Source: an uncultured Candidatus Saccharibacteria bacterium
GTDB lineage: Bacteria; Patescibacteriota; Minisyncoccia; UBA6257; Colwellbacteraceae
Direction: 5' to 3'
Length of the DNA: 64,000 bases
Assembly (NCBI GenBank): GCA_964609135.1
Contig: CAZSQQ010000001.1
Span: 56,673-120,672, forward strand
In this document: piece after piece, positions 1 through 64,000 of the stretch
Numbering within the stretch: the stretch's first letter is position 1
Layout of the letters: each line of letters starts with the position of its first letter
The notes under the pieces: model-generated
What the model was told of the DNA's origin: nothing
Seen by the model: the letters and a program-made list of their open reading frames with translations, nothing else
Database searches by the model: none
Translations under genes and position numbers: made by a program

Positions 1-28
1 CCGATACAGTTAACTGTAGCGCGGCTCT

Positions 29-1084
29 GTGCGAAACAGTAACGCCCGGATTTCTTACATGAAAAATAAATATTTGGGAATCCTCTTAATAATAGTTTTA
101 GCAGTTTTCTTTGCTCGGCCGATTGTAAGCCACATTAAAGTTCTTCTTTTAATTTCTGAAGAATTCCCTCAAATTCCAGTAAAACCCTTAAAAATATTAA
201 CTGCCTCTCCCCGGCACCAAGAAATGGAACTTGATTCCCCCTACGGCAAGATAAAAGCCGACCTTTTCATTCCCAAACAAGGCGGACTGACACCGGCATT
301 GATTTTAGCCATGGCAGTTAAAACTGCGGAAAAAGATAGGCCCATTGTCTTAGGATTTGCCGAAACCATGAGCCGACTGGGTTATGTGGTTATCTGGCCG
401 CGCCTTAAAATTTTAGATGAAGGAGTTTCAAGTTTTGAGGAGCCCGAGACATTCATCACGGCTTTTAAATATGTCGAAGCTCTGGAAGGCGTTGATGAAG
501 AAAGAATTTCTTTGGTGGGGTTTTCTGCTGGTTCATCCGTTGCATTTGCAGGCGCAGCCGACGAGCGGATCCGCGATAAAGTTCGGGGGCTAGTATTTTT
601 CGGCGGTTATTATGACATTTCCGATTATCTGGAAAGCTTAGTTACCAAAAAATCAGCGTTTAAAGATACTACAATTGATTGGCAGTCAGCCGAAGGCGCC
701 GTGAGTCACACCCGAGAGGTTTTGACCGCTAAAAATGCCGAGGGAATTCTTAAAGCTCTCGCATCAGAGACAAGCGAAGAATTTCGAACTCTGTTTAAAT
801 CAGTTAAAAAAGAAGAAATAACTGGTCTAGAGAAGATCAGTCCGTCCGAGAGTATTAATAATTTCAAAGCTAGGATCTTTATTCTTCACGATAAAAGTGA
901 CGTTTATGTCCCCTATCTTGAATCAGCTAAACTCAATGAAGCACTCCCCAATGAAGTAAATAAAACTTACTTATTGGTTAATCTTTTTCAGCATGTCCAG
1001 CCCAAAAAGGGATTTTCTTTTGGGATAATCGGCGAATTCGTGAAGCTCTACGGCTTTTTATACGAGGCGATCAGTTATTTATAG
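29..1084 (+). CDS. alpha/beta-fold hydrolase (esterase/dienelactone-hydrolase-like), N-terminal TM/signal
   Basis: GxSxG nucleophile elbow 'VGFSAGSS'; hydrophobic N-terminus; length ~350 aa. Confidence 0.5.
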   Translation: MRNSNARISYMKNKYLGILLIIVLAVFFARPIVSHIKVLLLISEEFPQIPVKPLKILTASPRHQEMELDSPYGKIKADLFIPKQGGLTPALILAMAVKTAEKDRPIVLGFAETMSRLGYVVIWPRLKILDEGVSSFEEPETFITAFKYVEALEGVDEERISLVGFSAGSSVAFAGAADERIRDKVRGLVFFGGYYDISDYLESLVTKKSAFKDTTIDWQSAEGAVSHTREVLTAKNAEGILKALASETSEEFRTLFKSVKKEEITGLEKISPSESINNFKARIFILHDKSDVYVPYLESAKLNEALPNEVNKTYLLVNLFQHVQPKKGFSFGIIGEFVKLYGFLYEAISYL

Positions 1085-1200
1085 GCCAAGCCCTAATCAA
1101 CACTCACTGAATTTTTATTCCAAATAAACGTCATGGCTGCCGCTTTCTTTGACGGCAGCCGGCGTAATTCTTATAAAAACTGCTTTTTTCTGAAGTTCTC

Positions 1201-2037
1201 TTAAATTGTGAGACCGCCGTAACTTAACCCCGATTTAAGGCCGCCCAAAAGCTCGTTTAAGACATCTTTAACGCTTCCTTTATAAGGAACTAAAGCTGAT
1301 ACGCCCTCGACAATGATTTCTTCTCTCTTAATTTTCTTATCAGGTCTTTCTAAGTTGTTAGCGAACGAGGCCTCGCCTCGATACACCTTAAATTTCTTAT
1401 TGCCTCTTTGTAATAATCCTTCCAGGAGCTTCATCAGTGCCAGCCAGCAAGTTACCAAACATAACTGCGTCGGCCCCAGCCGCCAGGGCCTTCACAATAT
1501 CTCCAGAACTTCTAATACTGGCGTCAGAAATGAGTCCCACCTTCATTTTGCGAGCTACTGGTGTGCAACCCAAAACAGCCGAGAGTTGAGGAACGCCAAA
1601 GCCAGTCACAATCATCGTCGTACAGATCGAGCCAGCACCGATCCCAACCTTAATCACATCCGCTCCGGCTTTGGCCAAATCATAAAAACCGCGACTCGTG
1701 GCTACAGTGCCGGCGATCAAAACTTTTTTAGGGAAATACTTTTAAAACTCCTTAATGGTCTCTATGGTTCTGGTAGAATGACCATGGGCGATATCGAGAT
1801 TTAAAATATCTGCTCTTGCCTTAACTAGTGCTTTTGCTCTCTCGAATTCACCGTCCTGTACCCCAAAGGCCGCACCAACCACGATGCCAGCTTTCTTTGC
1901 CGTTCTAACTTCCTTAACTTGATAGCTGACAGTAGAGTTGTTTTTAAGCTAACGTTTTTCCGTGATAAAACTTCCGAGTATTGTGGAACTAAGAGAACAT
2001 CGTCGAAACTAAAAGTTTCCTGAAACTCCTTAAACAT
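1201..2037 (-). pseudogene. guaB: IMP dehydrogenase (guaB) remnant, fragmented into >=3 frames with internal deletion
   Basis: Pieces 1825-2037 (FSFDDVLLVPQYSEV N-term), 1397-1720 (IAGTVATS...[10 protein letters not shown] catalytic core), 1201-1458 (C-term YRGEAS...SYGG) lie in different frames; CBS region absent. Confidence 0.7.
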
Positions 2038-2047
2038 CTGTGTTCAC

Positions 2048-2956
2048 CTATATGCTTAAATATCGCCTCAAGGCGATGAAGCTGGAAATAATCCCGATAC
2101 CGACTCCAAAGGCCAGCTGATAAGCGAAAAGGGTTAAAAGGTGGGAGTTGAAGTATTGAGTGAGCTCCAGCCCCGGGACAAAAATCCTCGCATAGGGCGA
2201 AATAAAGTAAACAATGGGGGCCAGGATGATGAGGCTAAGAACGGCGGCGAGGCCGCCGTAAATAATCCCCTCAACCAGGTAAGGTCCCCTGATAAACGCG
2301 TTCGAAGCTCCGACCAAGCGCATAATGCCGATTTCCTCCCGGTTGGAATAAATAGCGATGAGAATTGTGTTAAAGGCGACAAAGATGGCAACCAGGGCAA
2401 GGATTAGAGTTAAGGCGAAGCCGGCGACACGACTGACGCTCACAATCTTGGCCAGCCTGTCGATCACGATCTTGTTCTGACTGTAACTGATGTTTTCAAC
2501 CAAGCTGCTTAACGAGGCGTTGTTCAAATAGGCGGCAATCACCTGATAATCCCTTGGATCCTTGGCTTTGATGTTCAAGGATGCCGATAACGGGTTTTCT
2601 TCAAGCTCGCTTATGGCTCGGCTTACAGTCTCCTCCTTTTGATGCCGCGATTGGAAAATCTCAAGCGCTCTATCACGAGAAATATATTCAACGCCCTTCA
2701 CTTCCGCGAGTCCCTCAAGCGAGCGTTTAACTCTTAAAATCTCGTCTTCAGGCGCGTTGGTCTTGAAATAAACGCTGATATCGATCTTGTCCTGAATGGA
2801 ATTCAGGGCGGCGTCCGCCACATAATTGAAAATCCGGAGCCCTCCGAAACCCAAAAGCGTAAGGAGTATGACAACGAGAGTCGCGAAGGAAAGCAATTTC
2901 TGCCTCCAAAAATTCTGAACGCCGTTCCTGATAATTCTGTAAAGTATCGTTGCCAT
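2048..2956 (-). CDS. ftsX: cell division ABC transporter permease FtsX
   Basis: 4-TM FtsX-like topology, large periplasmic loop, immediately downstream of ftsE. Confidence 0.8.
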   Translation of the reverse strand: MATILYRIIRNGVQNFWRQKLLSFATLVVILLTLLGFGGLRIFNYVADAALNSIQDKIDISVYFKTNAPEDEILRVKRSLEGLAEVKGVEYISRDRALEIFQSRHQKEETVSRAISELEENPLSASLNIKAKDPRDYQVIAAYLNNASLSSLVENISYSQNKIVIDRLAKIVSVSRVAGFALTLILALVAIFVAFNTILIAIYSNREEIGIMRLVGASNAFIRGPYLVEGIIYGGLAAVLSLIILAPIVYFISPYARIFVPGLELTQYFNSHLLTLFAYQLAFGVGIGIISSFIALRRYLSI

Positions 2957-2957
2957 T

Positions 2958-3638
2958 TTAAGCTATAGAATACCTCCCGCCTTCCTCGTCTCTTATCAGC
3001 CGACCGTTATCAAGCTGGATGACGCGCCTGCCCAATTGATTTACCACGTCTTTGTTGTGGCTGGCAAGAATGACTGTCGTTCCCAAATCGTTGATCTTGG
3101 TTAAGAGATTGATAATCTCCAGGGTATTCAAAGGGTCCAAGTTTCCGGTAGGCTCATCGGCCACGATAACGTCGGGACGATTGACCATGGCTCTCGCGAT
3201 CGCCACTCTCTGCTTTTCCCCGCCAGCCAATTCATGAACAAAATTCTTCTCTTTGCCGGAGAGGCCCACCAAATCCAGCGCTTCTCTCACCAAATCGTCA
3301 ATTTCTCTCTCGGGACGGCCGGCCACTTCAAGCGCGAAGGCTACATTCTCATAAGCCCGTTTGGTGGGCAAAAGCCTGAAATCCTGAAAAACTATGCCCA
3401 TGTGTCTTCGGAGTTTCGGCAAATCTCCCGGCTTCAATTTATTGACCTCGTACTGGCCGAAAATCACTCTGCCGCTCGTCGGTTTTTCCTCTCCAATCAA
3501 AAGCTTAACTATGGTTGACTTGCCGGCCCCTGATCGGCCCACAATCGACACAAACTCTTTGGGTGAAATCTTGAAAGTTACATCAATCAAAGAGTTATGG
3601 CTGTTGTAACTTTTGGAAACGTTTTGAAAATTAATCAT
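2958..3638 (-). CDS. ftsE: cell division ATP-binding protein FtsE
   Basis: Walker A GRSGAGKST, ABC signature LAGGEKQRVAIARA, Walker B VIVADEPTGNLD; 226 aa. Confidence 0.85.
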   Translation of the reverse strand: MINFQNVSKSYNSHNSLIDVTFKISPKEFVSIVGRSGAGKSTIVKLLIGEEKPTSGRVIFGQYEVNKLKPGDLPKLRRHMGIVFQDFRLLPTKRAYENVAFALEVAGRPEREIDDLVREALDLVGLSGKEKNFVHELAGGEKQRVAIARAMVNRPDVIVADEPTGNLDPLNTLEIINLLTKINDLGTTVILASHNKDVVNQLGRRVIQLDNGRLIRDEEGGRYSIA

Positions 3639-3658
3639 TCGAAACCAAACGCGGCCTT

Positions 3659-4640
3659 CTAAGCGCCCTTTAATTGTAACTCGGCCTGGACAAATTTATC
3701 AAGGTTACCGTTTAGAACCCCTTCGGCGTCGGATACTTCAATATTGGTGCGGTGATCCTTAACCATTTTGTAGGGATGGAGCACATACGAACGGATTTGA
3801 TTCCCCCACTCCGGCTCTACTTTGGTGCGAAGTTCGGAAAGCTCTTTGGCTTGTTTTGTTTCCATAAGTTTCACTAATTTTGAAACAAGCAAAGCCATCG
3901 CCCGCTCCCTGTTTTGGGTCTGGGAACGTTCCACTTGAGAGGAAGCGGAAATTCCGGTGGGCTTATGAACCAGCCTCACCGCCGTTTCCACTTTATTGAC
4001 ATTCTGACCGCCGGGACCGCTCGAACGAGAGAGCTCGAGCTTAACGTCCTCTTCCGGAATTCTAAATTTCATGGCCTCCACGTCAGGAAGTTCCGGCAAA
4101 ACTTCAACCAAGGCAAATGAAGTGTGCCGCAGCCCTTTGGAATCGAACGGCGATATCCTCACCAGACGATGAACTCCGGTTTCGTTTTTCAAAAATCCGT
4201 AAGCATAATCGCCCTTGACTTCCACAACGTTTTTATCAATCAATTTTGTTTTCCACTTCTTCGATTCCGCATATTTCATGAACATTTGAGAGAGCATCCG
4301 CGCCCAGTCTTCCGCGTCCTCTCCGCCAACTCCGGCGTAAGTCGCGACAATCGCGGGCAGTGGATCGTATTTCCCCGAAAGCAGAGATTTGATTTCCAAT
4401 TCATTCAGATCTTCTTCGGAAGAAATGGCATCAAACTTGGAAATCAAATCACGTAAAATTCCAGCTTCCTTTGCCTTCGCTTCAGCAAGCGCGCGGTCAT
4501 CCCTCCAAAGATCGGGATCGGTTATCTCGGCTTCAAGTTCCCGAAGCTTGTTTCTTTTGCCTACTACGTCAAAGACGCTCGCCTAAGCGGCGAGTCTGCT
4601 CTTCCAAATTGTTGTTTTGATTTTCCTTGTTGGTCATATC
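3659..4640 (-). CDS. prfB: peptide chain release factor 2, with programmed +1 frameshift
   Basis: SPF and GGQ ([10 protein letters not shown]) motifs; short N-terminal ORF ends ...GERL-stop at CTT TGA C, and the +1 frame continues into the 262-aa ORF. Confidence 0.85.
4568..4574 (-). promoter_or_regulatory. prfB +1 programmed frameshift site (CTT TGA C on coding strand)
   Basis: revcomp of gtcaaag at 4568-4574 = CTTTGAC; in-frame UGA after Leu CUU, classic RF2 autoregulatory site. Confidence 0.8.
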
Positions 4641-4771
4641 TTTGGAGCCGAAGGCGAGAATCCCCCGCACCAGTCCGCCAACGGCGGACGGTGCGGGACT
4701 AGTCCAGCACCGAGCTTCGCTATGGTGCTGGGGAACCCGCGACCTTCACTTTACCCCTCACCTTTTTCAAG
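4641..4771 (-). other. GC-rich highly structured leader/possible small RNA between tRNA-Thr and prfB start
   Basis: Nested hairpins (CCCGCACC[GTCCGCC-N3-GGCGGAC]GGTGCGGG; CCAGCACC...GGTGCTGG); about 60% GC in an AT-rich genome; six-frame ORF over it implausible. Confidence 0.3.
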
Positions 4772-4845
4772 AGCCGAAGAGAGGAGTTGAACCTCCAACC
4801 TCTCCCTTACGAAGGGATTGCTCTGCCATTGAGCTACTTCGGCGT
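4772..4845 (-). tRNA. tRNA-Thr (anticodon CGU)
   Basis: Hand-folded cloverleaf: acceptor GCCGAAG/CTTCGGC, D-arm GCTC-AATGGCA-GAGC, anticodon loop TTCGTAA, T-arm GGAGG-TTCAACT-CCTCT; no encoded CCA. Confidence 0.8.
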
Positions 4846-4955
4846 AAAAGCATTATAACAAAAGGTGGGGACTCACGAAAGCACTGCCCCCGCCTGACGG
4901 CGGGCAAGTCTGCCACTGCTTGTCCGCCTCTGGCGGAAGCTACTTCGGCCTGAAA
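4846..4955. other. GC-rich hairpin-dense region (possible structured RNA/terminators)
   Basis: Hairpins GCCCGCC-GTCA-GGCGGGGGC and GTCCGCC-TCT-GGCGGA; about 60% GC. Confidence 0.25.
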
Positions 4956-4957
4956 AA

Positions 4958-5323
4958 CTATTTCTTAAACTGTCTCACAAATAGTACAATCGCCACAATC
5001 GCCAGCCCCACGTCCCTGAAGGTTATATCATCAACTCCGTAAAATACCAAGATTGAAGAAACATCGAGAAAGGCGAGAAGAGAAATAATGAGGGGTGCAA
5101 ATCCGGAAAGGAGAAGTACGCCCAGGATTACCTCCCCATAGCCGTGGGCCGTGAGAAAAATCTCTTTGGCTACGACTGTTTCTACCCAACCGGGCACGAA
5201 ACCGATCCAGTCGGTGGGATTCAATATTGATCTTGCCCCCGCCCAAATGATGGGTACACCAAGTGCCAGCCGAAGCAATAAATCTTCCTCACCGGCTAAT
5301 TTGCGAATCAACTTCAATACCAT
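4958..5323 (-). CDS. DoxX-family small membrane protein
   Basis: 121 aa, 3-4 predicted TM helices, DoxX-like pattern. Confidence 0.5.
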   Translation of the reverse strand: MVLKLIRKLAGEEDLLLRLALGVPIIWAGARSILNPTDWIGFVPGWVETVVAKEIFLTAHGYGEVILGVLLLSGFAPLIISLLAFLDVSSILVFYGVDDITFRDVGLAIVAIVLFVRQFKK

Positions 5324-6557
5324 TCTCTCTCACAATTTTCGCATATTCTCTGGCACTTTGTCTAACCCTCCGCCTCATATTTTTATAATTTACTTCGACC
5401 AGTCCGAACCTCGGCCAAAAACCTTTATCCCATTCGAAATTATCGAGAAGCGACCAATAAAAATAACCTCGAACATCGACCCCCTCTGCAACGGCTTTAT
5501 GGACGTTAAATAGAATTGACTTAACATACCAAGCACGATTTTCATCATTGGCATCGGCCAACCCATTTTCAGTGATATAAACCGGTTTCTTATACTTTTT
5601 CAAGTCCATTAAGGTACAGTAAATCCCTTTGGGATACAATTCCCAGCCCAAATCAGAAACAATCTTGTTTTCATTCTTCACCATCCATAAATCTAATAAT
5701 GCCCGGTGATAATAATTCAAGCCAATAAAATCTTGGTATTGGCTAATTTGGTCTATAAAATAAAGGTTCGTTAACCAATTCATAAATTTACTGATAAGTC
5801 GGTTGACCAATTTATTTTTATAAGCCTCGAAGCAGTTGTTAATACTAGCAATACCAACTCTGGCCCCTTTATTGAGGCCTTTTATGACTTTGAAAGCTTC
5901 CTCGTGAGCTCGAATAAGATTCTGCGTTACCAAAAAGCAAGAAATTAAATTCTTCTCTTGCGGAGGCCACCCCCCTGTTAAATAAGATTGCCCTACGAAA
6001 TTCAATGGCTCATTCAAAGTAATCCAAAATTTTATTTCATTTTTAAAAGCTTTGACTATTTTTTCAACATACCGGCTGAAATAATAAGGAGCTTGACTTG
6101 ATTTCCAGCCGCCTTTTTCAGCAAACCAGACGGGGTTGGTAAAGTGCCAGAGTGTGACAAAAGGCTCCAATCCCCTCTCACGAAGAGCTTTTATGACTTT
6201 TCGATAATGCTCAATTTCCTTTTCATTAAATTTACCTTCTTCCGGTTCAATTCTTGACCATTCAATGGAGAAACGATAGGCACTCATACCCAAGAATTTC
6301 ATTAAGTCAAAATCTTTCTCATAGAGGTTATAGTGGTCGCAGGCTTTGTGAGATATATAATTTTCTTCTTGCAACATCTCGGGGAACATTCCCTGTTGCC
6401 AAAACTGCCAATATTTTTTTGCCTTCTCGGCTAAGCGCTTGGCATTCCGCTTCTCCCACTCCGACCAGTCGTTTCTATTCCCGCCTTCAACCTGGTGTGA
6501 AGAAGTGGCCGCTCCCCAAAGAAAATTACCCGGAAACTTCAAGGTCTTTCTCATCAA
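5289..6557 (-). CDS. glycoside hydrolase family 1 (beta-glucosidase/6-phospho-beta-glucosidase)
   Basis: GH1 catalytic motifs TLNEP (acid/base) and YITENG (nucleophile); N-terminal FLWGAATSSHQVEG. Confidence 0.8.
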   Translation of the reverse strand: MMRKTLKFPGNFLWGAATSSHQVEGGNRNDWSEWEKRNAKRLAEKAKKYWQFWQQGMFPEMLQEENYISHKACDHYNLYEKDFDLMKFLGMSAYRFSIEWSRIEPEEGKFNEKEIEHYRKVIKALRERGLEPFVTLWHFTNPVWFAEKGGWKSSQAPYYFSRYVEKIVKAFKNEIKFWITLNEPLNFVGQSYLTGGWPPQEKNLISCFLVTQNLIRAHEEAFKVIKGLNKGARVGIASINNCFEAYKNKLVNRLISKFMNWLTNLYFIDQISQYQDFIGLNYYHRALLDLWMVKNENKIVSDLGWELYPKGIYCTLMDLKKYKKPVYITENGLADANDENRAWYVKSILFNVHKAVAEGVDVRGYFYWSLLDNFEWDKGFWPRFGLVEVNYKNMRRRVRQSAREYAKIVRENGIEVDSQISR

Positions 6558-6666
6558 TCATTGACCAAACATCATATTTATTATACCCTAAAGCATCACT
6601 TGAAAGGCGGTATCACCACAAATCTGGTCCGCCTTACGGGGCGGACCTTGACAACAAAAGAAAGGG

Positions 6667-7056
6667 GTGCAGGGAGGTCTAGCGATGCGTTACCTTCGCG
6701 ACAACTTGAGCGGACTCACAGTCTTCGCAATTGCGGCCATCGCCATCATCTCGGGAATCCCAGCGGGGCGAGCAACAGTCGCCTTCGGAGACTGGCGGGC
6801 AATGCTCCCGCTAGGCCTCGGGGCGGCATCTGCGATTCCGTTAGGAAGCCTCGCCGGCACGAAGTACGAAGATAGGTTCGTCACCACGGTGTTTTACAGC
6901 GTCGTGTTCGGGTCTTTCTTCAGCTTGGGAATGGTGATTGGCGGCGCCTACGATCCGCTCTTCTTCATTCTCGAGGTTGTACTTCTCGTCCTAGCCGTCT
7001 TCGGCGGAGCTGTTCTTGGCTTCACCGTCGTCGACCAGATCCGCAAGATAATGTAA
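6667..7056 (+). CDS. small membrane protein (GC-rich, likely foreign)
   Basis: 3-4 TM helices; GC markedly higher than flanks; start may be the internal Met at 6685. Confidence 0.4.
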   Translation: MQGGLAMRYLRDNLSGLTVFAIAAIAIISGIPAGRATVAFGDWRAMLPLGLGAASAIPLGSLAGTKYEDRFVTTVFYSVVFGSFFSLGMVIGGAYDPLFFILEVVLLVLAVFGGAVLGFTVVDQIRKIM

Positions 7057-7068
7057 AGGAGCGCGAAC

Positions 7069-7359
7069 ATGATTCTGTTTCTATCGGCCACCTGCGTAAT
7101 GGCCCTCGCGATTCAGGCATTGCTCCTCGGTCCCGCCTTCTTCGAGCGAGACCGAGACGCCTCATCGCGGCGATCCTTGGCTACCTTGGCCTTGGGAGCT
7201 GCGATCGTGACCTTCGTCACGGCAGCAATTCTCGTGAGGGGCGCCGACGAGAATGCCGTTAAGCTTCTCGTCATTCTCATCATGGGCGTTTCGGGAGCAA
7301 CGGCACTTCTCTTCGCGCTCTCCTACGGGCGGTTCCGAGGAGAAGGTGACGCACAGTGA
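7069..7359 (+). CDS. small membrane protein (GC-rich, likely foreign)
   Basis: 96 aa, 3 TM helices, same high-GC block as 6667-7056. Confidence 0.4.
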   Translation: MILFLSATCVMALAIQALLLGPAFFERDRDASSRRSLATLALGAAIVTFVTAAILVRGADENAVKLLVILIMGVSGATALLFALSYGRFRGEGDAQ

Positions 7360-7445
7360 GAGGCGGGTGATGCTCCACTGAACCCCTTTCACGCATAACC
7401 TGTGGGGGCGCGGTCCGAAGAGACTGCGCCCCCGCGAACAAAAGA

Positions 7446-7472
7446 AGAGCGTCCCTATGAGACGCTCTTTTA
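7446..7472 (+). terminator. rho-independent terminator (AGAGCGTC-CCTATGA-GACGCTCT-TTTT)
   Basis: 8-bp perfect stem followed by T-run; lies between convergent genes. Confidence 0.55.
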
Positions 7473-7488
7473 AAAAAGATGAAAAAAC

Positions 7489-8139
7489 CTAAACCTTGAG
7501 GATGCCCAATCCCAAGATTTTCACTAATTGCCCGCCCCAGACGAGCGTCAAGGCCGCCGATACAATGAAAGGCACGCCTAATGTGGTGTAAAGCTCTTTC
7601 AGCAATACCAGTCGAAAGAGAGAAATCACAACCACGGACAGAAAAACTAAGGGTACAAAAATCACGAAATTGGGCCAGCCGACGAGGAGAGCCGTTAAAA
7701 ACCCTAACTCCGTCTCATAGGGCTTGAAAAACCTTTCCTTATAGCGTTTGAGAAATTTGAGAAAGAGATAGAAAACAAAAGAGACCGCTAAAACAATGAC
7801 CAAGTTCAGCCAAAATCTGCCCCAGGAATAAAAGAGGAAATAACCCAACTGATTATCAAAGAAAAAACCGGGAATATCGTTTGTGGCGGGTATGTTTTTA
7901 TCAACCGGGGAGTTCAGCAGAGTTTTGGTAAATTCGTTATTTGACCAGACATAATATTGGCCAGTGGTGAGAAAAACAACATAGAATACCCTGAATAAAA
8001 TCGTTCCTGTAACCAACTTAAAAACAGCGCGGCTATTTCCGTGAAAATAAAAAAACGCGGCTAAAGCCAAAATCGTCGCCGTAAAAACTGTTGGCAACCG
8101 ACTCAAAAGCGGACCGACCAAAAAATCAGTTATATCCAT
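7489..8139 (-). CDS. polytopic membrane protein, unknown function
   Basis: Long ORF 7489-8466 trimmed to internal Met (MDITDF...) to avoid overlap with ArsR gene; multiple TM helices. Confidence 0.4.
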   Translation of the reverse strand: MDITDFLVGPLLSRLPTVFTATILALAAFFYFHGNSRAVFKLVTGTILFRVFYVVFLTTGQYYVWSNNEFTKTLLNSPVDKNIPATNDIPGFFFDNQLGYFLFYSWGRFWLNLVIVLAVSFVFYLFLKFLKRYKERFFKPYETELGFLTALLVGWPNFVIFVPLVFLSVVVISLFRLVLLKELYTTLGVPFIVSAALTLVWGGQLVKILGLGILKV

Positions 8140-8259
8140 AGTCTTTTTGAGTGTCTTTAGGACCGCGCTCGAACCTATTTTATCAAAAATTCCTGACCTG
8201 CGGAGAGGATTTATCCACAGTTGACACAGAAGTTGGTTGGGAGTAAGATTTAAGCAATT

Positions 8260-8595
8260 ATGCAAGTGCTTAACATGTTGACAAAAGAACAGGTAAACAA
8301 AATAAAGAAAGAGTTGTCGGGCGATGTAGACCGGATGCCTATCATTCTTGGCGCGTTGGGTGATCCGGGCAGATTCCGGATTTTCAAGCTGCTCATTGAA
8401 CACCACGATATTTGCGTGACGGATGTCGCAAATGTCTTTGACATTACAGTATCCGCGGCATCCCAACAGTTGAGGGTTCTAGAAATGCTGGAACTGGTCG
8501 AAAAAATGAGAATGGGGCAAATGGTTTGCTACGAACTTAAAAAAGAGAATCCCATTGTCAAAAAGTTAATACAATTTTCAAGGTCGGGGGAATAA
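8260..8595 (+). CDS. ArsR/SmtB-family transcriptional regulator
   Basis: wHTH: ...RFRIFKLLIEHHDICVTDVANVFDITVSAASQQLRVLEMLELV... Confidence 0.7.
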   Translation: MQVLNMLTKEQVNKIKKELSGDVDRMPIILGALGDPGRFRIFKLLIEHHDICVTDVANVFDITVSAASQQLRVLEMLELVEKMRMGQMVCYELKKENPIVKKLIQFSRSGE

Positions 8596-8617
8596 ATTAA
8601 AATTAAGTAATAAAAAT

Positions 8618-8854
8618 ATGTCAAAAATAACTATCTATACAACTCCAACATGCGTCTACTGCAAGGCAACAAAAGCGTTCTTCAAAGAAAACAACGTTAT
8701 TTATGAAGAGAGGGACGTTTCCGCGGATGCACAGGCCCGAGACGAAATGATTGCCAAGTCCAATCAGATGGGTGTGCCAGTTATCGATATCGATGGACAA
8801 ATTGTTACCGGGTTCGATAAAGCGAGATTGCAGGAACTTATTGGAATTAAATAA
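8618..8854 (+). CDS. glutaredoxin/NrdH-like redoxin
   Basis: 78 aa, CVYC active site at N-terminus, Grx fold pattern (GVPVI...). Confidence 0.8.
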   Translation: MSKITIYTTPTCVYCKATKAFFKENNVIYEERDVSADAQARDEMIAKSNQMGVPVIDIDGQIVTGFDKARLQELIGIK

Positions 8855-8856
8855 CT

Positions 8857-9831
8857 ATGATTTACGACCTGATCATTATCGGTTCTGGTGCTGCGGGTCT
8901 TTCCGCCGGAATTTATGCCGGCCGTTATCGCATGAAGGTTGCGCTTTTTGGAGGTGAATTTGGCGGCGAGACCGCTAAGGCTGGCGCTATTGAAAATTAT
9001 CCCGGTTTTAAATCGATTGACGGCTACGAGTTAATGGAAAAAATGAGCGAACAAGCCAAAGCTCTCGACATCGACTATATTGATGAAAAAGTCACAAGCA
9101 TGAAGCGAGAGCGACACTGCTTTGAACTAGGAGCCGGTGATAAAACATACGAAGCCAATGCCATTATATTGGCCGTTGGCGCAGAACGAAAACATCTCGG
9201 TCTTCCAAATGAGGAAGAACTTACCGGTCGCGGAGTGCATTACTGCGTCACCTGCGACGGGCCGGTATATAGCGGCAAAACAATCGCCCTGGTTGGCGGC
9301 GGAGACGCTTCGGTCAAGGGAGTAAATCTTGCCGCTGAATATGCGAAGAAGGTTTTTCTTATTGTGAGGAGCAAAGAAGTTGTCGCTGAACCGATCAATT
9401 ACGAGCAGATGAAAAAACTAGGGAGTAAGGTTGAGGTTCTTTTGGAGACAGCGGTTAAAGAAATAGTAGGTAAAGAAAAATTGGAGAAACTCGTTCTCTC
9501 AAAGCCGTATCGCGGCTCGACCGATCTTGTGGTTGATGGGGTTTTTGTCGAGATTGGCGCCGAACCCAGCGTTGAACTCGCAAAATCTCTCGGAGTCGAA
9601 TTGGACGAATACGGATATATTAAAGCTGATAACATGATGCGAACAAATATCGACGGCGTTTTTGCGGCAGGAGATGTCGTTAATCACTTCGGTCGATTCA
9701 AACAAGACATTACGGCGGCGGCGATGGGCGCGGTAGCTGCTACATCGGCATACGAAGATCATAAAATTCACGGCGATCTCTGTATGTTGCACGCAATGCC
9801 GCCAATGCAAACAAAAGTAGAAGTTAAATAA
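8857..9831 (+). CDS. trxB: thioredoxin-disulfide reductase
   Basis: FAD motif GSGAAGLSAG, redox CVTCDG, NADPH motif GGGDA. Confidence 0.85.
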   Translation: MIYDLIIIGSGAAGLSAGIYAGRYRMKVALFGGEFGGETAKAGAIENYPGFKSIDGYELMEKMSEQAKALDIDYIDEKVTSMKRERHCFELGAGDKTYEANAIILAVGAERKHLGLPNEEELTGRGVHYCVTCDGPVYSGKTIALVGGGDASVKGVNLAAEYAKKVFLIVRSKEVVAEPINYEQMKKLGSKVEVLLETAVKEIVGKEKLEKLVLSKPYRGSTDLVVDGVFVEIGAEPSVELAKSLGVELDEYGYIKADNMMRTNIDGVFAAGDVVNHFGRFKQDITAAAMGAVAATSAYEDHKIHGDLCMLHAMPPMQTKVEVK

Positions 9832-9842
9832 CTTTTATTGTT

Positions 9843-10100
9843 ATGCTTATAGATTTTTATGGAAAAGAGTGTCCGCATTGTCTAAGAATGACGCCGCTGG
9901 TGGGCCGCTTAGAAAAAGAGGCGGGCGTTAAGGTTGAAAGATACGAAGTTTGGCACGATGAAGAAAATGCAAAGAAAATGGAAGAATATGATAAGGGTCA
10001 GTGCGGCGGTGTTCCCTTTTTTATTAATACAGAAACTGGAGCCATGATTTGCGGCGAAGCTCCCTATGAAGAGCTGCGGGCTTGGGCTGGTGTAAAATAA
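9843..10100 (+). CDS. thioredoxin-family small protein
   Basis: 85 aa, CPHC active site. Confidence 0.6.
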   Translation: MLIDFYGKECPHCLRMTPLVGRLEKEAGVKVERYEVWHDEENAKKMEEYDKGQCGGVPFFINTETGAMICGEAPYEELRAWAGVK

Positions 10101-10106
10101 TCTTTA

Positions 10107-11158
10107 TGCAACTTAAACCAACATCAATTTTAATACTTTTTATAATCCTCATAGCCGGTTTTTTTGCATGGAGAACTCTTTTCCGAAATGACTTCAACTT
10201 ACCGCGTGGCGGTGAAACCACCAAAGAAACGGTAATTATTCAAAGTAACCAAGATGACAAAACGACAAAAGAAATCATGACTACAAACGGGGTAAAACAC
10301 AGCGTACCGCTTGACCAAATTTTAAGCGGCGGCCCGCCCAAAGACGGAATTCCGCCCATTGATCACCCCAAATTTATTTCTGTTCAGGAGGCAAGCAAAC
10401 AACTATCAGATAAGGAACCTGGGCTGGCTATAGAAATAGACAATGTCAATCGCTTTTATCCCTTCCAAATTTTGGTATGGCACGAGATTGTAAACGATAT
10501 CATAAATGGCAAACGTGTTCTCATCACTTACTGTCCCCTTTGCCTTTCGGGCATCGTCTTTGATCCTTTGGTAAATGGGGAAGGGGTCGAATTCGGCACT
10601 TCCGGCAAGCTTTGGAATTCAAACTTGGTTATGTATGACCGCAAAACTGATTCTTTGTGGTCGCAAATTTTGGGAAAAGCAATCGTGGGAGAAAAAACCG
10701 GAACGCGCCTCGCCGTTTTGCCGTCCGATCAGATTCGATTTGGAGAGTGGAAAAAACTGCATCCTAATGGAGAGGTGCTTTCGCGAGATACGGGAGCAAC
10801 GCGTTTTTATGGACAAGATCCGTACGGGGACTACTATACGACGCCCGGCACTTTCTTCCCGGTCGGGAAGCATGACAGCCGGTTGGGTGAGAAAGAATTT
10901 ATTTTAGGAATAGTAGTGAACGGTAAGGCCAAAGCCTATTGGCCGGCTGCAGTAAAAAAAGCCGGAACCATCGAAGATATTTTTGGGGGTAAGACAATCA
11001 TAGCCAAGTATGAGACAGATATTGATGCTGTACGCCTCTATTCCGCCGAAGGCGGATCCGCCTCTGGCGGAGAAAAGAAATTAGTGCGAATAAATCCGTT
11101 CGGCGCGTTCTGGTTTTCATGGGTGGCGGCGCATCCCGATACGGAACTTTATAAATAA
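10107..11158 (+). CDS. DUF3179-like secreted/membrane-anchored protein
   Basis: N-terminal TM, DGIPPIDHPKF motif typical of DUF3179. Confidence 0.5.
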
Positions 11159-11189
11159 AGGTCGAAAAATAAAAAATAATCAATACACT

Positions 11190-11573
11190 ATGTTTGAACA
11201 ACTAACGCAATACAACGACATCGGGCTCCTGATTCTACGCTTGGCGGTGGCGCTAATCTTTACCCATCACGCATTGCCAAAGCTTAAGAACGCCAAAGGC
11301 ATGGCGCAAATGGTAGGGATGCCTGCTCAAATGATATTTATGTTGGGCGGGGTAGAGTTTCTATCGTCGGTAGGATTAGTGCTCGGCATTTACACGCAGC
11401 TTGCCGCGGTGCTTCTGGGGATCGTTATGACGGGCGCAATCGGAATGAAAATGATGAAATGGCATGTTCCGTTTGCGGCAATGGATAAGACCGGCTGGGA
11501 GTTTGATTTGATACTGCTGGCCGCGAATATCGCAATTCTTTTCGGCGGCGGCGGATCAATCGGGATTCAATAG
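11190..11573 (+). CDS. DoxX-family membrane protein
   Basis: 127 aa, 4 TM, DoxX-like. Confidence 0.6.
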   Translation: MFEQLTQYNDIGLLILRLAVALIFTHHALPKLKNAKGMAQMVGMPAQMIFMLGGVEFLSSVGLVLGIYTQLAAVLLGIVMTGAIGMKMMKWHVPFAAMDKTGWEFDLILLAANIAILFGGGGSIGIQ

Positions 11574-11616
11574 CAAAGGTCGAAAAATTAATAAAGTAAT
11601 TTAGTCAACAAAAAAT

Positions 11617-11775
11617 ATGAACAATCAAAACGATCAACAAAAATTTGTCTGCAAGAGTTGCGGTTCGGAATCGCAAGGAAAGGCAAGAACATGCTGTGGC
11701 GCAGAACAAGAAGAGAAAAAAGAAGCCGGCACATGTATGGCATGCAGTTGCCCTTGTGACGAACACAAAGAGCAT
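11617..11775 (+). CDS. small Cys-rich protein (52 aa; 9 Cys, metal-binding-like), not in ORF track
   Basis: ATG at 11617; MNNQNDQQKFVCKSCGSESQGKARTCCGAEQEEKKEAGTCMACSCPCDEHKEHTHR; sits inside the redox cluster. Confidence 0.4.
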
Positions 11776-11798
11776 ACCCACAGATAAAGTGGGAAAAT

Positions 11799-12407
11799 AT
11801 GTCAGATACAAACACATTAGAACGACATAAACAAAAGAAAGCCGCTCGAGAGGCCGAGGCGCTTAAGATTCGCCGTAAAAAAGTTTTTAAAAAGACCGGT
11901 TATTGGATCGTGGGGCTGGCCGTCGTGATTGGGGGCGGATGGCTATTGATTCGCGGTGCGGGTCCTAAGGGGCCGGATTACAGTCAATCCGTGGAGATTC
12001 TTGGGCGAAACCATATACAGGAAGGAACAACCTTCAACGGCTATAATTCCAACCCACCTACATCCGGCAATCATTATCCCAATCCGGTGCCGGCTCGATT
12101 TTACGATAGAGAGTTGCCGGATGAACAGTTGGTGCATAATTTAGAGCACGGCCATGTTTGGATTGCTTATAAACCGAACTTATCGGGTGAGATTATTGAT
12201 ATTCTTAAAGTTTTCGGTGGCGGAAATATCGTTGTTACTCCGCGATCCAAAAACGATACCGATATTGCCTTGGCGGCTTGGGGTAGACTGGACAAATTCA
12301 ACATCGAAGCTGGCGGTATCGATCAACAACGCATTAAAGATTTCATTTCTCGCTATCAAAACAGGGGTCCTGAAAATGTAAGTATTCCTCGGAGTCATTC
12401 AAGATAA
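11799..12407 (+). CDS. DUF3105-like membrane-anchored protein
   Basis: N-terminal TM; PTSGNHY...LEHGHVWI motif typical of DUF3105. Confidence 0.5.
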   Translation: MSDTNTLERHKQKKAAREAEALKIRRKKVFKKTGYWIVGLAVVIGGGWLLIRGAGPKGPDYSQSVEILGRNHIQEGTTFNGYNSNPPTSGNHYPNPVPARFYDRELPDEQLVHNLEHGHVWIAYKPNLSGEIIDILKVFGGGNIVVTPRSKNDTDIALAAWGRLDKFNIEAGGIDQQRIKDFISRYQNRGPENVSIPRSHSR

Positions 12408-12412
12408 CAATT

Positions 12413-12934
12413 ATGAAAAAAACTTATCTTCTTACAATTATCGTCGCGGCGATTGTGATTGCTGTCTGGTTAGTAATTTCGAGAACGGGACAAAGTCCAA
12501 ATACATCCCCAATCCGTAGCCCAGCGATACCGGATTTTCATCTGCAGGATTATAACGGCAAGACGGTAAATTTTTCGGATTTTGCCGGAAAGCCAGTCCT
12601 CATCAATTCGTGGGCGTCTTGGTGTCCATTTTGCCGACAAGAGCTTCCTCACTTTGCCACTGCCCAAAAAGAGTTTGGCGATAAAGTGGTAATCATTGCC
12701 GTTGACCGGCAAGAGTCATTGGCAGTCGCAAAAGGATACACGGACGAGCAGGGAACGACCGGTAAGCTTGTTTTTCTGCTTGACCCGTCTGATTCCTTTT
12801 ATCAGTCTATCGGCGGATTTTCCATGCCGGAAACAATTTTCGTAGACAAAAGTGGAAACATTGTTGATCACAAACGAGGACCGATGGAAATAAGCGAGAT
12901 ACGTCAAAAAATTCAGAAATTACTCGCACTATAA
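12413..12934 (+). CDS. TlpA/ResA-like thiol-disulfide oxidoreductase
   Basis: N-terminal TM, WASWCPFC active site, redoxin fold. Confidence 0.75.
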   Translation: MKKTYLLTIIVAAIVIAVWLVISRTGQSPNTSPIRSPAIPDFHLQDYNGKTVNFSDFAGKPVLINSWASWCPFCRQELPHFATAQKEFGDKVVIIAVDRQESLAVAKGYTDEQGTTGKLVFLLDPSDSFYQSIGGFSMPETIFVDKSGNIVDHKRGPMEISEIRQKIQKLLAL

Positions 12935-12940
12935 ACAATC

Positions 12941-13606
12941 ATGAAAAATAATTCATTCGTTCCAATTTCAATTGTAGCCGCCGGCGTTATGATCGCGGGG
13001 ACAATTCTTTATACTGGAAGTAACCGCAATATCCAGGGCAGCATAATTCAAGGAGCTGCAAATCCGCCGGATGCGGGACGTAAAATCGAGGTTGTTATAG
13101 GAAACACGGACCCTTCGCTGGGGGAGAACGATGCACCGATTACGCTAGTAGCATTTGAGGATTTCGAGTGCCCGTTCTGTCAACGTTTCAACCAACAAAC
13201 ATTGCCATTGATTATTGACGAGCAAGTCAAAAGCGGCAAGGTTCGTTTTGTTTGGAAAGATTTTCCGCTTTCAATTCATTCGCATGCGGAGAAAGCTCAT
13301 GAAGCGGCTCGTTGTGCCTGGGAACAGGACAAATTTTGGGAGTACCACGATGTGCTTTTCAATAATCAAAACGGCCTTAGCGCCAACAATTTAAAACAAT
13401 ATGCTAAAAATCTCGATCTTAACGAGAGTCAATTTGTTTCCTGTTTAGACTCCGGCAAGTATACGAAACTTATAAGAGAAAAAGTCAGTGAAGGAACCGC
13501 TGCCGGAGTAAACAGCACCCCATCGTTTCTCATAAACGGCAGAATGGTTGTCGGTGCCCAGCCGTACCGAACTTTTGCCGACTTAATCGCCCAAGAAGCC
13601 CAGTAA
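12941..13606 (+). CDS. DsbA-family thiol:disulfide interchange protein
   Basis: N-terminal TM, FECPFCQRF active site. Confidence 0.75.
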   Translation: MKNNSFVPISIVAAGVMIAGTILYTGSNRNIQGSIIQGAANPPDAGRKIEVVIGNTDPSLGENDAPITLVAFEDFECPFCQRFNQQTLPLIIDEQVKSGKVRFVWKDFPLSIHSHAEKAHEAARCAWEQDKFWEYHDVLFNNQNGLSANNLKQYAKNLDLNESQFVSCLDSGKYTKLIREKVSEGTAAGVNSTPSFLINGRMVVGAQPYRTFADLIAQEAQ

Positions 13607-13612
13607 AATATT

Positions 13613-14371
13613 ATGGATTTCTCACTTATCATTCCAGCATTCATAGCCGGTCTTCTAACTTTTCTTGCTCCATGCACGCTGCCTTTGGTTCCTGGATATT
13701 TAGGTTTTATCAGCGGCATACCATTAGAAGATCTGAAAGATCCGACTAAATCCGGTTTGGCTCGCCGCAAAATCTTTATTAACGGCCTGTTCTTTACCGT
13801 CGGCTTTAGCGTCGTGTTTATAATTATGGGCACGTTAGTCGGTTTCGTCGGAGGTTCGCTCTTAGCACCTTATCGCTTATGGCTATCTCGTATCGGAGGT
13901 ATTTTCGTCATCATCTTCGGCCTTTTCATGCTGAATATTTTAAAGCTGCCATTTTTACAGCGTGAATTCCAAATAAAAACTCCTGCTCTATTTGGGAGAG
14001 GGCGTACGGTAAACTCATTTGTTTTGGGTAGCGCTTTCGCATTCGGATGGACTCCCTGCGTAGGACCGATTTTAGGTTCGATATTGTTGCTCGCCTCAAC
14101 ATCAACCACTACCTTGCAAGGAGCTCTTCTCTTGAGCGTGTTCTCTCTGGGATTGGCCCTGCCGTTTTTGGCCATCGCGGCGGGCATAGGTTCTGCATCT
14201 CGCCATGTTAATAATTTGTTGCGCTGGATGAATGCCATCTCCATTATTGGCGGAATATTCTTGATTTTTCTCGGTATACTTTTACTGACCGGCAATATTG
14301 GCCTTCTTATCTCCTACGGATACCAACTATTTCAATTCATTAACTACGAACGATTGCTTGATTATTTATAA
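13613..14371 (+). CDS. ccdA: cytochrome c-type biogenesis protein CcdA / DsbD transmembrane domain
   Basis: Two conserved Cys in TM helices (LAPCTLPLVPGY; WTPCVGPILG), 6 TM. Confidence 0.8.
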   Translation: MDFSLIIPAFIAGLLTFLAPCTLPLVPGYLGFISGIPLEDLKDPTKSGLARRKIFINGLFFTVGFSVVFIIMGTLVGFVGGSLLAPYRLWLSRIGGIFVIIFGLFMLNILKLPFLQREFQIKTPALFGRGRTVNSFVLGSAFAFGWTPCVGPILGSILLLASTSTTTLQGALLLSVFSLGLALPFLAIAAGIGSASRHVNNLLRWMNAISIIGGIFLIFLGILLLTGNIGLLISYGYQLFQFINYERLLDYL

Positions 14372-14444
14372 TCAAGTGAGTGAGTGAAATGAAAATGTCA
14401 ATTTTCATTTCCGAACGAACGCGAGTTATATCCAAGATATAATT

Positions 14445-14708
14445 ATGGTTAGGACAATAAAACAAAGCGAGAAAGATTTATACCAATGCGGGGAGTGCGG
14501 CTTTCATTACGAAGATCGCGTACAAGCCGAGAAATGCGAGGAGTGGTGCAAAGAACATCACAGTTGCAACATAAAAATCACTGCAGGTGACGGGAATCGA
14601 ACCCGCGTATCTTGCTTGCCCCGTGACCATAACAAGGATTGCTTGCTCTTTGTGAGCGGACGATGGGAATGGTTCGACTGCGCTCACCACAAGTCGAACC
14701 CCCTTTGA
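14445..14708 (+). CDS. small zinc-ribbon protein (paralog of 37228-37404); 3' end uncertain
   Basis: YQCGECGFHYED...KCEEWCKEHHSCN; the ORF has no stop until 14708 and runs through the tRNA-like element starting about 14582. Confidence 0.4.
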   Translation: MVRTIKQSEKDLYQCGECGFHYEDRVQAEKCEEWCKEHHSCNIKITAGDGNRTRVSCLPRDHNKDCLLFVSGRWEWFDCAHHKSNPL

Positions 14709-14712
14709 CCTT
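14582..14712 (-). other. tRNA-like element: canonical T-arm but no recognisable acceptor stem (tRNA fragment, unusual tRNA or tmRNA-related)
   Basis: minus strand ...ACGCGGGTTCGATTCCCGTCACCTGCA (T-arm plus 3' acceptor-like); an upstream GGGGGTTCGAC motif; no complementary 5' acceptor strand found by eye. Confidence 0.3.
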
Positions 14713-14740
14713 AGCCCCGCAGCAATTTTGCTTTATCTAA

Positions 14741-14811
14741 AGCGAGATACGAGAATCGAACTCGCGTCTCCACCTTGGGAAGGTGGCATACTGCCACTGT
14801 ACTAATCTCGC
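14741..14811 (-). tRNA. tRNA-Gly (anticodon CCC)
   Basis: Hand-folded: acceptor GCGAGAT/ATCTCGC, anticodon stem CCACC/GGTGG, loop TTCCCAA, T-arm GCGAG-TTCGATT-CTCGT; 71 nt, no CCA. Confidence 0.75.
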
Positions 14812-14818
14812 AAAATTG

Positions 14819-15094
14819 TTAATCCCGCTTCGGGGCGACAATGATCAATTTTTCTGCCGGGGCTTTATAATTTAACTTGCCTCTCGCTTCCTTTTCAAGA
14901 TTGCGGCTTTCGGAGAAATACTGGATCTTATCGTTCAACTTATCGCCGTCCTCAATCAAGGCTTGATATTCAGAGTTGATTTGAGAAAGCTCCTTTTTGA
15001 GATCCCGGCGGACTTTTTCGGTCGTATAAATCTGGTAGCTTATTACAGCCAAAGCCACTATAAAGATGAAGTACACTGGAAGCTTGTTCACCAA
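14819..15094 (-). CDS. septum formation initiator (FtsB/DivIC-like)
   Basis: 91 aa, N-terminal TM then coiled-coil (LKKELSQINSEYQALIE...). Confidence 0.55.
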   Translation of the reverse strand: MVNKLPVYFIFIVALAVISYQIYTTEKVRRDLKKELSQINSEYQALIEDGDKLNDKIQYFSESRNLEKEARGKLNYKAPAEKLIIVAPKRD

Positions 15095-15141
15095 ATTCAG
15101 TTTACCCTGTAAGAGAGGTTAAATTCAATAGGGGTAAGACC

Positions 15142-16896
15142 CTAAATGCTCCCTTTCTTCAATAATTCCTTGAAAATTTCCGCCGGCACAGTCGCTTTTC
15201 CGGCCTCTTCAAGCTTCTTCTTGCCGGCCTTCTGCTTTTTCCAAAGCTTCATTTTTCTGGTTCTGTCTCCGCCGTAAAGTTTGGCGGTCACGTTTTTGCT
15301 TAAAGCCGGAATGGTCTCCCGCGCCATAATTCTTCCTCCCACGACCGCCTGGATCGCCTGGGCAAACTGCTTCCGCGGCAGAAGTTCTTTAAGCTTCACC
15401 GCCATCGTTCTTCCTTCGGCTTCAACGTCCTCTCTATGAATCACGCGGCTAAGCCCCGGCACCAACTCCCCGGCCAGCAAAACATCCAGCCTTTTCACGT
15501 CGGCCTTCCTAAAACCAATAATCTCGTAACTAAAGGATGCAAATCCCTCCGAAGCCGACTTCAATCGATCGTCAAAATCAAGAATCAACTCCGAGAGGGG
15601 CAGAGACGCTTCAATCATAACTCCACTGCCATAGTTTCGCGTTTCAATATCGGTCAGCCGAAAAGAATTGGTGAGCCCCAGTACCGCTCCCAAGAATTTT
15701 TGCGGCGTGAGGACTTTGAGACGAACCATTGGTTCCCGAACCTCTAAATACTCGTCGGGAAAATCCTTGGGATTCTCGATTATATTCTCTCCTGATTTGG
15801 TTCTCACCATATAAGCGACCGATGGAAAACTACTTACAACCGTAAGGCCGAATTCCCTTTCCAATCTCTCAATAGTAATTTCAAAATGAAGCCGTCCCAG
15901 GAATCCGCATTTAAATCCCCTACCCAAAACCAGATTGAAGTCCGGCGTGTAGATGAGCGATGAGTCATGGAGTTTCAACTTGCCCAAAGCTCTTTTCAAA
16001 TCATCGTAGTCGTCGCTCTCGTCCGGATACAACGAAACAAAAACCACCGGGCGGGAAACGGCGAATCCCGGCATTGGTTTTTCCCCAATCGTATCGCCTA
16101 TTTTTATAATTTCCGGATCCTTGATGCCGGTGGCAATGTATCCGATTTCATTCCCCGCCAATTCTTCAGTCGGATTAAATTCAGGAGCAAAGTATCCAAC
16201 CTCCTTGATTTTAAATTCATGATTGACCCCTAAAAGTTTTTGCATGTCCCCCGCCTTAAACTGGCCGCCGAAAACCCGAACAAAAGCCAGCACCCCCTTG
16301 TGATCGTGATAGAGCGAGCTAAATATCAGGGCGGCCTCTTCCTTTATGGATCTCGGGTCCGGAAATGATTTTATGACTGCGTCTAAAAGCTCCGGGACGC
16401 CCTCACCTGTTTTCCCGGAAACACGATAAATCTCGTCTTTCCCGACTGCCAAAAGCCGTGCCAAATCTTCGGTTAAGCCCTCCTGCCCCGGAGGATTGAG
16501 ATCAATTTTGTTCAAAGCTCCGATAACCTTTAATCCCGCGCCCTTGGCCATTTCCAGATTGGCGAGCGTCTGCGCCTGAATGCCCTGGGTTGCGTCAACG
16601 AGGAGTATGGCGCCTTCGACCGCTTTCAAGGCTCTCGAGACTTCATACGAGAAATCGCTGTGTCCAGGCGTATCAATCAAATTTAAAATTGCTCCCTTGT
16701 ATTGCATCCTGACGGGTGCCATTTTAATGGTAATCCCCCGTTCGCGTTCCAAGTCCAGGCGGTCCAAATATTGCGCTTTCATCTTATGGGGAGAAACAGC
16801 TCCCGTAATCTCTAAGAATCTGTCGGCCAAGGTGGACTTGCCATGATCGACATGGGCAATAATTACAAAATTTCTAATACTTTGATTCCTAATCAT
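15142..16896 (-). CDS. lepA: elongation factor 4 (LepA)
   Basis: G-domain AHVDHGKST, DTPGH, NKID; 584 aa with LepA-type C-terminus. Confidence 0.9.
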   Translation of the reverse strand: MIRNQSIRNFVIIAHVDHGKSTLADRFLEITGAVSPHKMKAQYLDRLDLERERGITIKMAPVRMQYKGAILNLIDTPGHSDFSYEVSRALKAVEGAILLVDATQGIQAQTLANLEMAKGAGLKVIGALNKIDLNPPGQEGLTEDLARLLAVGKDEIYRVSGKTGEGVPELLDAVIKSFPDPRSIKEEAALIFSSLYHDHKGVLAFVRVFGGQFKAGDMQKLLGVNHEFKIKEVGYFAPEFNPTEELAGNEIGYIATGIKDPEIIKIGDTIGEKPMPGFAVSRPVVFVSLYPDESDDYDDLKRALGKLKLHDSSLIYTPDFNLVLGRGFKCGFLGRLHFEITIERLEREFGLTVVSSFPSVAYMVRTKSGENIIENPKDFPDEYLEVREPMVRLKVLTPQKFLGAVLGLTNSFRLTDIETRNYGSGVMIEASLPLSELILDFDDRLKSASEGFASFSYEIIGFRKADVKRLDVLLAGELVPGLSRVIHREDVEAEGRTMAVKLKELLPRKQFAQAIQAVVGGRIMARETIPALSKNVTAKLYGGDRTRKMKLWKKQKAGKKKLEEAGKATVPAEIFKELLKKGSI

Positions 16897-18907
16897 TCTT
16901 CTTCAAGGTTAAATTTATAATCAATCTCGCCGGCAATTCTTGAGTTGCATAATGAAAAATTGGACTCTTGGTTTCCTCGAAAATAAAACCGTTTGGGGCT
17001 TCCAAGTTGTATTCAAAATCAGACTCAACACCGGACTGCTTTTCAAAAATAAATTGGTACTTCGCGCCGTCGGAAACGTTTACCCGCCCCTTGCCGGTAT
17101 AAGACAAGCTTAACTCGCCGGTCTTGCCGGCGGCCACATCAAACCAAGCGGCAAAAACTTTCTTGCCGGATTCTTTGTTGGTTTCCGCGCCAAACTTATC
17201 CAAAACTTCCCTTGTATCTTCAATCGCTTTCAGGTTCGCATCTCTCGTGTAACCAGCTTTATCGTAATTGATCCGTGCGGCGATTCTCCTGGGGGTACTG
17301 CCAGCTAAAAAACCGAGACGAGAATCCGGATGGGTAAAAACTTTCAAGAAATTCCGGTTCACGGCCCGATACCAGCTCTCCTTTTCTCTTTGTCCCTGAT
17401 GGGCGCGCCTCACAGTCAAGTCATTGACAACCGTACCGTCGCCTTCAATGCTGGAATTCAGGGAAATATTCTGTTTCATGAAGGCATCGCTCTTGCCGCC
17501 GGAGACGTTGGCGTTAACCACCGCCAGATAATCGCCGCTAAAACGGGCTGGCAAAGACATTACTTCGCCAGAGGCGCCATATTGGCGGGAAAACTTCTCC
17601 AAATTCTCGTCTCGGAAGAAAACCTTGATATCCTTGTTATTCAAGCGATAACTCAAATCTTGCAGGAGCTTTTTTGTATCATCATCGTTCAAGTCTTTCA
17701 GGCGTTCAACTAAAATGGGAGCAATAACACTAAGGATTTTCTTGGGATTAGCCCCTGGCTTTTTATCCCGGCCGGCTTCCACTTCAGACTGAACCTGTTT
17801 CAAGAAATTCGAGTCATCCAAAATAAGCTTGTATTGCTTGACCTCGATCGGGCCCGTTATCCGGAGCAAATCCTCAACCACCCTGATATTCAAAGCTATG
17901 GTCCCCACAAACTTGATATTGGCGTTGCCGTAAACCGGGGAGCTTTCTAAAAATTGCATCATCTTCCCGGCTGAAACCGGAAAATCAAAAAACCAATTGG
18001 CGTCCCTCGCTCCCCAGTCGGTTGTTACCGCTTGGAGCTCTAGAGGCGGCACAACTTTTACTTTCAGGAATCTGTCCGGATAGTAAATGTCGTTCACGTC
18101 GATTTTCTTCACCTTCCCGCCCGCAAAAATCACGTCGGCATAGCTCCCTACGAATCCTCCGGCCGGCCGCATTTCCGAGGGGTTTTCAAAAGCGACAAGC
18201 AGATGTTTTTCTTCGGGACCCTCGACAAGGCTCACAAGCGAGGTGATACCGTCACGAAATCTGGAGAGCTCCGTTGTGAGACTTAAATAATTGGCGTCAA
18301 AATCGGCCGGCAAGGCTCCGAATCTCGATGCCTTGTTTCTTAAGTCCGTGCCGATTGTATCAAGTGAATCGAGGTTCTTTTTAATGTCTTTCAATGTGTG
18401 AGGGAGATCGCCTTCTTCGCCAAAAACCATTTTGAGCCCGTTCTCCTCGAGATTAGCGGCGTCGGCGTTAATCGCCGTCATAACCCGGGTAAGCTCCTCA
18501 AGTTTATCGAACGCTTCCGGAATCTCTTTTAAAATTGGAATAATCTTCAACAATTGAAATCTGCCGTCCAAACTTTCAACTTGGGAGCTGACGGTCGTAA
18601 GCGAATCGGAAACGTTTTTGGTCTCTAAATTGGAAAGTTGTTCCGAGATTTCCCTAAAATTACTGAAAATACCGGTGAGAGACCGCTCAACGTCTCTTTT
18701 CAAATTTACAATCTGAAAGCTTAAAAATATCCCGCCGATAACGAGAACGATAAATGATATCAAGAACGTCCTTTCGAAAAATCGGGAGAGTTTTCCCTGA
18801 CCGATATTCAAGTTCGGAAATCTGTCTTGAGAAATCTTTTTCTTGGGATGCCGGATGTCAATCAAACTCGGGTCAATATTCTTTTTGGAAAATTTTTTAT
18901 TGCCCAT
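16889..18907 (-). CDS. large membrane-anchored extracytoplasmic protein (DUF4012-like), coiled-coil N-region
   Basis: 672 aa, single N-terminal TM, heads a sugar-transferase/GT4 cluster. Confidence 0.4.
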   Translation of the reverse strand: MGNKKFSKKNIDPSLIDIRHPKKKISQDRFPNLNIGQGKLSRFFERTFLISFIVLVIGGIFLSFQIVNLKRDVERSLTGIFSNFREISEQLSNLETKNVSDSLTTVSSQVESLDGRFQLLKIIPILKEIPEAFDKLEELTRVMTAINADAANLEENGLKMVFGEEGDLPHTLKDIKKNLDSLDTIGTDLRNKASRFGALPADFDANYLSLTTELSRFRDGITSLVSLVEGPEEKHLLVAFENPSEMRPAGGFVGSYADVIFAGGKVKKIDVNDIYYPDRFLKVKVVPPLELQAVTTDWGARDANWFFDFPVSAGKMMQFLESSPVYGNANIKFVGTIALNIRVVEDLLRITGPIEVKQYKLILDDSNFLKQVQSEVEAGRDKKPGANPKKILSVIAPILVERLKDLNDDDTKKLLQDLSYRLNNKDIKVFFRDENLEKFSRQYGASGEVMSLPARFSGDYLAVVNANVSGGKSDAFMKQNISLNSSIEGDGTVVNDLTVRRAHQGQREKESWYRAVNRNFLKVFTHPDSRLGFLAGSTPRRIAARINYDKAGYTRDANLKAIEDTREVLDKFGAETNKESGKKVFAAWFDVAAGKTGELSLSYTGKGRVNVSDGAKYQFIFEKQSGVESDFEYNLEAPNGFIFEETKSPIFHYATQELPARLIINLTLKKND

Positions 18908-18916
18908 GTGCTGAAA

Positions 18917-19519
18917 TCATACGGCTGACGGATCCGAAAGCAAAATTTCGAAGGTCTTAAGGATTATTTTGATATCAAGCCAAATTGAGACATGCTTCAA
19001 ATAAAATTCGTCAAGCTCCAATTCTTTGGAGAACGGCAGACTTGATGCGCCGCTTACTTGTGAGAGACCGGTTACTCCCGCGCGAGACTTCGTCAAATCC
19101 TGGTATTCGGGGGGGTATCCTTGAACCTCTTGCGGTTCATGGGGCCTGGGGCCAACCAAGGCCAGCTCGCCCCTTAAAACGTTCAAGAGTTGAGGGAATT
19201 CGTCTATTCGAAACTTCCTTAGGAATCGCCCCGTGGTTGTGAGCCTCGGGTCCTTACTAATCTTAAAGAACGGGCCGTCGGTCCGTTCGTTCAAATGCTG
19301 AAGTTTTTCCTTCATCCGGGGCGCCCCCTCTATCATTGACCGGAACTTATAAACTTTAATGATTTTGCCGTCGCTAATTCGGTCCAACCTTGCGAAAACC
19401 GGCCCCGAACTCTCAATCTTTATGGCAACCGCAATCAAGGGCAGAAAAGGAAGTAAAATTAGGAGGCCAAGGGTGGCCCCCAAAACGTCCTCCACACGTT
19501 TCCAAAAAGGATAATTCAC
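18917..19519 (-). CDS. undecaprenyl-phosphate sugar phosphotransferase (bacterial sugar transferase, WbaP C-terminal-like)
   Basis: PFFKISKDPRLT...RIDEFPQLLNVLRGELALVGPRP. Confidence 0.8.
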   Translation of the reverse strand: MNYPFWKRVEDVLGATLGLLILLPFLPLIAVAIKIESSGPVFARLDRISDGKIIKVYKFRSMIEGAPRMKEKLQHLNERTDGPFFKISKDPRLTTTGRFLRKFRIDEFPQLLNVLRGELALVGPRPHEPQEVQGYPPEYQDLTKSRAGVTGLSQVSGASSLPFSKELELDEFYLKHVSIWLDIKIILKTFEILLSDPSAV

Positions 19520-19536
19520 GATAGAATTATTATAGT

Positions 19537-20655
19537 ATGAAAGTCGCTTTAGTTCACGATTATTTGAATCAGTTCGGTGGAGCGGAAAGAGTTTTGGAAA
19601 CTTTGACAGAGCTTTTCCCGGAAGCGCCTATCTACACCCTCTTCTACGATAAAGAGGGCGTGAGTAATAAATTCTCGGGCAAGGAAATAAAAACCAGTTT
19701 TTTGGACAAGCCCTTCATAAGAAAAAGGCACCGCCTCTTCATTCCTCTCTTCGCCAAAGCCGCCGAAACCATGGATTTGGGAGACAATTACGATTTGATT
19801 ATTTCTGATTCTTACGGATTCGCCAAAGGCGTGAAGTACGCCCGGGGGTTCCATATTTCCTACATTCACACTCCCCTCCGCTATGCTTGGGAGCCGGAAT
19901 TCTTTCTCCACACTCTCTTCCCTAAGCTCTTTATTAAATTGGCTTCCCCAATCGTTAATTATTTGCGGGGATGGGATAAGAAAACCTCCGAGAGGCCGGA
20001 TCTGCTGCTTACCAATTCCGCCCACACGGCTAAAAAGATAAGGAAATTTTACGGCCGTGAGTCCACCCTGCTCTACCCGCCGGTTGACTCAAAAACTTTC
20101 TATCCGGATAAATCCATAAAGGCTAAAAATTATTACTTGGCCTTCGGAAGAATCGTTCACTTCAAAAGATTCGATTTGATTGTCAAAGTTTTTAACGATC
20201 TGGGGTTGCCGCTAAAAATCGCCGGCGTTGGTCCCGAAGAGAAAAATATCCAAAAACTTATCAAGTCTCCGAACATAGAATTTATAAACAGATTCCACGG
20301 TGAAGACGAATTAAGAAAACTTATTTGCGGAGCCAAAGCCGTTATATTCCCTCAAGCAGAAGACTTTGGACTGGTCGCCGCAGAGTCTATCGCCTGCGGC
20401 ACGCCGGTCATCGCTTATGCAGAAGGTGGGGCTTTAGAAATAGTAAAAGATGAAATGAATGGCATTCTCTTTAATGAACAAAACCGCGAATCGCTCATCC
20501 AGGCCATTAAAAAATTCGAAAAAATACCCTTCGACAAACGGAAAGTGGCCAAAACATCGAAGGTTTTCTCTAAAGAGATTTTTGAGAAGGGTTTAAGACA
20601 AATAATTGACTCGATTCAGCCTATAATCCAAGTTCGGGAGCAATCTCCTGCATAG
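19537..20655 (+). CDS. glycosyltransferase family 4
   Basis: GT4 C-terminal motif ESIACGTPVIAYAEGGALEIV. Confidence 0.8.
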   Translation: MKVALVHDYLNQFGGAERVLETLTELFPEAPIYTLFYDKEGVSNKFSGKEIKTSFLDKPFIRKRHRLFIPLFAKAAETMDLGDNYDLIISDSYGFAKGVKYARGFHISYIHTPLRYAWEPEFFLHTLFPKLFIKLASPIVNYLRGWDKKTSERPDLLLTNSAHTAKKIRKFYGRESTLLYPPVDSKTFYPDKSIKAKNYYLAFGRIVHFKRFDLIVKVFNDLGLPLKIAGVGPEEKNIQKLIKSPNIEFINRFHGEDELRKLICGAKAVIFPQAEDFGLVAAESIACGTPVIAYAEGGALEIVKDEMNGILFNEQNRESLIQAIKKFEKIPFDKRKVAKTSKVFSKEIFEKGLRQIIDSIQPIIQVREQSPA

Positions 20656-21223
20656 CTTTTAAGGCCATCTCCACGAATTCCTTTAAGGTGATGCCTAATT
20701 TTTCCTCGCAAAGGGTAATTTGCGCCCTATTAACATTTCTTGCGAAAGCTGGCTCGTCAAACCTGCGCAAAATAAAGTCGGTATCAATCGAATTTAGCTT
20801 TTTATCTGGATGAATAAGAGCTGCAGCAACTATGAGCCCTGTTAACTCATCGCAAGTATAAATCCCCCATTCCATCTTGGACTGCGGTTCAACGCCAGAA
20901 TATTCTTTATTGTGGCTTTTGATAGCCCGCATCACCTCCGGTTCAAGCTCTTTACCAATTCGTTCTTCCAATTCAAGCGTGTGTCTTTCCGGATTATCTT
21001 TGGTTAGTTCGTAATCAGCATCGTGAAGCAAACCAACAAGTCCCCATTTATTTTCATCTTCCTTAAAATGGTGAGCCAGAGCTTTCATTACAGCTTCAGT
21101 CGCCAAATGATGCTTCACCAGATTCTGGTTTTTAACTAAATCGGTAAGGATTTTATAAGCTTGGTCTCTATTCATCAATTTTTCTCCACATGCTTCTATA
21201 AGCGCCTTCTGTAGTAAACCCAA
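20621..21223 (-). CDS. HD-domain phosphohydrolase
   Basis: H...HD metal-binding motif (HHLATE...LLHDADY). Confidence 0.6.
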   Translation of the reverse strand: MGLLQKALIEACGEKLMNRDQAYKILTDLVKNQNLVKHHLATEAVMKALAHHFKEDENKWGLVGLLHDADYELTKDNPERHTLELEERIGKELEPEVMRAIKSHNKEYSGVEPQSKMEWGIYTCDELTGLIVAAALIHPDKKLNSIDTDFILRRFDEPAFARNVNRAQITLCEEKLGITLKEFVEMALKAMQEIAPELGL

Positions 21224-21614
21224 GTTTCTTATACCAATCCTTCAGTTCTTCATTATTATCCTCTACAAATATAGCAATTTCATCGTGTCCATGATCTTTT
21301 AGTCTTTTCATTGCCTCTTCCATTAGCTGTTGCCCTATCCCTTTTCTTCTGAATTCTTTTCTCACAGCTAAGCGGAAGACATAGGGGTAGATATCATCTA
21401 CTAGAAAAACATTTCCAACTACTTGGTCATCAACGACTGCAACAACAATGCTATCTGGTTTTTCTTGAGATCTTTTTCGAAGTCTCTCCTCTCCATCCCA
21501 TTCTTCCCAAAAGAGATTTCCCTCTTGAAGATTTTGTTTAACAGCTGGGAAGTCTGTTTCTAAATTGTAATTTCTTATTTGAGCAGTTTGAATATTTGGC
21601 TCCTTTTCGCTCAT
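21168..21614 (-). CDS. GNAT-family N-acetyltransferase
   Basis: Acetyl-CoA binding motif RRKGIGQQLM. Confidence 0.7.
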   Translation of the reverse strand: MSEKEPNIQTAQIRNYNLETDFPAVKQNLQEGNLFWEEWDGEERLRKRSQEKPDSIVVAVVDDQVVGNVFLVDDIYPYVFRLAVRKEFRRKGIGQQLMEEAMKRLKDHGHDEIAIFVEDNNEELKDWYKKLGFTTEGAYRSMWRKIDE

Positions 21615-21663
21615 AAGTTAATGATAACAAAGTTTGTAAGAATTTTGTAAGCTTGGTTGCGAG

Positions 21664-22128
21664 TCATATTTTATCTACCACTTCTAAAGCTTTATCCAAA
21701 AGACTAAAAGATTTGTCAAAAACAAATCTCCCCCTGAACTTCTTATTTTCTAAAAATAGCGGTATCCAATATTGATCATCCGGCCACATTTCAGAAAAAG
21801 GAATCTCATTAATGTTAAACCATTGCGGCTTCATTTCCTCGGTCTCTACAGGTTCACCCTCGAAATCTAAAACTTTAAACAAATGGACTTCGTCAATATC
21901 GGAGTTTCCTTCAACTGTAAACTCTAAAATACCAACTGGTTCTAGGCCCTTGGTTCGAATACCAATTTCCTCATAAACCTCTCTTTTAGCAGCTTCTTCT
22001 ATTCCTTCTCCATCCTTAATCTTGCCGCCAAAGCCATTCCACTTTTTGTCGCCCCACCCTCTCTTTTTCATACCTAAAAGAATTTGTGGAGGTTTATAAA
22101 TTAAGCAAAGAGTATAAAATTTCTTCAC
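21664..22128 (-). CDS. NUDIX hydrolase
   Basis: Nudix box GGKIKDGEGIEEAAKREVYEEIGI. Confidence 0.65.
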   Translation of the reverse strand: MKKFYTLCLIYKPPQILLGMKKRGWGDKKWNGFGGKIKDGEGIEEAAKREVYEEIGIRTKGLEPVGILEFTVEGNSDIDEVHLFKVLDFEGEPVETEEMKPQWFNINEIPFSEMWPDDQYWIPLFLENKKFRGRFVFDKSFSLLDKALEVVDKI

Positions 22129-22129
22129 C

Positions 22130-23110
22130 TTATAATCTTATCTCTTTTTCCAACCAAGGGATATGCTCATTTTTTCTTCGCCAGAAAAGATCTTCCCAGA
22201 TATAATGAACGGCCAAGTGCTTATATTTTCCGTATCTTTCCAGATATTTTAGAAGCTTCTTTACTGATACAGGTTTTTGCGGATCTCTTCCGAAGAAAAG
22301 CTTGGAATATATCTTCTGCTCCCACGGTGAAATGTGATTAAAGAAATCCCAATGGTGAAAAATATCGAAGAGTAAATACCAAACAGTGGCCGGACCAACA
22401 CCATAGAGTTTTAAGAGTTCCTCCATTTGGGTTTCCCTATCTTTACTCCTTAAATCAGCTTCATCAATTAACTTTTTGGCAAATTGCTCATCTACTTTCT
22501 TAATACGCTTGGCTCTATACCCAACTTTCAAACTCCTTAATTTAGCTTCGGAGACTCTAGCTAGCCTCCCGGGTGCCCAAAAACACCAAAGCTTTTGTCC
22601 ATCGAATTCAACAAGGGTTCCGAAGTTTTCCATAAGAGCCTTAAACATCTGTACGGATCTTCTAACGGAGGCGTTCTGGAGAACCATCCCGATAATCAGA
22701 TATTCATAGAGCGAGCTGGGATGACCCGGCCTCATTCCCCTCCATTTTTTGATGACCGGCCCCAGCAACCTATCATTCTTAAAGCTTTTATAAAAATCCT
22801 TTAAGTCCAACTCTAAGTTATAGAGATATTTAACTTCTTCAATTAAAGAATCAATAAAGCTTTTAGATAACTTTTTCTGACAGTAAATTCTGACTTCAAT
22901 CAAGGGCTTACTAACTGTTCCCTTGTTTATAAACTTCAAACCTAATGGCACTCCTTGCCAATTCCAGGTCTGCCAGCGAATCCCGGGCTGCCACAAATTA
23001 TCTCCAGAAGTGAAATGATCTGGTTTATGGAAAGTCGAGTCAAAAGCAAAGGGAGCTGTTGGTTTTATTTTAACAATCCTCCTTAATTTAAATCTTATTG
23101 GCCCCTTCAT
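22130..23110 (-). CDS. HhH-GPD family DNA glycosylase (AlkA/Ogg-like)
   Basis: N-terminal AlkA-like domain plus HhH (LYGVGPATVWY) and downstream Asp. Confidence 0.45.
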   Translation of the reverse strand: MKGPIRFKLRRIVKIKPTAPFAFDSTFHKPDHFTSGDNLWQPGIRWQTWNWQGVPLGLKFINKGTVSKPLIEVRIYCQKKLSKSFIDSLIEEVKYLYNLELDLKDFYKSFKNDRLLGPVIKKWRGMRPGHPSSLYEYLIIGMVLQNASVRRSVQMFKALMENFGTLVEFDGQKLWCFWAPGRLARVSEAKLRSLKVGYRAKRIKKVDEQFAKKLIDEADLRSKDRETQMEELLKLYGVGPATVWYLLFDIFHHWDFFNHISPWEQKIYSKLFFGRDPQKPVSVKKLLKYLERYGKYKHLAVHYIWEDLFWRRKNEHIPWLEKEIRL

Positions 23111-23801
23111 TGACTGATGCTATCTCGGGATTTTTATTTAGAACAACACACCAAAAATATCTCTCATAAATTTTACCCTCGAATTTACTGGGCGCATACA
23201 ACAACTCTGCCGATTCTATCTTCAATGGGAACCAAAGTTTTGCTATTTCTTCAATGGTAAACGTCCTCTCCATAAGACCGACTTCTGGAATCACATAAGT
23301 ATTCTCTTCCGGACCAGGATGTTTATCTATTAATCCCTTGGCTTCTTCATCCACACTACGATCAAGGGTACACAAAAGGAATCTTCCACTATTCTTCAAA
23401 ACGCGCATAACCTCCTTTACATATCTATAAAAATCCTCCTTGGTAAGAAGCTGAGATGTTAGTATATCTATAACGTAGTCAAAAGATTCATCTGGAAACG
23501 GCAGTCCGTTGGAAACATCACACACTGCGTAATTTACATCAGGAGATCTATCCTTAGCTTTATTAATTGCAACTTCGGACACATCTATTCCAGTAACATC
23601 GAACCCTTGCTTAGCAAGCCAACTAGCATTACGTCCTACGCCGCAACCGATATCAATAAGTTTACCCTCAAGTGGAATTCCTCTTGCTTTTAAATATCCA
23701 ACAAATTTGGGGACTGCTACACTCGGTTTATCAGAAACGAGATCCTGAAAGGCAGGGCCCCTTGAATATTCTTTATCCCAAAATTTAGCCGAATCTCTCA
23801 T
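23088..23801 (-). CDS. class I SAM-dependent methyltransferase
   Basis: Motif I LIDIGCGVGRN, motif post-I DVTGIDVS. Confidence 0.75.
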   Translation of the reverse strand: MRDSAKFWDKEYSRGPAFQDLVSDKPSVAVPKFVGYLKARGIPLEGKLIDIGCGVGRNASWLAKQGFDVTGIDVSEVAINKAKDRSPDVNYAVCDVSNGLPFPDESFDYVIDILTSQLLTKEDFYRYVKEVMRVLKNSGRFLLCTLDRSVDEEAKGLIDKHPGPEENTYVIPEVGLMERTFTIEEIAKLWFPLKIESAELLYAPSKFEGKIYERYFWCVVLNKNPEIASVNEGANKI

Positions 23802-24280
23802 TTCTTATCTATAACCAATCCTCCAATTACTCTATGAAAAAAAACTAATTCATTTTTATAATAAATTTCTTCGTAACCTGAGAATTCTTCTACATCCCCT
23901 TCTTGGTCATATTTATATTCCCAGTCTCCATCTTTTAAATTATGAGGGCCTCTAAAAAATTGAAAATTTCGCTCATCCGTTGACATTGCCTTTTTAAGGA
24001 ACTTGAAGGTTTCATTAGTCAAATCTTCTTTACCCTCAATCATTCCCCCGCCGTATAATGCTGACCATACCGGCTTTCCTTTATAGCGGATAAGTTCCAT
24101 TCCGCGGGATTTAATGTGTCCGGTGTAGCTATCTCTATAATAAAAGTCTCCTTCCCTATATTCTAACTCATGAAAATCTTTTCGTTCTGGTTTTACTTCT
24201 TTACCACCTCCGACATAACTACTGCTGACAGAATTTAGTAGAATTCGCCGAATTGATTTTAGTAAAGTCTTCTTAGTCAT
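23798..24280 (-). CDS. hypothetical protein
   Basis: 160-aa ORF, translationally coupled to neighbours; no motif recognised. Confidence 0.35.
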   Translation of the reverse strand: MTKKTLLKSIRRILLNSVSSSYVGGGKEVKPERKDFHELEYREGDFYYRDSYTGHIKSRGMELIRYKGKPVWSALYGGGMIEGKEDLTNETFKFLKKAMSTDERNFQFFRGPHNLKDGDWEYKYDQEGDVEEFSGYEEIYYKNELVFFHRVIGGLVIDKK

Positions 24281-24764
24281 GCCTTTGCCATTCTTGATTG
24301 ATTCCTTTCCTTTTATTGTCTGCTAATACTAATTCATCGGAAATACCATCAATCAAGTCATAGCTTTTGGCCTCTTCCAAGTTAACCCAGGCAAAGTCGT
24401 CTGATTCTTCTTTTTGAAGGACGACATCATGAGAAACATAATCGGCCAAACAAGAAATGACCAGAGATGGAACGCCGTCCTGGTGAATCGTAGCTAAGCT
24501 GGTCACATATTCAATGTTGTCAATCTCTATGCCAACCTCTTCTTTAACTTCCCTTCTTAAAGTTTTCTCCAACACATTATACCAATACTCTTTGGTATCT
24601 TTTTCTAAATTAACGTAGTCGCTGGTATCAAGTCTGCCTCCTGGTACGGTCCACATTCCTGGAAATCTTTTCTTTTTTGGCGAACGTTTGATAATGAGAT
24701 ACTTACCGTCTTTGACAATAATCGCAGTAATAACTACTTCGTGTAAATATTTATTATTTACCAT
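24273..24764 (-). CDS. NUDIX hydrolase
   Basis: Nudix box G...LRREVKEEVGIEI. Confidence 0.7.
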   Translation of the reverse strand: MVNNKYLHEVVITAIIVKDGKYLIIKRSPKKKRFPGMWTVPGGRLDTSDYVNLEKDTKEYWYNVLEKTLRREVKEEVGIEIDNIEYVTSLATIHQDGVPSLVISCLADYVSHDVVLQKEESDDFAWVNLEEAKSYDLIDGISDELVLADNKRKGINQEWQRHD

Positions 24765-24834
24765 TACACTTATGTCCCTTGCGACTCATCTAAGATAATA
24801 CGATGCCTTAACGACCATGGCAATGCTCGAAATG

Positions 24835-25464
24835 TTAGTTAATTAGGGTACCGCGGAAAAAAATGGAAAGATTACGACTTGATATATCAGGATTGGCCGA
24901 GTCATACAAAAATGTTTGCCACCCAAAATCTTGGGCGGTTTTTACATTGCCAAGACTATTTTCAACAAATAAAATGTCGCGTCCTTTTACTCCCGCCTTT
25001 TCTTCTGCCAACTGAAAAATGCGCGGGTTGGGTTTTCGGACACCTTCAATGCTGGAATCAATAATCACATCCCAGGCAATTTCTGGCAGAAGCCCACGTT
25101 TTTTAATGGCTGCAAACATTCCAGGGTACATGTCAGTCAAAAGACCAACCCGACAGTGCCGGCGGATCTCGTCAATGACCGGCCAAATGGATTTGTTTAT
25201 TTCGAAACGGTTGACAAAACCGTCCAGAAGCAATGAGTATCCGTCAGGAAGTTTTGTACCGAATTTTTCTTTAAACAGCGGAAGTAAGGTATCAACATCT
25301 CGGCCTACGCATACTTCGTCCTCGTATTGCTTCCAAAAATTTTTAAACTCCTCGTCGTTTTCGGCTGTGATGCCAAGCTCCTGTTTCAACTCAGCCCATT
25401 TATCGGTACCACTAAAGTCCAGTTCTACAACTCCGCCTAAATCAAAATATACGAATGAGATCAT
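24835..25464 (-). CDS. HAD-superfamily hydrolase
   Basis: Motif I FDLGGVV at N-terminus; motif IV-like near C-terminus. Confidence 0.7.
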   Translation of the reverse strand: MISFVYFDLGGVVELDFSGTDKWAELKQELGITAENDEEFKNFWKQYEDEVCVGRDVDTLLPLFKEKFGTKLPDGYSLLLDGFVNRFEINKSIWPVIDEIRRHCRVGLLTDMYPGMFAAIKKRGLLPEIAWDVIIDSSIEGVRKPNPRIFQLAEEKAGVKGRDILFVENSLGNVKTAQDFGWQTFLYDSANPDISSRNLSIFFRGTLIN

Positions 25465-25576
25465 TTTATTAATTTGGGTAATGACACTTTATGCTTCGGC
25501 CCTCCGGCCTCGCTCAGGGCGGGCAAGTTCAGGATTGCGCATTGCCTTAACGACCATGGCAAAGCCTTAACTATTT

Positions 25577-26233
25577 CTATACTCGCAGGAATTCTCTTAA
25601 AATTTTTGCCGATTCTCGTGGATTGCCTCTACCAATGGGGAAGTAACAGAGTATAACTGGCACATCTAATCCTGAAATTTTCTCGGATACTATTCTGGTT
25701 ACAGAAAAATTTCTCAAATAATCAGACATCTTTATATTCTTACCGGTAAGTGTCTTAAATACCAATGCTCCAAAGGCAACGATGTATTTCGGATTTACGA
25801 GCCTGACTTCTTCCTTCAAGATGTTTAATTGGTCATGAATCACTTCCCTGCTTGGATATTTACCGTGGCTATAGCAGCATTTCACAATGTTGGTTAGAAA
25901 AAATTTATTTTTAATAAGTTCCTTCTGGATTTGCCTAGTATGGTCAGTATCCCAATCCGATCTTTTCGGCAAACCATACGCCACTTTTTTATTTATCAAT
26001 CCCCCATCTGCTAAAACCCTCCAAAATTGTCTCACACCTATGAATGGGAATCTTATTCCCTTATAGCCTGGCCGCGAACTCAAATTTCTATAGGTCGGAT
26101 TAATCAGGATGAGCATCAATCGAGGATTTATAGCTCCGAATCCGTGAATATGCTGTAATTTATTCCTAGTCGTTTTGCAAAATTTGCAGCCATCTACTTT
26201 CTTATATAAGGTTTCCAGTTTCTTATTTCCCAT
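25577..26233 (-). CDS. uracil-DNA glycosylase superfamily protein (family 4/5-like)
   Basis: N-terminal CxxC...HGFGAINP...ILINPT pattern similar to UDG families 4/5. Confidence 0.45.
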   Translation of the reverse strand: MGNKKLETLYKKVDGCKFCKTTRNKLQHIHGFGAINPRLMLILINPTYRNLSSRPGYKGIRFPFIGVRQFWRVLADGGLINKKVAYGLPKRSDWDTDHTRQIQKELIKNKFFLTNIVKCCYSHGKYPSREVIHDQLNILKEEVRLVNPKYIVAFGALVFKTLTGKNIKMSDYLRNFSVTRIVSEKISGLDVPVILCYFPIGRGNPRESAKILREFLRV

Positions 26234-26247
26234 GACACCTTTTGATC

Positions 26248-26817
26248 TTATTCTTGCTGACGCAGAGATTTATCAAAAGCTATAAATTCTCTGACTATTT
26301 CATCAACGCTCTTTTCTCCATCAAGGATCTTAGCCGGAAGATGCCATTTGTCAGTAAGTTTCTGAAATTCCTTCTCATATTCCATAATATACTGACCATA
26401 CATTTTGTACTCCTGTTCTTTGCTCATCCCCTCTGGGAAAAGTGCCCTATCTCTCAATTCCTTACTTATTCTTTGTAATGCGGTTTCAGGAGAAACCTTT
26501 AATAGAAGTAGGGCGTCGAATCTTTTAACCCAATCACCCGTAACCGAAGTGGTCTTTCCTCGTACTAAATTCAAGTAATGCCCATCGGTGATCATATTTT
26601 CGTGCCTCTTCAGTATGGTTTCCATCATTTCGCTTAGTCTGCCCAATTTATATTCATGGGGAAGACGACGGAGCGTTTCATAACTTCCTCTAATTCCAAG
26701 AAGGGTCATGAACGCTCGGCTGCCCTTTATGATTTCGAACTCAGGCCGGGCTTCCTTAATCTTCAGAAGCAATGTAGTTTTTCCAGACCCATTCACACCG
26801 CCGAAGAAATATTTCAT
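26248..26817 (-). CDS. P-loop NTPase (nucleoside/nucleotide kinase-like)
   Basis: Trimmed from ORF 26248-27117 to Met MKYFFGGVNGSGKTTLL (Walker A) to avoid overlap with secA. Confidence 0.5.
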   Translation of the reverse strand: MKYFFGGVNGSGKTTLLLKIKEARPEFEIIKGSRAFMTLLGIRGSYETLRRLPHEYKLGRLSEMMETILKRHENMITDGHYLNLVRGKTTSVTGDWVKRFDALLLLKVSPETALQRISKELRDRALFPEGMSKEQEYKMYGQYIMEYEKEFQKLTDKWHLPAKILDGEKSVDEIVREFIAFDKSLRQQE

Positions 26818-26824
26818 ATAATTC

Positions 26825-29365
26825 CTACGCCCCATGACACCTTTTATATTTCTTGCCGCTACCACAAGGGCAGGGGTCGTTCCGGCCGACTTTCTTGCCG
26901 GGATCTCGGAGCGGCAACTCCGACTTTTCGGCCGGAGCTCCTCCGCCGCCTTCCGAAACCGACTCCAACTTAAATATATTATTGAAAACCCAACCCTCAA
27001 AATTGGCTCCCATTTCCTTGAAAAGCTCGTAACTGTCCCTACGGTACTCAACCAGCGGATCGTGCTGGCCATAAGCTCTAATCCGCACTGACTCGGATAA
27101 GGCCTCGATGTTCTCAAGGTGGTTCATCCACAGGAAGTCCAAAACCGATAGAATCTGGCCCTTAACCCCGCTAAAGCTCTTATAGTTCGCGATTCTCTCC
27201 TCCGCCAGGTCTTTCGCCCTTATGAAAGCCCTATCCCAGTCGTCGGAGGGTTTAATCTCATCCGAGTCGGGTTTCACCAAACCGACGGTCTTAACCGCGT
27301 TCACCAGCTCCTCAGTGCCGATATTCACTTCTTCCAAACGGTTTAAATAGTTATTAACGGCGTCTCTCACTATTTCCCTCAAATCGTCCTCGCTTAAAGC
27401 GGTCAAAATCCGATGACGCTTGCCGTAAAAATTAAGTCTCTGCTTATTTAAAACGTCGTCATACTCGAGCAAATGATGGCGAGCGTCAAAATTGATTCCC
27501 TCAACCTTGCTTTGCGCCTGCTTAATGGCGTTGCTCACGATTCCGCTCTCGATTGGCACGTCATCGGGCAAATCAAATTTTTCCATGAGTCCTTTGATCC
27601 TGTCTCCGCCGAAGATCCTCATCAGATCATCTTCCAGAGACAAAAAGAACTGAGACGATCCCGGATCTCCCTGTCTGCCGGCCCTGCCGCGAAGCTGATT
27701 GTCGATCCTTCGCGCCTCGTGCCTTTCGGTTCCTATAACGTGGAGGCCTCCTAACTCCTTAACCCTTCGAGTTTCCTCAGAGCTCGGTGGGTTACCACCG
27801 AGAATAATGTCCACGCCGCGGCCGGCCATGTTGGTCGCCAAGGTCACCGCCCCCATTCTTCCGGCCTGCGCGATGATTGCGCCTTCCCGCTCGTTATTTT
27901 TGGCATTCAATATCTCAAAAGGAATTCCCGCCTCTTTAAAGAGTTTCCCCAAAGCTTCGTTCTTTTCAATCGAAACCGTGCCGACCAAAATCGGCTGCCC
28001 CAAGGCATGTCTTCTTTCAATCTCCTCCGCAATCGCCCGATACTTGGCTTTAAGATTCTTATAGACCAAATCGGGTAAACCTTCCCTCACGAGCGGGCGG
28101 TTCGGCGGAATGCTTTCCACTTCCAGCTTGTAAACCTTGTGGAATTCCTCGGCCGAAGTCTGGGCCGTTCCCGTCATTCCGGAGAGCTTCCTATACAGTC
28201 TGAAATAATTCTGGATGGTAATCTGGGCAAGGGTTTTGGTTTCCTCTTGGATTCTCACTCCTTCCTTGGCCTCGATCGCCTGATGAAGTCCGGCCGAGTA
28301 CCGGCGCCCGAAAAGCAAACGACCGGTAAACTGATCAACTATGACAACTTGACCGTCACGCACAACATAATCCTTGTCTCTTTGGAAAAGAGCCTTGGCC
28401 TTCAAACTGGCCTCAAGGTAATGGACCAGCTGCAGGTTCTCCAGGGCGTATAAATCCCTGATTCCCGTCTGCCGCTCAACCTTGTTTATCCCCGGCTCGG
28501 TTATTTCAACCGTCTTAAGTTTCTCATCAAGCGCGTAGTCCTCGCCGGCCTTCAAATATCCCGCGGCTCTGGCAAAAACACGGTAATAATCCGAAGACTG
28601 CGTGTCCGGATAAGAAATTATAAGCGGAGTTCGCGCTTCATCAATCAAAATGGAGTCAACCTCGTCGATAATGGCGAAATTATGGCCGCGCTGGACTTGA
28701 TTTTGAAGGCTGGGAGCCAAGTTATCTCTTAGATAATCAAAGCCGAACTCGTGATTGGTCCCGTAGGTGATGTGAGCGAGATAGGCTTCACGACGTGACG
28801 CTGGGCGAAGGAACTCTTCTTGAACCAAGAAACTGCCGGTCGTATCTCTTTCCTTGTCAGCCAGAGCTTTCCCTTCCTTAGATATATGCCATTCAGGATC
28901 ATAGATGTAGGCGCCTTCGTGAACCAAACAAGCGACCTGAAGACCTAAAAAGCTGTAGATTTGTCCCATCCAGACGGTATCGCGTTTGGCCAGGTAATCG
29001 TTCACCGTAATAATATGAACTCCTCGCCCCGAGAGGGCATTCAGGTAAGCCGGAGAAGTCGCGGCCAAAGTTTTTCCTTCACCCGTTAACATTTCAGCAA
29101 TCGCTCCGCGGTGAAGAACCAGGCCGCCCCAAAGCTGGACGTCAAAATGCCTTTGCCTCAAAGTACGCCTCCCGGCTTCCCTAACCAGTGCAAAAGCCAT
29201 GGGCAAAAGGTCGTCCAGGTTCTCTCCCTCTTCGGCTCTTTTCTTTAATCCCAAACTCTCTTCCTTAAGGCCTTCGTCGCTCAATCCCTTTATTTTTTCT
29301 TCCAAGGAATTCACTGCCGCGATCTCGCCCGGCGGATTACCCCTGCCAAAGTTAAAAAAAACCAT
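26825..29365 (-). CDS. secA: preprotein translocase ATPase SecA
   Basis: DEAD-motor motifs and C-terminal zinc finger CPCGSGKKYKRCHG; 846 aa. Confidence 0.9.
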   Translation of the reverse strand: MVFFNFGRGNPPGEIAAVNSLEEKIKGLSDEGLKEESLGLKKRAEEGENLDDLLPMAFALVREAGRRTLRQRHFDVQLWGGLVLHRGAIAEMLTGEGKTLAATSPAYLNALSGRGVHIITVNDYLAKRDTVWMGQIYSFLGLQVACLVHEGAYIYDPEWHISKEGKALADKERDTTGSFLVQEEFLRPASRREAYLAHITYGTNHEFGFDYLRDNLAPSLQNQVQRGHNFAIIDEVDSILIDEARTPLIISYPDTQSSDYYRVFARAAGYLKAGEDYALDEKLKTVEITEPGINKVERQTGIRDLYALENLQLVHYLEASLKAKALFQRDKDYVVRDGQVVIVDQFTGRLLFGRRYSAGLHQAIEAKEGVRIQEETKTLAQITIQNYFRLYRKLSGMTGTAQTSAEEFHKVYKLEVESIPPNRPLVREGLPDLVYKNLKAKYRAIAEEIERRHALGQPILVGTVSIEKNEALGKLFKEAGIPFEILNAKNNEREGAIIAQAGRMGAVTLATNMAGRGVDIILGGNPPSSEETRRVKELGGLHVIGTERHEARRIDNQLRGRAGRQGDPGSSQFFLSLEDDLMRIFGGDRIKGLMEKFDLPDDVPIESGIVSNAIKQAQSKVEGINFDARHHLLEYDDVLNKQRLNFYGKRHRILTALSEDDLREIVRDAVNNYLNRLEEVNIGTEELVNAVKTVGLVKPDSDEIKPSDDWDRAFIRAKDLAEERIANYKSFSGVKGQILSVLDFLWMNHLENIEALSESVRIRAYGQHDPLVEYRRDSYELFKEMGANFEGWVFNNIFKLESVSEGGGGAPAEKSELPLRDPGKKVGRNDPCPCGSGKKYKRCHGA

Positions 29366-29368
29366 TCC

Positions 29369-29692
29369 TTAATTTCCTTTGTACCGATTATACTTGTTCA
29401 CCTCTTTCTGAAGCTTGTCTCTTACGGCGTCTATGGCGACCCTGACGTCAAAATTTTCATCCTCGGCCCGGAGCATTTTCCCGGGCAGTTTCAGGTCGCA
29501 TTCGGCGCGATAAACGTCGCCTTTGTGGTGATGGCGGGTCGTTCTCGCCACCTCCACCCAGGCCGTGAAATCGGACTCTTTCTCATCCTCGAGACGGGAA
29601 AGGAACTTGTTAAGTCCGCCGATCTTTTCTTCGATGTATTCCTTAAGGGGCGCCGTTAGTTCCAGATCAGTAGCTTTGATATTTATCTTCAT
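29369..29692 (-). CDS. hpf: ribosome hibernation promoting factor (HPF/RaiA)
   Basis: 107 aa, MKINIKATDLELTAPLKEYIEEK. Confidence 0.8.
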   Translation of the reverse strand: MKINIKATDLELTAPLKEYIEEKIGGLNKFLSRLEDEKESDFTAWVEVARTTRHHHKGDVYRAECDLKLPGKMLRAEDENFDVRVAIDAVRDKLQKEVNKYNRYKGN

Positions 29693-29717
29693 GTTCTTCT
29701 ATAGGCACACTCAATGA

Positions 29718-29760
29718 TAAAAAATCCCGCCCGTTTTTTCAAACGAGCGGGATTTCACGA
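29718..29760 (-). terminator. rho-independent terminator downstream of FAD-oxidase gene
   Basis: Hairpin AATCCCGCTCG/CGGGCGGGATT followed by T6 on the minus strand. Confidence 0.5.
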
Positions 29761-30021
29761 GAAGAAGATATTATCTCTTTTTCTTCCCTCCCTTCTTTGC
29801 TTTTTTTCTTGCCATTTATATATGCTTTTTCCAAATCTAACTGGGACTGTCGACCAGTCAATCCCGTTAATTTCTTTTAAATCCTATTCTTATTTTAGAA
29901 CAAATGGATTTTAAAACAACTGTGGATAACTTTGCTTCCTTTAAAGGAGCGGTAAGGGTGTCCTCCTAATTTGTTGTTAAGTGAGTGCTCGTCCTACCGC
30001 TCCACTCTCATTCTAAAGCCG

Positions 30022-31641
30022 CTACTTGCCAATATCAATAACGTAATCCTTTCTAAGTAGTTTCTTTAGAGAATCCACGCTTCCTCTGGTCTTCTTCCCT
30101 GGATTAAATATGTCCCGGGAGTCAAAAGCCGACTTCACGCTCCCGAAAACACTCATCATATCAGGACCAAACTCATCTTCCAAATACGGCAAACGCATCA
30201 AGCCATCGTTATGTTCAGCCGAGAGCGTTCCTCGGAGTTTAATAACTAAGTCGTAAACTTCTCGTGCGACCAGGAAAAGTTTTTCGACGTCCCGTTCGTC
30301 ACCCAAATCTAAGAAGGGCTGCATATGCACATTGCCGTCCCCGGCATGCCCCCAAATGGAAAATTGCAGCTCATGCTTTTCCATAATTCCGTAGAGTGAA
30401 TTGAGATACTTCGCCAGATGCTTCGGATGCACTGCCACGTCTTCAATGAAAGGCAACGCTTTTTTTACGCCCTTAGCTTCCTCGGCAACAACGGCCGCCA
30501 TTCTCCTCGCCTGCCACAACTCTCCTTGCTCCTTCTCGTCGTAAGCCTCGCGCAAATCAGAAGATAAATCTTTTATCAAATTTCTGGTTTCACTTATCTC
30601 TTGTTTTATAAAATCCAAATCATTGCCATCGAACTCTATAAAAAGTGTGAGCCAGGGCGCCTTGCTCCTTCCTGCCATTAAGACATGAACGAGCGCAGGG
30701 CTTTCTCTCTGCATCATTTCAACTAAAAATCTATCAACCATTTCGAAGGCGCTCGGATGTTTCTCTAAAACCAGCGGGACGGCTTCCCCGGCTTTCTCTA
30801 AAGCATCGAACGACGCGAGTAGAAGTCCCGTAAACTTCGGTTTGGGAATAGTTCTCAAAGTTATCTCGGTAATAATTCCCAAAGTTCCCTGACTGCCCGA
30901 CATTAACCTTGATAGATCTAAGCCTCCGTCCTGGAGCAGGTCGTAAAGCCAGTACCCGGTTGAGCTCTTGGTTACATCAAGCCGGGAATTCTGAATCAGA
31001 TTATGCTTACCGACGAGCAAATCTGACATTTTTCTATAAATCTCGCCTTCCAGACTTCCTCGGGCCTGCTTTTCAGCTATCTCTTCCTCGCTTAGTTTTT
31101 TAAACTCTACTTCCTCGCCGTCCGCCAAAATCATTTTCAGCGACAAAACATAATCACGTATTGAACCATACTTAACGGTCTTTTCTCCCCCGCCATTATT
31201 GGCGACTCCGCCGCCCAAGGAAGCGAAATTGGCTGAGGCTGGATAGGGTGGAAGGAATCTTCCCTGGTCACTTTCAAGTTTTCTATTTAGATCGCCCCAG
31301 AGAACTCCCGGCTCCACGCGCACAAAGTCGGGGCCCACTTCCAAAATCTTGTCGAGATACTTCGGAAATCTCAAAATAATGCCTTGATTTAAGGGACCTC
31401 CGGCTTGATCTGTCCCCTTCCCGCGGCAAGTTATGGAAAACCGCGGGTCGTCGGTCTCCTCTCTCTTCTTCACAACCCATTTTACCAAGCTTACTATGTC
31501 CTCACTAGACTTAGGGAGTACAACCGCCCACGGTTTTATGGTAAAAACACTGCCGTCCACGGAGTAGTGACGAAGTGTGGCCTCATCTCCCAAAACTTCG
31601 CCGGAAACAACCGACTGAAGTTCTTTCAGATACTCCTCCAT
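30022..31641 (-). CDS. FAD-linked oxidase (GlcD/D-lactate dehydrogenase-like)
   Basis: FAD_binding_4-type N-domain and FAD-oxidase C-domain pattern; 539 aa. Confidence 0.75.
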   Translation of the reverse strand: MEEYLKELQSVVSGEVLGDEATLRHYSVDGSVFTIKPWAVVLPKSSEDIVSLVKWVVKKREETDDPRFSITCRGKGTDQAGGPLNQGIILRFPKYLDKILEVGPDFVRVEPGVLWGDLNRKLESDQGRFLPPYPASANFASLGGGVANNGGGEKTVKYGSIRDYVLSLKMILADGEEVEFKKLSEEEIAEKQARGSLEGEIYRKMSDLLVGKHNLIQNSRLDVTKSSTGYWLYDLLQDGGLDLSRLMSGSQGTLGIITEITLRTIPKPKFTGLLLASFDALEKAGEAVPLVLEKHPSAFEMVDRFLVEMMQRESPALVHVLMAGRSKAPWLTLFIEFDGNDLDFIKQEISETRNLIKDLSSDLREAYDEKEQGELWQARRMAAVVAEEAKGVKKALPFIEDVAVHPKHLAKYLNSLYGIMEKHELQFSIWGHAGDGNVHMQPFLDLGDERDVEKLFLVAREVYDLVIKLRGTLSAEHNDGLMRLPYLEDEFGPDMMSVFGSVKSAFDSRDIFNPGKKTRGSVDSLKKLLRKDYVIDIGK

Positions 31642-32270
31642 TCTATAAGTTCTCTATCATCAAACTCCCGATAGGTAACACGTCTTACAAAATCTTTGTC
31701 CTTAGATTCAACCATTTTAAAATCCGAAAATGCCGGCTTCATGGCAAAAAGTATTTCCTGCACCCGGTAAGGAGTAGGGGCGGAAACCAATATTCTGAAA
31801 TTGGCTTTTCCTTTTTCTTTGAAAAGCAGTTGTACTACCGCCCCTTCGCCAATTTCATTGATGCGAGAAAAATCTATGTTGGCCAGGTTTAAATCCTTAA
31901 GTGACAGAATTCCTTTAAGAAAAACTCCCGTGTGGCTGCCGCCTTGGTGAAAAATGTTGTAATCATGAGCGGCCTTGGCGTCTTTTAAATTTAAGCCTTT
32001 CATTTTGCCCGCCGGAACCGCCAAATAGTAACCTATATCTCTACCCAGATGCTTAATGGCTATCTCAAAAGCAAAGGGCGGCTCCAGGTTTTTTATAATT
32101 TCGTTTAAATCAAGGAGAAATTTACCGGAGCCCAACTTCAAAAGCTTGAATCTCTTTTGCTCCTTAAGGCTATTCTTCACTGCCATTATGCCCACAGCCA
32201 TATTCCAAGTCGCGAGCAACATAATCGCCAGGAACGAAACTATGATAGTTGGCGTAAAGATTTCTGTCAT
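31626..32270 (-). CDS. hypothetical membrane-anchored protein
   Basis: 214-aa ORF with N-terminal TM; no motif recognised. Confidence 0.35.
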   Translation of the reverse strand: MTEIFTPTIIVSFLAIMLLATWNMAVGIMAVKNSLKEQKRFKLLKLGSGKFLLDLNEIIKNLEPPFAFEIAIKHLGRDIGYYLAVPAGKMKGLNLKDAKAAHDYNIFHQGGSHTGVFLKGILSLKDLNLANIDFSRINEIGEGAVVQLLFKEKGKANFRILVSAPTPYRVQEILFAMKPAFSDFKMVESKDKDFVRRVTYREFDDRELIEWRSI

Positions 32271-32334
32271 TGTAAAATTATATTGACCCTTCGATATGAC
32301 TCAGGGTCAATCCTGAGCCTGCCGAATGGATTGA

Positions 32335-33807
32335 ATGAAAAATTTTTACTGGCTGGTAGTTATAATCATTATAGCTTCCTTCTTACGGCTCGCCAATCTG
32401 GATAGCGTTCCTCCGGGCCTTTATCCCGATCAAGCGATGAACGGCAACAATGCGATTGAAGCTCTGCGAACAGGGGAATTTAAAGTTTTTTACCCCGAAA
32501 ATAACGGCCGCGAAGGCTTGTTCATCAATCTCCAGGCAATACCGATTGCTCTCTTTGGAAATGTCCCTTGGGCATTAAGACTCCCCGGGGCCTTATTGGG
32601 GATATTCACGGTACTCGGCCTGTATTTCTTAACTAAAGAACTTTTCCGCGAATCAAAGTTAAGAGAAGAGATCGCGCTTTTGGGCGCCTTTCTTCTGGCC
32701 ACTTCCTTTTGGGACATAATTTTCTCGCGCATCGGTTTCCGGGCCATCATGGCGCCTTTCTTTCTCACTTGGGCGCTATATTTTCTTTTTTGGACTTTCA
32801 GAAAAGCTGCTCAAGAGAAGTTAGCACCCGTAAAGCCGGCCCTCCTCTCGGGAATAGTTTACGGATTGGGATTCCACTCCTACATCGCCTACCGGGCAAC
32901 GCCTATTTTAATCTTGTTCATTCTGTGGCATTACTTTAGAAAAGCTAAAGCGGAAGGTTGGCATGAGGAATTTTGGAAAATCACCAAATATTTCTCCTTG
33001 GCAGCTTTAATCGTCTTCCTGCCCCTCGGGATTTACCTCTTCGGCCACCCTCAGGATTTCCTGGGAAGAACCTCGCAAATTTCAGTCTTTAGCTCTCAAA
33101 CTCCGATACCGGACTTAATCGGCAATACTCTAAAAACCTTAGGGATGTTTAATTTTATCGGAGATTACAACTGGCGTCACAATTTCTCGGGACGGCCGGA
33201 GCTCTTTTGGCCGGTAGGCATTATGTTCCTCGCGGGCGTTGCTTTGCTTATCAACCAGATTAGAAAATTGGATTTCAAATTTCTTGTTCTCACGCTCTGG
33301 TTTGCGGCCGCTTCTCTGCCAGTTATAATCTCGAACGAAGGTCTCCCGCATGCCTTGCGCGCAATTCTCCTTGCCCCGCCTGTTTTCATTATCGCCGGAT
33401 TGGGAGGAGTCTGGCTTTACCAATATCTAAAGTCAAAAATGCCCATCTTAAAAAAACAATTTCGAATCATGGCGTTACTTTTTCTCACACTTCTCGCATT
33501 CGAAGCTTACAATACTTACTTTATCCTGTGGGCAAAAAATCCCGAGACTGCCGGCGCCTACAACGAAAACTATGTGAAAATCGCGGAGAAACTTAATTCT
33601 CTTCCCAAAGAAACCCCAAAAGTGATAATAGTAACCGCCGGCGGAGTCATAGTCCGGGGGATCCCGATGCCCGCGCAAACCGTCATGTTCTTAACCGACA
33701 CCTTTAGGGAAGAAAATCAAAAAGAAAAGAACTTTTATTACTTAACCCCGGAGAAACTAAGCACTTTCAAGACTCCAGAGAGCGCTTATGTCGTCGAACT
33801 AAACTAG
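32335..33807 (+). CDS. GT39/ArnT-like membrane glycosyltransferase (PMT_2 family)
   Basis: about 12 TM helices with an N-terminal loop motif typical of dolichyl/undecaprenyl-phosphate-sugar transferases. Confidence 0.65.
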   Translation: MKNFYWLVVIIIIASFLRLANLDSVPPGLYPDQAMNGNNAIEALRTGEFKVFYPENNGREGLFINLQAIPIALFGNVPWALRLPGALLGIFTVLGLYFLTKELFRESKLREEIALLGAFLLATSFWDIIFSRIGFRAIMAPFFLTWALYFLFWTFRKAAQEKLAPVKPALLSGIVYGLGFHSYIAYRATPILILFILWHYFRKAKAEGWHEEFWKITKYFSLAALIVFLPLGIYLFGHPQDFLGRTSQISVFSSQTPIPDLIGNTLKTLGMFNFIGDYNWRHNFSGRPELFWPVGIMFLAGVALLINQIRKLDFKFLVLTLWFAAASLPVIISNEGLPHALRAILLAPPVFIIAGLGGVWLYQYLKSKMPILKKQFRIMALLFLTLLAFEAYNTYFILWAKNPETAGAYNENYVKIAEKLNSLPKETPKVIIVTAGGVIVRGIPMPAQTVMFLTDTFREENQKEKNFYYLTPEKLSTFKTPESAYVVELN

Positions 33808-34054
33808 TGAAACCTTCATGGCGCAAAATTTTTTCTTTGAGTCTTGCTCCGCCGGCATAACCACCCAAGCTGCCGTCGGAGCGAATGACGCGATGACAAG
33901 GAACTTTGGGGTCGCGATTCTTATTCATAATATTTCCTACCGCCCGATAAGCCCGCGGGCTGCCGGCGAGACGTGCCACTTCCTTGTAGGTTAAAACTTT
34001 TCCTTTGGGAATTCGCCTTACGACTTCCCTAACTCTTTCTTCGAAACTACTCAT
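33767..34054 (-). CDS. methylated-DNA-protein-cysteine methyltransferase DNA-binding domain (MGMT/Ogt-like)
   Basis: Active-site PCHRVI motif; 95 aa. Confidence 0.75.
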   Translation of the reverse strand: MSSFEERVREVVRRIPKGKVLTYKEVARLAGSPRAYRAVGNIMNKNRDPKVPCHRVIRSDGSLGGYAGGARLKEKILRHEGFTSLVRRHKRSLES

Positions 34055-34604
34055 GGTTTTTCTTAAACTTCGCGCCCATCACAAAAACACTAAAAAGGAT
34101 TGCCGCGGTCACTATGCCCAAATAGATAACCATAATCTGTGAGTATGAAAATGGCACTTTATGCAAACTTCCCAAAACAAGTGCGCCGATCCAAGAAGTG
34201 ATTGAAACGGCGCCGCTCGCAAATAAAACCGGCTGGTTTTTTGTGAATTCTGGAGAATAAGGCAAATGCTTACCCAGATGTTTCTTTAAATGAGGAATAA
34301 GCTTCAGGTGCAAAAGAATGCCGTTTAAAAGAATTACTCCAACAATTGTCATTTTAGCTAAGAATTTCGATGAATCAATGTAATGATCCGGGTCCATATT
34401 AAAAATCAAACCGCCGGAAACAATGATGATTATGAGACCTATCCAAACCATCTTGCTTCCAAGCGTGAGAAACCCCATTTCGGTCTTCGAGATTTTCATA
34501 TCTTTTAACGACTTAAAGAACATAAAATCACTGGCAATGGCTCCACCGGCGCCAAAAACCACGCCCACCAGATGGAAAATGGTGAAGATTTCCTTAATCT
34601 CCAT
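34047..34604 (-). CDS. hypothetical membrane protein
   Basis: 185 aa, 5-6 TM helices. Confidence 0.4.
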   Translation of the reverse strand: MEIKEIFTIFHLVGVVFGAGGAIASDFMFFKSLKDMKISKTEMGFLTLGSKMVWIGLIIIIVSGGLIFNMDPDHYIDSSKFLAKMTIVGVILLNGILLHLKLIPHLKKHLGKHLPYSPEFTKNQPVLFASGAVSITSWIGALVLGSLHKVPFSYSQIMVIYLGIVTAAILFSVFVMGAKFKKNHE

Positions 34605-34613
34605 AGTCTAATC

Positions 34614-35192
34614 TTACAATGAAAACTCTTTCACAACATCATAGTCGGCTCCTGTTTTATATAAATGAGACTCCATAAGTAAAAAGGATTTCGCTTTGTC
34701 GCGCCACTCAATTCTCTCTTGAAGTTCCTTTATCGGAAACGAAGAAAGTCTCTCCGGACGGAAACGGGCAAGCGTGAGATGCAGGCGAAAAGGACGCTTT
34801 TCTTCTTTTTGACCTAAGGATGCCGTGAGTTTGCGCTTGAAATCAATGAGTCTCTCGGGGGCTTGCCCTTCCGCCCAAATCAACCTTGGCTCGCGTTCAT
34901 TAGGACCGTATGTAACGTGATTGAATTCCATATCCCAGCCCACGGCTGGCCCGCCTCGGGCGGGAAATTCTTCTCTAACTGCATTGAGCTTCCGAATCAC
35001 GCTTTCAATATTCTCTTCGTACCAGGGCGGCACAAGCGTGATGTGTAAATTTTTTCCTTCGAGCCATCTTACTCTGCCCTCCGTAGCTCTCGCGAAGGAG
35101 GGCCGGCTACTTAAAATTTTCTTCTCCCATGAAAGTATCTCGTCCTGCAATTCCTTTGAGATACCGACTGCCACAAAAATACGGCGGCTCAT
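34614..35192 (-). CDS. thpR: RNA 2',3'-cyclic phosphodiesterase (LigT/ThpR, 2H family)
   Basis: Two H-x-T/S-x motifs: HITLVPP and HLTLARF. Confidence 0.75.
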   Translation of the reverse strand: MSRRIFVAVGISKELQDEILSWEKKILSSRPSFARATEGRVRWLEGKNLHITLVPPWYEENIESVIRKLNAVREEFPARGGPAVGWDMEFNHVTYGPNEREPRLIWAEGQAPERLIDFKRKLTASLGQKEEKRPFRLHLTLARFRPERLSSFPIKELQERIEWRDKAKSFLLMESHLYKTGADYDVVKEFSL

Positions 35193-35195
35193 GCC

Positions 35196-36599
35196 TTAAA
35201 ACTCTTCAAAAAGTTTTACTAAGAGCCTCACTGGCGCACCGGCGGCGCCTTTGGCCAAATTTTCTCCTTCAACCGAAGTCATGCGGGGCGCCATATCTAT
35301 GTGAACCCAAGGATAATCTTTGGCGAATTGATATAAGAACATGGCTCCGGTCACAGCCCCACCGTACTTTGTCTTCCCTAAATTGGCGACGTCACCAAAC
35401 GTTCCTTTGATTTCTTCTTCATACTCATCCCACAACGGCAGCGGCCAGACATAATCGCCACTCTCCTCCCCCAGTTCTCTAAACAAGTTCTCAAGCTTAA
35501 CATCTTTGGTAAAGATCGCCGAGGCTCTCTGTCCCAAAGCGACCATCGAGGCGCCCGTTAGAGTCGCAATATCAACAACTAACTTAGGTTTATACTTTTT
35601 GGCATAAGTTAAAGCATCGGACAAGATAACCCGCCCTTCGGCATCGGTATTCAAAACCTCGATTGTTTTCCCGGACATTGTTCTTAAAACATCCCCCGGC
35701 CGGTAACTCGATCCCGACGGCATATTTTCAACTGCCGGGATTAGCCCGACAATATTCTTCTTCAGTTTCAACTTGGCGGCCAAGACCGCGGAACAGATAA
35801 CCGCCGCGCCGCCGGACATGTCCATATGCATTTCATACATATGATCCTCCGGCTTTACGTTTAATCCGCCGGTATCAAAAGTAACTCCCTTCCCAACTAA
35901 GACAATGGGTTTCTTTTTACCTGCCTTTAAGTATTCAAGAATAATGAATTTAGGCTCTTCCTCGGATCCCCGAGAAACTCCTATTACTCCGCCCATCTTT
36001 AATTTTTTAATCTCCTTTAGTCCTAAAACCTTGACCTTGACGGCAGTTCCGTGAGCGAGCTCTTTAGCGCGACCTGCCAAAATTTTGGGCGTCATTTCCC
36101 CTCCAGGAGTATTAGCCAGTGACCGACATTCATTAACCCATCTTCCTATGAGCTCGCCCTTCGTAAATCCTTTCTTCGTCACCGCAGAGACTCTTCCCAA
36201 AACAAAAACTTCGTGAACAAAATCCCACCCCTCCTTAGGCTTGGATTTATATTTAACAAATTCGAAGTTAGCCATCTCGAAATTTTCAGCCAAAAATTGC
36301 GCCGTTTCGCCATCCTTGACTCTCAAATTGGGAAAATCAAAATCAGAAAAGTTTATCGCCAATCTCTTTATTTTGTTCGCTTTAGCAAGGGAGATGATCT
36401 TACGAATAAGCACGATTAGCTTCCTCAGATTAAAATCTTTGGCTTCACCCATCCCTACGGCTATCGACTTCCGGCCGCCGGGCATCACTAAAACCTGACT
36501 GTCTTTTTCTCGAGTTAACGAAACCACCGCCACGTCTTTTGGCAACGTATCTACTCTATTGCTTGAATTAAATCTGATCTTCATTTTATCTGCTTCTAT
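35196..36599 (-). CDS. pepA: leucyl aminopeptidase (M17)
   Basis: NTDAEGR catalytic motif; start trimmed to the Met after the GC-rich palindrome. Confidence 0.85.
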   Translation of the reverse strand: MEADKMKIRFNSSNRVDTLPKDVAVVSLTREKDSQVLVMPGGRKSIAVGMGEAKDFNLRKLIVLIRKIISLAKANKIKRLAINFSDFDFPNLRVKDGETAQFLAENFEMANFEFVKYKSKPKEGWDFVHEVFVLGRVSAVTKKGFTKGELIGRWVNECRSLANTPGGEMTPKILAGRAKELAHGTAVKVKVLGLKEIKKLKMGGVIGVSRGSEEEPKFIILEYLKAGKKKPIVLVGKGVTFDTGGLNVKPEDHMYEMHMDMSGGAAVICSAVLAAKLKLKKNIVGLIPAVENMPSGSSYRPGDVLRTMSGKTIEVLNTDAEGRVILSDALTYAKKYKPKLVVDIATLTGASMVALGQRASAIFTKDVKLENLFRELGEESGDYVWPLPLWDEYEEEIKGTFGDVANLGKTKYGGAVTGAMFLYQFAKDYPWVHIDMAPRMTSVEGENLAKGAAGAPVRLLVKLFEEF

Positions 36600-36630
36600 C
36601 ATACAGTTTTGGCGATTTTCTTCAATGAAG

Positions 36631-36661
36631 TGGGCGTGGTGGAGCAATGCTCCACCACGCC
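36631..36661. repeat. perfect GC-rich palindrome GGGCGTGGTGGAGC-AAT-GCTCCACCACGCCC
   Basis: 14-bp perfect inverted repeat immediately upstream of pepA. Confidence 0.6.
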
Positions 36662-36787
36662 CCGCGCTCGCTTTGCGCCTACTTGTGGTTGCGCATCACA
36701 ACCTCCTTCCAAAGAACTTCCGCCGCAAGAAAAAAGCCCCTCTATTCGGGACTCTTTCTCGAGCGGATATAAACTTTTGTTATTCTC

Positions 36788-37102
36788 TTATGCCAAACGC
36801 AGCCTTTTTAACAAAAGCTTATATCCGCCCGCTCCATGATGGAGCCAGTAATTGACCCTACTTATGGTTGCGGAGCTCATCTTGGTTTGATCCACAATTT
36901 CAAGAAAAGACACGCCCTTGGCCAGCATCTTGGCTACCTGCCAGCGTCTGGCCGCTTCCTGGATCTCCTCAAGCGTCAAAAGATCGCGGAAGAACCGCTC
37001 GCACTCGTCAACGCCCTTGAGCTCTAAAACGGCCTTATAAAGATCGTAAACCTCTCTAGTCCCAATAGTTTTCTCTACAGCTTTAGTCATATTCATTTTC
37101 AC
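36788..37102 (-). CDS. TrpR-like YerC/YecD family protein
   Basis: 104 aa, C-terminal HTH ...MSSATISRVNYWL... Confidence 0.6.
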   Translation of the reverse strand: MKMNMTKAVEKTIGTREVYDLYKAVLELKGVDECERFFRDLLTLEEIQEAARRWQVAKMLAKGVSFLEIVDQTKMSSATISRVNYWLHHGAGGYKLLLKRLRLA

Positions 37103-37227
37103 TCTTAATTCTTATTGCCCCTCTCTATCTTATCGCTTTAAAGCGCTAAAGTGGAATACTACAAAGATAGAATAGCAAACGGGTGGGGACCGTCAAGTCC
37201 CTGTGGATAACTACCTACTCCCCGGAT

Positions 37228-37404
37228 CTACCTATTGAAAGCCGACTTGCTCTCCAGAGAATCCTTAATTATGTCCAAATTACAGCTATGATTTTTACTG
37301 CACCAAGTCTCGCATTTCTTAGCCGTTTCTTCATCCTCATAATGAAATCCGCACTCCCCGCATTGATATAAAATTTTTCCTTCCTTCTCGGATTTGTTAA
37401 CCAT
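37228..37404 (-). CDS. small zinc-ribbon protein (58 aa), paralog of 14445 ORF; not in ORF track
   Basis: MVNKSEKEGKILYQCGECGFHYEDEETAKKCETWCSKNHSCNLDIIKDSLESKSAFNR; the antisense ORF 37183-37371 is spurious. Confidence 0.5.
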   Translation of the reverse strand: MVNKSEKEGKILYQCGECGFHYEDEETAKKCETWCSKNHSCNLDIIKDSLESKSAFNR

Positions 37405-37405
37405 G

Positions 37406-37960
37406 TTATTTGTTGCGGCTGTAAAGTCCTACAAGCTCTGCTTTCGCCATAATGTGTCCCCCCATCGCCTGCTCTAACTTTGACTTATCGGATGATGTTG
37501 GAAGATTAAATTCGGTATCAAGTGCGTAAAGCTTGAAGAAATACCTGTGAGTTCCTGATGGCGGGCAGGGACCGCCGTATCCCGGACGACCGAAGCTTGT
37601 CGTTCCTTGGATAGCCCCCGACGGAACACTCCTTTCGTCAACTTCTTTGGTTTCGGGAGAAATATTCCAGACTAGCCAGTGAACCCAAAGACCAACTGGA
37701 GCGTCCGGATCATCCACTATCAAAACCAAACTTTTTGCTTCTTTTGGAATATCGGAAAAGGAAAGCGGCGGATTAATATTCTCCCCGTCACAGGTGTATT
37801 TCGAGGGAATAATTTGGTTATCTTGAAATGATAAACTTGATATTTTCATGTTGCCATTCAAATCTCTGACGGAGGGCTCTTTCTCTCCGTTATTCCTCAA
37901 TACAATAATACCACTCAAGGCAAAAGCCAGTAAAACAATTAAAAAGCCTGCATATTTCAT
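37406..37960 (-). CDS. YbhB/YbcL-family PEBP (Raf-kinase-inhibitor-like) lipoprotein
   Basis: PEBP motifs DPDAP...HWLVWNI...HRYFFKLYAL; N-terminal signal. Confidence 0.7.
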   Translation of the reverse strand: MKYAGFLIVLLAFALSGIIVLRNNGEKEPSVRDLNGNMKISSLSFQDNQIIPSKYTCDGENINPPLSFSDIPKEAKSLVLIVDDPDAPVGLWVHWLVWNISPETKEVDERSVPSGAIQGTTSFGRPGYGGPCPPSGTHRYFFKLYALDTEFNLPTSSDKSKLEQAMGGHIMAKAELVGLYSRNK

Positions 37961-37967
37961 AGTTCCT

Positions 37968-38228
37968 TCACTCTATCGTAAATTCAGTAAAACCTCTCAA
38001 GTTATCGCTAAATTCGCTTTCTATTTTCGTAACCTCCGCAAACTGCGGTCCCCGATTGCACCATTTCAATAACTCGTTCAAACTCCCTTCATCCCCTTCA
38101 GCTTCCATATAGACACTCCCGTCGGGTTCATTTCTCACGAAACCCTTCAATCCCATTCTTATGGCTACCCCCAAAGCCGAGTGTCTGAAAAGAACTCCCT
38201 GCACCCGACCGCAAACCCTGATATCCAT
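37968..38228 (-). CDS. acyP: acylphosphatase
   Basis: VCGRVQGVLFR...GFVRNEPDGSV; start trimmed to MDIRVCG. Confidence 0.75.
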   Translation of the reverse strand: MDIRVCGRVQGVLFRHSALGVAIRMGLKGFVRNEPDGSVYMEAEGDEGSLNELLKWCNRGPQFAEVTKIESEFSDNLRGFTEFTIE

Positions 38229-38315
38229 ATGTTTCACTCCTAACATTTTACTAAGGTGGAGCGCAAAACAAAACCGCCCTTTCGGGCGGTTTTGCGAAAG
38301 CAATACGAATTTCGG

Positions 38316-38489
38316 TTACGCCGGCGGACAGCTACATTTTGGCTCTGCCTCACTGCATCCTCCGCACTTGGGCAGGAGATGCCGAGAACCGCACCGGTGA
38401 TTGGTATCGGGCTCCATTGCTTCGGCACCGCACACATCACACTTGTAACCGTCGGTCGGCATGCCGCAATTCATACAGCTTCCTTCCAT
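38316..38489 (-). CDS. small Cys-rich protein (57 aa, 11 Cys), not in ORF track
   Basis: MEGSCMNCGMPTDGYKCDVCGAEAMEPDTNHRCGSRHLLPKCGGCSEAEPKCSCPPA. Confidence 0.4.
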   Translation of the reverse strand: MEGSCMNCGMPTDGYKCDVCGAEAMEPDTNHRCGSRHLLPKCGGCSEAEPKCSCPPA

Positions 38490-38536
38490 ATACCCTTATA
38501 TTATACAAAATCGGTAATACCAATCAAAGTGAGTTA

Positions 38537-39190
38537 TTAACTTCTATTTAATCCGGCTAAGGGGCAGTTTTCATGATTATGGGGCCTGGCCGGACAATAC
38601 TTTCTCCCGTAGTCGATCAAGAGATATGTTATTTTAAACCAATCTCTCTTGGGAATGATTTGCATTAAATCTTTTTCAATCTTAATCGGATCGGTGTGAT
38701 TTGTTAACCCTAGAAGCTTTGACAAACGTATCACATGAGTATCCACGGCTATACCCTCAACCACTCCGTAGGCGTTTCCCAAGATGACGTTCGCGCTTTT
38801 TCTCCCTATGCCAGGAATAGTTAACATCCCCTTCATTGTCTTCGGCATTCTTCCTCTAAATTTCTCTTTAATTATTCTAGCTGCCGCCAAAATATTCTTG
38901 GCTTTGGCCCGGTAGAAGCCAGTGGGTTTGATATCCTGTTCAAATTCCTTGAGGTTGGCTCTGACATAATCATTCAGGGTCCTGTATTTCTTAAAAAGTT
39001 TGGCCGTCACTTCATTAACCTTTTTGTCGGTACACTGGGCTGATAAAACTACGGCTGCCAGAAGCTCCCAATTATTGCCGTAGCGGAGGACAATCTTGGC
39101 TTCTGGCAAGAGTTTCTTTAGGGTTTCAAGTATTTTGGCTGCTTTTTCCTTGCACTTCTCGAGTTCTTTGGGTGGAATTTGCTTCACCAT
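38537..39190 (-). CDS. nth: endonuclease III (Nth)
   Basis: HhH-GPD with catalytic Lys; 4Fe-4S cluster C-x6-C-x2-C-x5-C (CPARPHNHENCPLAG). Confidence 0.85.
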   Translation of the reverse strand: MVKQIPPKELEKCKEKAAKILETLKKLLPEAKIVLRYGNNWELLAAVVLSAQCTDKKVNEVTAKLFKKYRTLNDYVRANLKEFEQDIKPTGFYRAKAKNILAAARIIKEKFRGRMPKTMKGMLTIPGIGRKSANVILGNAYGVVEGIAVDTHVIRLSKLLGLTNHTDPIKIEKDLMQIIPKRDWFKITYLLIDYGRKYCPARPHNHENCPLAGLNRS

Positions 39191-39192
39191 GA

Positions 39193-39822
39193 CTATAGTT
39201 CTATTTCACCGCCCGCTCCCAAAGAAACAAATTGTATTCCCAACTCACCTAAGATATGTGGACCAAACCGATCTATAGCGCCGAAAGTAATAAAATCATG
39301 GACCGAAAAGCAGGTTTTCGGCTTAATCTCTTTGGCGTAATCAATGGCCTCTGAAATCTTAAGCCAGGGGGCAGAAGTTGGTAAGGCTAAAATATCAACT
39401 GGTTTTCCCGGATTGGTAAATGCATCACCTGGATAAAAAAGTTTGTTTTGGATGAAATAACCAGTATTTGATACTGGTGAAACGGTTGGATAAATCACTG
39501 CATGCCATTCTCCAAACCCTTCGATTAATACATCGCTAACAGTAGTGCTTTGCCCCTGTTCTAAAAGCTCATATTTTATTCCTTCATTATCCAAAATTTT
39601 CTCTACTCCTTTATTAGTTAGTACTCGTGCACCTGGATTATTAGCCAAAACTTTCTTTAAAGATTCCACATGCAAATGATCTTGGTGCTCATGGGTAATT
39701 AAAATCAAATTTATATTCTTTAACTCATTTTGAGCAGTCGTAAAACTACCTGGGTCAGTCAAAATCCTCAAACCCTCCTCTTCAATCACTAAACACGAAT
39801 GTCCTAATTTCTTTATTTTCAT
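39193..39822 (-). CDS. MBL-fold metallo-hydrolase
   Basis: HxHxDH motif (THEHQDH). Confidence 0.65.
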   Translation of the reverse strand: MKIKKLGHSCLVIEEEGLRILTDPGSFTTAQNELKNINLILITHEHQDHLHVESLKKVLANNPGARVLTNKGVEKILDNEGIKYELLEQGQSTTVSDVLIEGFGEWHAVIYPTVSPVSNTGYFIQNKLFYPGDAFTNPGKPVDILALPTSAPWLKISEAIDYAKEIKPKTCFSVHDFITFGAIDRFGPHILGELGIQFVSLGAGGEIEL

Positions 39823-39824
39823 GT

Positions 39825-40787
39825 TTATTCCTCGCAGCCCGAAAAAGTAAAAGCGTAAGCTTGAAAAATTCCTTCCTTGGCTTCGATAGTCAAAAATCCT
39901 CCGATCAGTTTATCACCTTTTATCAAATTATAAAGTTGTGATTTGGTAACCTTAATCTCCCCCGCATCATTCACATCCCTGCCCCTGATTTCAGATAAGA
40001 TGGGTTTGCCATCCATTCTAACAACTGTCGTGGCTTCACCGTTCGGAGCGGCCATTACCAAATTAACTTCGGTCGCGTGAAAATTCAATAAAAGCGTTGC
40101 TCCTTTTTCAGCTGATTCCACATACTCGCCTCTCGCCACAAATTTATGAGCCAAGGCAATAGAATCCTCTCTTATTTTGGCCGGCGCCTGATAATCAAAA
40201 ACTTCATTCTCTTTATAACCGCCTTCATTGCTTAAAAATCCTCTTCCGTATCCGCAGTAAGTTTCCGGCGTGGGAATAAAGCAGACCTGGCCGTGAGCGT
40301 GTTCGCCTGTACGAACTTCCGGCATTGGCTTTGCTCCGCCCTCCGTCAAAAGCTCCTGAATTTTATTTTCAGTTTCGGCATATCCCCCTTCTCCGAAGTG
40401 CGTATAAACGATTTTGCCCGTCTTATCGGCTAAATACTTGGCCGGCCAATAATGATTGGCAAAATCATTCCAGTTTACAAAATCATTGTCCTGAACTACC
40501 GGCCACTCCACCCCCAAGTCCTTGATGGCCGCCTTCACGTTTTCCGGATCTTTTTCGAATTCAAACTCCGGAGTATGGATTCCGATAATCATTAATCCTT
40601 TATCCTTATATCTCTTCCACCACTCCTTTATATAAGGAAGTGTTCTCTGGCAATTGATACAGGAATAAGTCCAAAAATCGTACAAAACAACTTTGCCTAG
40701 TAAATCCTCCGGCGTTAACGCCAGTCCGCCAACCGGCGAATTAAACCAACTATCGCCAATTATCTTTGGTTGCCGCACTGAAAACAT
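39825..40787 (-). CDS. thioredoxin-fold (redoxin) protein with C-terminal extension
   Basis: CINC active site in redoxin context (YDFWTYSCINC...); 320 aa. Confidence 0.55.
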   Translation of the reverse strand: MFSVRQPKIIGDSWFNSPVGGLALTPEDLLGKVVLYDFWTYSCINCQRTLPYIKEWWKRYKDKGLMIIGIHTPEFEFEKDPENVKAAIKDLGVEWPVVQDNDFVNWNDFANHYWPAKYLADKTGKIVYTHFGEGGYAETENKIQELLTEGGAKPMPEVRTGEHAHGQVCFIPTPETYCGYGRGFLSNEGGYKENEVFDYQAPAKIREDSIALAHKFVARGEYVESAEKGATLLLNFHATEVNLVMAAPNGEATTVVRMDGKPILSEIRGRDVNDAGEIKVTKSQLYNLIKGDKLIGGFLTIEAKEGIFQAYAFTFSGCEE

Positions 40788-40791
40788 CAGT

Positions 40792-41061
40792 TTACAAAAG
40801 AGAAATTACCTGCAATCCTTTTTCTTTAACCGTTTCTGCTGAATAAAAAGGCAGCTTATCGGCTTTAAACTTTAAAACGTAGCCGACCTTCTTCTCGATA
40901 CTTCTCCCTGTATATTGCTTAGTTTCTGGATCATACTCTTCTAAAATCAGCGTGTCGCCTTCCTTGACTTCGAAATCGGCTATTCTCAAATCAAAAGTCT
41001 TCTTGCCTCGAAGAACCTGTTCAAAGAGTTCCAGCCAAGCTTTTTTCTTGATTATTGCCAC
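40792..41061 (-). CDS. ASCH/DUF3850-like small protein
   Basis: 89 aa; pattern ...GKKTFDLRIADFEVKEGDTLILEEY... Confidence 0.45.
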   Translation of the reverse strand: MAIIKKKAWLELFEQVLRGKKTFDLRIADFEVKEGDTLILEEYDPETKQYTGRSIEKKVGYVLKFKADKLPFYSAETVKEKGLQVISLL

Positions 41062-41324
41062 TATTTGCCGAACCTAAAAGCCTGTGAAGCCAAGAAACCG
41101 GCAACTACCACCCCCGCATAGCTTATCCACATGGGCACTTCATAGTCACCGATGACTGCCGTCCAACCCAAAACAACTCTTGAAATGTGAAGTAAGGTAA
41201 TAAGAGCAAAAATGATACCGGTTATTTGGAAATAAGTTTTATGAGTCATATTAGTCTTCCTCTTCCGACCTTTATCCCTCAAATTTTCTAACAGATTGTC
41301 TGTATAAGCAATAATCGCAATCAT
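41061..41324 (-). CDS. small membrane protein
   Basis: 87 aa, 2 TM helices; overlaps next gene start. Confidence 0.3.
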   Translation of the reverse strand: MIAIIAYTDNLLENLRDKGRKRKTNMTHKTYFQITGIIFALITLLHISRVVLGWTAVIGDYEVPMWISYAGVVVAGFLASQAFRFGK

Positions 41325-42027
41325 CTCCCGGCGCGGGCATTTCGTCCCTCATCAAACACTTATGCGCCTGAAGAATCGCGTCCTCAACCCACGAGTCGTC
41401 TCCTTCGTAGGGAATGACTTTGATGTCAAACTCCAGTTTGCCGTCAAAAGCCTTCTTATCGGTATCGGCGTTGCAATAGACAAAGTAGCCGGTATTCGAA
41501 ACCTTGAATCCGTTCTTGCGGAATAGCCACTGGTAAACCTCCATCTGTCTCTTATAGCCATCCTGCCACTCGGCATCAAGATTCACCTCTCCGTTCTTGG
41601 AAGTCGCTTTGTAATCAACTATATGCAGTTCACCTTCGGGATTAATCCAGACATCATCAATACCACCTCTTATAAGCATGTTGGTCGGCTGGTGCAAGTA
41701 CTGTATTCCTCTCGTTCGCGAATCTCTCCATTCCTCAAGTCTCTCATCCTGAAAAGGCACGGCATCAATCCCGTAAGCTTTCATCAAAGGATGAGTTGTC
41801 TCCTTCGCCCTATGAATATCAAATTCCTTTTTGAGAAGCGTATCAACCGCATTGTTCAAATTGAAGGGATACCCGGGCGGACGGCCGACTCCCATTTTTT
41901 TCTCCAAATAAAAACACCTGGGGCACTCGATAAAAAGATCAATGCCGCTCCGGCTAAGGCTGAACGGCTCGTGAGAATCTGCCTGAAAAAGGTTTCTTGT
42001 CTTCTGGGGATTATAAAACTGGGACAT
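41272..42027 (-). CDS. PD-(D/E)XK nuclease superfamily protein with Cys clusters (Cas4/RecB-nuclease-like)
   Basis: IDDVW...ELHIVDYK (D...ExK core); N-terminal CPRC and C-terminal CDYC. Confidence 0.5.
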   Translation of the reverse strand: MSQFYNPQKTRNLFQADSHEPFSLSRSGIDLFIECPRCFYLEKKMGVGRPPGYPFNLNNAVDTLLKKEFDIHRAKETTHPLMKAYGIDAVPFQDERLEEWRDSRTRGIQYLHQPTNMLIRGGIDDVWINPEGELHIVDYKATSKNGEVNLDAEWQDGYKRQMEVYQWLFRKNGFKVSNTGYFVYCNADTDKKAFDGKLEFDIKVIPYEGDDSWVEDAILQAHKCLMRDEMPAPGDDCDYCLYRQSVRKFEG

Positions 42028-42056
42028 GGTTCACCGTATTCTACACTATCTTCTGT

Positions 42057-42818
42057 TCAAGCCGCGAGCCATCCGCCGTCAACATAAAAAGTAGCGCCGG
42101 TTACATAACTCGCCTCCTCCGAAGCTAAGAAGATTACCATTGCCGAAACCTCCTCTGGTTTGCCGATTCTTTTCAGGGGAACGCCCGCCAAAAAGGCTTC
42201 CATCGCTTCTTTGGACATATTGGCATCCTGAACCATCGGTGTATCAATCGCTCCCGGAGCAACGACATTCACGTTTATCCCCAAAGGCGCCCACTCAACC
42301 GCCAAAGTTTCTGACATTCCTATAATGCCGCCTTTCGAGGCCGTATAGTGCGCTCCTCCCGCAATCCCTATCCCGACCTGCCCCGAAGCAATTGAAGAAA
42401 TATTGATGATTCTCCCCCACTTATTCTTAGCCATCTCTGCCGCCGCACGCTTAGCGCAAAGAAATTGGCCTTTCAAATTAATATCAATCGTTCTATCCCA
42501 GTCCTCTTCTGTTAAATCAAGCGCCGGCTTCGGAGCATAGATGCCGGCGTTATTAACCAAAATATCCAAGCGACCGAAGAGATTCACGGCTTCGGTAAAA
42601 ACCTTGTCCACTTCATTCGTGTCCGAAACATCCATTTTGAAAGCCGCCGCCTCTCCGCCTTTGGATTTGATTTCCCCCATCACTTTCTCGCACTCTGCGA
42701 GATCAACATCGGTCACCGCCACCTTCGCCCCTTGGGAAGCCAAAGCCAAAGCGTGGGCTCGCCCCATACCGCGGCGGGCGCCCGTGACTAATGCTACTTT
42801 TCCGGTTAGGTCAAACAT
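42057..42818 (-). CDS. SDR-family oxidoreductase (FabG-like)
   Basis: TGARRGMGRA NAD(P)-binding motif; catalytic YTASK. Confidence 0.8.
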   Translation of the reverse strand: MFDLTGKVALVTGARRGMGRAHALALASQGAKVAVTDVDLAECEKVMGEIKSKGGEAAAFKMDVSDTNEVDKVFTEAVNLFGRLDILVNNAGIYAPKPALDLTEEDWDRTIDINLKGQFLCAKRAAAEMAKNKWGRIINISSIASGQVGIGIAGGAHYTASKGGIIGMSETLAVEWAPLGINVNVVAPGAIDTPMVQDANMSKEAMEAFLAGVPLKRIGKPEEVSAMVIFLASEEASYVTGATFYVDGGWLAA

Positions 42819-42885
42819 TTGTTTACAATGAGAGTTTTTCTATGCTTGCTATGTAACCTTTCACGCTTAAATTATACACCTCTGG

Positions 42886-43395
42886 CTAAATAGTCTGCCA
42901 ATTTAACGTCCAGATAACATAGTTAAGATACATCGCAAAGCTTACCCAAAGGATATAAGGAACGAGAAGATATGCGGCCGGGCGGGAGATTTTGTAAAAG
43001 ACGGCGATTGTCCAGAGAATGGTGAGCCAGAGTGCGATGATATTAGCTAAAGCCCAGCCGGGACTTTGCAATCCAAAAAAGACAACCGACCAAAGCGCGT
43101 TTAGGATGAGTTGAAAACCGAATATGTAAATTGCGATTTTGACTTCTTTCTTCTCCCATCCTCCACGCCATATGAAGAATGCCGCAACACCCATCAAAAA
43201 ATAAAGCGTTATCCAAACCGGCCCAAACACCCACGCTGGTGGATTAAGCGCCGGCTTTACAAGTCCAGCATACCAAGTCAGTCCCGAAACGGCTTGTGGT
43301 GAGCTTGTCAAACCCATAAAAACAGAGCCGACAACTCCGGCAAGCTCGGACACAAAGACAGCGATGATTAATTTGAACAAATCATTAACTTTCAC
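42886..43395 (-). CDS. tspO: TspO/MBR tryptophan-rich sensory protein
   Basis: 5 TM helices, Trp-rich; PAWVFGPVWITLY. Confidence 0.75.
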   Translation of the reverse strand: MKVNDLFKLIIAVFVSELAGVVGSVFMGLTSSPQAVSGLTWYAGLVKPALNPPAWVFGPVWITLYFLMGVAAFFIWRGGWEKKEVKIAIYIFGFQLILNALWSVVFFGLQSPGWALANIIALWLTILWTIAVFYKISRPAAYLLVPYILWVSFAMYLNYVIWTLNWQTI

Positions 43396-43422
43396 CTCTT
43401 AGATTTTATCACCTTCCCCGAA

Positions 43423-43644
43423 TTATAAACTAATCTCAAAAATCTTGTTTTTTGATCTGGCTCCTTTAACCAATCTGATTCTTCCCAAAGGAATCCTAAG
43501 GCGTGTGGATAAAGTTTTTATAACCGCTTTGTTAGCCAGCCCTCTTTCCGGCTTGGCCCTAACGTAAACCTCAAAACTATCCTCCGCTTTCTTGATTATT
43601 TTATCCTTTTTAGAGCCAGGATGGGCTTTGACCTTGAAATACAT
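43423..43644 (-). CDS. DUF167 (YggU) family protein
   Basis: 73 aa; VKAHPGSKKDKI...GLANKAVIKTL pattern. Confidence 0.6.
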   Translation of the reverse strand: MYFKVKAHPGSKKDKIIKKAEDSFEVYVRAKPERGLANKAVIKTLSTRLRIPLGRIRLVKGARSKNKIFEISL

Positions 43645-43669
43645 TTGGTCTATTTCACCATTCTACCAC

Positions 43670-43775
43670 TCACGCCTACCCTGAGCGACTTGTCCTGTCT
43701 GCCCTGAAAAACTTGAAGGGAGTCTCATCGAAGGAAGTCGAATGGGACCTGTCCTGAGCCGAGCCGAAGGGTACA
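43670..43775. repeat. GC-rich intergenic repeat cluster of the CCTTCG/GCTCAGG family
   Basis: ACCCTGAGCGACTTGTCCTG ... GACCTGTCCTGAGCCGAGCCGAAGGGTAC; related to repeats inside uvrC. Confidence 0.5.
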
Positions 43776-43826
43776 AAAAACCGCCCCTCCGTTTCCAGAA
43801 GAGCGGTTTTTCGTTTGCGTAGGGTT

Positions 43827-44024
43827 CTAAGCGCGCGAGACGTTCACTGCGGCAGGGCCCTTTTCGGTTTCGCTTACCTCAAAGGTGACCTTATCGCCAA
43901 CCTTCAATTCGTCGAAAGTAACGCCCTTCAACTCGTTAGAGTGAAAGAAAAGATCCTTGTCCTCGCCTTCGCGGGCAATGAATCCAAATCCCTTCTGTGT
44001 AAGAGTCTTGATTGTTCCTTGCAT
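43827..44024 (-). CDS. cspA: cold-shock protein
   Basis: 65 aa; KGFGFI RNP-1 motif, FFHSNEL RNP-2. Confidence 0.85.
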   Translation of the reverse strand: MQGTIKTLTQKGFGFIAREGEDKDLFFHSNELKGVTFDELKVGDKVTFEVSETEKGPAAVNVSRA

Positions 44025-44124
44025 TTGGTTGTTTATATTGTTGCTACGAGAAACTCGACATGTTTTCGCTTCCTAATGGTCTAGATGCAATAGACAAAAA
44101 TGATGCCCTATAAGCCCTGTTTTG

Positions 44125-44325
44125 TCAATTCTGCGACAGAATGTTTTGGACCCGGCCTACCTGGCCATTTGTAAGGCGCACTTTTATGCCGTGCGGGTGG
44201 AATTCGGAGTTGGTTAGGATTTCAGCCACCAGTCCGCGAGTAAGTTCTCCGCCCGCCTGATCGGCTTTTAGAACTACTTCCACTTCCATTCCCGGTTTTA
44301 TATCTTTCCTATTCTGCCCGCTCAT
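44125..44325 (-). CDS. YwbE (DUF2196) family protein
   Basis: 66 aa; VEVVLKADQAGGELTRGLVAEIL...GIKVRLTNGQVGRV. Confidence 0.55.
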   Translation of the reverse strand: MSGQNRKDIKPGMEVEVVLKADQAGGELTRGLVAEILTNSEFHPHGIKVRLTNGQVGRVQNILSQN

Positions 44326-44778
44326 AGTTTCAGGGATTTGGCTTTTTCTGAAAGTTCAAATTTTTCCATCTCCTAATTTTTTCGTTGGCCAAATAGTTAT
44401 TTGTAATTTTGGATTTTATACTGCTGATTGCATAATCTAATAAATCTTTGTAATACTTCTAGGTAACAGACCTTGCATTTTCACTAGCTCCTGTATTTAT
44501 AACTTCTTGGGCCACTTGAATACATTTTTTAGCTTTCACAATTCTCTGCTGCTCTCGTAAAATAATCTCTGTGCTATCGGCTATGTCACCAATTCTACCC
44601 TTTACATACATATCTACAGATTAACTTCTAGTCGTATTGAAAAATTTAGCTCTTTTATCTAAATCGCTTTCAAGTTCTTTTTTGGTGGGAACTTTATATC
44701 GTGCGGAGATTCTTTTTCTACCCATAAATTTATTCCCCTAATTTTTTTGTTGGCTAGTTAGTCAATTTCATTCTCTAT

Positions 44779-45414
44779 CTATACAAAATTCATATTTTCT
44801 TCCTTTAAAAACTTTTGAAGTATAGAATTATTAGAAATAATAAATCTGTTACTGAAACCTAAACCAAATTCATTTTCATCTTTAAGAGGTTTTAGCTTTA
44901 ACAACTTTCTCATTTCGAGTATAAAAAGATCCATATATGATCTTTCTTCCGGTATAAAAAGAGTATACACACTTGGTCCTGTTTTTTTAAATTCTGGATA
45001 CCTACTAATCTCATAAAAAAGGTTATATTTTTTAACTATAAAATCTAGATATTTTGAAGTTAAAACCACGCTTTCTAAATTACTTGCTTCATCTGTACAA
45101 TTCTTTAGTAGTTTTTCCAAATCATGCTCAAATAATCCAATGGAACCCTTTTTAAGAATTAGAAAAGATTTTAAGTAATTTTCTATACTTTGATGGAAAA
45201 GAAATAAAAATGTTTCGATGCCCATTCTACATAAAATTCTACCAGCAAAATATAAATCAGTTCCTTTCTCAGCGTATCCACTAAAACTTTTTCTAGATAT
45301 TTTTGAAATTAATTTATTAGACTTTTTGGGATACAAATTTTGACCAAATTGCAACTCACAATAATTTTTAACGAATTTGTAATCGCTAAAATTTCTTATA
45401 CTCTGATTTGCCAT
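44779..45414 (-). CDS. hypothetical protein in low-GC island (possible HEPN-like helical protein)
   Basis: 211 aa, very AT-rich; helix pattern FHQSIENYLKSFLILKKGS...EHDLEKLL; no firm motif. Confidence 0.35.
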   Translation of the reverse strand: MANQSIRNFSDYKFVKNYCELQFGQNLYPKKSNKLISKISRKSFSGYAEKGTDLYFAGRILCRMGIETFLFLFHQSIENYLKSFLILKKGSIGLFEHDLEKLLKNCTDEASNLESVVLTSKYLDFIVKKYNLFYEISRYPEFKKTGPSVYTLFIPEERSYMDLFILEMRKLLKLKPLKDENEFGLGFSNRFIISNNSILQKFLKEENMNFV

Positions 45415-45495
45415 ACATAATCTTAGTTCTCAATCATTTCTTCGACCTTTTGCTTGAGATTCTAACTGAATTATCAATCTTAAAATAGGTGCCTA

Positions 45496-46674
45496 TTAAA
45501 CCCTGCTCATGACTACAGTTTGATTTTTTATTCTTGAAGTAAGTATTCGCAGAAACTTTAATGGGCAACTTTCTACGAAACTTCTAAATAGCCACGCTTC
45601 TTTATCTTCTAGAACTTTGTCTAGATACTCTGGTTGATACCTCACAAGTTCACTCATAAAAAACATGGTGAGATAAATAACTATATCTTCATGTATTGGA
45701 AATCTCTGATCATCAATAATCATAGGAAGGGTGATATCGAAAGAAGTATTATCTAGCAAATACTTTGGTTCTATTGATGAGTCAAATATCTCTTTTAGTA
45801 TCTTCCAACAATTTATCACTCCGTAGTTAGTCGCCTCCAGAGAAGGATAAGAATCTAAAGATATTACCTTATCTTCCTTAAATTGATAAAAATCTAATTC
45901 TAGCCATTCCATTCTATTAAATTGGAATATATCGCGAAAGGCTAGGTCAGCTTTTGTCGGCATAGATACAAACTCAAAATATTCATCAAATTTTTTAAAA
46001 TTCTCATCCAAGATGGTTTTAGTAATGTCTTTCGGGATAGCTAGAACTGACCAAGCCCTTTTCGTATCCTTATCAAAACAAATACGATGAATTACTGAGC
46101 CTATATTTAGATCTCCGAATTTACACTCTAAGTATTGGTACGAAATTTCTATATTATAACTAAATAGGTCTACTACCTTAAATTTCTTCGGCGGTTCTAT
46201 TTGGAAAACTTCTTTGTAAAATAAATAAAATACTTGATTGTCCCCGTGATTAACATCAAGATACTTGTTAATCAAATCACTTACAAATTGATCTTTACTG
46301 TAATAAATGCCGTGAGATACTTTATCTTGTAGGCTAGGATTTTTTAACAAGATAAACGCCTTAACTAAATTTAAGAAAGAGTAATAATAAAGAAGGGAAG
46401 AAGAGCGAAAGTTAGTTTTGGTTGCTACTTCCCAATAATTATTTGCTTGACGGATAAAGGCTCTAAATCTATGCCACGTATTCTCAAATAATGTTTCGGG
46501 TACATTAAACTTCGAAAACAATTCGTAGGCTGCCGACTTAACTTCTGAAACATGAATCAACAAAAGCCATAGTTCTTGTTCTATATCTAGAGAAGTACCC
46601 ATTTCTATCGTGGAAAAAGGTGGATCGTATCTCCAACTATCTATTCTTCTCAGTTGTGGTGCACCATTTGTCAT
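45496..46674 (-). CDS. hypothetical protein in low-GC island (candidate accessory/defense)
   Basis: 392 aa, no recognisable catalytic motif; about 30% GC. Confidence 0.35.
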   Translation of the reverse strand: MTNGAPQLRRIDSWRYDPPFSTIEMGTSLDIEQELWLLLIHVSEVKSAAYELFSKFNVPETLFENTWHRFRAFIRQANNYWEVATKTNFRSSSLLYYYSFLNLVKAFILLKNPSLQDKVSHGIYYSKDQFVSDLINKYLDVNHGDNQVFYLFYKEVFQIEPPKKFKVVDLFSYNIEISYQYLECKFGDLNIGSVIHRICFDKDTKRAWSVLAIPKDITKTILDENFKKFDEYFEFVSMPTKADLAFRDIFQFNRMEWLELDFYQFKEDKVISLDSYPSLEATNYGVINCWKILKEIFDSSIEPKYLLDNTSFDITLPMIIDDQRFPIHEDIVIYLTMFFMSELVRYQPEYLDKVLEDKEAWLFRSFVESCPLKFLRILTSRIKNQTVVMSRV

Positions 46675-46774
46675 ATTATTCCCAAAAACTAATTTTGGTC
46701 TTTGGAGAGTTTAGTAATCTTTTCTTTTTTCTTTGCTAAAAATTCCTTCAAAACCTCCTTTGGCTCGCGGTGGA

Positions 46775-47347
46775 TCATCTTCTTCCCCTGTTATGAGTAG
46801 CAATAGAAACTATCGAGAAAATGTCTTCTCCCTCTTTTAGAGCATCTAACAACTTCTTAAACATGTAAGCTTTGGGCATATTCGTTTTCTCTTGAATCAT
46901 CAAAAGTTTTGCTAACAATATTAGAAACTCTATGCGATATTCTCCAAAATTACTAATGCCTTGATATTCCTTAATTTTATCCTTGTGTGATTCAAATAAA
47001 TTTTTGATATCTAATGCTATTCCCCGTTCTTTTTCACTATTAACAGGCGAGGTTTCATTCCAAATTTCTATCAAAAAATCCAAAAATTTCTTAATCTTCA
47101 CCTGTTTTGAATTCATCTTAATAAGAAGATCTACTGCCCAGTGAATATGCTTAGGAGTTCTAATATTAGACCAGCCTCCATTTTTCTTAACTTGTCGATA
47201 TTTTATCAAAATATCAAATTTACTTAGTTTACCTTGATATACGCCCACAATTATCTTCGGTTCTGGTTCAAGAATCGTGATGGGCTCAAAAACGCTTCCG
47301 TCTTTATTGAAGGTCATCCACTTCTTTATATCTTCTGGTCTTTCCAT
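46775..47347 (-). CDS. putative type II restriction endonuclease (partner of MTase)
   Basis: 190 aa; start overlaps MTase stop by 1 nt (coupled); no clear PD-ExK identified. Confidence 0.3.
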   Translation of the reverse strand: MERPEDIKKWMTFNKDGSVFEPITILEPEPKIIVGVYQGKLSKFDILIKYRQVKKNGGWSNIRTPKHIHWAVDLLIKMNSKQVKIKKFLDFLIEIWNETSPVNSEKERGIALDIKNLFESHKDKIKEYQGISNFGEYRIEFLILLAKLLMIQEKTNMPKAYMFKKLLDALKEGEDIFSIVSIATHNRGRR

Positions 47348-47348
47348 T

Positions 47349-48191
47349 TCAAAACAATTTCGGGTTCGATTTTAGATCCTTAAATCTTTTTATCGATAGG
47401 TTTAAATATTTTTTCTCTGTATCTATTCCAATGAACTTTCGATCATTTAAAACAGCCGCCAATCCAGTTGTAGAACTGCCAGTGAAGGGATCCAGTATTA
47501 AATCTCCTTTCTTTGTACTAGCTAAAATTATTCTATTCAATAAATCAATAGGTTTTTGAGTAGGATGTTTACCAAATTTCTTTTCTCCGTTTTTTGGAGT
47601 ACCGATAACCCAAACTGATCTCATTTGCTTTCCTGGCTTTTTAATGAAATCTTTCAAATGCCAATTACCTTCCTTAATTAATTTGTAATTAAATGTATGT
47701 TTCGCTTTTTTATCCTTTCTCGCCCATATTAAAGTTTCGTGACTGGCAGTAAAATAGCGACCGCTCAGATTAGGTGACGCATTCGGTTTAAACCAAGATA
47801 TATCGTTCAAAATATGATATCCCAAAGCCTGTAATGCGTACCCACACTGATATATTGAATGATAAGTCCCGCTCACCCAAAGAGTACCACTTGGTTTAAG
47901 AACTCTTTTGCACGCTTTAAGCCAACTATAATGAAAATCATAATCATCTTTAAAGCCTTTACTTTTATCCCAATCTCCTTTGTTAACACTAACTCTTCGA
48001 CCCGCATGCACGGTAAAACCACCGTTGGAAAGATTGTAGGGGGGATCCGCAAAAATCATATCAATTGAATTCTCTGGTATTTTCTCTAAAAGCTTTAGGC
48101 TATCGCCATGATATAAAACAAAATCTCCTTGAATGGAGTAAGGTTTTTGCTTGATTGAGGATAGTATTTTCTTATCTGTTTGGATCATCAA
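47349..48191 (-). CDS. DNA methyltransferase (beta-class N6-adenine/N4-cytosine)
   Basis: Motif IV DPPY (IFADPPYNLS) N-terminal; motif I FxGxG (DPFTGSSTTG) C-terminal. Confidence 0.8.
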   Translation of the reverse strand: MMIQTDKKILSSIKQKPYSIQGDFVLYHGDSLKLLEKIPENSIDMIFADPPYNLSNGGFTVHAGRRVSVNKGDWDKSKGFKDDYDFHYSWLKACKRVLKPSGTLWVSGTYHSIYQCGYALQALGYHILNDISWFKPNASPNLSGRYFTASHETLIWARKDKKAKHTFNYKLIKEGNWHLKDFIKKPGKQMRSVWVIGTPKNGEKKFGKHPTQKPIDLLNRIILASTKKGDLILDPFTGSSTTGLAAVLNDRKFIGIDTEKKYLNLSIKRFKDLKSNPKLF

Positions 48192-48250
48192 AGATACCTA
48201 AATTATGGTCATTTTCCGGCTTAAGACAACTTCTCCACCCTCACCCCGAT

Positions 48251-48293
48251 CCTTCGACGGGGGCTTCGACTGAGCTCAGCCGAATGTCCTCAG
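48251..48293. repeat. GC-rich repeat (inverted copy of element at 59568-59600)
   Basis: CTTCGACTGAGCTCAGCCGAATGTCCTCAG approximates revcomp of CTGAGGACATTCGACCGAGCTCAGTCGAGG. Confidence 0.6.
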
Positions 48294-48304
48294 AACAAGT
48301 TAGC

Positions 48305-49537
48305 CTAAATCAGCTTCTCTATTCTAACACCAATTAACCTTATCTTTTTATTTCGAGGATTTTCTCTTTTATCCAAAAACGGCGCAAGCAACCGCAACGC
48401 CTCAAATTTCAGAGTTCCCAAGTCTGACGCTGGTTTAGCTAAAGTATGCGCCCGGGTTTTAGTCTCAAAGTCCGCGAAACGTACCTTAATCGCCACCGTC
48501 CTAAACCCCCTCAATTCGCCTATTCGCCTATTCCCGCCGGAGGCGGGCAGGCGCGCTTGTCCGCCCCTGGCGGAAATTAGAGAACGGTCCGCCAAACGAT
48601 CAATAACGCTCTCGCAAAGTTCATTCAACCGCTCAGAAATAAATCTCGCATCCTTCGTATCCTCCGAAAAAGTTTCCTCTTCTCCGATTGATTTCGCTTC
48701 ATACTCTTCTACGACCGGTGAATCATCTCTACCTCTTACTTTTTCATACAAATCCAGTCCCCATTTGCCCATCATCTTTTCCATTTCCTCTTTCGAAAAC
48801 TTTTTCATGTCGCGGACCAGTTTCACGCCCAACTTCAAAAACATTTCTTCAGTCTTCGGCCCTATCCCCGGAATCTTCCGAATATGCATAGGCTCCAAAA
48901 ACGCTTCGGCCTCTTCCTCACGCACAATAGTCAGTCCATCGGGCTTATTCATTCCCGAGGCAATCTTCGCAATCAATTTATTAGGCCCCACGCCAACCGA
49001 TACCGTGAGCTTCCGTTTTTCTTTAACTTCCTTTTTTATCTTTTTGCAAAGCTCCCTCGCTTTTTCATACCTATCATCAACCATTCGCCTATTCGCGCGA
49101 ATTAGAGAATGGTCTCCGGCAACGAAACTCAATCCTTCGGCAGACTCAGGATTGACCCTGAACAGAGTCGAAGGGGTCAAATCTGCGTAAGCTTCGTCAA
49201 CACTTGCCTGTTCAACCAGTGCAACATGTGTACGAATGATTTCCATTATCTTTTCGGATTCCTCCGCATACTTTCCCATGTTCACTCCGATGAAAACAGT
49301 CTCTGGCTCGCCCTTCCTCCTTGCAATTTCCGACAACCTCCAAGCTTCCGATATAGGCATGGCCGAATGGATCCCATACTCCCGCGCCTTATAATTCGCG
49401 GTTGAAACAACGCCTCTCCCGCGCCCATCCATCGGATCCGCCCCCACCACAACTGGCAATCCCTCAAGCCGCGGCTTATCCCGCTCCTCAATCGCGGCAA
49501 AGAAAGCGTCCATATCGAAATGAGCAACTATCCTCAT
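48305..49537 (-). CDS. dinB: DNA polymerase IV (DinB), with two in-frame repeat insertions
   Basis: MRIVAHFDMDAFFAAIEERD N-terminus; 410 aa (about 50 aa longer than typical) because of repeat-encoded inserts. Confidence 0.85.
   Translation of the reverse strand: MRIVAHFDMDAFFAAIEERDKPRLEGLPVVVGADPMDGRGRGVVSTANYKAREYGIHSAMPISEAWRLSEIARRKGEPETVFIGVNMGKYAEESEKIMEIIRTHVALVEQASVDEAYADLTPSTLFRVNPESAEGLSFVAGDHSLIRANRRMVDDRYEKARELCKKIKKEVKEKRKLTVSVGVGPNKLIAKIASGMNKPDGLTIVREEEAEAFLEPMHIRKIPGIGPKTEEMFLKLGVKLVRDMKKFSKEEMEKMMGKWGLDLYEKVRGRDDSPVVEEYEAKSIGEEETFSEDTKDARFISERLNELCESVIDRLADRSLISARGGQARLPASGGNRRIGELRGFRTVAIKVRFADFETKTRAHTLAKPASDLGTLKFEALRLLAPFLDKRENPRNKKIRLIGVRIEKLI
48512..48588. repeat. palindromic repeat copy A (expanded variant) inside dinB
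   Basis: CAATTCGCCTATTCGCCTATTC-[CCGCCGGAGGCGGGCAGGCGCGCTTGTCCGCCCCTGGCGG]-AAATTAGAGAA; encodes ...SARGGQARLPASGGNRRIGE... Confidence 0.6.
49081..49112. repeat. palindromic repeat copy B inside dinB
   Basis: CCATTCGCCTATTCGCGCGAATTAGAGAATGG (arms CCATTC/GAATGG; core palindrome ATTCGCGCGAAT); encodes LIRANRRMV in-frame. Confidence 0.65.
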
Positions 49538-49581
49538 GTCGAATAACCTTATACCCTAAGCAACGAGATTTATCCACTCCT

Positions 49582-49613
49582 CTCTATTCGCCCATTCGCG
49601 CGAATTAGAGAAG
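49582..49613. repeat. palindromic repeat copy C (intergenic)
   Basis: CTCTATTCGCCCATTCGCGCGAATTAGAGAAG. Confidence 0.65.
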
Positions 49614-49865
49614 AGAAAGAATGTGACGGACAGCCGGCTTTTGGTTTGGGGCTAAGCGATAAAACATCTGTAAACTCTTCTGATCTCTTTCCACAATATC
49701 AAGAGAATCTAGAATCCTAAGGTGCTTGGAAGTAGCCTTAAATGACAATTTAATCTCGCTGGCAATCTCCCCCACAGCGGCCTCGCGGTTCTGTTTCAGA
49801 TACTTCAAAATTGCCAAACGTCGCCTGTTGGCCAGAGCCTTTAGAACCCTCTCCAATTCTTTCAT
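49605..49865 (-). CDS. ArsR-family transcriptional regulator
   Basis: 86 aa; RRLAILKYL...VGEIASEIKLSFKATSKHLRIL. Confidence 0.6.
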   Translation of the reverse strand: MKELERVLKALANRRRLAILKYLKQNREAAVGEIASEIKLSFKATSKHLRILDSLDIVERDQKSLQMFYRLAPNQKPAVRHILSLL

Positions 49866-49887
49866 GTTGCTGCTTTTATTGTATCAC

Positions 49888-49918
49888 ACTATTCGCCTAT
49901 TCGCGCGAATTAGAGACA
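49888..49918. repeat. palindromic repeat copy D (intergenic)
   Basis: ACTATTCGCCTATTCGCGCGAATTAGAGACA. Confidence 0.65.
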
Positions 49919-50019
49919 TAAGGAAATCGAGGAAACGCTTGCCAAAAGTTCAAGCGGGCTATAAGGTAAACCTAATCCAACCCTGACAGATCTTCGACAA
50001 AAACGAAAGGACAAAACAT

Positions 50020-50595
50020 ATGGGAAAGGTTCGGCATGGCACGATCGAACTCATCGTGGGCGGCATGTACTCGGGGAAGAGCGAAGAGCTTATCCGCCGA
50101 GTCGAAAGGGTCTTGATTGCCAAGCGCGCGGTGCAGGTCTTCAAACCGTCGATCGTCCCGGGTGAAGGGGAGGTTGTAGCCCACAACGGCAGGTCGGCGG
50201 CGGCGATCGCAGTCACGAGTCCTGAGGAGCTTATTCAACTACTCAAGCCCGAGACCGCGACCGTTGCAATCGACGAAATCCAGTTCTTCGACTATCGCAT
50301 CGTGAATGCCGTCCGCGCAATCGCAAAGCAAGGGCGGCGCGTCATCTGCGCTGGTCTTGACCTCGACTTCCGCGGAGAACCCTTCGGCTCGGTGCCGGAA
50401 CTCTTGGCCGTCGCGCAGGAGGTCATGAAGCTCACGGCCATCTGTGTCGTCTGCGGAGAACCCGCTACCATGAGCCAGCGGCTCGTGGACGGGAATCCCG
50501 CGAAGTGGGACGACCCAACGGTCGTAATCGGCGCCGAAGAGAAGTATGAAGCGCGCTGCCCTGAGTGCCACGAGATCGAACGACCGGTACCATAG
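50020..50595 (+). CDS. tdk: thymidine kinase
   Basis: GGMYSGKSEEL P-loop; C-terminal zinc ribbon CVVCGEPA...CPECH; about 60% GC. Confidence 0.85.
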   Translation: MGKVRHGTIELIVGGMYSGKSEELIRRVERVLIAKRAVQVFKPSIVPGEGEVVAHNGRSAAAIAVTSPEELIQLLKPETATVAIDEIQFFDYRIVNAVRAIAKQGRRVICAGLDLDFRGEPFGSVPELLAVAQEVMKLTAICVVCGEPATMSQRLVDGNPAKWDDPTVVIGAEEKYEARCPECHEIERPVP

Positions 50596-50620
50596 AAAGG
50601 CCAGGTGGTACAATAAAGGC

Positions 50621-51508
50621 ATGCGACAGTACTTAGACGTCCTATCCAAAGTCATGACCGAAGGGACTGACCGCTCCGATACGGAGGAAGTTTCAACTCG
50701 CTCCACGACAGCGCAATTCATGCGCTTCAACATGCAGGACGGCTTCCCGGCAGTCACGACGAAACGGCTCGCCTTCAGAACGGCGGTCGCGGAACTTCTC
50801 TGGTTCATCTCGGGGAGTTCGAACGTAAACGAACTCCACAAATTAGGCGTTAAGATCTGGGATGGGGACGCCTATAAGCCCTCCTGGCTTCCAAAAGCGC
50901 AATTTCCCGGAGATGTCGGACGTAATTACTCCAAGCAGTGGCGCGAGTGGCTCGCGCCCGACGGCCGGCATGTGGACCAACTAGGCATAGCGATAAATCT
51001 AATCCAGGAAAAACCGTGGACGGCAAGAGCGCTCGTCTCGGCCTGGAACCCGGGCGAACTCGAAGCGACGGCGCTTCCCGCCTGCCACGTACTCTTCCAG
51101 TTCTACTCGGCCGGCGGAAAGCTCTCGCTAACCATGTACCAGAGAAGCTGCGACATGTTCCTCGGCGTCCCCTTCGACACCGCGGAATTCGCCCTGCTTC
51201 TCCACCTCGTGGCACAGATCACGAACCTCGAACCGTGGGAACTGATTCACGTTCTCGCGGAGCCGCATATCTATGAGGGGCACTTCGAGGCCGTGAAGGA
51301 ACAGCTCACGCGCGAACCATTTCCGCATCCGAAGCTCTGGCTGAATCCGGAGCTAAGGACGCTCGATCAAGTGGTCGCGAAATACCGCGAACTCCTGCAA
51401 AGGGCGGAAGGCGAAGAAAAGCCCCTGAAGCTCATGGATGAAGTGGCCCGGCTCGAGGGCTATAAGTCGCATGAACCCCTGAAGGCCGAAATGGTGGTCA
51501 TCAAATGA
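50621..51508 (+). CDS. thyA: thymidylate synthase (ThyA)
   Basis: MRQYLDVL...RFNMQDGFPAVTTKR...ELLWFISG; catalytic Cys in ALPACHVLFQFY; start trimmed from ORF 50546. Confidence 0.85.
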   Translation: MRQYLDVLSKVMTEGTDRSDTEEVSTRSTTAQFMRFNMQDGFPAVTTKRLAFRTAVAELLWFISGSSNVNELHKLGVKIWDGDAYKPSWLPKAQFPGDVGRNYSKQWREWLAPDGRHVDQLGIAINLIQEKPWTARALVSAWNPGELEATALPACHVLFQFYSAGGKLSLTMYQRSCDMFLGVPFDTAEFALLLHLVAQITNLEPWELIHVLAEPHIYEGHFEAVKEQLTREPFPHPKLWLNPELRTLDQVVAKYRELLQRAEGEEKPLKLMDEVARLEGYKSHEPLKAEMVVIK

Positions 51509-52029
51509 TCGGACGAAGCGTGATCTCCATCGTGGCCGCGATGGACCGGAACCGCGTGATAGGGGTCGAGAACCGCCTGCCGTGGCTCATGCCAGCCGAC
51601 ATGAAGAGATTCCGAGATCTCACGATCGGGAAACCCATCCTCATGGGCCGGAAGACCTTCGAATCCATTCTCGCCTCGCTCGGGAAACCACTCCCCAACC
51701 GCCTGAACATCATTCTCACTCGTGACCAGAACTACAAGGCGCCGAACGGCTGCCGAGTGGTTCATTCTGTAGATGATGCACTCGCAATGGCCAACGGAGC
51801 GGAAGAGGTGATGGTCGCAGGCGGCGCGGACATCTTCCAGCAATTCCTTCCCTACGCCGATTCGGTCTACATGACCGAAATCGATTCTGACTTCGAGGGC
51901 GACGCCTCCTTCCCAGAGATGCCGGAGACGGAGTGGCGGCGGGTTCAGAGCGTCCGACACGAACCGGACGAGAAGAATCCTCATCCCTACTCCTTCCAGC
52001 TCTACGTTCGGAAGGAGAAGCTGAACTAG
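51505..52029 (+). CDS. folA: dihydrofolate reductase
   Basis: ISIVAAMDRNRVIG...LPW...GRKTFESI; ATGA overlap with thyA. Confidence 0.85.
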   Translation: MIGRSVISIVAAMDRNRVIGVENRLPWLMPADMKRFRDLTIGKPILMGRKTFESILASLGKPLPNRLNIILTRDQNYKAPNGCRVVHSVDDALAMANGAEEVMVAGGADIFQQFLPYADSVYMTEIDSDFEGDASFPEMPETEWRRVQSVRHEPDEKNPHPYSFQLYVRKEKLN

Positions 52030-52048
52030 TCCTTTCACCGCAAACGGG

Positions 52049-52080
52049 AGCCCGCACGAGTACTCGTGCGGGCTCTTCAA
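52049..52080 (+). terminator. terminator-like perfect hairpin after folA
   Basis: GAGCCCGCACGAGT/ACTCGTGCGGGCTC followed by TTCAAATTT. Confidence 0.45.
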
Positions 52081-52117
52081 ATTTGTATGCCCTGATTTTT
52101 AGGATAAAATTCATAAG

Positions 52118-52555
52118 ATGACCAAGAAACTAGTCAACCTCCGATACGCCAAAGGAAGCAAATACGGAGAAACGCTAAAAGAAATAAAAACTGCAAAAGT
52201 TTGCCCCTTCTGCCCGAAAACTTTCAAGTGGCATACTAAGCCAACTCTCCGACGAACCAAAAACTGGTTAGTTACAGAAAATTTCAACTCTTACAAGAAC
52301 GCTCGCTACCATTTTCTTGTCATAAGTAAATCTCACAAGGAGGGTTTCCAAGACCTCACTCTTCCCGATTGGCGACAAATTTCAGAACTTGTCCGCTGGG
52401 CTATTCGGAAATACAAAATCAAAGGAGGTGGTTTGATCCTGCGTTTTGGAGACAGTAACTATACGGGGGCAACAGTTACACATTTGCATTTACATTTAAT
52501 AGTCCCGCAACTTAAGCGCGGCAAGGCTCTCAGGGTAGAATTCCCTATCGGATAA
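52118..52555 (+). CDS. HIT-like nucleotide hydrolase/transferase (histidine-triad-like)
   Basis: C-terminal H-x-H-x-H-x-x (THLHLHLIV); N-terminal CPFC. Confidence 0.45.
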   Translation: MTKKLVNLRYAKGSKYGETLKEIKTAKVCPFCPKTFKWHTKPTLRRTKNWLVTENFNSYKNARYHFLVISKSHKEGFQDLTLPDWRQISELVRWAIRKYKIKGGGLILRFGDSNYTGATVTHLHLHLIVPQLKRGKALRVEFPIG

Positions 52556-52556
52556 G

Positions 52557-53381
52557 TTACTTTACGAGAATTAATTTCACTCCGGCCATCCGGAACACCC
52601 GTTCAACGTTCAAGTAAGCGTTGCCGGTCTGGAAATAACATTTCTTGATTCCCGACTGAGAAATAATCTGGGCGCAAGGCACGCAAGGAAAAACATTTAT
52701 GTAGATGCTTGTTCCCTCGAGACTCAAACCCCGTCTTGCGGCTTCACCAACTAAAAGCTGTTCCACGTGAATCGAAGTTGAAAGATCTCTTTTGGTTCCA
52801 GCCTCAATGAAGTCACGGGGATTCCCTTCAATATATGAAATATGGTCGGAGGGCAAATGGTGGCTAACGTCCTCAAGAATCACTTTGCCGTCCTTAACTA
52901 TGACCGCCCCGACCTGCCGCCACCAGTCGGAACTTTTTTCGGCCTGCTTCTTCGCGAGTTCCATTATTTTCCTATCGAAATCGGAGTCGGACACTTCCGC
53001 TTCCTGCGGCAGGTTCTCCGAATAAACATTTTTTTCATCCCAGCGCAGGAAAATGTTGTCATAGAAAACTCTGTTCTTTGGGAAATATTTGTTTACGAAA
53101 TTCAGGGAAATCGCCTCGTCGGCGGTAACGATTTCCGAATCGCCTATTTCGGACAGAGATTTTTTGCCCAGAACCTTTACCGATTTGAATAAGCTAAGAG
53201 ATTCGACAAGCTTTTTTATAGTTTCCGGAGAAAGTGCACGGATTTCCTTGTGGATCCCGGAAAATTCATCGATAAAATCTTCGCCCAAAATATAGAGGAT
53301 ATCAGCGTCATTATGTTTCTTGAAAAATTCGAGATATCCCTCGTGGAGTACCGGAATATAGAGCACGATAACGCGCTTCAT
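52557..53381 (-). CDS. two-domain protein with C-terminal dCMP/cytidine deaminase zinc-binding domain
   Basis: HVEQ...PCVPC zinc-ligand motifs in the C-terminal half; N-terminal about 130 aa unknown. Confidence 0.55.
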   Translation of the reverse strand: MKRVIVLYIPVLHEGYLEFFKKHNDADILYILGEDFIDEFSGIHKEIRALSPETIKKLVESLSLFKSVKVLGKKSLSEIGDSEIVTADEAISLNFVNKYFPKNRVFYDNIFLRWDEKNVYSENLPQEAEVSDSDFDRKIMELAKKQAEKSSDWWRQVGAVIVKDGKVILEDVSHHLPSDHISYIEGNPRDFIEAGTKRDLSTSIHVEQLLVGEAARRGLSLEGTSIYINVFPCVPCAQIISQSGIKKCYFQTGNAYLNVERVFRMAGVKLILVK

Positions 53382-53923
53382 TTTCTCTTTTTCAAAAGAT
53401 GATTTAAGTTCTTTTTAACCGTCTTTTGAATCAGTTTGGAAGTGGAAGTGTCCTTGGCTTGCCGCTTCAAAACCACAACTCTCTTAGAATATTTCCTGAT
53501 GTTACGAAGTTGCTTGGGCGAATAACTCGATTCCTCGGCAATGAAAACGTCGGGGCGAAGATTCCTGATAAGCCCGTACTGCCATTCCCCTTTGCCGTTT
53601 ACATCATCGAGAAGCGCCACAAAATCAACGACGGATTGATAGCTTAACATCTCGCACCGTTCTTTTTGCGGCACGACCGGTCTAAGCGGCCCCTTACTCA
53701 ATCTAACCGCACGGTCACTGTCAACACCCACAACCAGAATATCACCGTGCATCTTCGCTTCATTCAAATAGCGCACGTGACCGATATGAAGGAGATCCCA
53801 AGAACCGATTGTAACCACAATCGTGTGCTTCACCGCCTTCAGGCCATTTATTGCCTGGGTTAGGAGTTCGTAATCGTGAACGATTTTATCCGTTAGTTTC
53901 CTTTTTGGAAAAACGCCATCCAT
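53378..53923 (-). CDS. cytidylyltransferase-like nucleotidyltransferase (HxGH family)
   Basis: GSWDLLHIGHVRYL (HxGH) and VGVDSD. Confidence 0.55.
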   Translation of the reverse strand: MDGVFPKRKLTDKIVHDYELLTQAINGLKAVKHTIVVTIGSWDLLHIGHVRYLNEAKMHGDILVVGVDSDRAVRLSKGPLRPVVPQKERCEMLSYQSVVDFVALLDDVNGKGEWQYGLIRNLRPDVFIAEESSYSPKQLRNIRKYSKRVVVLKRQAKDTSTSKLIQKTVKKNLNHLLKKRK

Positions 53924-53949
53924 AAACTTGCTCGTAATAATAACACCGG

Positions 53950-54957
53950 TCAGCCGTGTTTCACAATAACCACATCTCCATCCTGAACCTCGTATTCTTT
54001 GCCTTCGGTTCTTATTAATCCCTTCTGTTTAGCAGAAACCCAAGACCCTGTTTCCAAAAGTCTCTGCCAATTCACGACATCGAGCCTGATAAATTTGTTT
54101 TCAAAATCGGTGTGAATGACGCCGGAAGCCTGCGGAGCAGCGGTTCCCCTTTCAATCGTCCAAGCCCGAGACTCATCCTCGCCGGTCGTGAAAAAACTTA
54201 TGAGATTCAAAACCTCATAGGCTTTTCTAATCAGGGCCTCAACGCTTTCCTCGCTTCCCAAATCGGCAATAAGATAATCCGAATTAAGGGATTCAATCTT
54301 TTCTTTCAATTCGCTACTCGCATCGGATTCACTGCCGTTCAATAAATAAATCTGCGATTTGGCTGTGAGAAGATTCAATTCGGTGACAGCCGGCCCTGAG
54401 ACAACTTCTTTCCCCAAATTGAAGGCCAGAATTCCCTTATCCAAAGTTTCCTTAACTTTCTTGAGGGTTTCAAAATCATTAATCTTCTGCTTGTCTCCGG
54501 TCCGCGCCTCACCCTCCAGCTTTGAAAGTCTCTTATTAACTGTCTCCAGGTCCTTCAAAATGAGCTCGGTATTTACAATGTCTATGTCCCGCAACGGGTT
54601 AACGTCTTTCTCAACGTGAATGATCTCACCCGCAGGAAAACATCTCACAACCTGAACAATCGCCTTAACGTCCCGGATATGCGATAAGAACTGATTCCCC
54701 AATCCCTCACCTTTGTTGGCCCCCTTAACCAGTCCCGCGATATCATAAAACTCAACCACGGCTGGGATTTTCTTAGCTGACTTACTCATCTCGTTTAACT
54801 TTTCCAGCCTTTCGTCGGGAACAGAAACTACGCCAACATTAGGATCAATCGTCGCAAATGGGTAATTGGCGATATTAACTTGCTGTTTGGTTAAGGCTTT
54901 AAATAAAGTGGACTTGCCGACATTGGGAAGCCCCACGATGCCGATAGAAAGTTTCAT
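53950..54957 (-). CDS. ychF: ribosome-binding ATPase YchF
   Basis: GIVGLPNVGKSTLF G1 motif, Obg-family order, C-terminal TGS-like region. Confidence 0.85.
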   Translation of the reverse strand: MKLSIGIVGLPNVGKSTLFKALTKQQVNIANYPFATIDPNVGVVSVPDERLEKLNEMSKSAKKIPAVVEFYDIAGLVKGANKGEGLGNQFLSHIRDVKAIVQVVRCFPAGEIIHVEKDVNPLRDIDIVNTELILKDLETVNKRLSKLEGEARTGDKQKINDFETLKKVKETLDKGILAFNLGKEVVSGPAVTELNLLTAKSQIYLLNGSESDASSELKEKIESLNSDYLIADLGSEESVEALIRKAYEVLNLISFFTTGEDESRAWTIERGTAAPQASGVIHTDFENKFIRLDVVNWQRLLETGSWVSAKQKGLIRTEGKEYEVQDGDVVIVKHG

Positions 54958-55788
54958 TTACAAAGTGGTAATGGGCCTCGATTGAAGTATATAGATGTTC
55001 TCTTTCTCCAAAGCCCATTCTATATCTTGCGGTGAACCGTAATGATTTTCAATCTTTAGAGCCAATTTAGCCAATTCTATAACCTGATCATCATCTAGGG
55101 CCTGCTCACTCTTTTTATCGTCCGGTACTTCCACTTCTTTTGTCTCACCATTTTTAAAAATCATCATTGTCTCCTGGGTTTTAATGTCACTGTTTTTTAT
55201 CTCCAGCGTTTTCTTATCAACGACAAAACTGTCTGGAGTAATCATCCCCTGGACCATCATTTCTCCCAAGCCGAAGCCGGCCTCAATCATCAACTCGTTC
55301 TCATCTTTTGTAATGGGGTTTACCGTAAAGACAACTCCGGAAACCTCACTATCAATCATTTTTTGAACTACTACAGCTACCGCCAACTGGTCTTCGCTAA
55401 CATTCTTGTCCTCCGCATAGGCCAGAGCTCCTTTAGATTTAATCGAGTTACAGCAATCCTTTATTCTGTTAATCAAATCTTCCCTGGTTACGTTTAAATA
55501 TGTCTCGAGTTGTCCCGCCCAAGAGGCTGACGAGGAATCTTCAGCCACTGCCGAAGATCTAACTGCAACTCTTTCTGCCCCTAACTTGTCAAAGGCGCTT
55601 AGAATCTCTGCTCTAAGAGCCTCATCGACGGAGTCATATGCGAACTTCCTAAAAACATCGGTGGTAACAATAAAACCAGGGGGCACCGGAATGCCAGCCC
55701 TAGTTAACTCGCCCAGCGACGCCCCCTTACCGCCTACGAGAGAGCTATCGCTCAAACTTACCTCTTCGAATCGGAGCAGGTTTGCCAT
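54958..55788 (-). CDS. stand-alone PEP synthase/PPDK N-terminal ATP-binding (ATP-grasp) domain protein
   Basis: LVGGKGASLGEL...GIPVPPGFIVTTDVF ... PQDIEWA...IYILQSRPIT; 276 aa with no swivel or PEP-utilizers_C domain. Confidence 0.75.
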   Translation of the reverse strand: MANLLRFEEVSLSDSSLVGGKGASLGELTRAGIPVPPGFIVTTDVFRKFAYDSVDEALRAEILSAFDKLGAERVAVRSSAVAEDSSSASWAGQLETYLNVTREDLINRIKDCCNSIKSKGALAYAEDKNVSEDQLAVAVVVQKMIDSEVSGVVFTVNPITKDENELMIEAGFGLGEMMVQGMITPDSFVVDKKTLEIKNSDIKTQETMMIFKNGETKEVEVPDDKKSEQALDDDQVIELAKLALKIENHYGSPQDIEWALEKENIYILQSRPITTL

Positions 55789-56635
55789 GACGTGCGACGG
55801 GCAATTTGTATTCTTTACCCTTGATTGTAGTCTCGGTCACTCCACTAGAATCAACAGCGATTCCTATGCCTTCATTATAACCGGCAGAAAAATCTTCTTC
55901 CGGGGCTCCGACAACTCTTTGAACAAAGGGGTCTAGGCCATCGCCGTGAGTTACCATCCAAACGGCTAATTTTCTGCCGGGGTGTTGGCGATGATAAAAT
56001 TCGGCAAACCTAGCGGCGACATTTACGCCCTCATTGACCCTGGTGGCAATCTGGTCTGGGCCTTCGGCCCCTAATTCTTCTCTTTTTTCTCGATAAGTAT
56101 CCCTATTAAAAGCTTGCCAAAAGGCTGGCGGCTGCTTACCGCCGAACTGACCTCGCAAAAATTTCGCAAATTCAGGAACTTGAAACATCAATCCTTCACC
56201 TAACTTAACATCCGGTCGAGAAACGTTACCCTTAAATCTCCCTGAGTTATTTAGAAGTTGACCCTCTGGAAGACCCAATTCCTTAAGTTTTTTAGAGATC
56301 TCTCCAGCTATAATTTCGGCTGTTTCTCTGGCTCTTTGTCCCAGCCTTTCATCATCCAGCCAAAAGGTTGGGCTGTTGAGTATCAAAAAGTCTTTGGTTT
56401 CTGGATGTTCTTCTAAAATGGCGGCAATCCTCTCGTCAGCCCTCTTTCTCGCTTCCTCAATTCCCTCTGCCGTAAGGTGGCCGTAAGCTCTTTCCTCTTC
56501 AGTCAAATTGTCTGGATCAGCCGGCCGGCGGTTATCGTATCTGCCATGCCTTTGGAGAACTATCAAAGTCTCCCAATCCTCACGAGGTATTTCCGGAGCG
56601 ACAACTTGTTCTGGTACACCTTCAAATTTATCCAT
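55745..56635 (-). CDS. histidine-phosphatase-superfamily (phosphoglycerate-mutase-fold) protein
   Basis: RHG motif (LQRHGRY) and second His (VTHGDG); 44-nt overlap with downstream gene. Confidence 0.5.
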   Translation of the reverse strand: MDKFEGVPEQVVAPEIPREDWETLIVLQRHGRYDNRRPADPDNLTEEERAYGHLTAEGIEEARKRADERIAAILEEHPETKDFLILNSPTFWLDDERLGQRARETAEIIAGEISKKLKELGLPEGQLLNNSGRFKGNVSRPDVKLGEGLMFQVPEFAKFLRGQFGGKQPPAFWQAFNRDTYREKREELGAEGPDQIATRVNEGVNVAARFAEFYHRQHPGRKLAVWMVTHGDGLDPFVQRVVGAPEEDFSAGYNEGIGIAVDSSGVTETTIKGKEYKLPVARHGKPAPIRRGKFER

Positions 56636-56662
56636 ATTCCAAAAAGGATAATGCTATAAACA

Positions 56663-57805
56663 CTATAAAGTGTCAAGACTAAAGGGTGTTGGATCTATAG
56701 TAAACACTTTATTTTTCAACTCCATCGGCAAATACCAAACCAACTGGTAGAACATACCAGCATGACCGGTTTTAGCCAACGGAACGTTGGGAGAAACGAT
56801 GGCTCTAACTTTATCGTGAATGCCAAACCATAACGGCAACAGCGTAGGATCCAGTGCGCCCATAATGTCCTTATACATCGAGAAATTTCGCGCCTGTTCG
56901 TATGATAAGATGAATAACTCGTATTCTTCTTGAGTTAGTTTCTCTTTGGCTTGCTCCTTCAAAGATTCAATACGAGATTTCATTTCCTCATATCTTTTCA
57001 CGAGAGATTCGTTTTCACCCCGAAATTCAACCGCGTGAGTTAACATATTGTAAAGTGGCAACATAGAATCACGCATTCTGGTTTGTTCCAACGGTACAGA
57101 CAATTCTTTTTTAAAAGAAGCACTATCGGGGTCCGTTTCATCATTTATTACCTCCTGAATTATTTTGGCTATTTTATTCCAAAGAACGTTAATTTCACTA
57201 GTATTTTTGTGAGTGTGGGCATCTATAAGCATAGTTATCTCGGCAACTGGGTCCTTAGTTTTGGGGTTGTTTGCAAGTAAATGAACAAGTTTTACGCCGC
57301 TTAAGGCCTGACGAAGATATAAGTCGGCATACTCGCTCTGTAGCAGGTCTCGCTGCACGCGAACAACTCGCCCCTCAAAATCCTCTACGTCTTCAGTCGC
57401 ATCAATAAACTTACGTATCAAATTTTTAAGGTTATCAACATAAAAGTCGTGCAGTGGGCCATCAGCAAATAAGTAATTGACTACCCAAAAACGATAACAG
57501 AACAGTTTATTGAATCTCTGATCTGTGTTAACCAAAAACTCCAGATTTTTCTGATCTCCGCTCTCGTAATCCTTTTTAATCTTATCGAATCCGGCAAACA
57601 ACTCGTCGTGTGCCCAATCTCCGTATTCTTGATATTTCTTAGAATCCGCACCAACCTTTTGAGCAATTTCTTCAAAATACGGCACAATGGGAGGAAACTT
57701 TCTAGGGTAAGTAAACATAAACCCCTCGATGTCATTGGGTATATATCTAGGAAACTTTAATAATTGCTCGTCAATCTTCATAAATGTAACCATCATTACC
57801 GTCAA
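56663..57805 (-). CDS. hypothetical protein (operon partner of GHKL/PEP-swivel protein)
   Basis: 380 aa, no recognised motif; 35-nt overlap with upstream gene. Confidence 0.4.
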   Translation of the reverse strand: MTVMMVTFMKIDEQLLKFPRYIPNDIEGFMFTYPRKFPPIVPYFEEIAQKVGADSKKYQEYGDWAHDELFAGFDKIKKDYESGDQKNLEFLVNTDQRFNKLFCYRFWVVNYLFADGPLHDFYVDNLKNLIRKFIDATEDVEDFEGRVVRVQRDLLQSEYADLYLRQALSGVKLVHLLANNPKTKDPVAEITMLIDAHTHKNTSEINVLWNKIAKIIQEVINDETDPDSASFKKELSVPLEQTRMRDSMLPLYNMLTHAVEFRGENESLVKRYEEMKSRIESLKEQAKEKLTQEEYELFILSYEQARNFSMYKDIMGALDPTLLPLWFGIHDKVRAIVSPNVPLAKTGHAGMFYQLVWYLPMELKNKVFTIDPTPFSLDTL

Positions 57806-59039
57806 GAATTACCCGTTGGCCGTCACGCAATAGAGCTGTGGCGGTCTGTGTGCCGACGACTGCGGGTATATTAAACTCTCTAGCCACAATTGCCGCATGG
57901 CATAAATTGCCACCCAAATCAGTAATTATTCCGCCAGCACGTCTAATGGCTAACAAAAAGTGCGGTCGCGTCATTGCTGTTACAATAATATCGCCGCGTT
58001 CTACCCGAGCCATTTCCTTTTCCATATCGCCAGACATAAACATATTTACTTGCCGAACCGTGCCAATCACTTTACCGGCTGAGGCCGGGTAACCACTCAG
58101 AACTCTTTTGGGCTTCTTCTCAAATGGCTTGAAATACTCCCGCATCGTTTCCTCTAGCTCCTTGTACTGATCGGATGATTTTAACCAGCCTTTCTTATCG
58201 TGGGTAATGGGTATGCCTTCAATGTGTAAATCACCGATAATTTGCTTGATATCTTGGTTGGGAGTAAGTCCTATTTTATCGTAGGTAGTAACCAATCGAC
58301 CGCGGCGATAATTATGGAAACCGTAATAACTCTTATTGAGCCCACTTAGTTGGTAACCCCACCATCCCCAAGCCTTACCTCCCTTAAATTCAAAAGCAAA
58401 ATCGTTCTTTTTATCGTCAATAATCTTGGGAACAAACGGCGGACAAACTTCCCCATTGAAAATCAATTCCAGTTCGCCATTTTGAACGAATGGACCGAAC
58501 CTCAAACCAAATTCTTCTTTTATGTTGCTCAATAATTTCTCGGAAAGTTTAACTTTCAACCGCCTAATAATCACTGCCGTCCCACTTTTCTCGGGATCCA
58601 CGCCTCGATTGATAACAAACGGATATTTATACCAGTCTCCGCTCTCCAGCCAATGGTCTTCGTCATACTCCATAACATATTCTTCCTCGGAATTCCTAGG
58701 GCTAGTTATTAAAGTAAATCCTTTCCCCAAAAATGATGTCGAGGTCTTGAGTCCCAGACCAAATTCTCCCAGTTGAGCTTTCTTCTCCGAAAACCCCAAT
58801 CTGATGGATTTGGCGGCTTGCTCCTCGGTCATACCTCTGCCGTTGTCCATCACGGTTATAAGATCAGGAGTTATATCCACAGAAACGCTCAACTTCTCGT
58901 TGGCCAAACGGGCATCTATGGAGTTGTCGATGAGCTCTGACAAGGCCTCCTGAATGGAATAGCCTGTCTGGCTAATCTTGGTCATAATGCTCCGGTGGGG
59001 AGATATGTCTATGTATTTGGTAGTAGATTTATCCGCCAT
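57771..59039 (-). CDS. GHKL (MORC/HATPase_c-like) ATPase fused to PEP-utilising-enzyme mobile phospho-histidine domain
   Basis: Bergerat N-box ELIDNSIDA, G1 DNGRGM, G2 GEFGLGLKTS; C-terminal GGNLCHAAIVAREFNIPAVVG (swivel His). Confidence 0.65.
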   Translation of the reverse strand: MADKSTTKYIDISPHRSIMTKISQTGYSIQEALSELIDNSIDARLANEKLSVSVDITPDLITVMDNGRGMTEEQAAKSIRLGFSEKKAQLGEFGLGLKTSTSFLGKGFTLITSPRNSEEEYVMEYDEDHWLESGDWYKYPFVINRGVDPEKSGTAVIIRRLKVKLSEKLLSNIKEEFGLRFGPFVQNGELELIFNGEVCPPFVPKIIDDKKNDFAFEFKGGKAWGWWGYQLSGLNKSYYGFHNYRRGRLVTTYDKIGLTPNQDIKQIIGDLHIEGIPITHDKKGWLKSSDQYKELEETMREYFKPFEKKPKRVLSGYPASAGKVIGTVRQVNMFMSGDMEKEMARVERGDIIVTAMTRPHFLLAIRRAGGIITDLGGNLCHAAIVAREFNIPAVVGTQTATALLRDGQRVILDGNDGYIYED

Positions 59040-59069
59040 ACTAGAAGTGTAGAATTTTGTTATTTATTT

Positions 59070-60422
59070 TCAAGTGTTTCCCATAAAACCACTGTTTCTT
59101 AACTTCTTGTGGTAGGTGATCGCGAACCGGTGAGCTTCGTCGCGAACTCGAATCAAAACTTTTTTGGTGACGCCCTTGGGAATAGAACCTACAAACCTGT
59201 TTGCTTTCCTATCCGGACCCTTGGCGATCCCGACAGTAGGAATTCTCAAACCCGATTCTAACAAGACCTGTTTAGCCGCGTTCACCTGCCCCATTCCCCC
59301 ATCAACCAAAATCACGTCAGGCAAAGGCCAGGGATTGTGAAACCGGCGGCGCAAAACCTCTTTTAACATTCCCACGTCATTCGCTCCTATTATTGTCTTG
59401 ATCCTGAACTTACGATACTCACCCTTGTCGGGCCGGCCGTCTTTAAAGACAACCATAGAACCCACGGCATAATTGCCAGAGATGTTAGAGATGTCATACC
59501 CTTCGACGCGGCTCAGGGCGAGCCCTCCTCTGCGGCTCAGGGCGAGCCCTCCTCTGCGGCTACCCTCGGCCTGAGGACATTCGACCGAGCTCAGTCGAGG
59601 GCCTCGGGTCGAAGGCAGGGCAGGCCCCTCCACAATTTCTGGCTCGGTAATTAGGGCTATGTCCTGGATGTGCTGAAGAGCAAAAATCTGACCTCGGAAC
59701 TTCACCGCCTCTTCGAATTCCAAACTTTTACTCGCCTTCTTCATATCTTTCTCCAAAGACTTCAAAATCTGTTTTTTCTTGCCGTTAAAGAAAAGTTTTA
59801 TGTTTCTTATATTTTTCAGATAAGTTTTTCTATCGATTGCGCCAATGCAGGTGCCAGGGCAAAGCTTAATTTCATATTCAAAGCATCCCTTGGAAAACTT
59901 GCCTACCCTTCCTGGTTGATGAATGCTGAAAGGAAATATCCTTCTAATTATCTTTAAGGCGTCGCGGATGCTGGTCGCGGAAGTAAAAGGACCGAACCCT
60001 TCGACGCGGCTCAGGGCAGGCCCTCCGGCGCGGCTCAGTGCAAGTCTTTTCTCCTTACTCGTAGCAAGCTCTTTTCCCCGCACAAGCAATACGCGCGGGA
60101 ACTTATCTTTGGTAATCTCTACGTAAAGAAAACTTTTGTCATCCTTTTCCCGGACGTTATAGGGCGGACGACGTTTTTTAATAAGCTCGGCTTCCAAAAT
60201 CAGCGCCTCAATTGCAGTATCAGTTTTCTTGTAATCAATTTTCGCAATTTCACTTACCAACTTCTCCGTTTTCCAATCGCCGGAGCGCAAAAAATAACTG
60301 GAGACTCTCCGTTTCAAGTTTCCCGCTTTCCCGACATAAAGAATGCTCCCCCGCTTATCCTTCATGAGATATATGCCTGGGGTGTCCGGAAGATTTTTGT
60401 ATAAATTCTCCTTACTTTTCAC
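59070..60422 (-). CDS. uvrC: excinuclease ABC subunit C-like (GIY-YIG N-terminus, RNase-H-like C-region), with in-frame GC-rich repeat insertions
   Basis: GIY-YIG GIYLMKD...ILYVGKAGNLKRRV; C-terminal ILVDGGMGQVNAA; inserts encode ALSRVEG-type repeats. Confidence 0.7.
   Translation of the reverse strand: MKSKENLYKNLPDTPGIYLMKDKRGSILYVGKAGNLKRRVSSYFLRSGDWKTEKLVSEIAKIDYKKTDTAIEALILEAELIKKRRPPYNVREKDDKSFLYVEITKDKFPRVLLVRGKELATSKEKRLALSRAGGPALSRVEGFGPFTSATSIRDALKIIRRIFPFSIHQPGRVGKFSKGCFEYEIKLCPGTCIGAIDRKTYLKNIRNIKLFFNGKKKQILKSLEKDMKKASKSLEFEEAVKFRGQIFALQHIQDIALITEPEIVEGPALPSTRGPRLSSVECPQAEGSRRGGLALSRRGGLALSRVEGYDISNISGNYAVGSMVVFKDGRPDKGEYRKFRIKTIIGANDVGMLKEVLRRRFHNPWPLPDVILVDGGMGQVNAAKQVLLESGLRIPTVGIAKGPDRKANRFVGSIPKGVTKKVLIRVRDEAHRFAITYHKKLRNSGFMGNT
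59501..59630. repeat. GC-rich repeat block inside uvrC (tandem GCGGCTCAGGGCGAGCCCTCCTCT x2 plus palindromic tail)
   Basis: Tandem 24-mers at 59508-59555; the tail CCTGAGGACATTCGACCGAGCTCAGTCGAGG is an inverted match to 48264-48293. Confidence 0.65.
59998..60044. repeat. second GC-rich repeat inside uvrC
   Basis: CCTTCGACGCGGCTCAGGGCAGGCCCTCCGGCGCGGCTCAG, same family as 59501-59630. Confidence 0.6.
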
Positions 60423-60505
60423 GGTAAGCTATTATAACACGATTGCTTTGACATTTCCTTTAAATTCTTGTATACAATAGTTGACGTCCTCAAGAAAGGA
60501 GTGTC

Positions 60506-60901
60506 TTGGGCGTGATAAGCTCTCTAACAAGTTGGCCGTTGGGCCACAATGAGCGTAGGCGTCGCTTTCGATCGGCGCGTCGCGTCTTTGGGATCCTTCA
60601 CCGAGCCAAAGCTCAAGGACTCCTTCGCGACGTGAAAAAGGTCAGGCGAGATGGTTGGCAGAGCCGTTTCGTGGACGTTGGCGTCATCGTCGTTATCGAC
60701 CATGACGGCGTTCACTATGAGCTCCGCGTTATCAACTCTACGATCCTTGCCGTCGTCAAAAGATTCTCCGGAACACCAATGGTGCTAGTCGGGGACGGAG
60801 AATCCAGCGAGGAGACTCTCGCAAAACTCGTAAAGATCATCCCGCCCATAAAGGGCGTGAGGCTAAGGAGGAAAGCACCGAATAAGACGCGGCTTAACTA
60901 A
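60506..60901 (+). CDS. hypothetical protein
   Basis: 131-aa ORF, relatively GC-rich; no motif; start uncertain. Confidence 0.25.
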   Translation: MGVISSLTSWPLGHNERRRRFRSARRVFGILHRAKAQGLLRDVKKVRRDGWQSRFVDVGVIVVIDHDGVHYELRVINSTILAVVKRFSGTPMVLVGDGESSEETLAKLVKIIPPIKGVRLRRKAPNKTRLN

Positions 60902-60960
60902 GCACAAATGCTCAAGGAAACACCAAGGCCGGCCTCTCGAGAGGCCGGCCTAACTCATTT

Positions 60961-63489
60961 TTACGATTTATTTTTAAGAACTTTCCTCAAATATGCTCCC
61001 GTAAAACTCTTGGGATTTTTACTCACGTCTTCGGGAGTTCCCGTTGCGACAACCCTTCCGCCCTTATCCCCGCCCTCCGGCCCCAAATCGATAATCCAGT
61101 CGGCGGTTTTAATAACATCTAAGTTGTGTTCGATAACGACAACCGTGTTACCTCGATCTACAAGCTTCTGCAGAACTTCAAGCAGTTTCCGGACATCATG
61201 AAAGTGAAGACCGGTTGTCGGTTCATCCAGAAGATACAAAGTCCGCCGAGTATCTCGCTTACCCAACTCCGAAGAGAGTTTTACCCTTTGTGCTTCGCCT
61301 CCCGACAGGGTCGTTGCCGACTGTCCCAGTTCCAAATATCCCAAGCCTACCTCATCCAGAATCTTAAGTTTCTCGTGAAGCCACGGGATATCTTCGAAGA
61401 ACTTTACCGCCTCTTCTACCGTCATTTGCAACACCTCATAAATATTTTTGCCGTGATATTCAACTTCCAAAGTCTCCCTATCAAATCTCTTGCCGTGACA
61501 GATATCGCAGGTTACAAAAACGGTCGGCAGGAAATGCATTTCAATCGCAATGTAGCCGTGGCCCTCGCAGTTGTCACATCGGCCGCCCTTAACGTTGAAA
61601 CTGAATCGTCCCGGCTTCCAGCCGCGAACCCGCGCGTCTTCCGTTCCGGAAAATAAATCGCGGATGTGAGTCCACGCGCCAACGTAAGTCGCGGGGTTAG
61701 AACGAGGCGTGCGGCCTATCGGCGACTGGTCAATATCAATGACGCGATTGATGTATTCAACTCCTGAAATTGATTTAGCGGGGCCAACCTTGTAATCGGC
61801 ATGATTAAGCCTATTGGCGAGCGCCTTATATATCACATCAACGACAAGCGTGCTCTTGCCGGAACCGGAAACCCCGGTGACAGCGGTAAGGCGCCGCAGG
61901 GGGATATCCAAATTAATATTCTGCAGGTTGTTCGCGGTAACCCCCCTTAATTTCAACGAATCCATTGGGATTTTTACCTTTCTCCGTGTTTCAGGGACAG
62001 GAATCTTCATCGCGCCGCTCAAGTATTTCAAAGTGAGCGAATCAGACCTCTTATCCCTAAATAACTCGGGGAGGGATCCTCCAGTCACGATCTTCCCTCC
62101 GTGAACTCCGGCTGCCGGGCCAAAATCAACAAGGTAATCGCTCTCACGGATAGTTTCCTCATCGTGCTCCACAACCACAATTGTATTTCCCAAATCCCTT
62201 AGCTCGTGAAGGGTTTTTATTAGTTTGGCATTATCACGCTGGTGGAGACCGATGGTCGGCTCATCAAGAATATAAAGAGTCCCCACCAGTCGCGAACCGA
62301 TCTGTGAAGCGAGCCTGATTCTCTGCGATTCTCCGCCGGATAAACTTCCCGCCTTCCTGTCCAGGGTGAGATAATCCAAGCCCACGTCAATCATGAATTT
62401 CAGACGGTTTTTGATTTCTTTCAGGGGGACTTCGGCAATTTCCTTGTTTTTAACGGTGAGCTTGCCAGTCAAGGATTCAAAAAACCTCTGCGCCTCATCA
62501 ATAGATACGGAGGTAATCTCGGTGATGTTCTTGTTGTTAATTAAAACATTCAGGGATTCCGGTCTAAGACGTCTCCCGCGGCAGACTTCACAGATTTTTT
62601 CAGACCAGACGCTTTCCGTTCCCAAACCGTGACATTCCAGACAGGCTCCGTAAGGACTGTTGAAGGAAAATAGCCTGGGTTCAATCTCCGGGAAGGCAAA
62701 ATTATCCCGCGGACAGGAAAATTTGGCAGAGAAACTCACCTCTCTTTTATCAACAATCACAGTTGCCACATCTTGACCGTGCTTCAAGGCGGATTCAACC
62801 GCTTCGCTTAAACGCAAACGATTTTCCTTGTCGGTGAAATCCGTTTTTATTGGGATTCTATCCAAAACCAGCTCAATCGTATGCTGTTTGTATCTGTGAA
62901 GTTCGATACGTTCTCTAAGCGAGTGGAATTTACCGTCAACTCTCGCTTCCCTGAAACCGGAACCCAATAAATCATAAAGAAGCTGGTAGTATTCGCCTTT
63001 CCTGCCGCGAACAATCGGCGCCATTACGACGAGCTCTTTCGCGCTCTCACTTTCGCCGGCCAAGGCAATAATCGCATCCACAATCTCGGCCAAGGTCATT
63101 TTCCTGATTTCCTCACCGCACTCGGGGCAGAAAGGTTTGCCGACTCTCGCGAAAAGAACTCTCAAATAGTCGTAAATTTCGGTGATGGTTGCAACGGTTG
63201 ACCGAGGGTTTGAAGAATGCGCTTTCTGATCAATCGAAATCGCGGGAGAAAGTCCCTCAATTTCATCAACGTCAGGCTTATCAAGACGCCCCAGGAACTG
63301 CCGGGCATAAGCGGAGAGGGATTCGATATAGCGCCTCTGGCCTTCGGCGAAGATGGTATCAAATGCCAAACTGGATTTCCCGGAACCTGAAAGGCCGGTA
63401 AAAACGATCATCTTGTTTCTCGGGAGTTCGAGGTTAATATTCTTCAAGTTGTGCTCGCGGGCGCCTTTGATAACAATCTTATTTTGCAT
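60961..63489 (-). CDS. uvrA: excinuclease ABC subunit A
   Basis: Two ABC modules ([10 protein letters not shown]; [10 protein letters not shown]), zinc-finger Cys pairs; 842 aa. Confidence 0.9.
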
Positions 63490-64000
63490 GGGTTTTTCTG
63501 CTTAATTCTCTGATTTCGTCCCTTAATATCGCCGCCAACTCGAAATCCAACCTCCCAGCAGCTTCCTTCATTTCTCTTTCCTTTTCTCTAAGCAGTTTAT
63601 TAATCGACGTTCGAGATTTGGGAATCGGCTTCATCTCCAACCTCAAAACTTCTTCAACCGGCAGGATGTCGGAAATGTCTTTTTTAATGGTCGTGGGCGT
63701 AATGTGGCGTTTCTTGTTATATTCAAGCTGAATTTTTCTCCGCCTGTTCGTCTCGCCGACCGCGCGCTCTATGGAACCGGTGATGTGATCGGCGTAAATC
63801 AGAACCTGTCCCTTAACATTTCTTGCAGCCCGACCGATAGTTTGGATTAGTGAAGTTTCACTTCTCAAGAATCCTTCTTTATCAGCATCCAAAATCGCAA
63901 CAAGAGATACCTCCGGCAAATCCAAGCCTTCTCTTAAGAGATTTACGCCTACCAGAACATCAAAACTCCCCCTCCTTAAAGCAGTCAAAATCTTAATGCG
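63479..64000 (-). CDS. uvrB: excinuclease ABC subunit B (C-terminal part; gene continues beyond window end)
   Basis: Helicase motif [11 protein letters not shown] and C-terminal UvrB/UvrC-interaction helix ([11 protein letters not shown]); 11-nt overlap with uvrA. Confidence 0.85.

Follow-up and report, generated by a model that had tools for sequence, protein, structure and literature searches.

In the canonical thyA-folA operon (EC 2.1.1.45 plus dihydrofolate reductase, DHFR), a thymidylate synthase (TS) with its catalytic Cys in a P-x-C-H motif is joined to DHFR by a start/stop overlap. Within the TS family, the exchange N177D shifts the preference from dUMP to dCMP, giving 5mdCMP (PMC8670742), and PDB 1njc is an N229D TS with dCMP; a hydrophobic residue at position 143 denotes transfer of a methyl rather than a hydroxymethyl group (PMC13326640). 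The dCMP hydroxymethylase T4 gp42 and the CMP hydroxymethylases MilA and BcmA are also TS family members with Asp at 177, and hydroxymethylases can do without DHFR (PMC5175136). Phage D177 enzymes lie no more than 3 kb from dCMP-deaminase-family genes, and a route from 5mdC to dT bypasses TS (bioRxiv 10.1101/2024.12.05.627091). Here we describe a locus in a candidate phyla radiation (CPR) bacterium that resembles each of these systems in part.

The locus lies in a 64,000-nt stretch (the window) of a Candidatus Colwellbacteria chromosome, where three co-oriented forward-strand genes form a GC-rich block of about 2 kb. The first, tdk (50,020–50,595), encodes a TK1-type thymidine kinase homologue (Pfam TK, 2.9e-44, full profile; GC 0.609, GC3 0.740). 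The second, the thyA-like gene (50,621–51,508), encodes a 295-residue ThyA homologue (Thymidylat_synt, 2.8e-85, full profile; GC 0.574, GC3 0.709), and the third, folA (51,505–52,029), a canonical DHFR (DHFR_1, 1e-60, full profile; GC 0.585, GC3 0.766). The stop of the thyA-like gene and the start of folA overlap in an ATGA at 51,505–51,508. Because the mechanical ORF, which starts at 50,546, matches the ThyA profile only from residue 27 on, we placed the thyA start at 50,621, in agreement with all homologues and the public annotation.

The original prediction had described contiguous tdk, thyA, and folA genes with an ATGA overlap, a GC of about 60% with GC-rich third positions, and a perfect hairpin behind them. 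All of this is present (GC 0.57–0.61, GC3 0.71–0.77), and the contrast with the remainder stands, although the assumed background of about 40% was slightly low, as the window has a GC of 0.448. The block reaches 0.580 and 0.591 in 1-kb windows, with a rise at about 50,000–50,050 and a drop at about 52,050–52,100. Its codon usage and GC3, which were to be compared with the surrounding genes, are foreign: the 59 other ORFs of the window have a mean GC3 of 0.456 (sd 0.091, maximum 0.611), placing the block genes at z = 2.8–3.4, and codon usage is different for almost all amino acids (CTC, for instance, 0.56 versus 0.13, and ATC 0.77 versus 0.26). The GC of thyA exceeds that of its flanks by 0.131, against a mean of 0.034 (sd 0.028, maximum 0.109) in 78 other genomes. 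Four long antisense ORFs, explained beforehand as by-products of the high GC, are indeed there and have no Pfam match, and that explanation is supported. Antisense frames stay open for 200 codons in GC-rich DNA, and an open frame is weak evidence there. The block junctions are 100% or 99.97% identical across five independent assemblies and thus are no assembly artefact.

The sequence from about 50,006 to 52,076 is a foreign three-gene operon between a native arsR and a native HIT-family gene, read from a host-type leader and terminating at a strong hairpin. The leader (49,917–50,019, forward strand) has host GC, a possible promoter, and an AAAGGA ribosome-binding site; the candidate promoter, TTGCCA-16-TATAAG, was read by eye and was not flagged by a consensus scan. 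The leader gave no Rfam match to a structured RNA and folded no better than shuffled sequences (z = +0.4 and +2.0). At the 3' edge, the terminator-like hairpin is a perfect 14+14 palindrome on the forward strand (52,048–52,075), within a 68-nt stretch (52,028–52,095) that folds at -30.2 kcal/mol (z = -4.65). Its T-run is weak, and the consensus promoter/terminator scan did not flag it. The first host gene beyond it is the HIT-family gene (52,118–52,555, forward strand), of native GC. A dCMP-deaminase-family gene on the reverse strand follows (52,557–53,381), also of native GC, with its deaminase domain at residues 133–254 behind an unassigned N-terminal region of 130 residues; its distance to folA is 0.5 kb, and to the thyA-like gene 1.05 kb.

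On the upstream side are the repeat copies and the arsR gene expected there. One 29-nt palindromic copy (49,583–49,611; core ATTCGCGCGAAT) lies between the dinB start and the arsR stop and another (49,888–49,916) in the divergent arsR/tdk intergenic region, where the breakpoint of two independent contigs falls inside it. The arsR gene itself (49,605–49,865, reverse strand) encodes a winged-helix regulator (Pfam HTH_5, 1.5e-9) and is of native composition (GC 0.444, GC3 0.494). As a mobilizing context this arrangement fails: the repeats and arsR stand on the upstream side only, do not bracket the block, and give no sign of having mobilized it. The block is flanked by housekeeping genes, and 2 kb upstream of it there is a low-GC, defence-type island containing a type II methyltransferase.

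Like small acquired genomic islets, the block steps sharply in GC and GC3, is phylogenetically incongruent, and shows presence/absence polymorphism among close relatives. Unlike them, it has no integrase, transposase, tRNA target, or att site around it, and no target-site duplication, direct repeats, or att-like or bracketing repeats; the only tRNAs lie at 4.8 and 14.7 kb. IMG/VR does not contain the leader sequence and has three matches to a 17-mer of the repeat, judged likely to be chance for a collection of its size. PADLOC defence-system models matched none of Tdk, ThyA, and FolA.

Within the source aquifer this locus is polymorphic: L087, a second haplotype from the same aquifer sample, has the left flank in common with the window, followed by a divergent high-GC tdk (GC3 0.755) and then a native-type folA (GC 0.44), and has no thyA at the locus. 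The two haplotypes are identical over 49,952–49,981, differ first at 49,982, and lose similarity after about 50,005. One sequencing run yielded both L087 and a window-type contig, which begin at an identical base and first diverge exactly 30 nt on. Logan contigs of one run have no 31-mer in common (PMC12424806), and so the two types branch from one common upstream sequence. Upstream of about 50,005 the leaders contain a single difference, and the tdk alleles are separated by a dS of 0.70. Since the second lineage's tdk still has its GC3 of 0.755, high GC has persisted over that distance, and the dN/dS of 0.33 indicates purifying selection for most of the alleles' history. A left junction common to two gene contents points toward homologous replacement of a locus already in place and away from site-specific insertion. 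No empty site was found in a close relative by a JGI metagenome scan with the neighbouring YchF, which returned 80 loci at 62–74% identity; none of the 80 showed synteny with the deaminase, HIT, arsR, or dinB genes.

A horizontal origin of the block is supported by the relatives of its genes. ThyA clusters with a Chloroflexota/Limnocylindria-type clade, away from CPR and DPANN ThyA, in 99 of 100 neighbor-joining bootstraps and in 98 of 100 after Dayhoff-6 recoding. An exhaustive HMMER search of 1.8 billion representatives gave a best match of 62% identity and a next best of 54%. The nearest Tdk sequences, one sibling contig apart, are Chloroflexota- and Firmicutes-type enzymes, an incongruence less decisive than that of ThyA, and the FolA tree has mixed wider neighbours. 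The expectation that the nearest neighbours fall outside Patescibacteria holds for ThyA and Tdk; FolA carries no clear donor signal, and the three genes do not have one clear nearest clade in common. ThyA and Tdk come from a lineage related to the Chloroflexota/Limnocylindria type that is absent from current databases (best matches 62–66%). Chloroflexota were rejected as donor of the whole block: tdk there lies in rpmE-tdk-DUF1385-prfA, unlinked to thyA, and the folA that sometimes adjoins their thyA (GTGA overlap) encodes a FolA only 48% identical. The order tdk-thyA-folA occurs in no sampled genome.

Whether related genomes use thyX instead had been proposed as a check, and the related CPR and DPANN genomes do not use it here. 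Most of those sampled carry an adjacent thyA-folA pair of their own, with native GC, and the block is therefore a xenolog or replacement, with neither a pathway gain nor a replacement of thyX. It duplicates or replaces the pair that is normal for CPR bacteria, and a further thyA, thyX, or tdk could lie elsewhere in the genome.

Judged by its residues, the ThyA homologue is no canonical thymidylate synthase. It deviates at 14 columns that are at least 95% conserved, where other sequences have a median of 1 deviation and never more than 7. Its changes R21T, G95S, R126A, N177D, and D205E (numbering confirmed by alignment to E. coli TS) are unique to the window among the 119 nearest hits, 80 GTDB loci, and 80 viral loci. 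The Asp177 codon, GAC at 51,176–51,178 on the forward strand, occupies the pyrimidine-specificity position, Asn177 in E. coli, and is one transition from AAC. An Asn at this site forms hydrogen bonds with O4/N3 of dUMP and keeps dCMP out. Asn177 is found in 279/279 close or named homologues and in 142/150 representative clusters; those of the eight exceptional clusters that could be placed are phage-type enzymes. Among the phosphate-binding arginines, R21 has become Thr and R126 Ala, and R127 and R166 are retained. The R21 loop is rewritten from DRTGTGTRAIFG in the canonical enzyme to DTEEVSTRSTTA in the window. The C-terminal tail, which in thymidylate synthases is conserved and shuts over the cofactor, reads ...KAEMVVIK versus ...KMAV in relatives and is two residues longer (IK), added by the ATGA overlap; the AF2 pLDDT falls below 50 at residues 293–295. 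As a whole, the AF2 model is confident (pLDDT 83.7, pTM 0.88) and superposes on E. coli TS with a TM of 0.79–0.90. The sequence scores 286 bits on Pfam PF00303 (cutoff 24.3) and 264.9 on TIGR03284 (cutoff 108.35), and 285.7 on the best equivalog, NF002497, against a cutoff of 327; its nearest relative scores 327.0 and a CPR ThyA 412. A relative-rate test gave a 1.5-fold excess of unique changes, which was not significant.

With the canonical operon, the locus shares the TS fold, the catalytic Cys in P-x-C-H, the overlap with folA, and a canonical DHFR. The retained core comprises C146, H147, E58, Y94, R166, S167 (the deoxyribose determinant), D169, H207, Y209, and L143. It departs from that operon in Asp177, the R21 loop, R126A, G95S, D205E, and the longer C-terminus, in having tdk joined upstream as the first gene, and in its foreign base composition.

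The flanking partners differ in their state. FolA has no deviation at columns at least 90% conserved; it scores 204.5 bits on Pfam PF00186 and 159.6 on NF008037, slightly below the cutoff of 168. Tdk (family PF00265) scores 246.2 on NF003296 (cutoff 183) and retains the P-loop GGMYSGKS, the catalytic Glu in DEIQFF, and the four Zn ligands, cysteines in CVVCG and CPEC. It deviates at 13 near-invariant columns and lacks the D-x-R-Y beta-hairpin motif, which is reduced to VP by a two-residue deletion; IDNRY of PDB 1xx6 and 2ja1 aligns with IVP--. In the alignment of hits, conservation is 100% for the first Asp, here V, and for the Arg, here deleted; for the second Asp, here P, it is 95%. The sibling allele from the haplotype without thyA retains DDRY. 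The evolutionary rate of the two CPR Tdk alleles is about 3.3 times that of their relatives. Calling the block a thymidylate-synthesis cassette is thus an assumption and no finding: the name fits the canonical FolA and does not fit a ThyA homologue altered at 14 positions or a Tdk without its D-x-R-Y motif.

D177 and L143 together are the residue pair expected of a dCMP C5-methyltransferase. Like the phage enzymes of the Xp12 type, the window has Asp177, a hydrophobic residue at 143, and a deaminase-family gene less than 3 kb away (bioRxiv 10.1101/2024.12.05.627091; PMC8670742), and, like some natural examples, a DHFR nearby. Natural D177 homologues adjoin DHFR or deaminase; three with readable context lie in phage-like neighbourhoods (DNA_pol_A, SNF2, PRA-PH, deaminase, DHFR), and a fourth is in an annotated phage genome. 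Unlike the Xp12 type, the window's gene lies on a cellular chromosome, in a context free of phage genes and with no phage replication or dNMP-kinase gene, its product is nearest to cellular Chloroflexota-type TS, and the deaminase has host composition. Its identity to the D177 clusters is only 40–47%, so its Asp177 arose independently. With T4 gp42, MilA, and BcmA, it shares the family and the Asp at 177, and with MilA a variable R126 position (Lys133' in MilA). These enzymes, however, are acidic at 143, which admits water, and release tetrahydrofolate, so that DHFR is dispensable to them; the window's enzyme has Leu143, retains the deoxyribose determinant S167, and is encoded in translational coupling with DHFR.

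The best overall explanation, which we hold tentatively, is a foreign operon with a switched ThyA-like enzyme. Its mechanistic part, an active cytosine-directed or promiscuous C5-methylase coupled to DHFR, we regard as possible and put forward with somewhat more caution. The enzyme would have lost its dUMP specificity and would methylate dCMP, or both pyrimidines, at C5 with methylene-tetrahydrofolate, giving 5-methyl-dCMP and dihydrofolate. FolA would recycle the dihydrofolate, and the adjacent dCMP-deaminase-family enzyme could convert 5-methyl-dCMP to thymidylate. Methylation of dCMP or of both substrates appears the most likely activity given Asp177, Leu143, the whole catalytic core, and the translational coupling to an intact DHFR. 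Complementarity also counts for this explanation, as the window's Tdk lacks D-x-R-Y and the Tdk of the thyA-less haplotype keeps it. It is rather unlikely that the cell makes thymidylate in reverse order, methylating dCMP and then deaminating it, a route known to date only from phages such as Xp12.

Decay under relaxed selection comes second to the C5-methylase model and is almost as likely. In a decaying xenolog, the original constraint would still act on folA alone; the thyA-like gene and tdk would be drifting and dead or nearly so, and thymidylate would come from a second gene outside the window or from the organism's host. The 14 and 13 deviations in ThyA and Tdk against none in FolA point this way, as do the loss of two of four phosphate-binding arginines, the remodelled R21 loop, the C-terminal extension, the deletion of the Tdk motif, and the rate of the CPR Tdk alleles. 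The ThyA score on NF002497 is below a cutoff that its nearest relative meets, and a haplotype without thyA exists at the locus. Only two SNPs separate thyA in two assemblies; each is nonsynonymous and affects the C-terminal tail, and the two SNPs elsewhere are synonymous. The extra substitutions are mostly not typical of natural D177 enzymes, which retain R21 (7/8), R126 (8/8), G95 (8/8), and D205 (7/8); unlike them, the window's ThyA lacks two phosphate-binding arginines. Its additional losses are therefore unexplained by the dCMP switch and more decay-like. Isolated D177 cases do share such changes: the R21 loop is remodelled in P0506, D205 is altered in P0394 and in phage emuu_LB7, and the latter has also lost R127. 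Against decay, neither ThyA nor Tdk has a stop codon or frameshift, both are colinear over full profiles, and 10/10 core catalytic ThyA residues are intact. About 15% of invariant columns have changed, below the neutral expectation for such a long branch; the tdk alleles have kept a dN/dS of 0.33 over a dS of 0.70; the ATGA coupling to the conserved folA is still there; and 1.5 kb of dead genes is rarely kept in streamlined CPR genomes.

It is distinctly improbable that the block is an ordinary functional cassette, acquired as tdk-thyA-folA and making dTMP from dUMP and thymidine, with the odd residues as tolerated variation. Full-length Pfam matches, the TIGR03284 score far above its cutoff, and the predicted TS fold suit this reading, and a thyA-folA overlap is normal in CPR, DPANN, and some Chloroflexota. 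R21 and D205 vary in divergent phage TS genes beside DHFR. Mutagenesis has shown that the R21- and R126-equivalent residues of TS are individually replaceable. Such mutants are found in the PDB as 1bp0 (R23I) and 1aiq (R126E). However, Asn177 is universal in the close or named homologues, N177D is the documented dCMP switch (PMC8670742; PDB 1njc), and the combination of N177D, R21T, R126A, G95S, and a longer C-terminus is unprecedented in the sets examined.

A phage-derived DNA-modification module, the remnant or moron of a virus with 5-methylcytosine in place of cytosine, serving nucleotide-pool manipulation or restriction protection instead of thymidylate supply, is very unlikely. The three readable D177 contexts and the one phage genome, the polymorphism of the locus, and the defence-type island with its methyltransferase speak for it. 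The combination of tdk, TS homologue, DHFR, and dCMP deaminase is also reminiscent of the nucleotide-precursor genes of T4. Yet there are no close phage relatives: matches reach at most 49% (ThyA) and 52% (Tdk) in IMG/VR and 44.5% in a tblastn of GenBank phages. The phage link mentioned beforehand for such cassettes gives way to closer cellular, Chloroflexota-type relatives. The best 80 viral ThyA relatives all have N177, the independent origin of Asp177 speaks against descent from the D177 clusters, the block is without a dNMP kinase, dCTPase, polymerase, or structural gene, and its flanks are housekeeping genes.

That the genes are native, with high GC maintained by selection or biased conversion on vertical inheritance, is extremely improbable: a second lineage likewise carries a tdk of high GC at this site and conserved genes, thyA included, are somewhat GC-richer than their genomes, but the GC excess here is above that of all 78 comparison genomes, L087 has a native-type folA at ordinary GC, ThyA falls outside the CPR/DPANN clade at 99/100 bootstrap, and codon usage is shifted at nearly every amino acid.

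A foreign islet is ordinary by itself. In this case, a CPR bacterium has replaced or doubled its own thyA-folA with a xenolog at a locus that is still polymorphic in one aquifer, and the block is an instance of gene replacement still in progress in a reduced genome. Automatic annotation calls its central product a thymidylate synthase despite a textbook dCMP specificity switch; Asp177 itself occurs in eight representative clusters and one phage, and the further changes in 0 of about 430 homologues examined. If the enzyme is dead, the locus would be a warning that annotation alone does not suffice to infer that CPR symbionts are autonomous for thymidylate. If it is active, a reaction otherwise confined to phages would enter cellular metabolism and suggest a dUMP-free thymidylate route for a minimal nucleotide metabolism, and, should the dCMP reading be true, this would be the first dCMP methylase encoded on a bacterial chromosome.

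The block comprises three co-oriented genes, each matching its family over the whole profile: tdk (50020-50595, 191 aa; Pfam TK, 2.9e-44), a thyA homologue (50621-51508, 295 aa; Thymidylat_synt, 2.8e-85), and folA (51505-52029, 174 aa; DHFR_1, 1e-60). The thyA start at 50621 agrees with the profile, with every homologue, and with the public annotation; the mechanical ORF start is 50546. We confirmed the ATGA overlap of thyA with folA (51505-51508) and the perfect hairpin following the block, a 14+14 palindrome at 52048-52075, 3′ of folA. The 68-nt stretch with this palindrome has a folding energy of -30.2 kcal/mol (z = -4.65 against shuffles). Upstream lie dinB (48305-49537) and a minus-strand ArsR-family gene of native composition (49605-49865); the downstream genes encode a HIT-family protein, a protein of the dCMP-deaminase family (52557-53381, minus strand), a cytidylyltransferase-like protein, and YchF. 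Database entries for the exact block proteins name Candidatus Colwellbacteria bacterium and come from MAG GCA_016187165.1 and a 133.9-kb contig. Across both junctions, five independent assemblies agree completely or to 99.97%, so the block is not a chimera.

The high GC content claimed from the sequence alone is borne out, as the two 1-kb windows covering the block have GC of 0.580 and 0.591 versus 0.448 for the whole window. GC3 is 0.740 in tdk, 0.709 in thyA, and 0.766 in folA, compared to a mean of 0.456 (sd 0.091, maximum 0.611) in the 59 other window ORFs, from which the block also differs in codon usage for almost every amino acid. GC rises about 50 nt or less from the tdk start codon and drops at the hairpin. 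This anomaly is not the mild GC enrichment usual for conserved genes: the excess of thyA over its flanks is +0.131 here versus a mean of +0.034 (sd 0.028, maximum +0.109) in 78 other genomes. The four long antisense ORFs match no family and are, as first read, by-products of GC richness. Elsewhere in the window, plus-strand ORFs at 4627-4953, 6667-7056, and 60506-60901 have GC of 0.55-0.58 in minus-strand surroundings of lower GC; the first of these, which is probably spurious, overlaps tRNA-Thr (4771-4843).

A horizontal origin of the block is well supported, and we consider it very likely. The best non-self matches of the ThyA homologue are 60-64% identical, the named ones belonging to Chloroflexota or Candidatus Limnocylindria, and an exhaustive HMMER search of 1.84 billion representatives returned a best match of 62%, followed by 54%, 51%, and 48%. 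In neighbor-joining (NJ) trees, the protein stands apart from all CPR and DPANN sequences and is sister to a Chloroflexota-type clade (99/100 bootstraps), as expected of a gene with neighbors outside Patescibacteria; Dayhoff-6 recoding, meant to blunt composition bias, gives 98/100. The same expectation for folA found no clear affinity, with matches of 59-62% identity from mixed sources. The closest relative of Tdk (66% identical) is encoded on L087, a 1-kb contig from the same aquifer, followed by Chloroflexota/Limnocylindria-type (62-64%) and Thermoanaerobacter-type (58-60%) proteins. Viral relatives are more distant, at no more than 49% (ThyA) and 52% (Tdk) in IMG/VR and 44.5% (ThyA) in GenBank phages.

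In Chloroflexota-type genomes, tdk lies within rpmE-tdk-DUF1385-prfA, and folA sometimes comes after thyA, overlapping it by GTGA, at GC3 of 0.96-0.98; the FolA of these pairs is only 48% identical to that of the window. No sampled genome carries the order tdk-thyA-folA, and the direct donor is an unsampled lineage. We found no integrase, tRNA target, or bracketing repeat around the block, and no mobilization mechanism is visible. A scan of GTDB species genomes showed that CPR and DPANN genomes commonly own a ThyA, 48-58% identical to that of the window, usually with folA directly after it and both at local GC. Relatives thus use thyA-folA and not thyX, an alternative that the original prediction had raised, and the block is therefore a xenologous duplicate or replacement.

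The surroundings hold further compositional and repeat features. A low-GC island (44779-48191; GC 0.26-0.35, GC3 0.19-0.32) lies 2 kb upstream. Its products are a HEPN-domain protein, a YaaC-like protein, a type II N6/N4 DNA methyltransferase (PADLOC MTase_II, 1.8e-99), and a 190-aa protein that has no family match and is possibly a restriction enzyme. With this island beside the high-GC block, the 44-52 kb region resembles a foreign-DNA hot spot. Copies of a 29-nt palindromic repeat (ATTCGCCTATTCGCGCGAATTAGAGA) lie at 48520, 49080-49108, 49583-49611, and 49888-49916, giving three to four within 1.4 kb and none in the remainder of the 64 kb (chance expectation 0.06). The last two copies and the ArsR gene do mark the upstream edge of the block, as first described. 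Two independent contigs break inside the copy at 49888, and the ArsR-family protein might use the copy between the divergent arsR and tdk genes as an operator. Set against a solved DNA polymerase IV (7yll), DinB has two extra in-frame segments (about aa 123-160 and aa 318-343) at the positions of palindromic-repeat and GC-rich-repeat copies (48520-48586 and 49080-49175), recalling the Rickettsia palindromic elements inserted in-frame in genes. The GC-rich family (core TTCGACnnGGCTCAGGG) also occurs in uvrC (59070-60422) at 59498-59606 and 59996-60044, where it is read in-frame as peptides such as LALSRAGGPALSRVEGF and ...GGLALSRRGGLALSRVEGY; related copies lie at 32287-32326, 48258-48293, and 49136-49175, one of them inside DinB. 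A 98-nt inverted repeat pair (14472-14569 and 37280-37377, 22.7 kb apart) is 74% complementary. Pyruvate-phosphate-dikinase-like domains are split over separate genes at 54958-55788 and 57771-59039, a 276-aa protein with PPDK_N alone and, 2 kb away, a 422-aa protein with HATPase_c and PEP-utilizers; two other ORFs lie between them.

The contig L087 (Logan SRR12113383_2864506; 1,052 bp) represents a second haplotype from run SRR12113383, which also yielded a window-type contig. Both contigs begin at the same base, window position 49952, and L087 is identical to the window over its first 30 nt, with the first mismatch at 49982. Logan contigs within one accession have no 31-mer in common (PMC12424806), so both haplotypes hang on one shared upstream sequence at a branch of the assembly graph. 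The leader stays near-identical as far as about 50005 and shows no Rfam match or unusual fold. L087 then encodes its divergent tdk (GC 0.60, GC3 0.755), its own terminator hairpin, and, with no intervening thyA, a folA inside which the contig ends. This folA has native composition (GC 0.44), is 47% identical to the window FolA at the protein level, and groups with CPR FolA sequences. A near-identical leader beside such divergent genes argues for recombinational replacement at an existing locus rather than simple vertical divergence. An empty site was not found, and a YchF-probed metagenome scan gave only relatives too distant for synteny.

The label of a thymidylate-synthesis cassette fits only in part: the DHFR is canonical, with no deviations at columns conserved at 90% or more, while the thymidylate synthase (TS) homologue is non-canonical and the kinase lacks a conserved motif. 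Of the columns conserved at 95% or more among 110 homologues, the ThyA homologue departs from 14; the median for other sequences is 1 and their maximum 7. By E. coli numbering, verified on PDB alignments, the changes include R21T, within a rewritten loop (DRTGTGTRAIFG to DTEEVSTRSTTA), G95S, R126A, D205E, and N177D (PFN to PFD; codon GAC at 51176-51178). These five positions are canonical in all 119 nearest matches, 80 GTDB loci, and 80 viral loci. The C-terminus reads ...KAEMVVIK versus ...KMAV in relatives, its final two residues deriving from the ATGA junction. The catalytic core is intact (C146, H147, E58, Y94, R166, S167, D169, H207, and Y209), and L143 is kept. A confident AF2 model (pLDDT 83.7, pTM 0.88) superposes on E. 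coli TS with a TM score of 0.79-0.90; the NCBIfam score is about 40 bits under that of the nearest relative and below the NF002497 cutoff. Tdk has 13 deviations at conserved columns, and in place of the D-x-R-Y hairpin motif (IDNRY in PDB 1xx6) it has IVP, with two residues deleted; the L087 Tdk keeps DDRY. Both CPR Tdk alleles have about 3.3 times more unique changes than relatives. For ThyA, the overall excess in rate is just 1.5-fold and lacks significance.

Asn177 is the pyrimidine-specificity residue, and Asp at this position shifts the preference from dUMP to dCMP, giving 5-methyl-dCMP (PMC8670742, citing Liu and Santi 1992 and Hardy and Nalivaika 1992); PDB 1njc is an Asn177-to-Asp-type mutant with bound dCMP. 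A bulky hydrophobic residue at 143 keeps water out and leads to methylation, whereas hydroxymethylases, with Asp or Glu at this position (PMC13326640), release tetrahydrofolate and do not depend on DHFR (PMC5175136). Together, D177, L143, and translational coupling to an intact DHFR are the predicted signature of a reductive dCMP methylase. Among the 150 best representative clusters, 8 have Asp177, and each of these 8 combines it with Leu or Ile at 143. The three with readable context are all phage-like: TS, small ORFs, and DHFR; DNA polymerase A, SNF2, TS, PRA-PH, and a deaminase; and TS beside DNA polymerase A. An Achromobacter phage TS homologue likewise has D177 and has a deaminase after it. 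Since the window ThyA is only 40-47% identical to these D177 homologues, D177 arose independently here. Phage D177 homologues have dCMP-deaminase-family genes within 3 kb, and the route that turns 5-methyl-dC into dT nucleotides circumvents thymidylate synthase (bioRxiv 10.1101/2024.12.05.627091). A deaminase-family gene similarly lies 1.05 kb from the window thyA homologue, an adjacency that is not specific because the gene has native composition and CPR often pair a deaminase with an ordinary thyA. The similarity of the deaminase-family protein to models for anti-phage dCTP deaminase is confined to the zinc motif (aa 200-249; NCBIfam 47.8 bits, cutoff 400; PADLOC dCTPase, 2.1e-13), and on these scores it does not belong to that group. 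Its 130-residue N-terminal region has no family match.

We tentatively read the ThyA homologue as an active cytosine-directed or promiscuous methylase, a plausible assignment that falls short of probable. Decay of the thyA homologue and tdk is almost as likely. Natural D177 enzymes keep R21 (7/8), R126 (8/8), G95 (8/8), and D205 (7/8), so the additional losses here are outside the known dCMP switch. Two of the four SNPs relative to MAG contig JACPKH010000002.1 (13.2 kb) are nonsynonymous and fall 13 nt apart in the ThyA C-terminal tail (51480 and 51493; L287P and M291I), the others (48941 and 57512) being synonymous. The absence of thyA from this locus in the other haplotype also favors decay, and in GC-rich DNA an open frame counts for little. 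However, the ThyA homologue and Tdk match their full profiles colinearly and contain no frameshift, the catalytic core and the coupling to folA are kept, and the window and L087 tdk alleles have a dN/dS of 0.33 (dN 0.23, dS 0.70). The haplotypes, moreover, look complementary in their gene content, one pairing a damaged Tdk with the TS homologue and the other keeping the Tdk motif without thyA. An ordinary dUMP-specific synthase is unlikely given the Asp at position 177. A cytosine-directed or promiscuous methylase thus stays only narrowly ahead of decay. Islets of foreign DNA are a known kind of feature; the novelty lies in a TS homologue on the chromosome that has Asp177 and is coupled to DHFR.

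Follow-up and report, generated by a model that had tools for sequence, protein, structure and literature searches.

Probable in-frame insertions of a small GC-rich repeat in two linkers of a Patescibacteria UvrC, and relatives of the repeat in other genomes

Why does the uvrC gene of a Patescibacteria genome carry two GC-rich, repetitive stretches that leave its reading frame intact? The gene (59070–60422, minus strand, 450 aa) lies in the window, the 64,000-nt stretch of contig CAZSQQ010000001.1 analyzed here, and is the host of both inserts, termed block A and block B below. Its product shows the Pfam domains of UvrC in the expected order (GIY-YIG, residues 16–89; UVR, 217–251; UvrC_RNaseH, 303–435), passes the TIGR00194 equivalog model with 355 bits against a cut-off of 285, and is 100% identical to MBI2592583.1 of Candidatus Colwellbacteria. 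It is a short form of UvrC without the C-terminal HhH domain, as are all close orthologs, which have ~400 aa. With both blocks in place, uvrC is a single open frame, and every domain is kept.

Block A (59499–59624, plus strand; 126 nt, 42 codons) was delimited from the sequence and from ortholog alignments. It is an in-frame insert with the peptide PALPSTRGPRLSSVECPQAEGSRRGGLALSRRGGLALSRVEG, located after the UVR motif and directly before the RNase H-like domain, and its G+C content is 78%, compared with ~45% for the window. Its ends are inverted termini of 8–9 nt, CCCTTCGAC ... GTCGAAGG. The first component, unit A1 (59499–59522, plus strand, CCCTTCGACGCGGCTCAGGGCGAG), is a canonical 24-nt unit that scores 38.6 bits with a covariance model whose training set contains it; it is also matched by an independent pattern search. 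It is followed by units A2 and A3 (59523–59570, plus strand), consisting of CCCTCCTCTGCGGCTCAGGGCGAG and then a degenerate copy. Tandem Repeats Finder (TRF) reports here a perfect 24-nt tandem of GCGGCTCAGGGCGAGCCCTCCTCT (59508–59561, 2.2 copies, 100% matches), which bears out the tandem 24-mer described in the earlier note. The TCCTCT variant of the A2/A3 region occurs nowhere else within the window. The last component, detected by an inverted-repeat search, is an inverted, overlapping doublet of unit halves that share GAGCTC (59571–59606, plus strand), with partial covariance model matches on both strands. This tail had been described as an inverted near-copy of DNA between the MTase gene and dinB; the description holds, with the partner refined to 48258–48293 (36 nt, 86% complementary).

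Block B (59997–60044, plus strand, 48 nt) consists of two tandem 24-nt units, CCCTTCGACGCGGCTCAGGGCAGG and CCCTCCGGCGCGGCTCAGTGCAAG, identified by TRF, by the covariance model (40.3 bits) and by alignments. It encodes LALSRAGGPALSRVEG and lies in frame between the GIY-YIG domain and the invariant FGPF, ahead of the middle region. The TRF array (59997–60042, period 24, 1.9 copies, 86% matches) and that at 59508–59561 are the only arrays of 24-nt period in the window. Translation confirms that both blocks are in frame and encode repetitive peptides, which include ...RRGGLALSRRGGLALSRVEG and RLALSRAGGPALSRVEG. The blocks had been placed together between the GIY-YIG and C-terminal domains. This holds in general and can now be stated more exactly, since B follows GIY-YIG and A follows UVR. 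In the structure model, block A is coil with a pLDDT of ~30. The model is poor overall (mean pLDDT 62), with neither linker confidently structured, so the linker placement of block B rests mainly on the alignment.

It could be argued that tandem, GC-rich units were mis-assembled, or joined into a chimera, in a metagenome-assembled genome. Repeats are classic sites of mis-assembly, and the contig of a second assembly (GCA_016187165.1) breaks off within dinB, near window position 48815, with one repeat family on each side. However, uvrC in that assembly shows 0 differences in 1353 positions. Over 14.9 kb, 3 bases separate the two public contigs (133,924 nt and 28,116 nt), and none of them lies in uvrC, although the two assemblies may have reads in common. 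The gene is otherwise intact, both inserts preserve the frame, and the unit is also present in isolate genomes. An assembly artefact thus appears very improbable.

A further question is whether ALSRVEG-type segments could be native low-complexity linkers, ancestral at the protein level in Patescibacteria UvrC. Among the linkers of UvrC, the two that hold the blocks vary most in length. Their median is 16 residues at site A (delimited in 101 of 120 UvrC orthologs) and 10 residues at site B (delimited in 86 of 120), versus 46 and 26 residues here. Most of the 120 orthologs lack the insert peptides, which are not a conserved native linker. P0002, which at 75% identity by BLASTP and 81% in the alignment is the closest ortholog, lacks block A altogether, and its site B holds a shorter repeat-like linker whose RLAPHR is faintly similar. 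This faint similarity would be compatible with native linkers, as would similar peptides at the same two linkers of seven orthologs (P0005, P0006, P0008, P0012, P0013, P0019 and P0056). The DNA sequences, however, point in the other direction. In other Patescibacteria, the unit at the same two UvrC linkers shares 22–24 of its 24 bases with the one here, and unit B1 matches, at 24/24 positions, the unit that the P0006 uvrC carries at the other of the two sites. The units here and in P0006, P0019 and P0012 differ in 0–3 of 8 codons, while codons for the same residue differ in 44–66% of cases among these same uvrC genes. Since the unit is near-identical where synonymous sites are saturated, it behaves as a DNA element and not as a conserved peptide. 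Intergenic regions carry the unit too, as do unrelated genes, and three different reading frames are represented. By sequence comparison, the native-linker explanation is already contradicted, and we give it almost no credence. The alignment check suggested in the earlier note thus places the inserts in variable linkers, and we consider it probable that both blocks arose when a small interspersed repeat was inserted in frame, and are not native UvrC sequence. The alignments show that units entered two length-variable UvrC linkers, one before FGPF and the other before R-I-E-G-Y-D-I-S-N.

The unit has further copies in the window, where it takes the 24-nt form CCCTTCGAC-NNN-GCTCAGGGC-RGG. The general consensus, CCCTTCGAC-TNC-GCTCAGGGC-AGG, likewise has 24 nt, equal to 8 codons; the middle triplet here is GCG. 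Copies occur solo, in head-to-tail arrays with a 24-nt period, and as inverted doublets, both in intergenic regions and in genes, at a density of ~1 per 8 kb. The pattern CCTTCGN6CTCAG with at most 1 mismatch has 12 matches in the window versus 1.09 expected, and none of 100 shuffles reached 12. Three repeat families (D1, I2 and I3) were found, and the covariance model census agrees with their membership. A GC-rich family with relatives in the window, inserted in frame in uvrC and also in dinB, is therefore confirmed, as are the related units previously noted at 25490–25540 and 43670–43775. The first of these is a solo unit, CCCTCCGGCCTCGCTCAGGGCGGG, with a tail (25497–25540, plus strand, intergenic), recognized by pattern and sequence and by the covariance model, whose score here follows by construction because this copy is in the training set. 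The second is an intergenic composite of several units downstream of a TspO gene (43670–43775, minus strand), in which the covariance model matches 43745–43774 (E = 3e-4, outside the training set) and 43695–43723. Another composite (48240–48293, plus strand), located between a DNA methylase gene and dinB, is supported by the repeats, the pattern and the covariance model.

Three copies are additional to those of the earlier note. The copy inside dinB (gene at 48305–49537) is a palindromic doublet of family I2 (49136–49178, minus strand) that lies in frame, encodes PSTLFRVNPESAEGLS and is matched by the covariance model outside its training set (E = 0.0037). It is absent from the closest DinB ortholog, P0122. 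A second palindromic doublet of family I2, CCCTTCGATATGACTCAGGGTCAATCCTGAGCCTGCCGAA, is intergenic (32284–32326, plus strand; DNA fold z-score −2.5). The third is a variant copy in the intergenic DNA adjoining tRNA-Gly (14667–14705, plus strand; E = 0.0049, outside the training set; DNA fold z-score −2.95), in which the loop is conserved and the stem is wholly different yet complementary, TGGT-TCGACTGCGCTC-ACCA.

Such compensation is not restricted to one copy. In scans that each left one stem pair free (chance level ~3 Watson–Crick per 15), non-consensus pairs were Watson–Crick in 26 cases versus 12 unpaired at pair 2–19, 17 versus 12 at pair 3–18, and 24 versus 7 at pair 4–17. The covariation score was 0.164, compared with 0.081 in shuffles, and none of 500 shuffles was as high. 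Variant stems include CCTT/AAGG in P0005 and the TGGT/ACCA of the copy at 14667. This dominance of compensatory changes fits a 4-bp stem (CCCT/AGGG) closing a conserved 12-nt loop. A fifth stem pair is unsupported (unpaired in 78 of 136 sequences), pairing from −2/+1 to −7/+6 is at chance level, and loop positions 9 and 13 do not covary. The wobble pairs, 12 on one strand and 9 on the other, are uninformative for a choice between RNA and DNA. The hairpin of a single unit, at −0.8 kcal/mol, is no more stable than those of shuffles, and the fold z-scores of blocks A and B lie between −1.4 and +1.4. Because the single hairpin is marginal, a structure would need a partner, or the symmetry may reflect a dimeric DNA-binding protein. 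We also considered whether every copy might lie within the loop of a bigger hairpin made by nearby sequence. This was rejected, as only 20 of 349 copies (~6%, versus 6 expected) lie at the tip of a longer hairpin formed by the local flanks.

Judging from sequence matches elsewhere, the unit is not specific to this lineage. Exact-pattern scans list at least 120 loci each for genomes, of more than 10 phyla, for metagenomes and for viral contigs, sets from which copy numbers and frequencies per phylum are not derivable. A hairpin motif common to many phyla goes beyond what the earlier note had recognized. The carriers range from 34 to 71% G+C. In one genome scan the raw pattern count was not above chance (~140 expected by our own estimate), so it is the non-randomness of the free positions and flanks that supports family membership. 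In AT-rich, Patescibacteria-like metagenome contigs, the 8-codon unit lies in frame in several ORFs that, read by eye with no family search, resemble MiaA, a release factor, KsgA, MetRS, RluA, glycosyltransferases and a Cu-ATPase. No match was found in 5,426 E. coli genomes. A plasmid collection gave four matches, and the one inspected (H4, Trichlorobacter) is an in-frame copy in an IS91-family transposase gene. It gives no clue to how the unit moves.

Searches for a known family gave no assignment. At the Rfam gathering score the window contains two tRNAs only, and 59300–60200 gives nothing meaningful at E values up to 10; the peptides encoded by the repeat have no match among Pfam and NCBIfam models. 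Full-text literature searches by encoded peptides, DNA strings and descriptive terms returned no description of the unit. The literature matches to DNA strings were unrelated primers only. Variants of GCTCAGGATGA may resemble the 5′ end of 16S rRNA, tRNA arms, the hammerhead core and the GCGAAGC mini-hairpin, likenesses that we take to be coincidences.

The closest known elements in appearance are REPs and REPINs, which are likewise short GC-rich hairpin repeats occurring as singletons, inverted dimers and clusters. REPs tagged GTAG or CGTC are palindromes of 20–40 bp with a stem of 8–9 bp (stated for CGTC families) and a loop of 4–5 nt; they are mostly intergenic, with some in-frame intragenic copies encoding short peptides. 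REPs can be associated with a RAYT, an IS200/IS605-type Y1 transposase, but the CGTC class has no dedicated transposase (Di Nocera et al. 2013, PMC3733652). The organization of the unit is similar, with singletons (25497 and 14667) and inverted doublets (32284, 49136 and 59571), plus head-to-tail arrays. Such arrays, with an exact 24-nt period, are common for the unit, and for REPs they are described as negligible (PMC3733652). The unit does have 24 nt, but its stem is 4 bp and its loop 12 nt, and the flanks of 124 copies contain no conserved tag; a CGTC does occur within GCGTCGAAGG of this genome, but the general consensus reads AGTC there. Moreover, a REP family seldom extends beyond one species or clade, whereas the unit is near-identical across more than 10 phyla among the matches listed.

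Rickettsia palindromic elements (RPEs), the subject of Ogata et al. 2000 (cited in PMC3733652), are reportedly selfish elements inserted in frame in housekeeping genes of a small genome and translated as surface-exposed segments. In-frame insertion into conserved protein genes, with absence from orthologs, is a feature that the unit shares. By description, however, RPE-1 is set apart, being ~100–150 bp and limited to Rickettsia, while the unit is modular, has 24 nt and crosses phyla. We know of no sequence similarity between RPEs and the unit. Bacterial MITEs can also insert into genes, as do the Coxiella QMITEs (PMC5896051), and Correia elements are a further case. MITEs resemble the unit in being non-autonomous, in having terminal inverted sequences (block A, CCCTTCGAC ... 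GTCGAAGG) and in being able to add peptide segments. They differ from it in their length of 100–400 bp, identifiable parent IS and fixed target-site duplications; for the 24-nt unit no parent IS was found, and most solo copies are without a duplication. Mobile GC-rich hairpins are also known from yeast mitochondria, where GC clusters and 'byp' elements enter the coding sequences of a genome with more A+T. The ribosome bypasses byps, and an in-frame position is not required of them, whereas all examined intragenic copies of the unit are in frame and open. DNA uptake sequences (DUS/USS) are also short conserved motifs that occur inside genes and often form inverted pairs. They have 10–12 nt, are lineage-specific, occur about once per kb and are not defined by a hairpin. 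The unit is REP- or RPE-like in behavior, yet it lacks the stem, loop and tag that define REPs and differs from RPE-1 in length and host.

The copies in uvrC and dinB had suggested that DNA-repair genes might be special. This is not supported, as in-frame copies also occur in ORFs read as MiaA, KsgA, MetRS and others. Within the window, 2 of ~8 repair-type genes carry the unit, numbers too small for a test of bias; uvrA, a uvrB fragment, UDG, HhH-GPD and a PD-(D/E)XK nuclease are without it. One could still envisage a host-selected signal kept preferentially in genome-maintenance genes, such as a DNA-uptake-type signal, a site bound by a conserved protein, or an RNA hairpin affecting mRNA stability or translation. 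Patescibacteria encode DNA-uptake machinery, and in Neisseria and Haemophilus uptake sequences occur preferentially in genome-maintenance genes, both of which count for such a signal. So do the conservation of loop and stem pairing in many phyla, at 34–71% G+C, and the 20 of 349 copies at longer-hairpin tips where 6 are expected. Intragenic REPs of other bacteria are often found in uvr, pol and rec genes, among them uvrA, uvrB, polA and recBCD, and in dnaE2 (PMC3733652). However, none of ~10 in-frame Patescibacteria-like ORFs, read by eye, is a repair gene; they instead concern tRNA modification, translation, glycosyltransferases and transporters. Most repair-type genes in the window lack the unit, and its density is only ~1 per 8 kb. 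Uptake signals are lineage-specific and the unit is not, and the wobble counts on the two strands (12 versus 9) show no asymmetry towards an RNA role. A host-selected signal of this kind seems unlikely.

We propose that the inserts are translated as Gly/Ala/Ser/Arg-rich loops and may be tolerated because each unit adds a whole number of codons and is open in five of its six reading frames. Hand translation shows these five frames to be stop-free, in agreement with the frames used in real ORFs. Selection would then spare only copies in dispensable linkers. Alternatively, the inserts may be intervening sequences, cut out of the RNA or passed over by ribosomes as byp elements are, and so missing from the mature protein. 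This explanation draws on an analogy, since the unit too is GC-rich, can form a hairpin and lies in genes of a genome richer in A+T. We regard it as highly improbable. All examined intragenic copies have a length divisible by 3 and no stop in the host frame, as found by an ORF-based search that is blind to frame-breaking copies. These properties count against skipping, since they would be unnecessary if the insert were skipped. In addition, Rfam gave no match to a ribozyme or intron family.

Returning to translated insertions, the perfect 24-mer duplication in block A was probably made in place by replication slippage. How the unit reached the linkers is a more tentative matter. A single unit directly follows the native (R/K)IEG codons, GAAGGG and GAGGGA, in the organisms of P0006 and P0019. 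These hexamers are repeated at the site A junctions in three lineages, and most solo copies have no duplication. Junctions with microhomology to the 3′ end of the unit (GAAGGG) may therefore be favored, a suggestion of low confidence, as the GAAGGG junction is confined to site A and is missing from most other insertion sites. With similarly low confidence, the family could spread as a selfish, non-autonomous, REP-like hairpin element. No dedicated enzyme appears to be encoded beside the unit. All-against-all clustering of ORFs within 1.2 kb of the motif at the 120 listed genome loci revealed no recurrent neighbor gene, and the scanned window ORFs of at least 120 aa include no transposase, Y1 or other.

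Selfish spread alone hardly explains near-identity over 24 nt across phyla of 34–71% G+C, and this hints at a host-level function. Such cross-phylum conservation would imply either a universally conserved host factor or frequent horizontal spread of naked DNA. It is conceivable, although we hold it less likely than not, that the unit is an undescribed, pan-bacterial, coding-compatible hairpin element that spreads without its own enzyme and seeds 8-residue loops at the same housekeeping-protein linkers in streamlined Patescibacteria. On the same doubtful footing, it would be near-identical from Patescibacteria to Acidobacteriota, Cyanobacteria, Bacteroidota, Chloroflexota and viral contigs.

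For UvrC, the odd GC-rich stretches would be repeat insertions tolerated in linkers, neither errors nor functional motifs of the protein, and this affects the annotation and alignment of Patescibacteria proteins. The combination is unusual: one 24-nt hairpin in many phyla, a compensated stem, and repeated insertion at the same linkers across lineages, whereas REP-type elements are usually lineage-specific. If the family is truly undescribed, it would offer a tractable case of selfish DNA creating new protein loops in minimal genomes, and a handle on a shared bacterial factor or process that recognizes or copies the hairpin.

The uvrC gene (59070-60422, minus strand) encodes a 450-aa protein that passed the Pfam domain and NCBIfam equivalog (TIGR00194) checks, with a GIY-YIG domain (residues 16-89), a UVR motif (217-251) and an RNase H-like endonuclease domain (303-435) in Pfam. 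It is 100% identical to MBI2592583.1, from a Candidatus Colwellbacteria (Patescibacteria) metagenome-assembled genome. Two blocks lie within its reading frame, block A (59499-59624; 126 nt, 42 codons) and block B (59997-60044; 48 nt). Tandem Repeats Finder identified a perfect 24-nt repeat of 2.2 copies at 59508-59561 in block A and a 24-nt repeat of 1.9 copies (86% matches) at 59997-60042 in block B, and no array of this period outside uvrC in the whole window. The G+C content of block A is 78%, versus a window average of about 45%, and the intergenic segment 48258-48293 recurs in inverted form as its tail (59571-59606; 36 nt, 86% complementary). The earlier note had therefore described the repeats correctly, as GC-rich, in-frame tandem arrays with an inverted tail copy. 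Units A2 and A3 of block A are 100% identical and have in common a TCCTCT variant absent elsewhere in the window, which favours an origin by local slippage over two independent insertions.

Canonical UvrC is about 600 aa long and carries a C-terminal (HhH)2 DNA-binding domain; in this lineage and in closely related Patescibacteria, UvrC is only about 400 aa and lacks that domain. The region adjacent to uvrC (54958-59039) holds an unusual gene set, comprising a stand-alone PPDK_N protein (54958-55788), a histidine phosphatase, an unassigned 380-aa ORF and, at 57771-59039, a single protein in which a MORC-like HATPase_c_3/S5 module is joined to a PEP-utilizers mobile domain.

UvrC was aligned with 20 orthologs, and the DNA of the closest ones was threaded onto the alignment. 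The closest ortholog, P0002, is 75% identical by BLASTP and 81% identical in the alignment. Its linker at site A, that of block A, reads ...ITEPDLLSTHYQLQSRIEGYDISN; in the window gene, EPEIV and YDISN are separated by 44 residues. At site B, the linker of block B, P0002 has 12 residues versus 24, and its RLAPHR segment there bears a faint likeness to the repeat. The linkers could be delimited in 101 (site A) and 86 (site B) of 120 orthologs, with median lengths of 16 and 10 residues, compared with 46 and 26 in the window protein. In the AlphaFold model (mean pLDDT 62), residues 253-301, which connect the UVR helix to the initial strand of the RNase H-like domain, lack secondary structure and have a pLDDT near 30. 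Block B falls inside a longer low-confidence stretch of the model, and its linker status therefore relies mainly on the alignment. Both blocks are thus insertions in length-variable linkers.

ALSRVEG-like peptides occur at the same two linkers in seven other orthologs, and a native UvrC peptide conserved at the protein level could in principle account for them. The organisms of orthologs P0006 and P0019 each have one 24-nt unit immediately following the native (R/K)IEG codons (site A unit regions CCTGCCCTGAGCCGCGTCGAAGGG and CCCGCCCTGAGCCGAGTCGAAGGG, respectively), and the P0006 unit is identical at 24 of 24 positions to the window unit at site B. The units of the window, P0006, P0019 and P0012 differ at 0-3 of 8 codons, whereas 44-66% of the same-residue codons of these uvrC genes differ. 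This divergence contradicts a conserved native peptide: orthology is not the source of the similarity in unit DNA. Either the units arrived recently or they are under constraint at the DNA level.

The uvrC blocks belong to a repeat family whose abundance exceeds chance expectation. When one mismatch is allowed, CCTTCGN6CTCAG has 12 matches in the window where 1.09 are expected; no shuffle out of 100 reached 12. This confirms the relatives reported by the earlier note. A covariance model built from 136 units, applied to the window without filters, matches 59994, 59496, 25497 and 32284 by construction, these copies being in its training set. Outside that set it matches 43745 and 49149 (both minus strand, the latter inside dinB) and 14667; a weak match at 27760 inside secA probably reflects native sequence. 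Three copies, at 32284-32326, 49136-49178 and 14667-14705, are additional to those listed previously.

The 4-bp stem (CCCT/AGGG) flanking the 12-nt loop was examined in three viral scans, each leaving one stem pair free, with duplicate contexts removed. Among the matches listed, non-consensus copies were Watson-Crick, wobble and unpaired in 26, 4 and 12 cases for pair 2-19, 17, 3 and 12 for pair 3-18, and 24, 5 and 7 for pair 4-17. Non-consensus stems are thus mostly compensated, where chance predicts about 3 Watson-Crick pairs in 15 and unconstrained decay of the stem mostly single changes. In the 136-unit alignment the covariation score was 0.164 versus 0.081 in shuffles (0 of 500 as high), with no support for a fifth stem pair. 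The window copy at 14667 keeps the loop TCGACTGCGCTC and has a different yet complementary stem, TGGT/ACCA; the P0005 organism carries the variant CCTT/AAGG. A dimeric protein recognizing a symmetric site could also produce such correlated half-site changes, in place of base pairing. The single-unit hairpin is worth only -0.8 kcal/mol, and the wobble counts do not discriminate between RNA and DNA.

DinB behaves like UvrC with regard to inserts. The palindromic copy at 49136-49178 in dinB (PSTLFRVNPESAEGLS) is missing from the closest DinB ortholog, P0122, and two other GC-rich repeat families sit in the same loops. DinB (48305-49537) has 410 aa, about 53 more than its orthologs (about 357), with inserts from three GC-rich families in two loops (48514-48582, 49080-49108 and 49136-49178); in the Patescibacteria orthologs P0141, P0143, P0157 and P0191, these loops hold other repeat-like inserts. 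A separate hairpin family, (G)TCCGCC-NCT-GGCGGA, occurs at 4918-4938, 11052-11072, 34945-34965 and 48555-48575, with copies inside a DUF3179 gene, a LigT-like gene and dinB. GGSASGG-type peptides beside the 24-nt unit in KsgA-like (L135) and Cu-ATPase-like (L231) ORFs of Patescibacteria-like contigs look like products of that family. Nearby, a 2-kb block (50020-52080) encoding thymidine kinase, thymidylate synthase and dihydrofolate reductase lies on the strand opposite to its neighbours, with 58-59% G+C versus about 45% for the genome; it looks horizontally acquired.

Whether repair genes are favoured is a fair question, because intragenic REPs, a known palindromic repeat class, are reported to occur often in uvrA, uvrB, polA, recBCD and dnaE2 (Di Nocera et al., PMC3733652). 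The window has about eight repair-type genes by Pfam (uvrA, a uvrB fragment, uvrC, dinB, UDG, an HhH-GPD glycosylase, a PD-(D/E)XK nuclease and a DNA methylase), and only uvrC and dinB carry the family. The in-frame repeats in these two genes hold, but two of about eight, noticed post hoc, are too few to support a repair bias. Among the matches listed, single units also lie in frame in AT-rich Patescibacteria-like metagenome contigs, in ORFs read by eye as MiaA, release factor, KsgA, MetRS, RluA, glycosyltransferases and Cu-ATPase.

The exact unit pattern was found at a minimum of 120 loci each in one genome per GTDB species, in JGI metagenomes and in IMG/VR viral contigs. The raw GTDB count is not above chance (about 140 chance matches estimated), and yet the free positions are far from random. 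Among the matches listed, 113 of 124 copies have C as the preceding base, most read T-N-C at the three free positions, and the following bases are CAGGC, TGACA, TAAAC or CGAAC, with unrelated flanks beyond. Carriers in these matches include Acidobacteriota, Chloroflexota, Cyanobacteria, Bacteroidota, Planctomycetota, Spirochaetota, Nitrospirota, Proteobacteria and Patescibacteria, on contigs of 34% to 71% G+C; solo units predominate, with 24-nt-period arrays (L042, L175, L220, L239) and inverted doublets, e.g., at L064. Cultured carriers include Edaphobacter aggregans, Treponema saccharophilum and several Flavobacteriaceae; none of 5,426 complete E. coli genomes has the unit. Related motifs beside the unit in GTDB flanks (L029, L054, L119, L028, L037, L071), e.g., GTCATCCTGAGC...GAAGGATC and GCTCAGGATGACA, suggest a wider superfamily with other stems (ATCCT/AGGAT, ATTCT/AGAAT, ATCCC/GGGAT). 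In Trichlorobacter lovleyi plasmid pIAE1 (L483, 3001-3027), which has three matching places, a canonical unit lies in frame near the C-terminus of an IS91-family (Y2) transposase gene, adjoining a sul1/qacEdelta1 region.

The unit behaves like REP and RPE elements but differs from them in stem and loop geometry, in the GTAG or CGTC tag and in lineage restriction. Rfam gave no match, and full-text literature searches with the unit DNA and encoded peptides, incomplete in coverage, returned nothing relevant. We file it as an apparently undescribed variant of the REP/RPE-like kind, for which an earlier description is possible. A second public contig (GCA_016187165.1, JACPKH010000002.1), which may share reads with the window assembly, is 99.98% identical over 14.9 kb, with an identical uvrC. 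This contig (L480) ends inside dinB, at about window position 48815, between two repeat families, which suggests that the repeats break short-read assemblies.

No recurrent gene accompanies the unit at the 120 loci listed, and no transposase was found among the scanned window ORFs of at least 120 aa. The only junction regularity is a unit directly after GARGGR in three lineages. GARGGR resembles the unit 3' end, and the junction would fit insertion guided by microhomology or beside a target. Most solo copies lack such a junction. The unit spans 8 codons and has a stop in only one of six frames by hand translation, in agreement with the frames in real ORFs. In uvrC, the units are in frame, the gene is intact and the linkers appear dispensable, and the inserts would be translated as flexible loops. 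Copies elsewhere within genes would be removed by selection, and, because intergenic space is scarce in this genome, the surviving units would be conspicuous inside genes.
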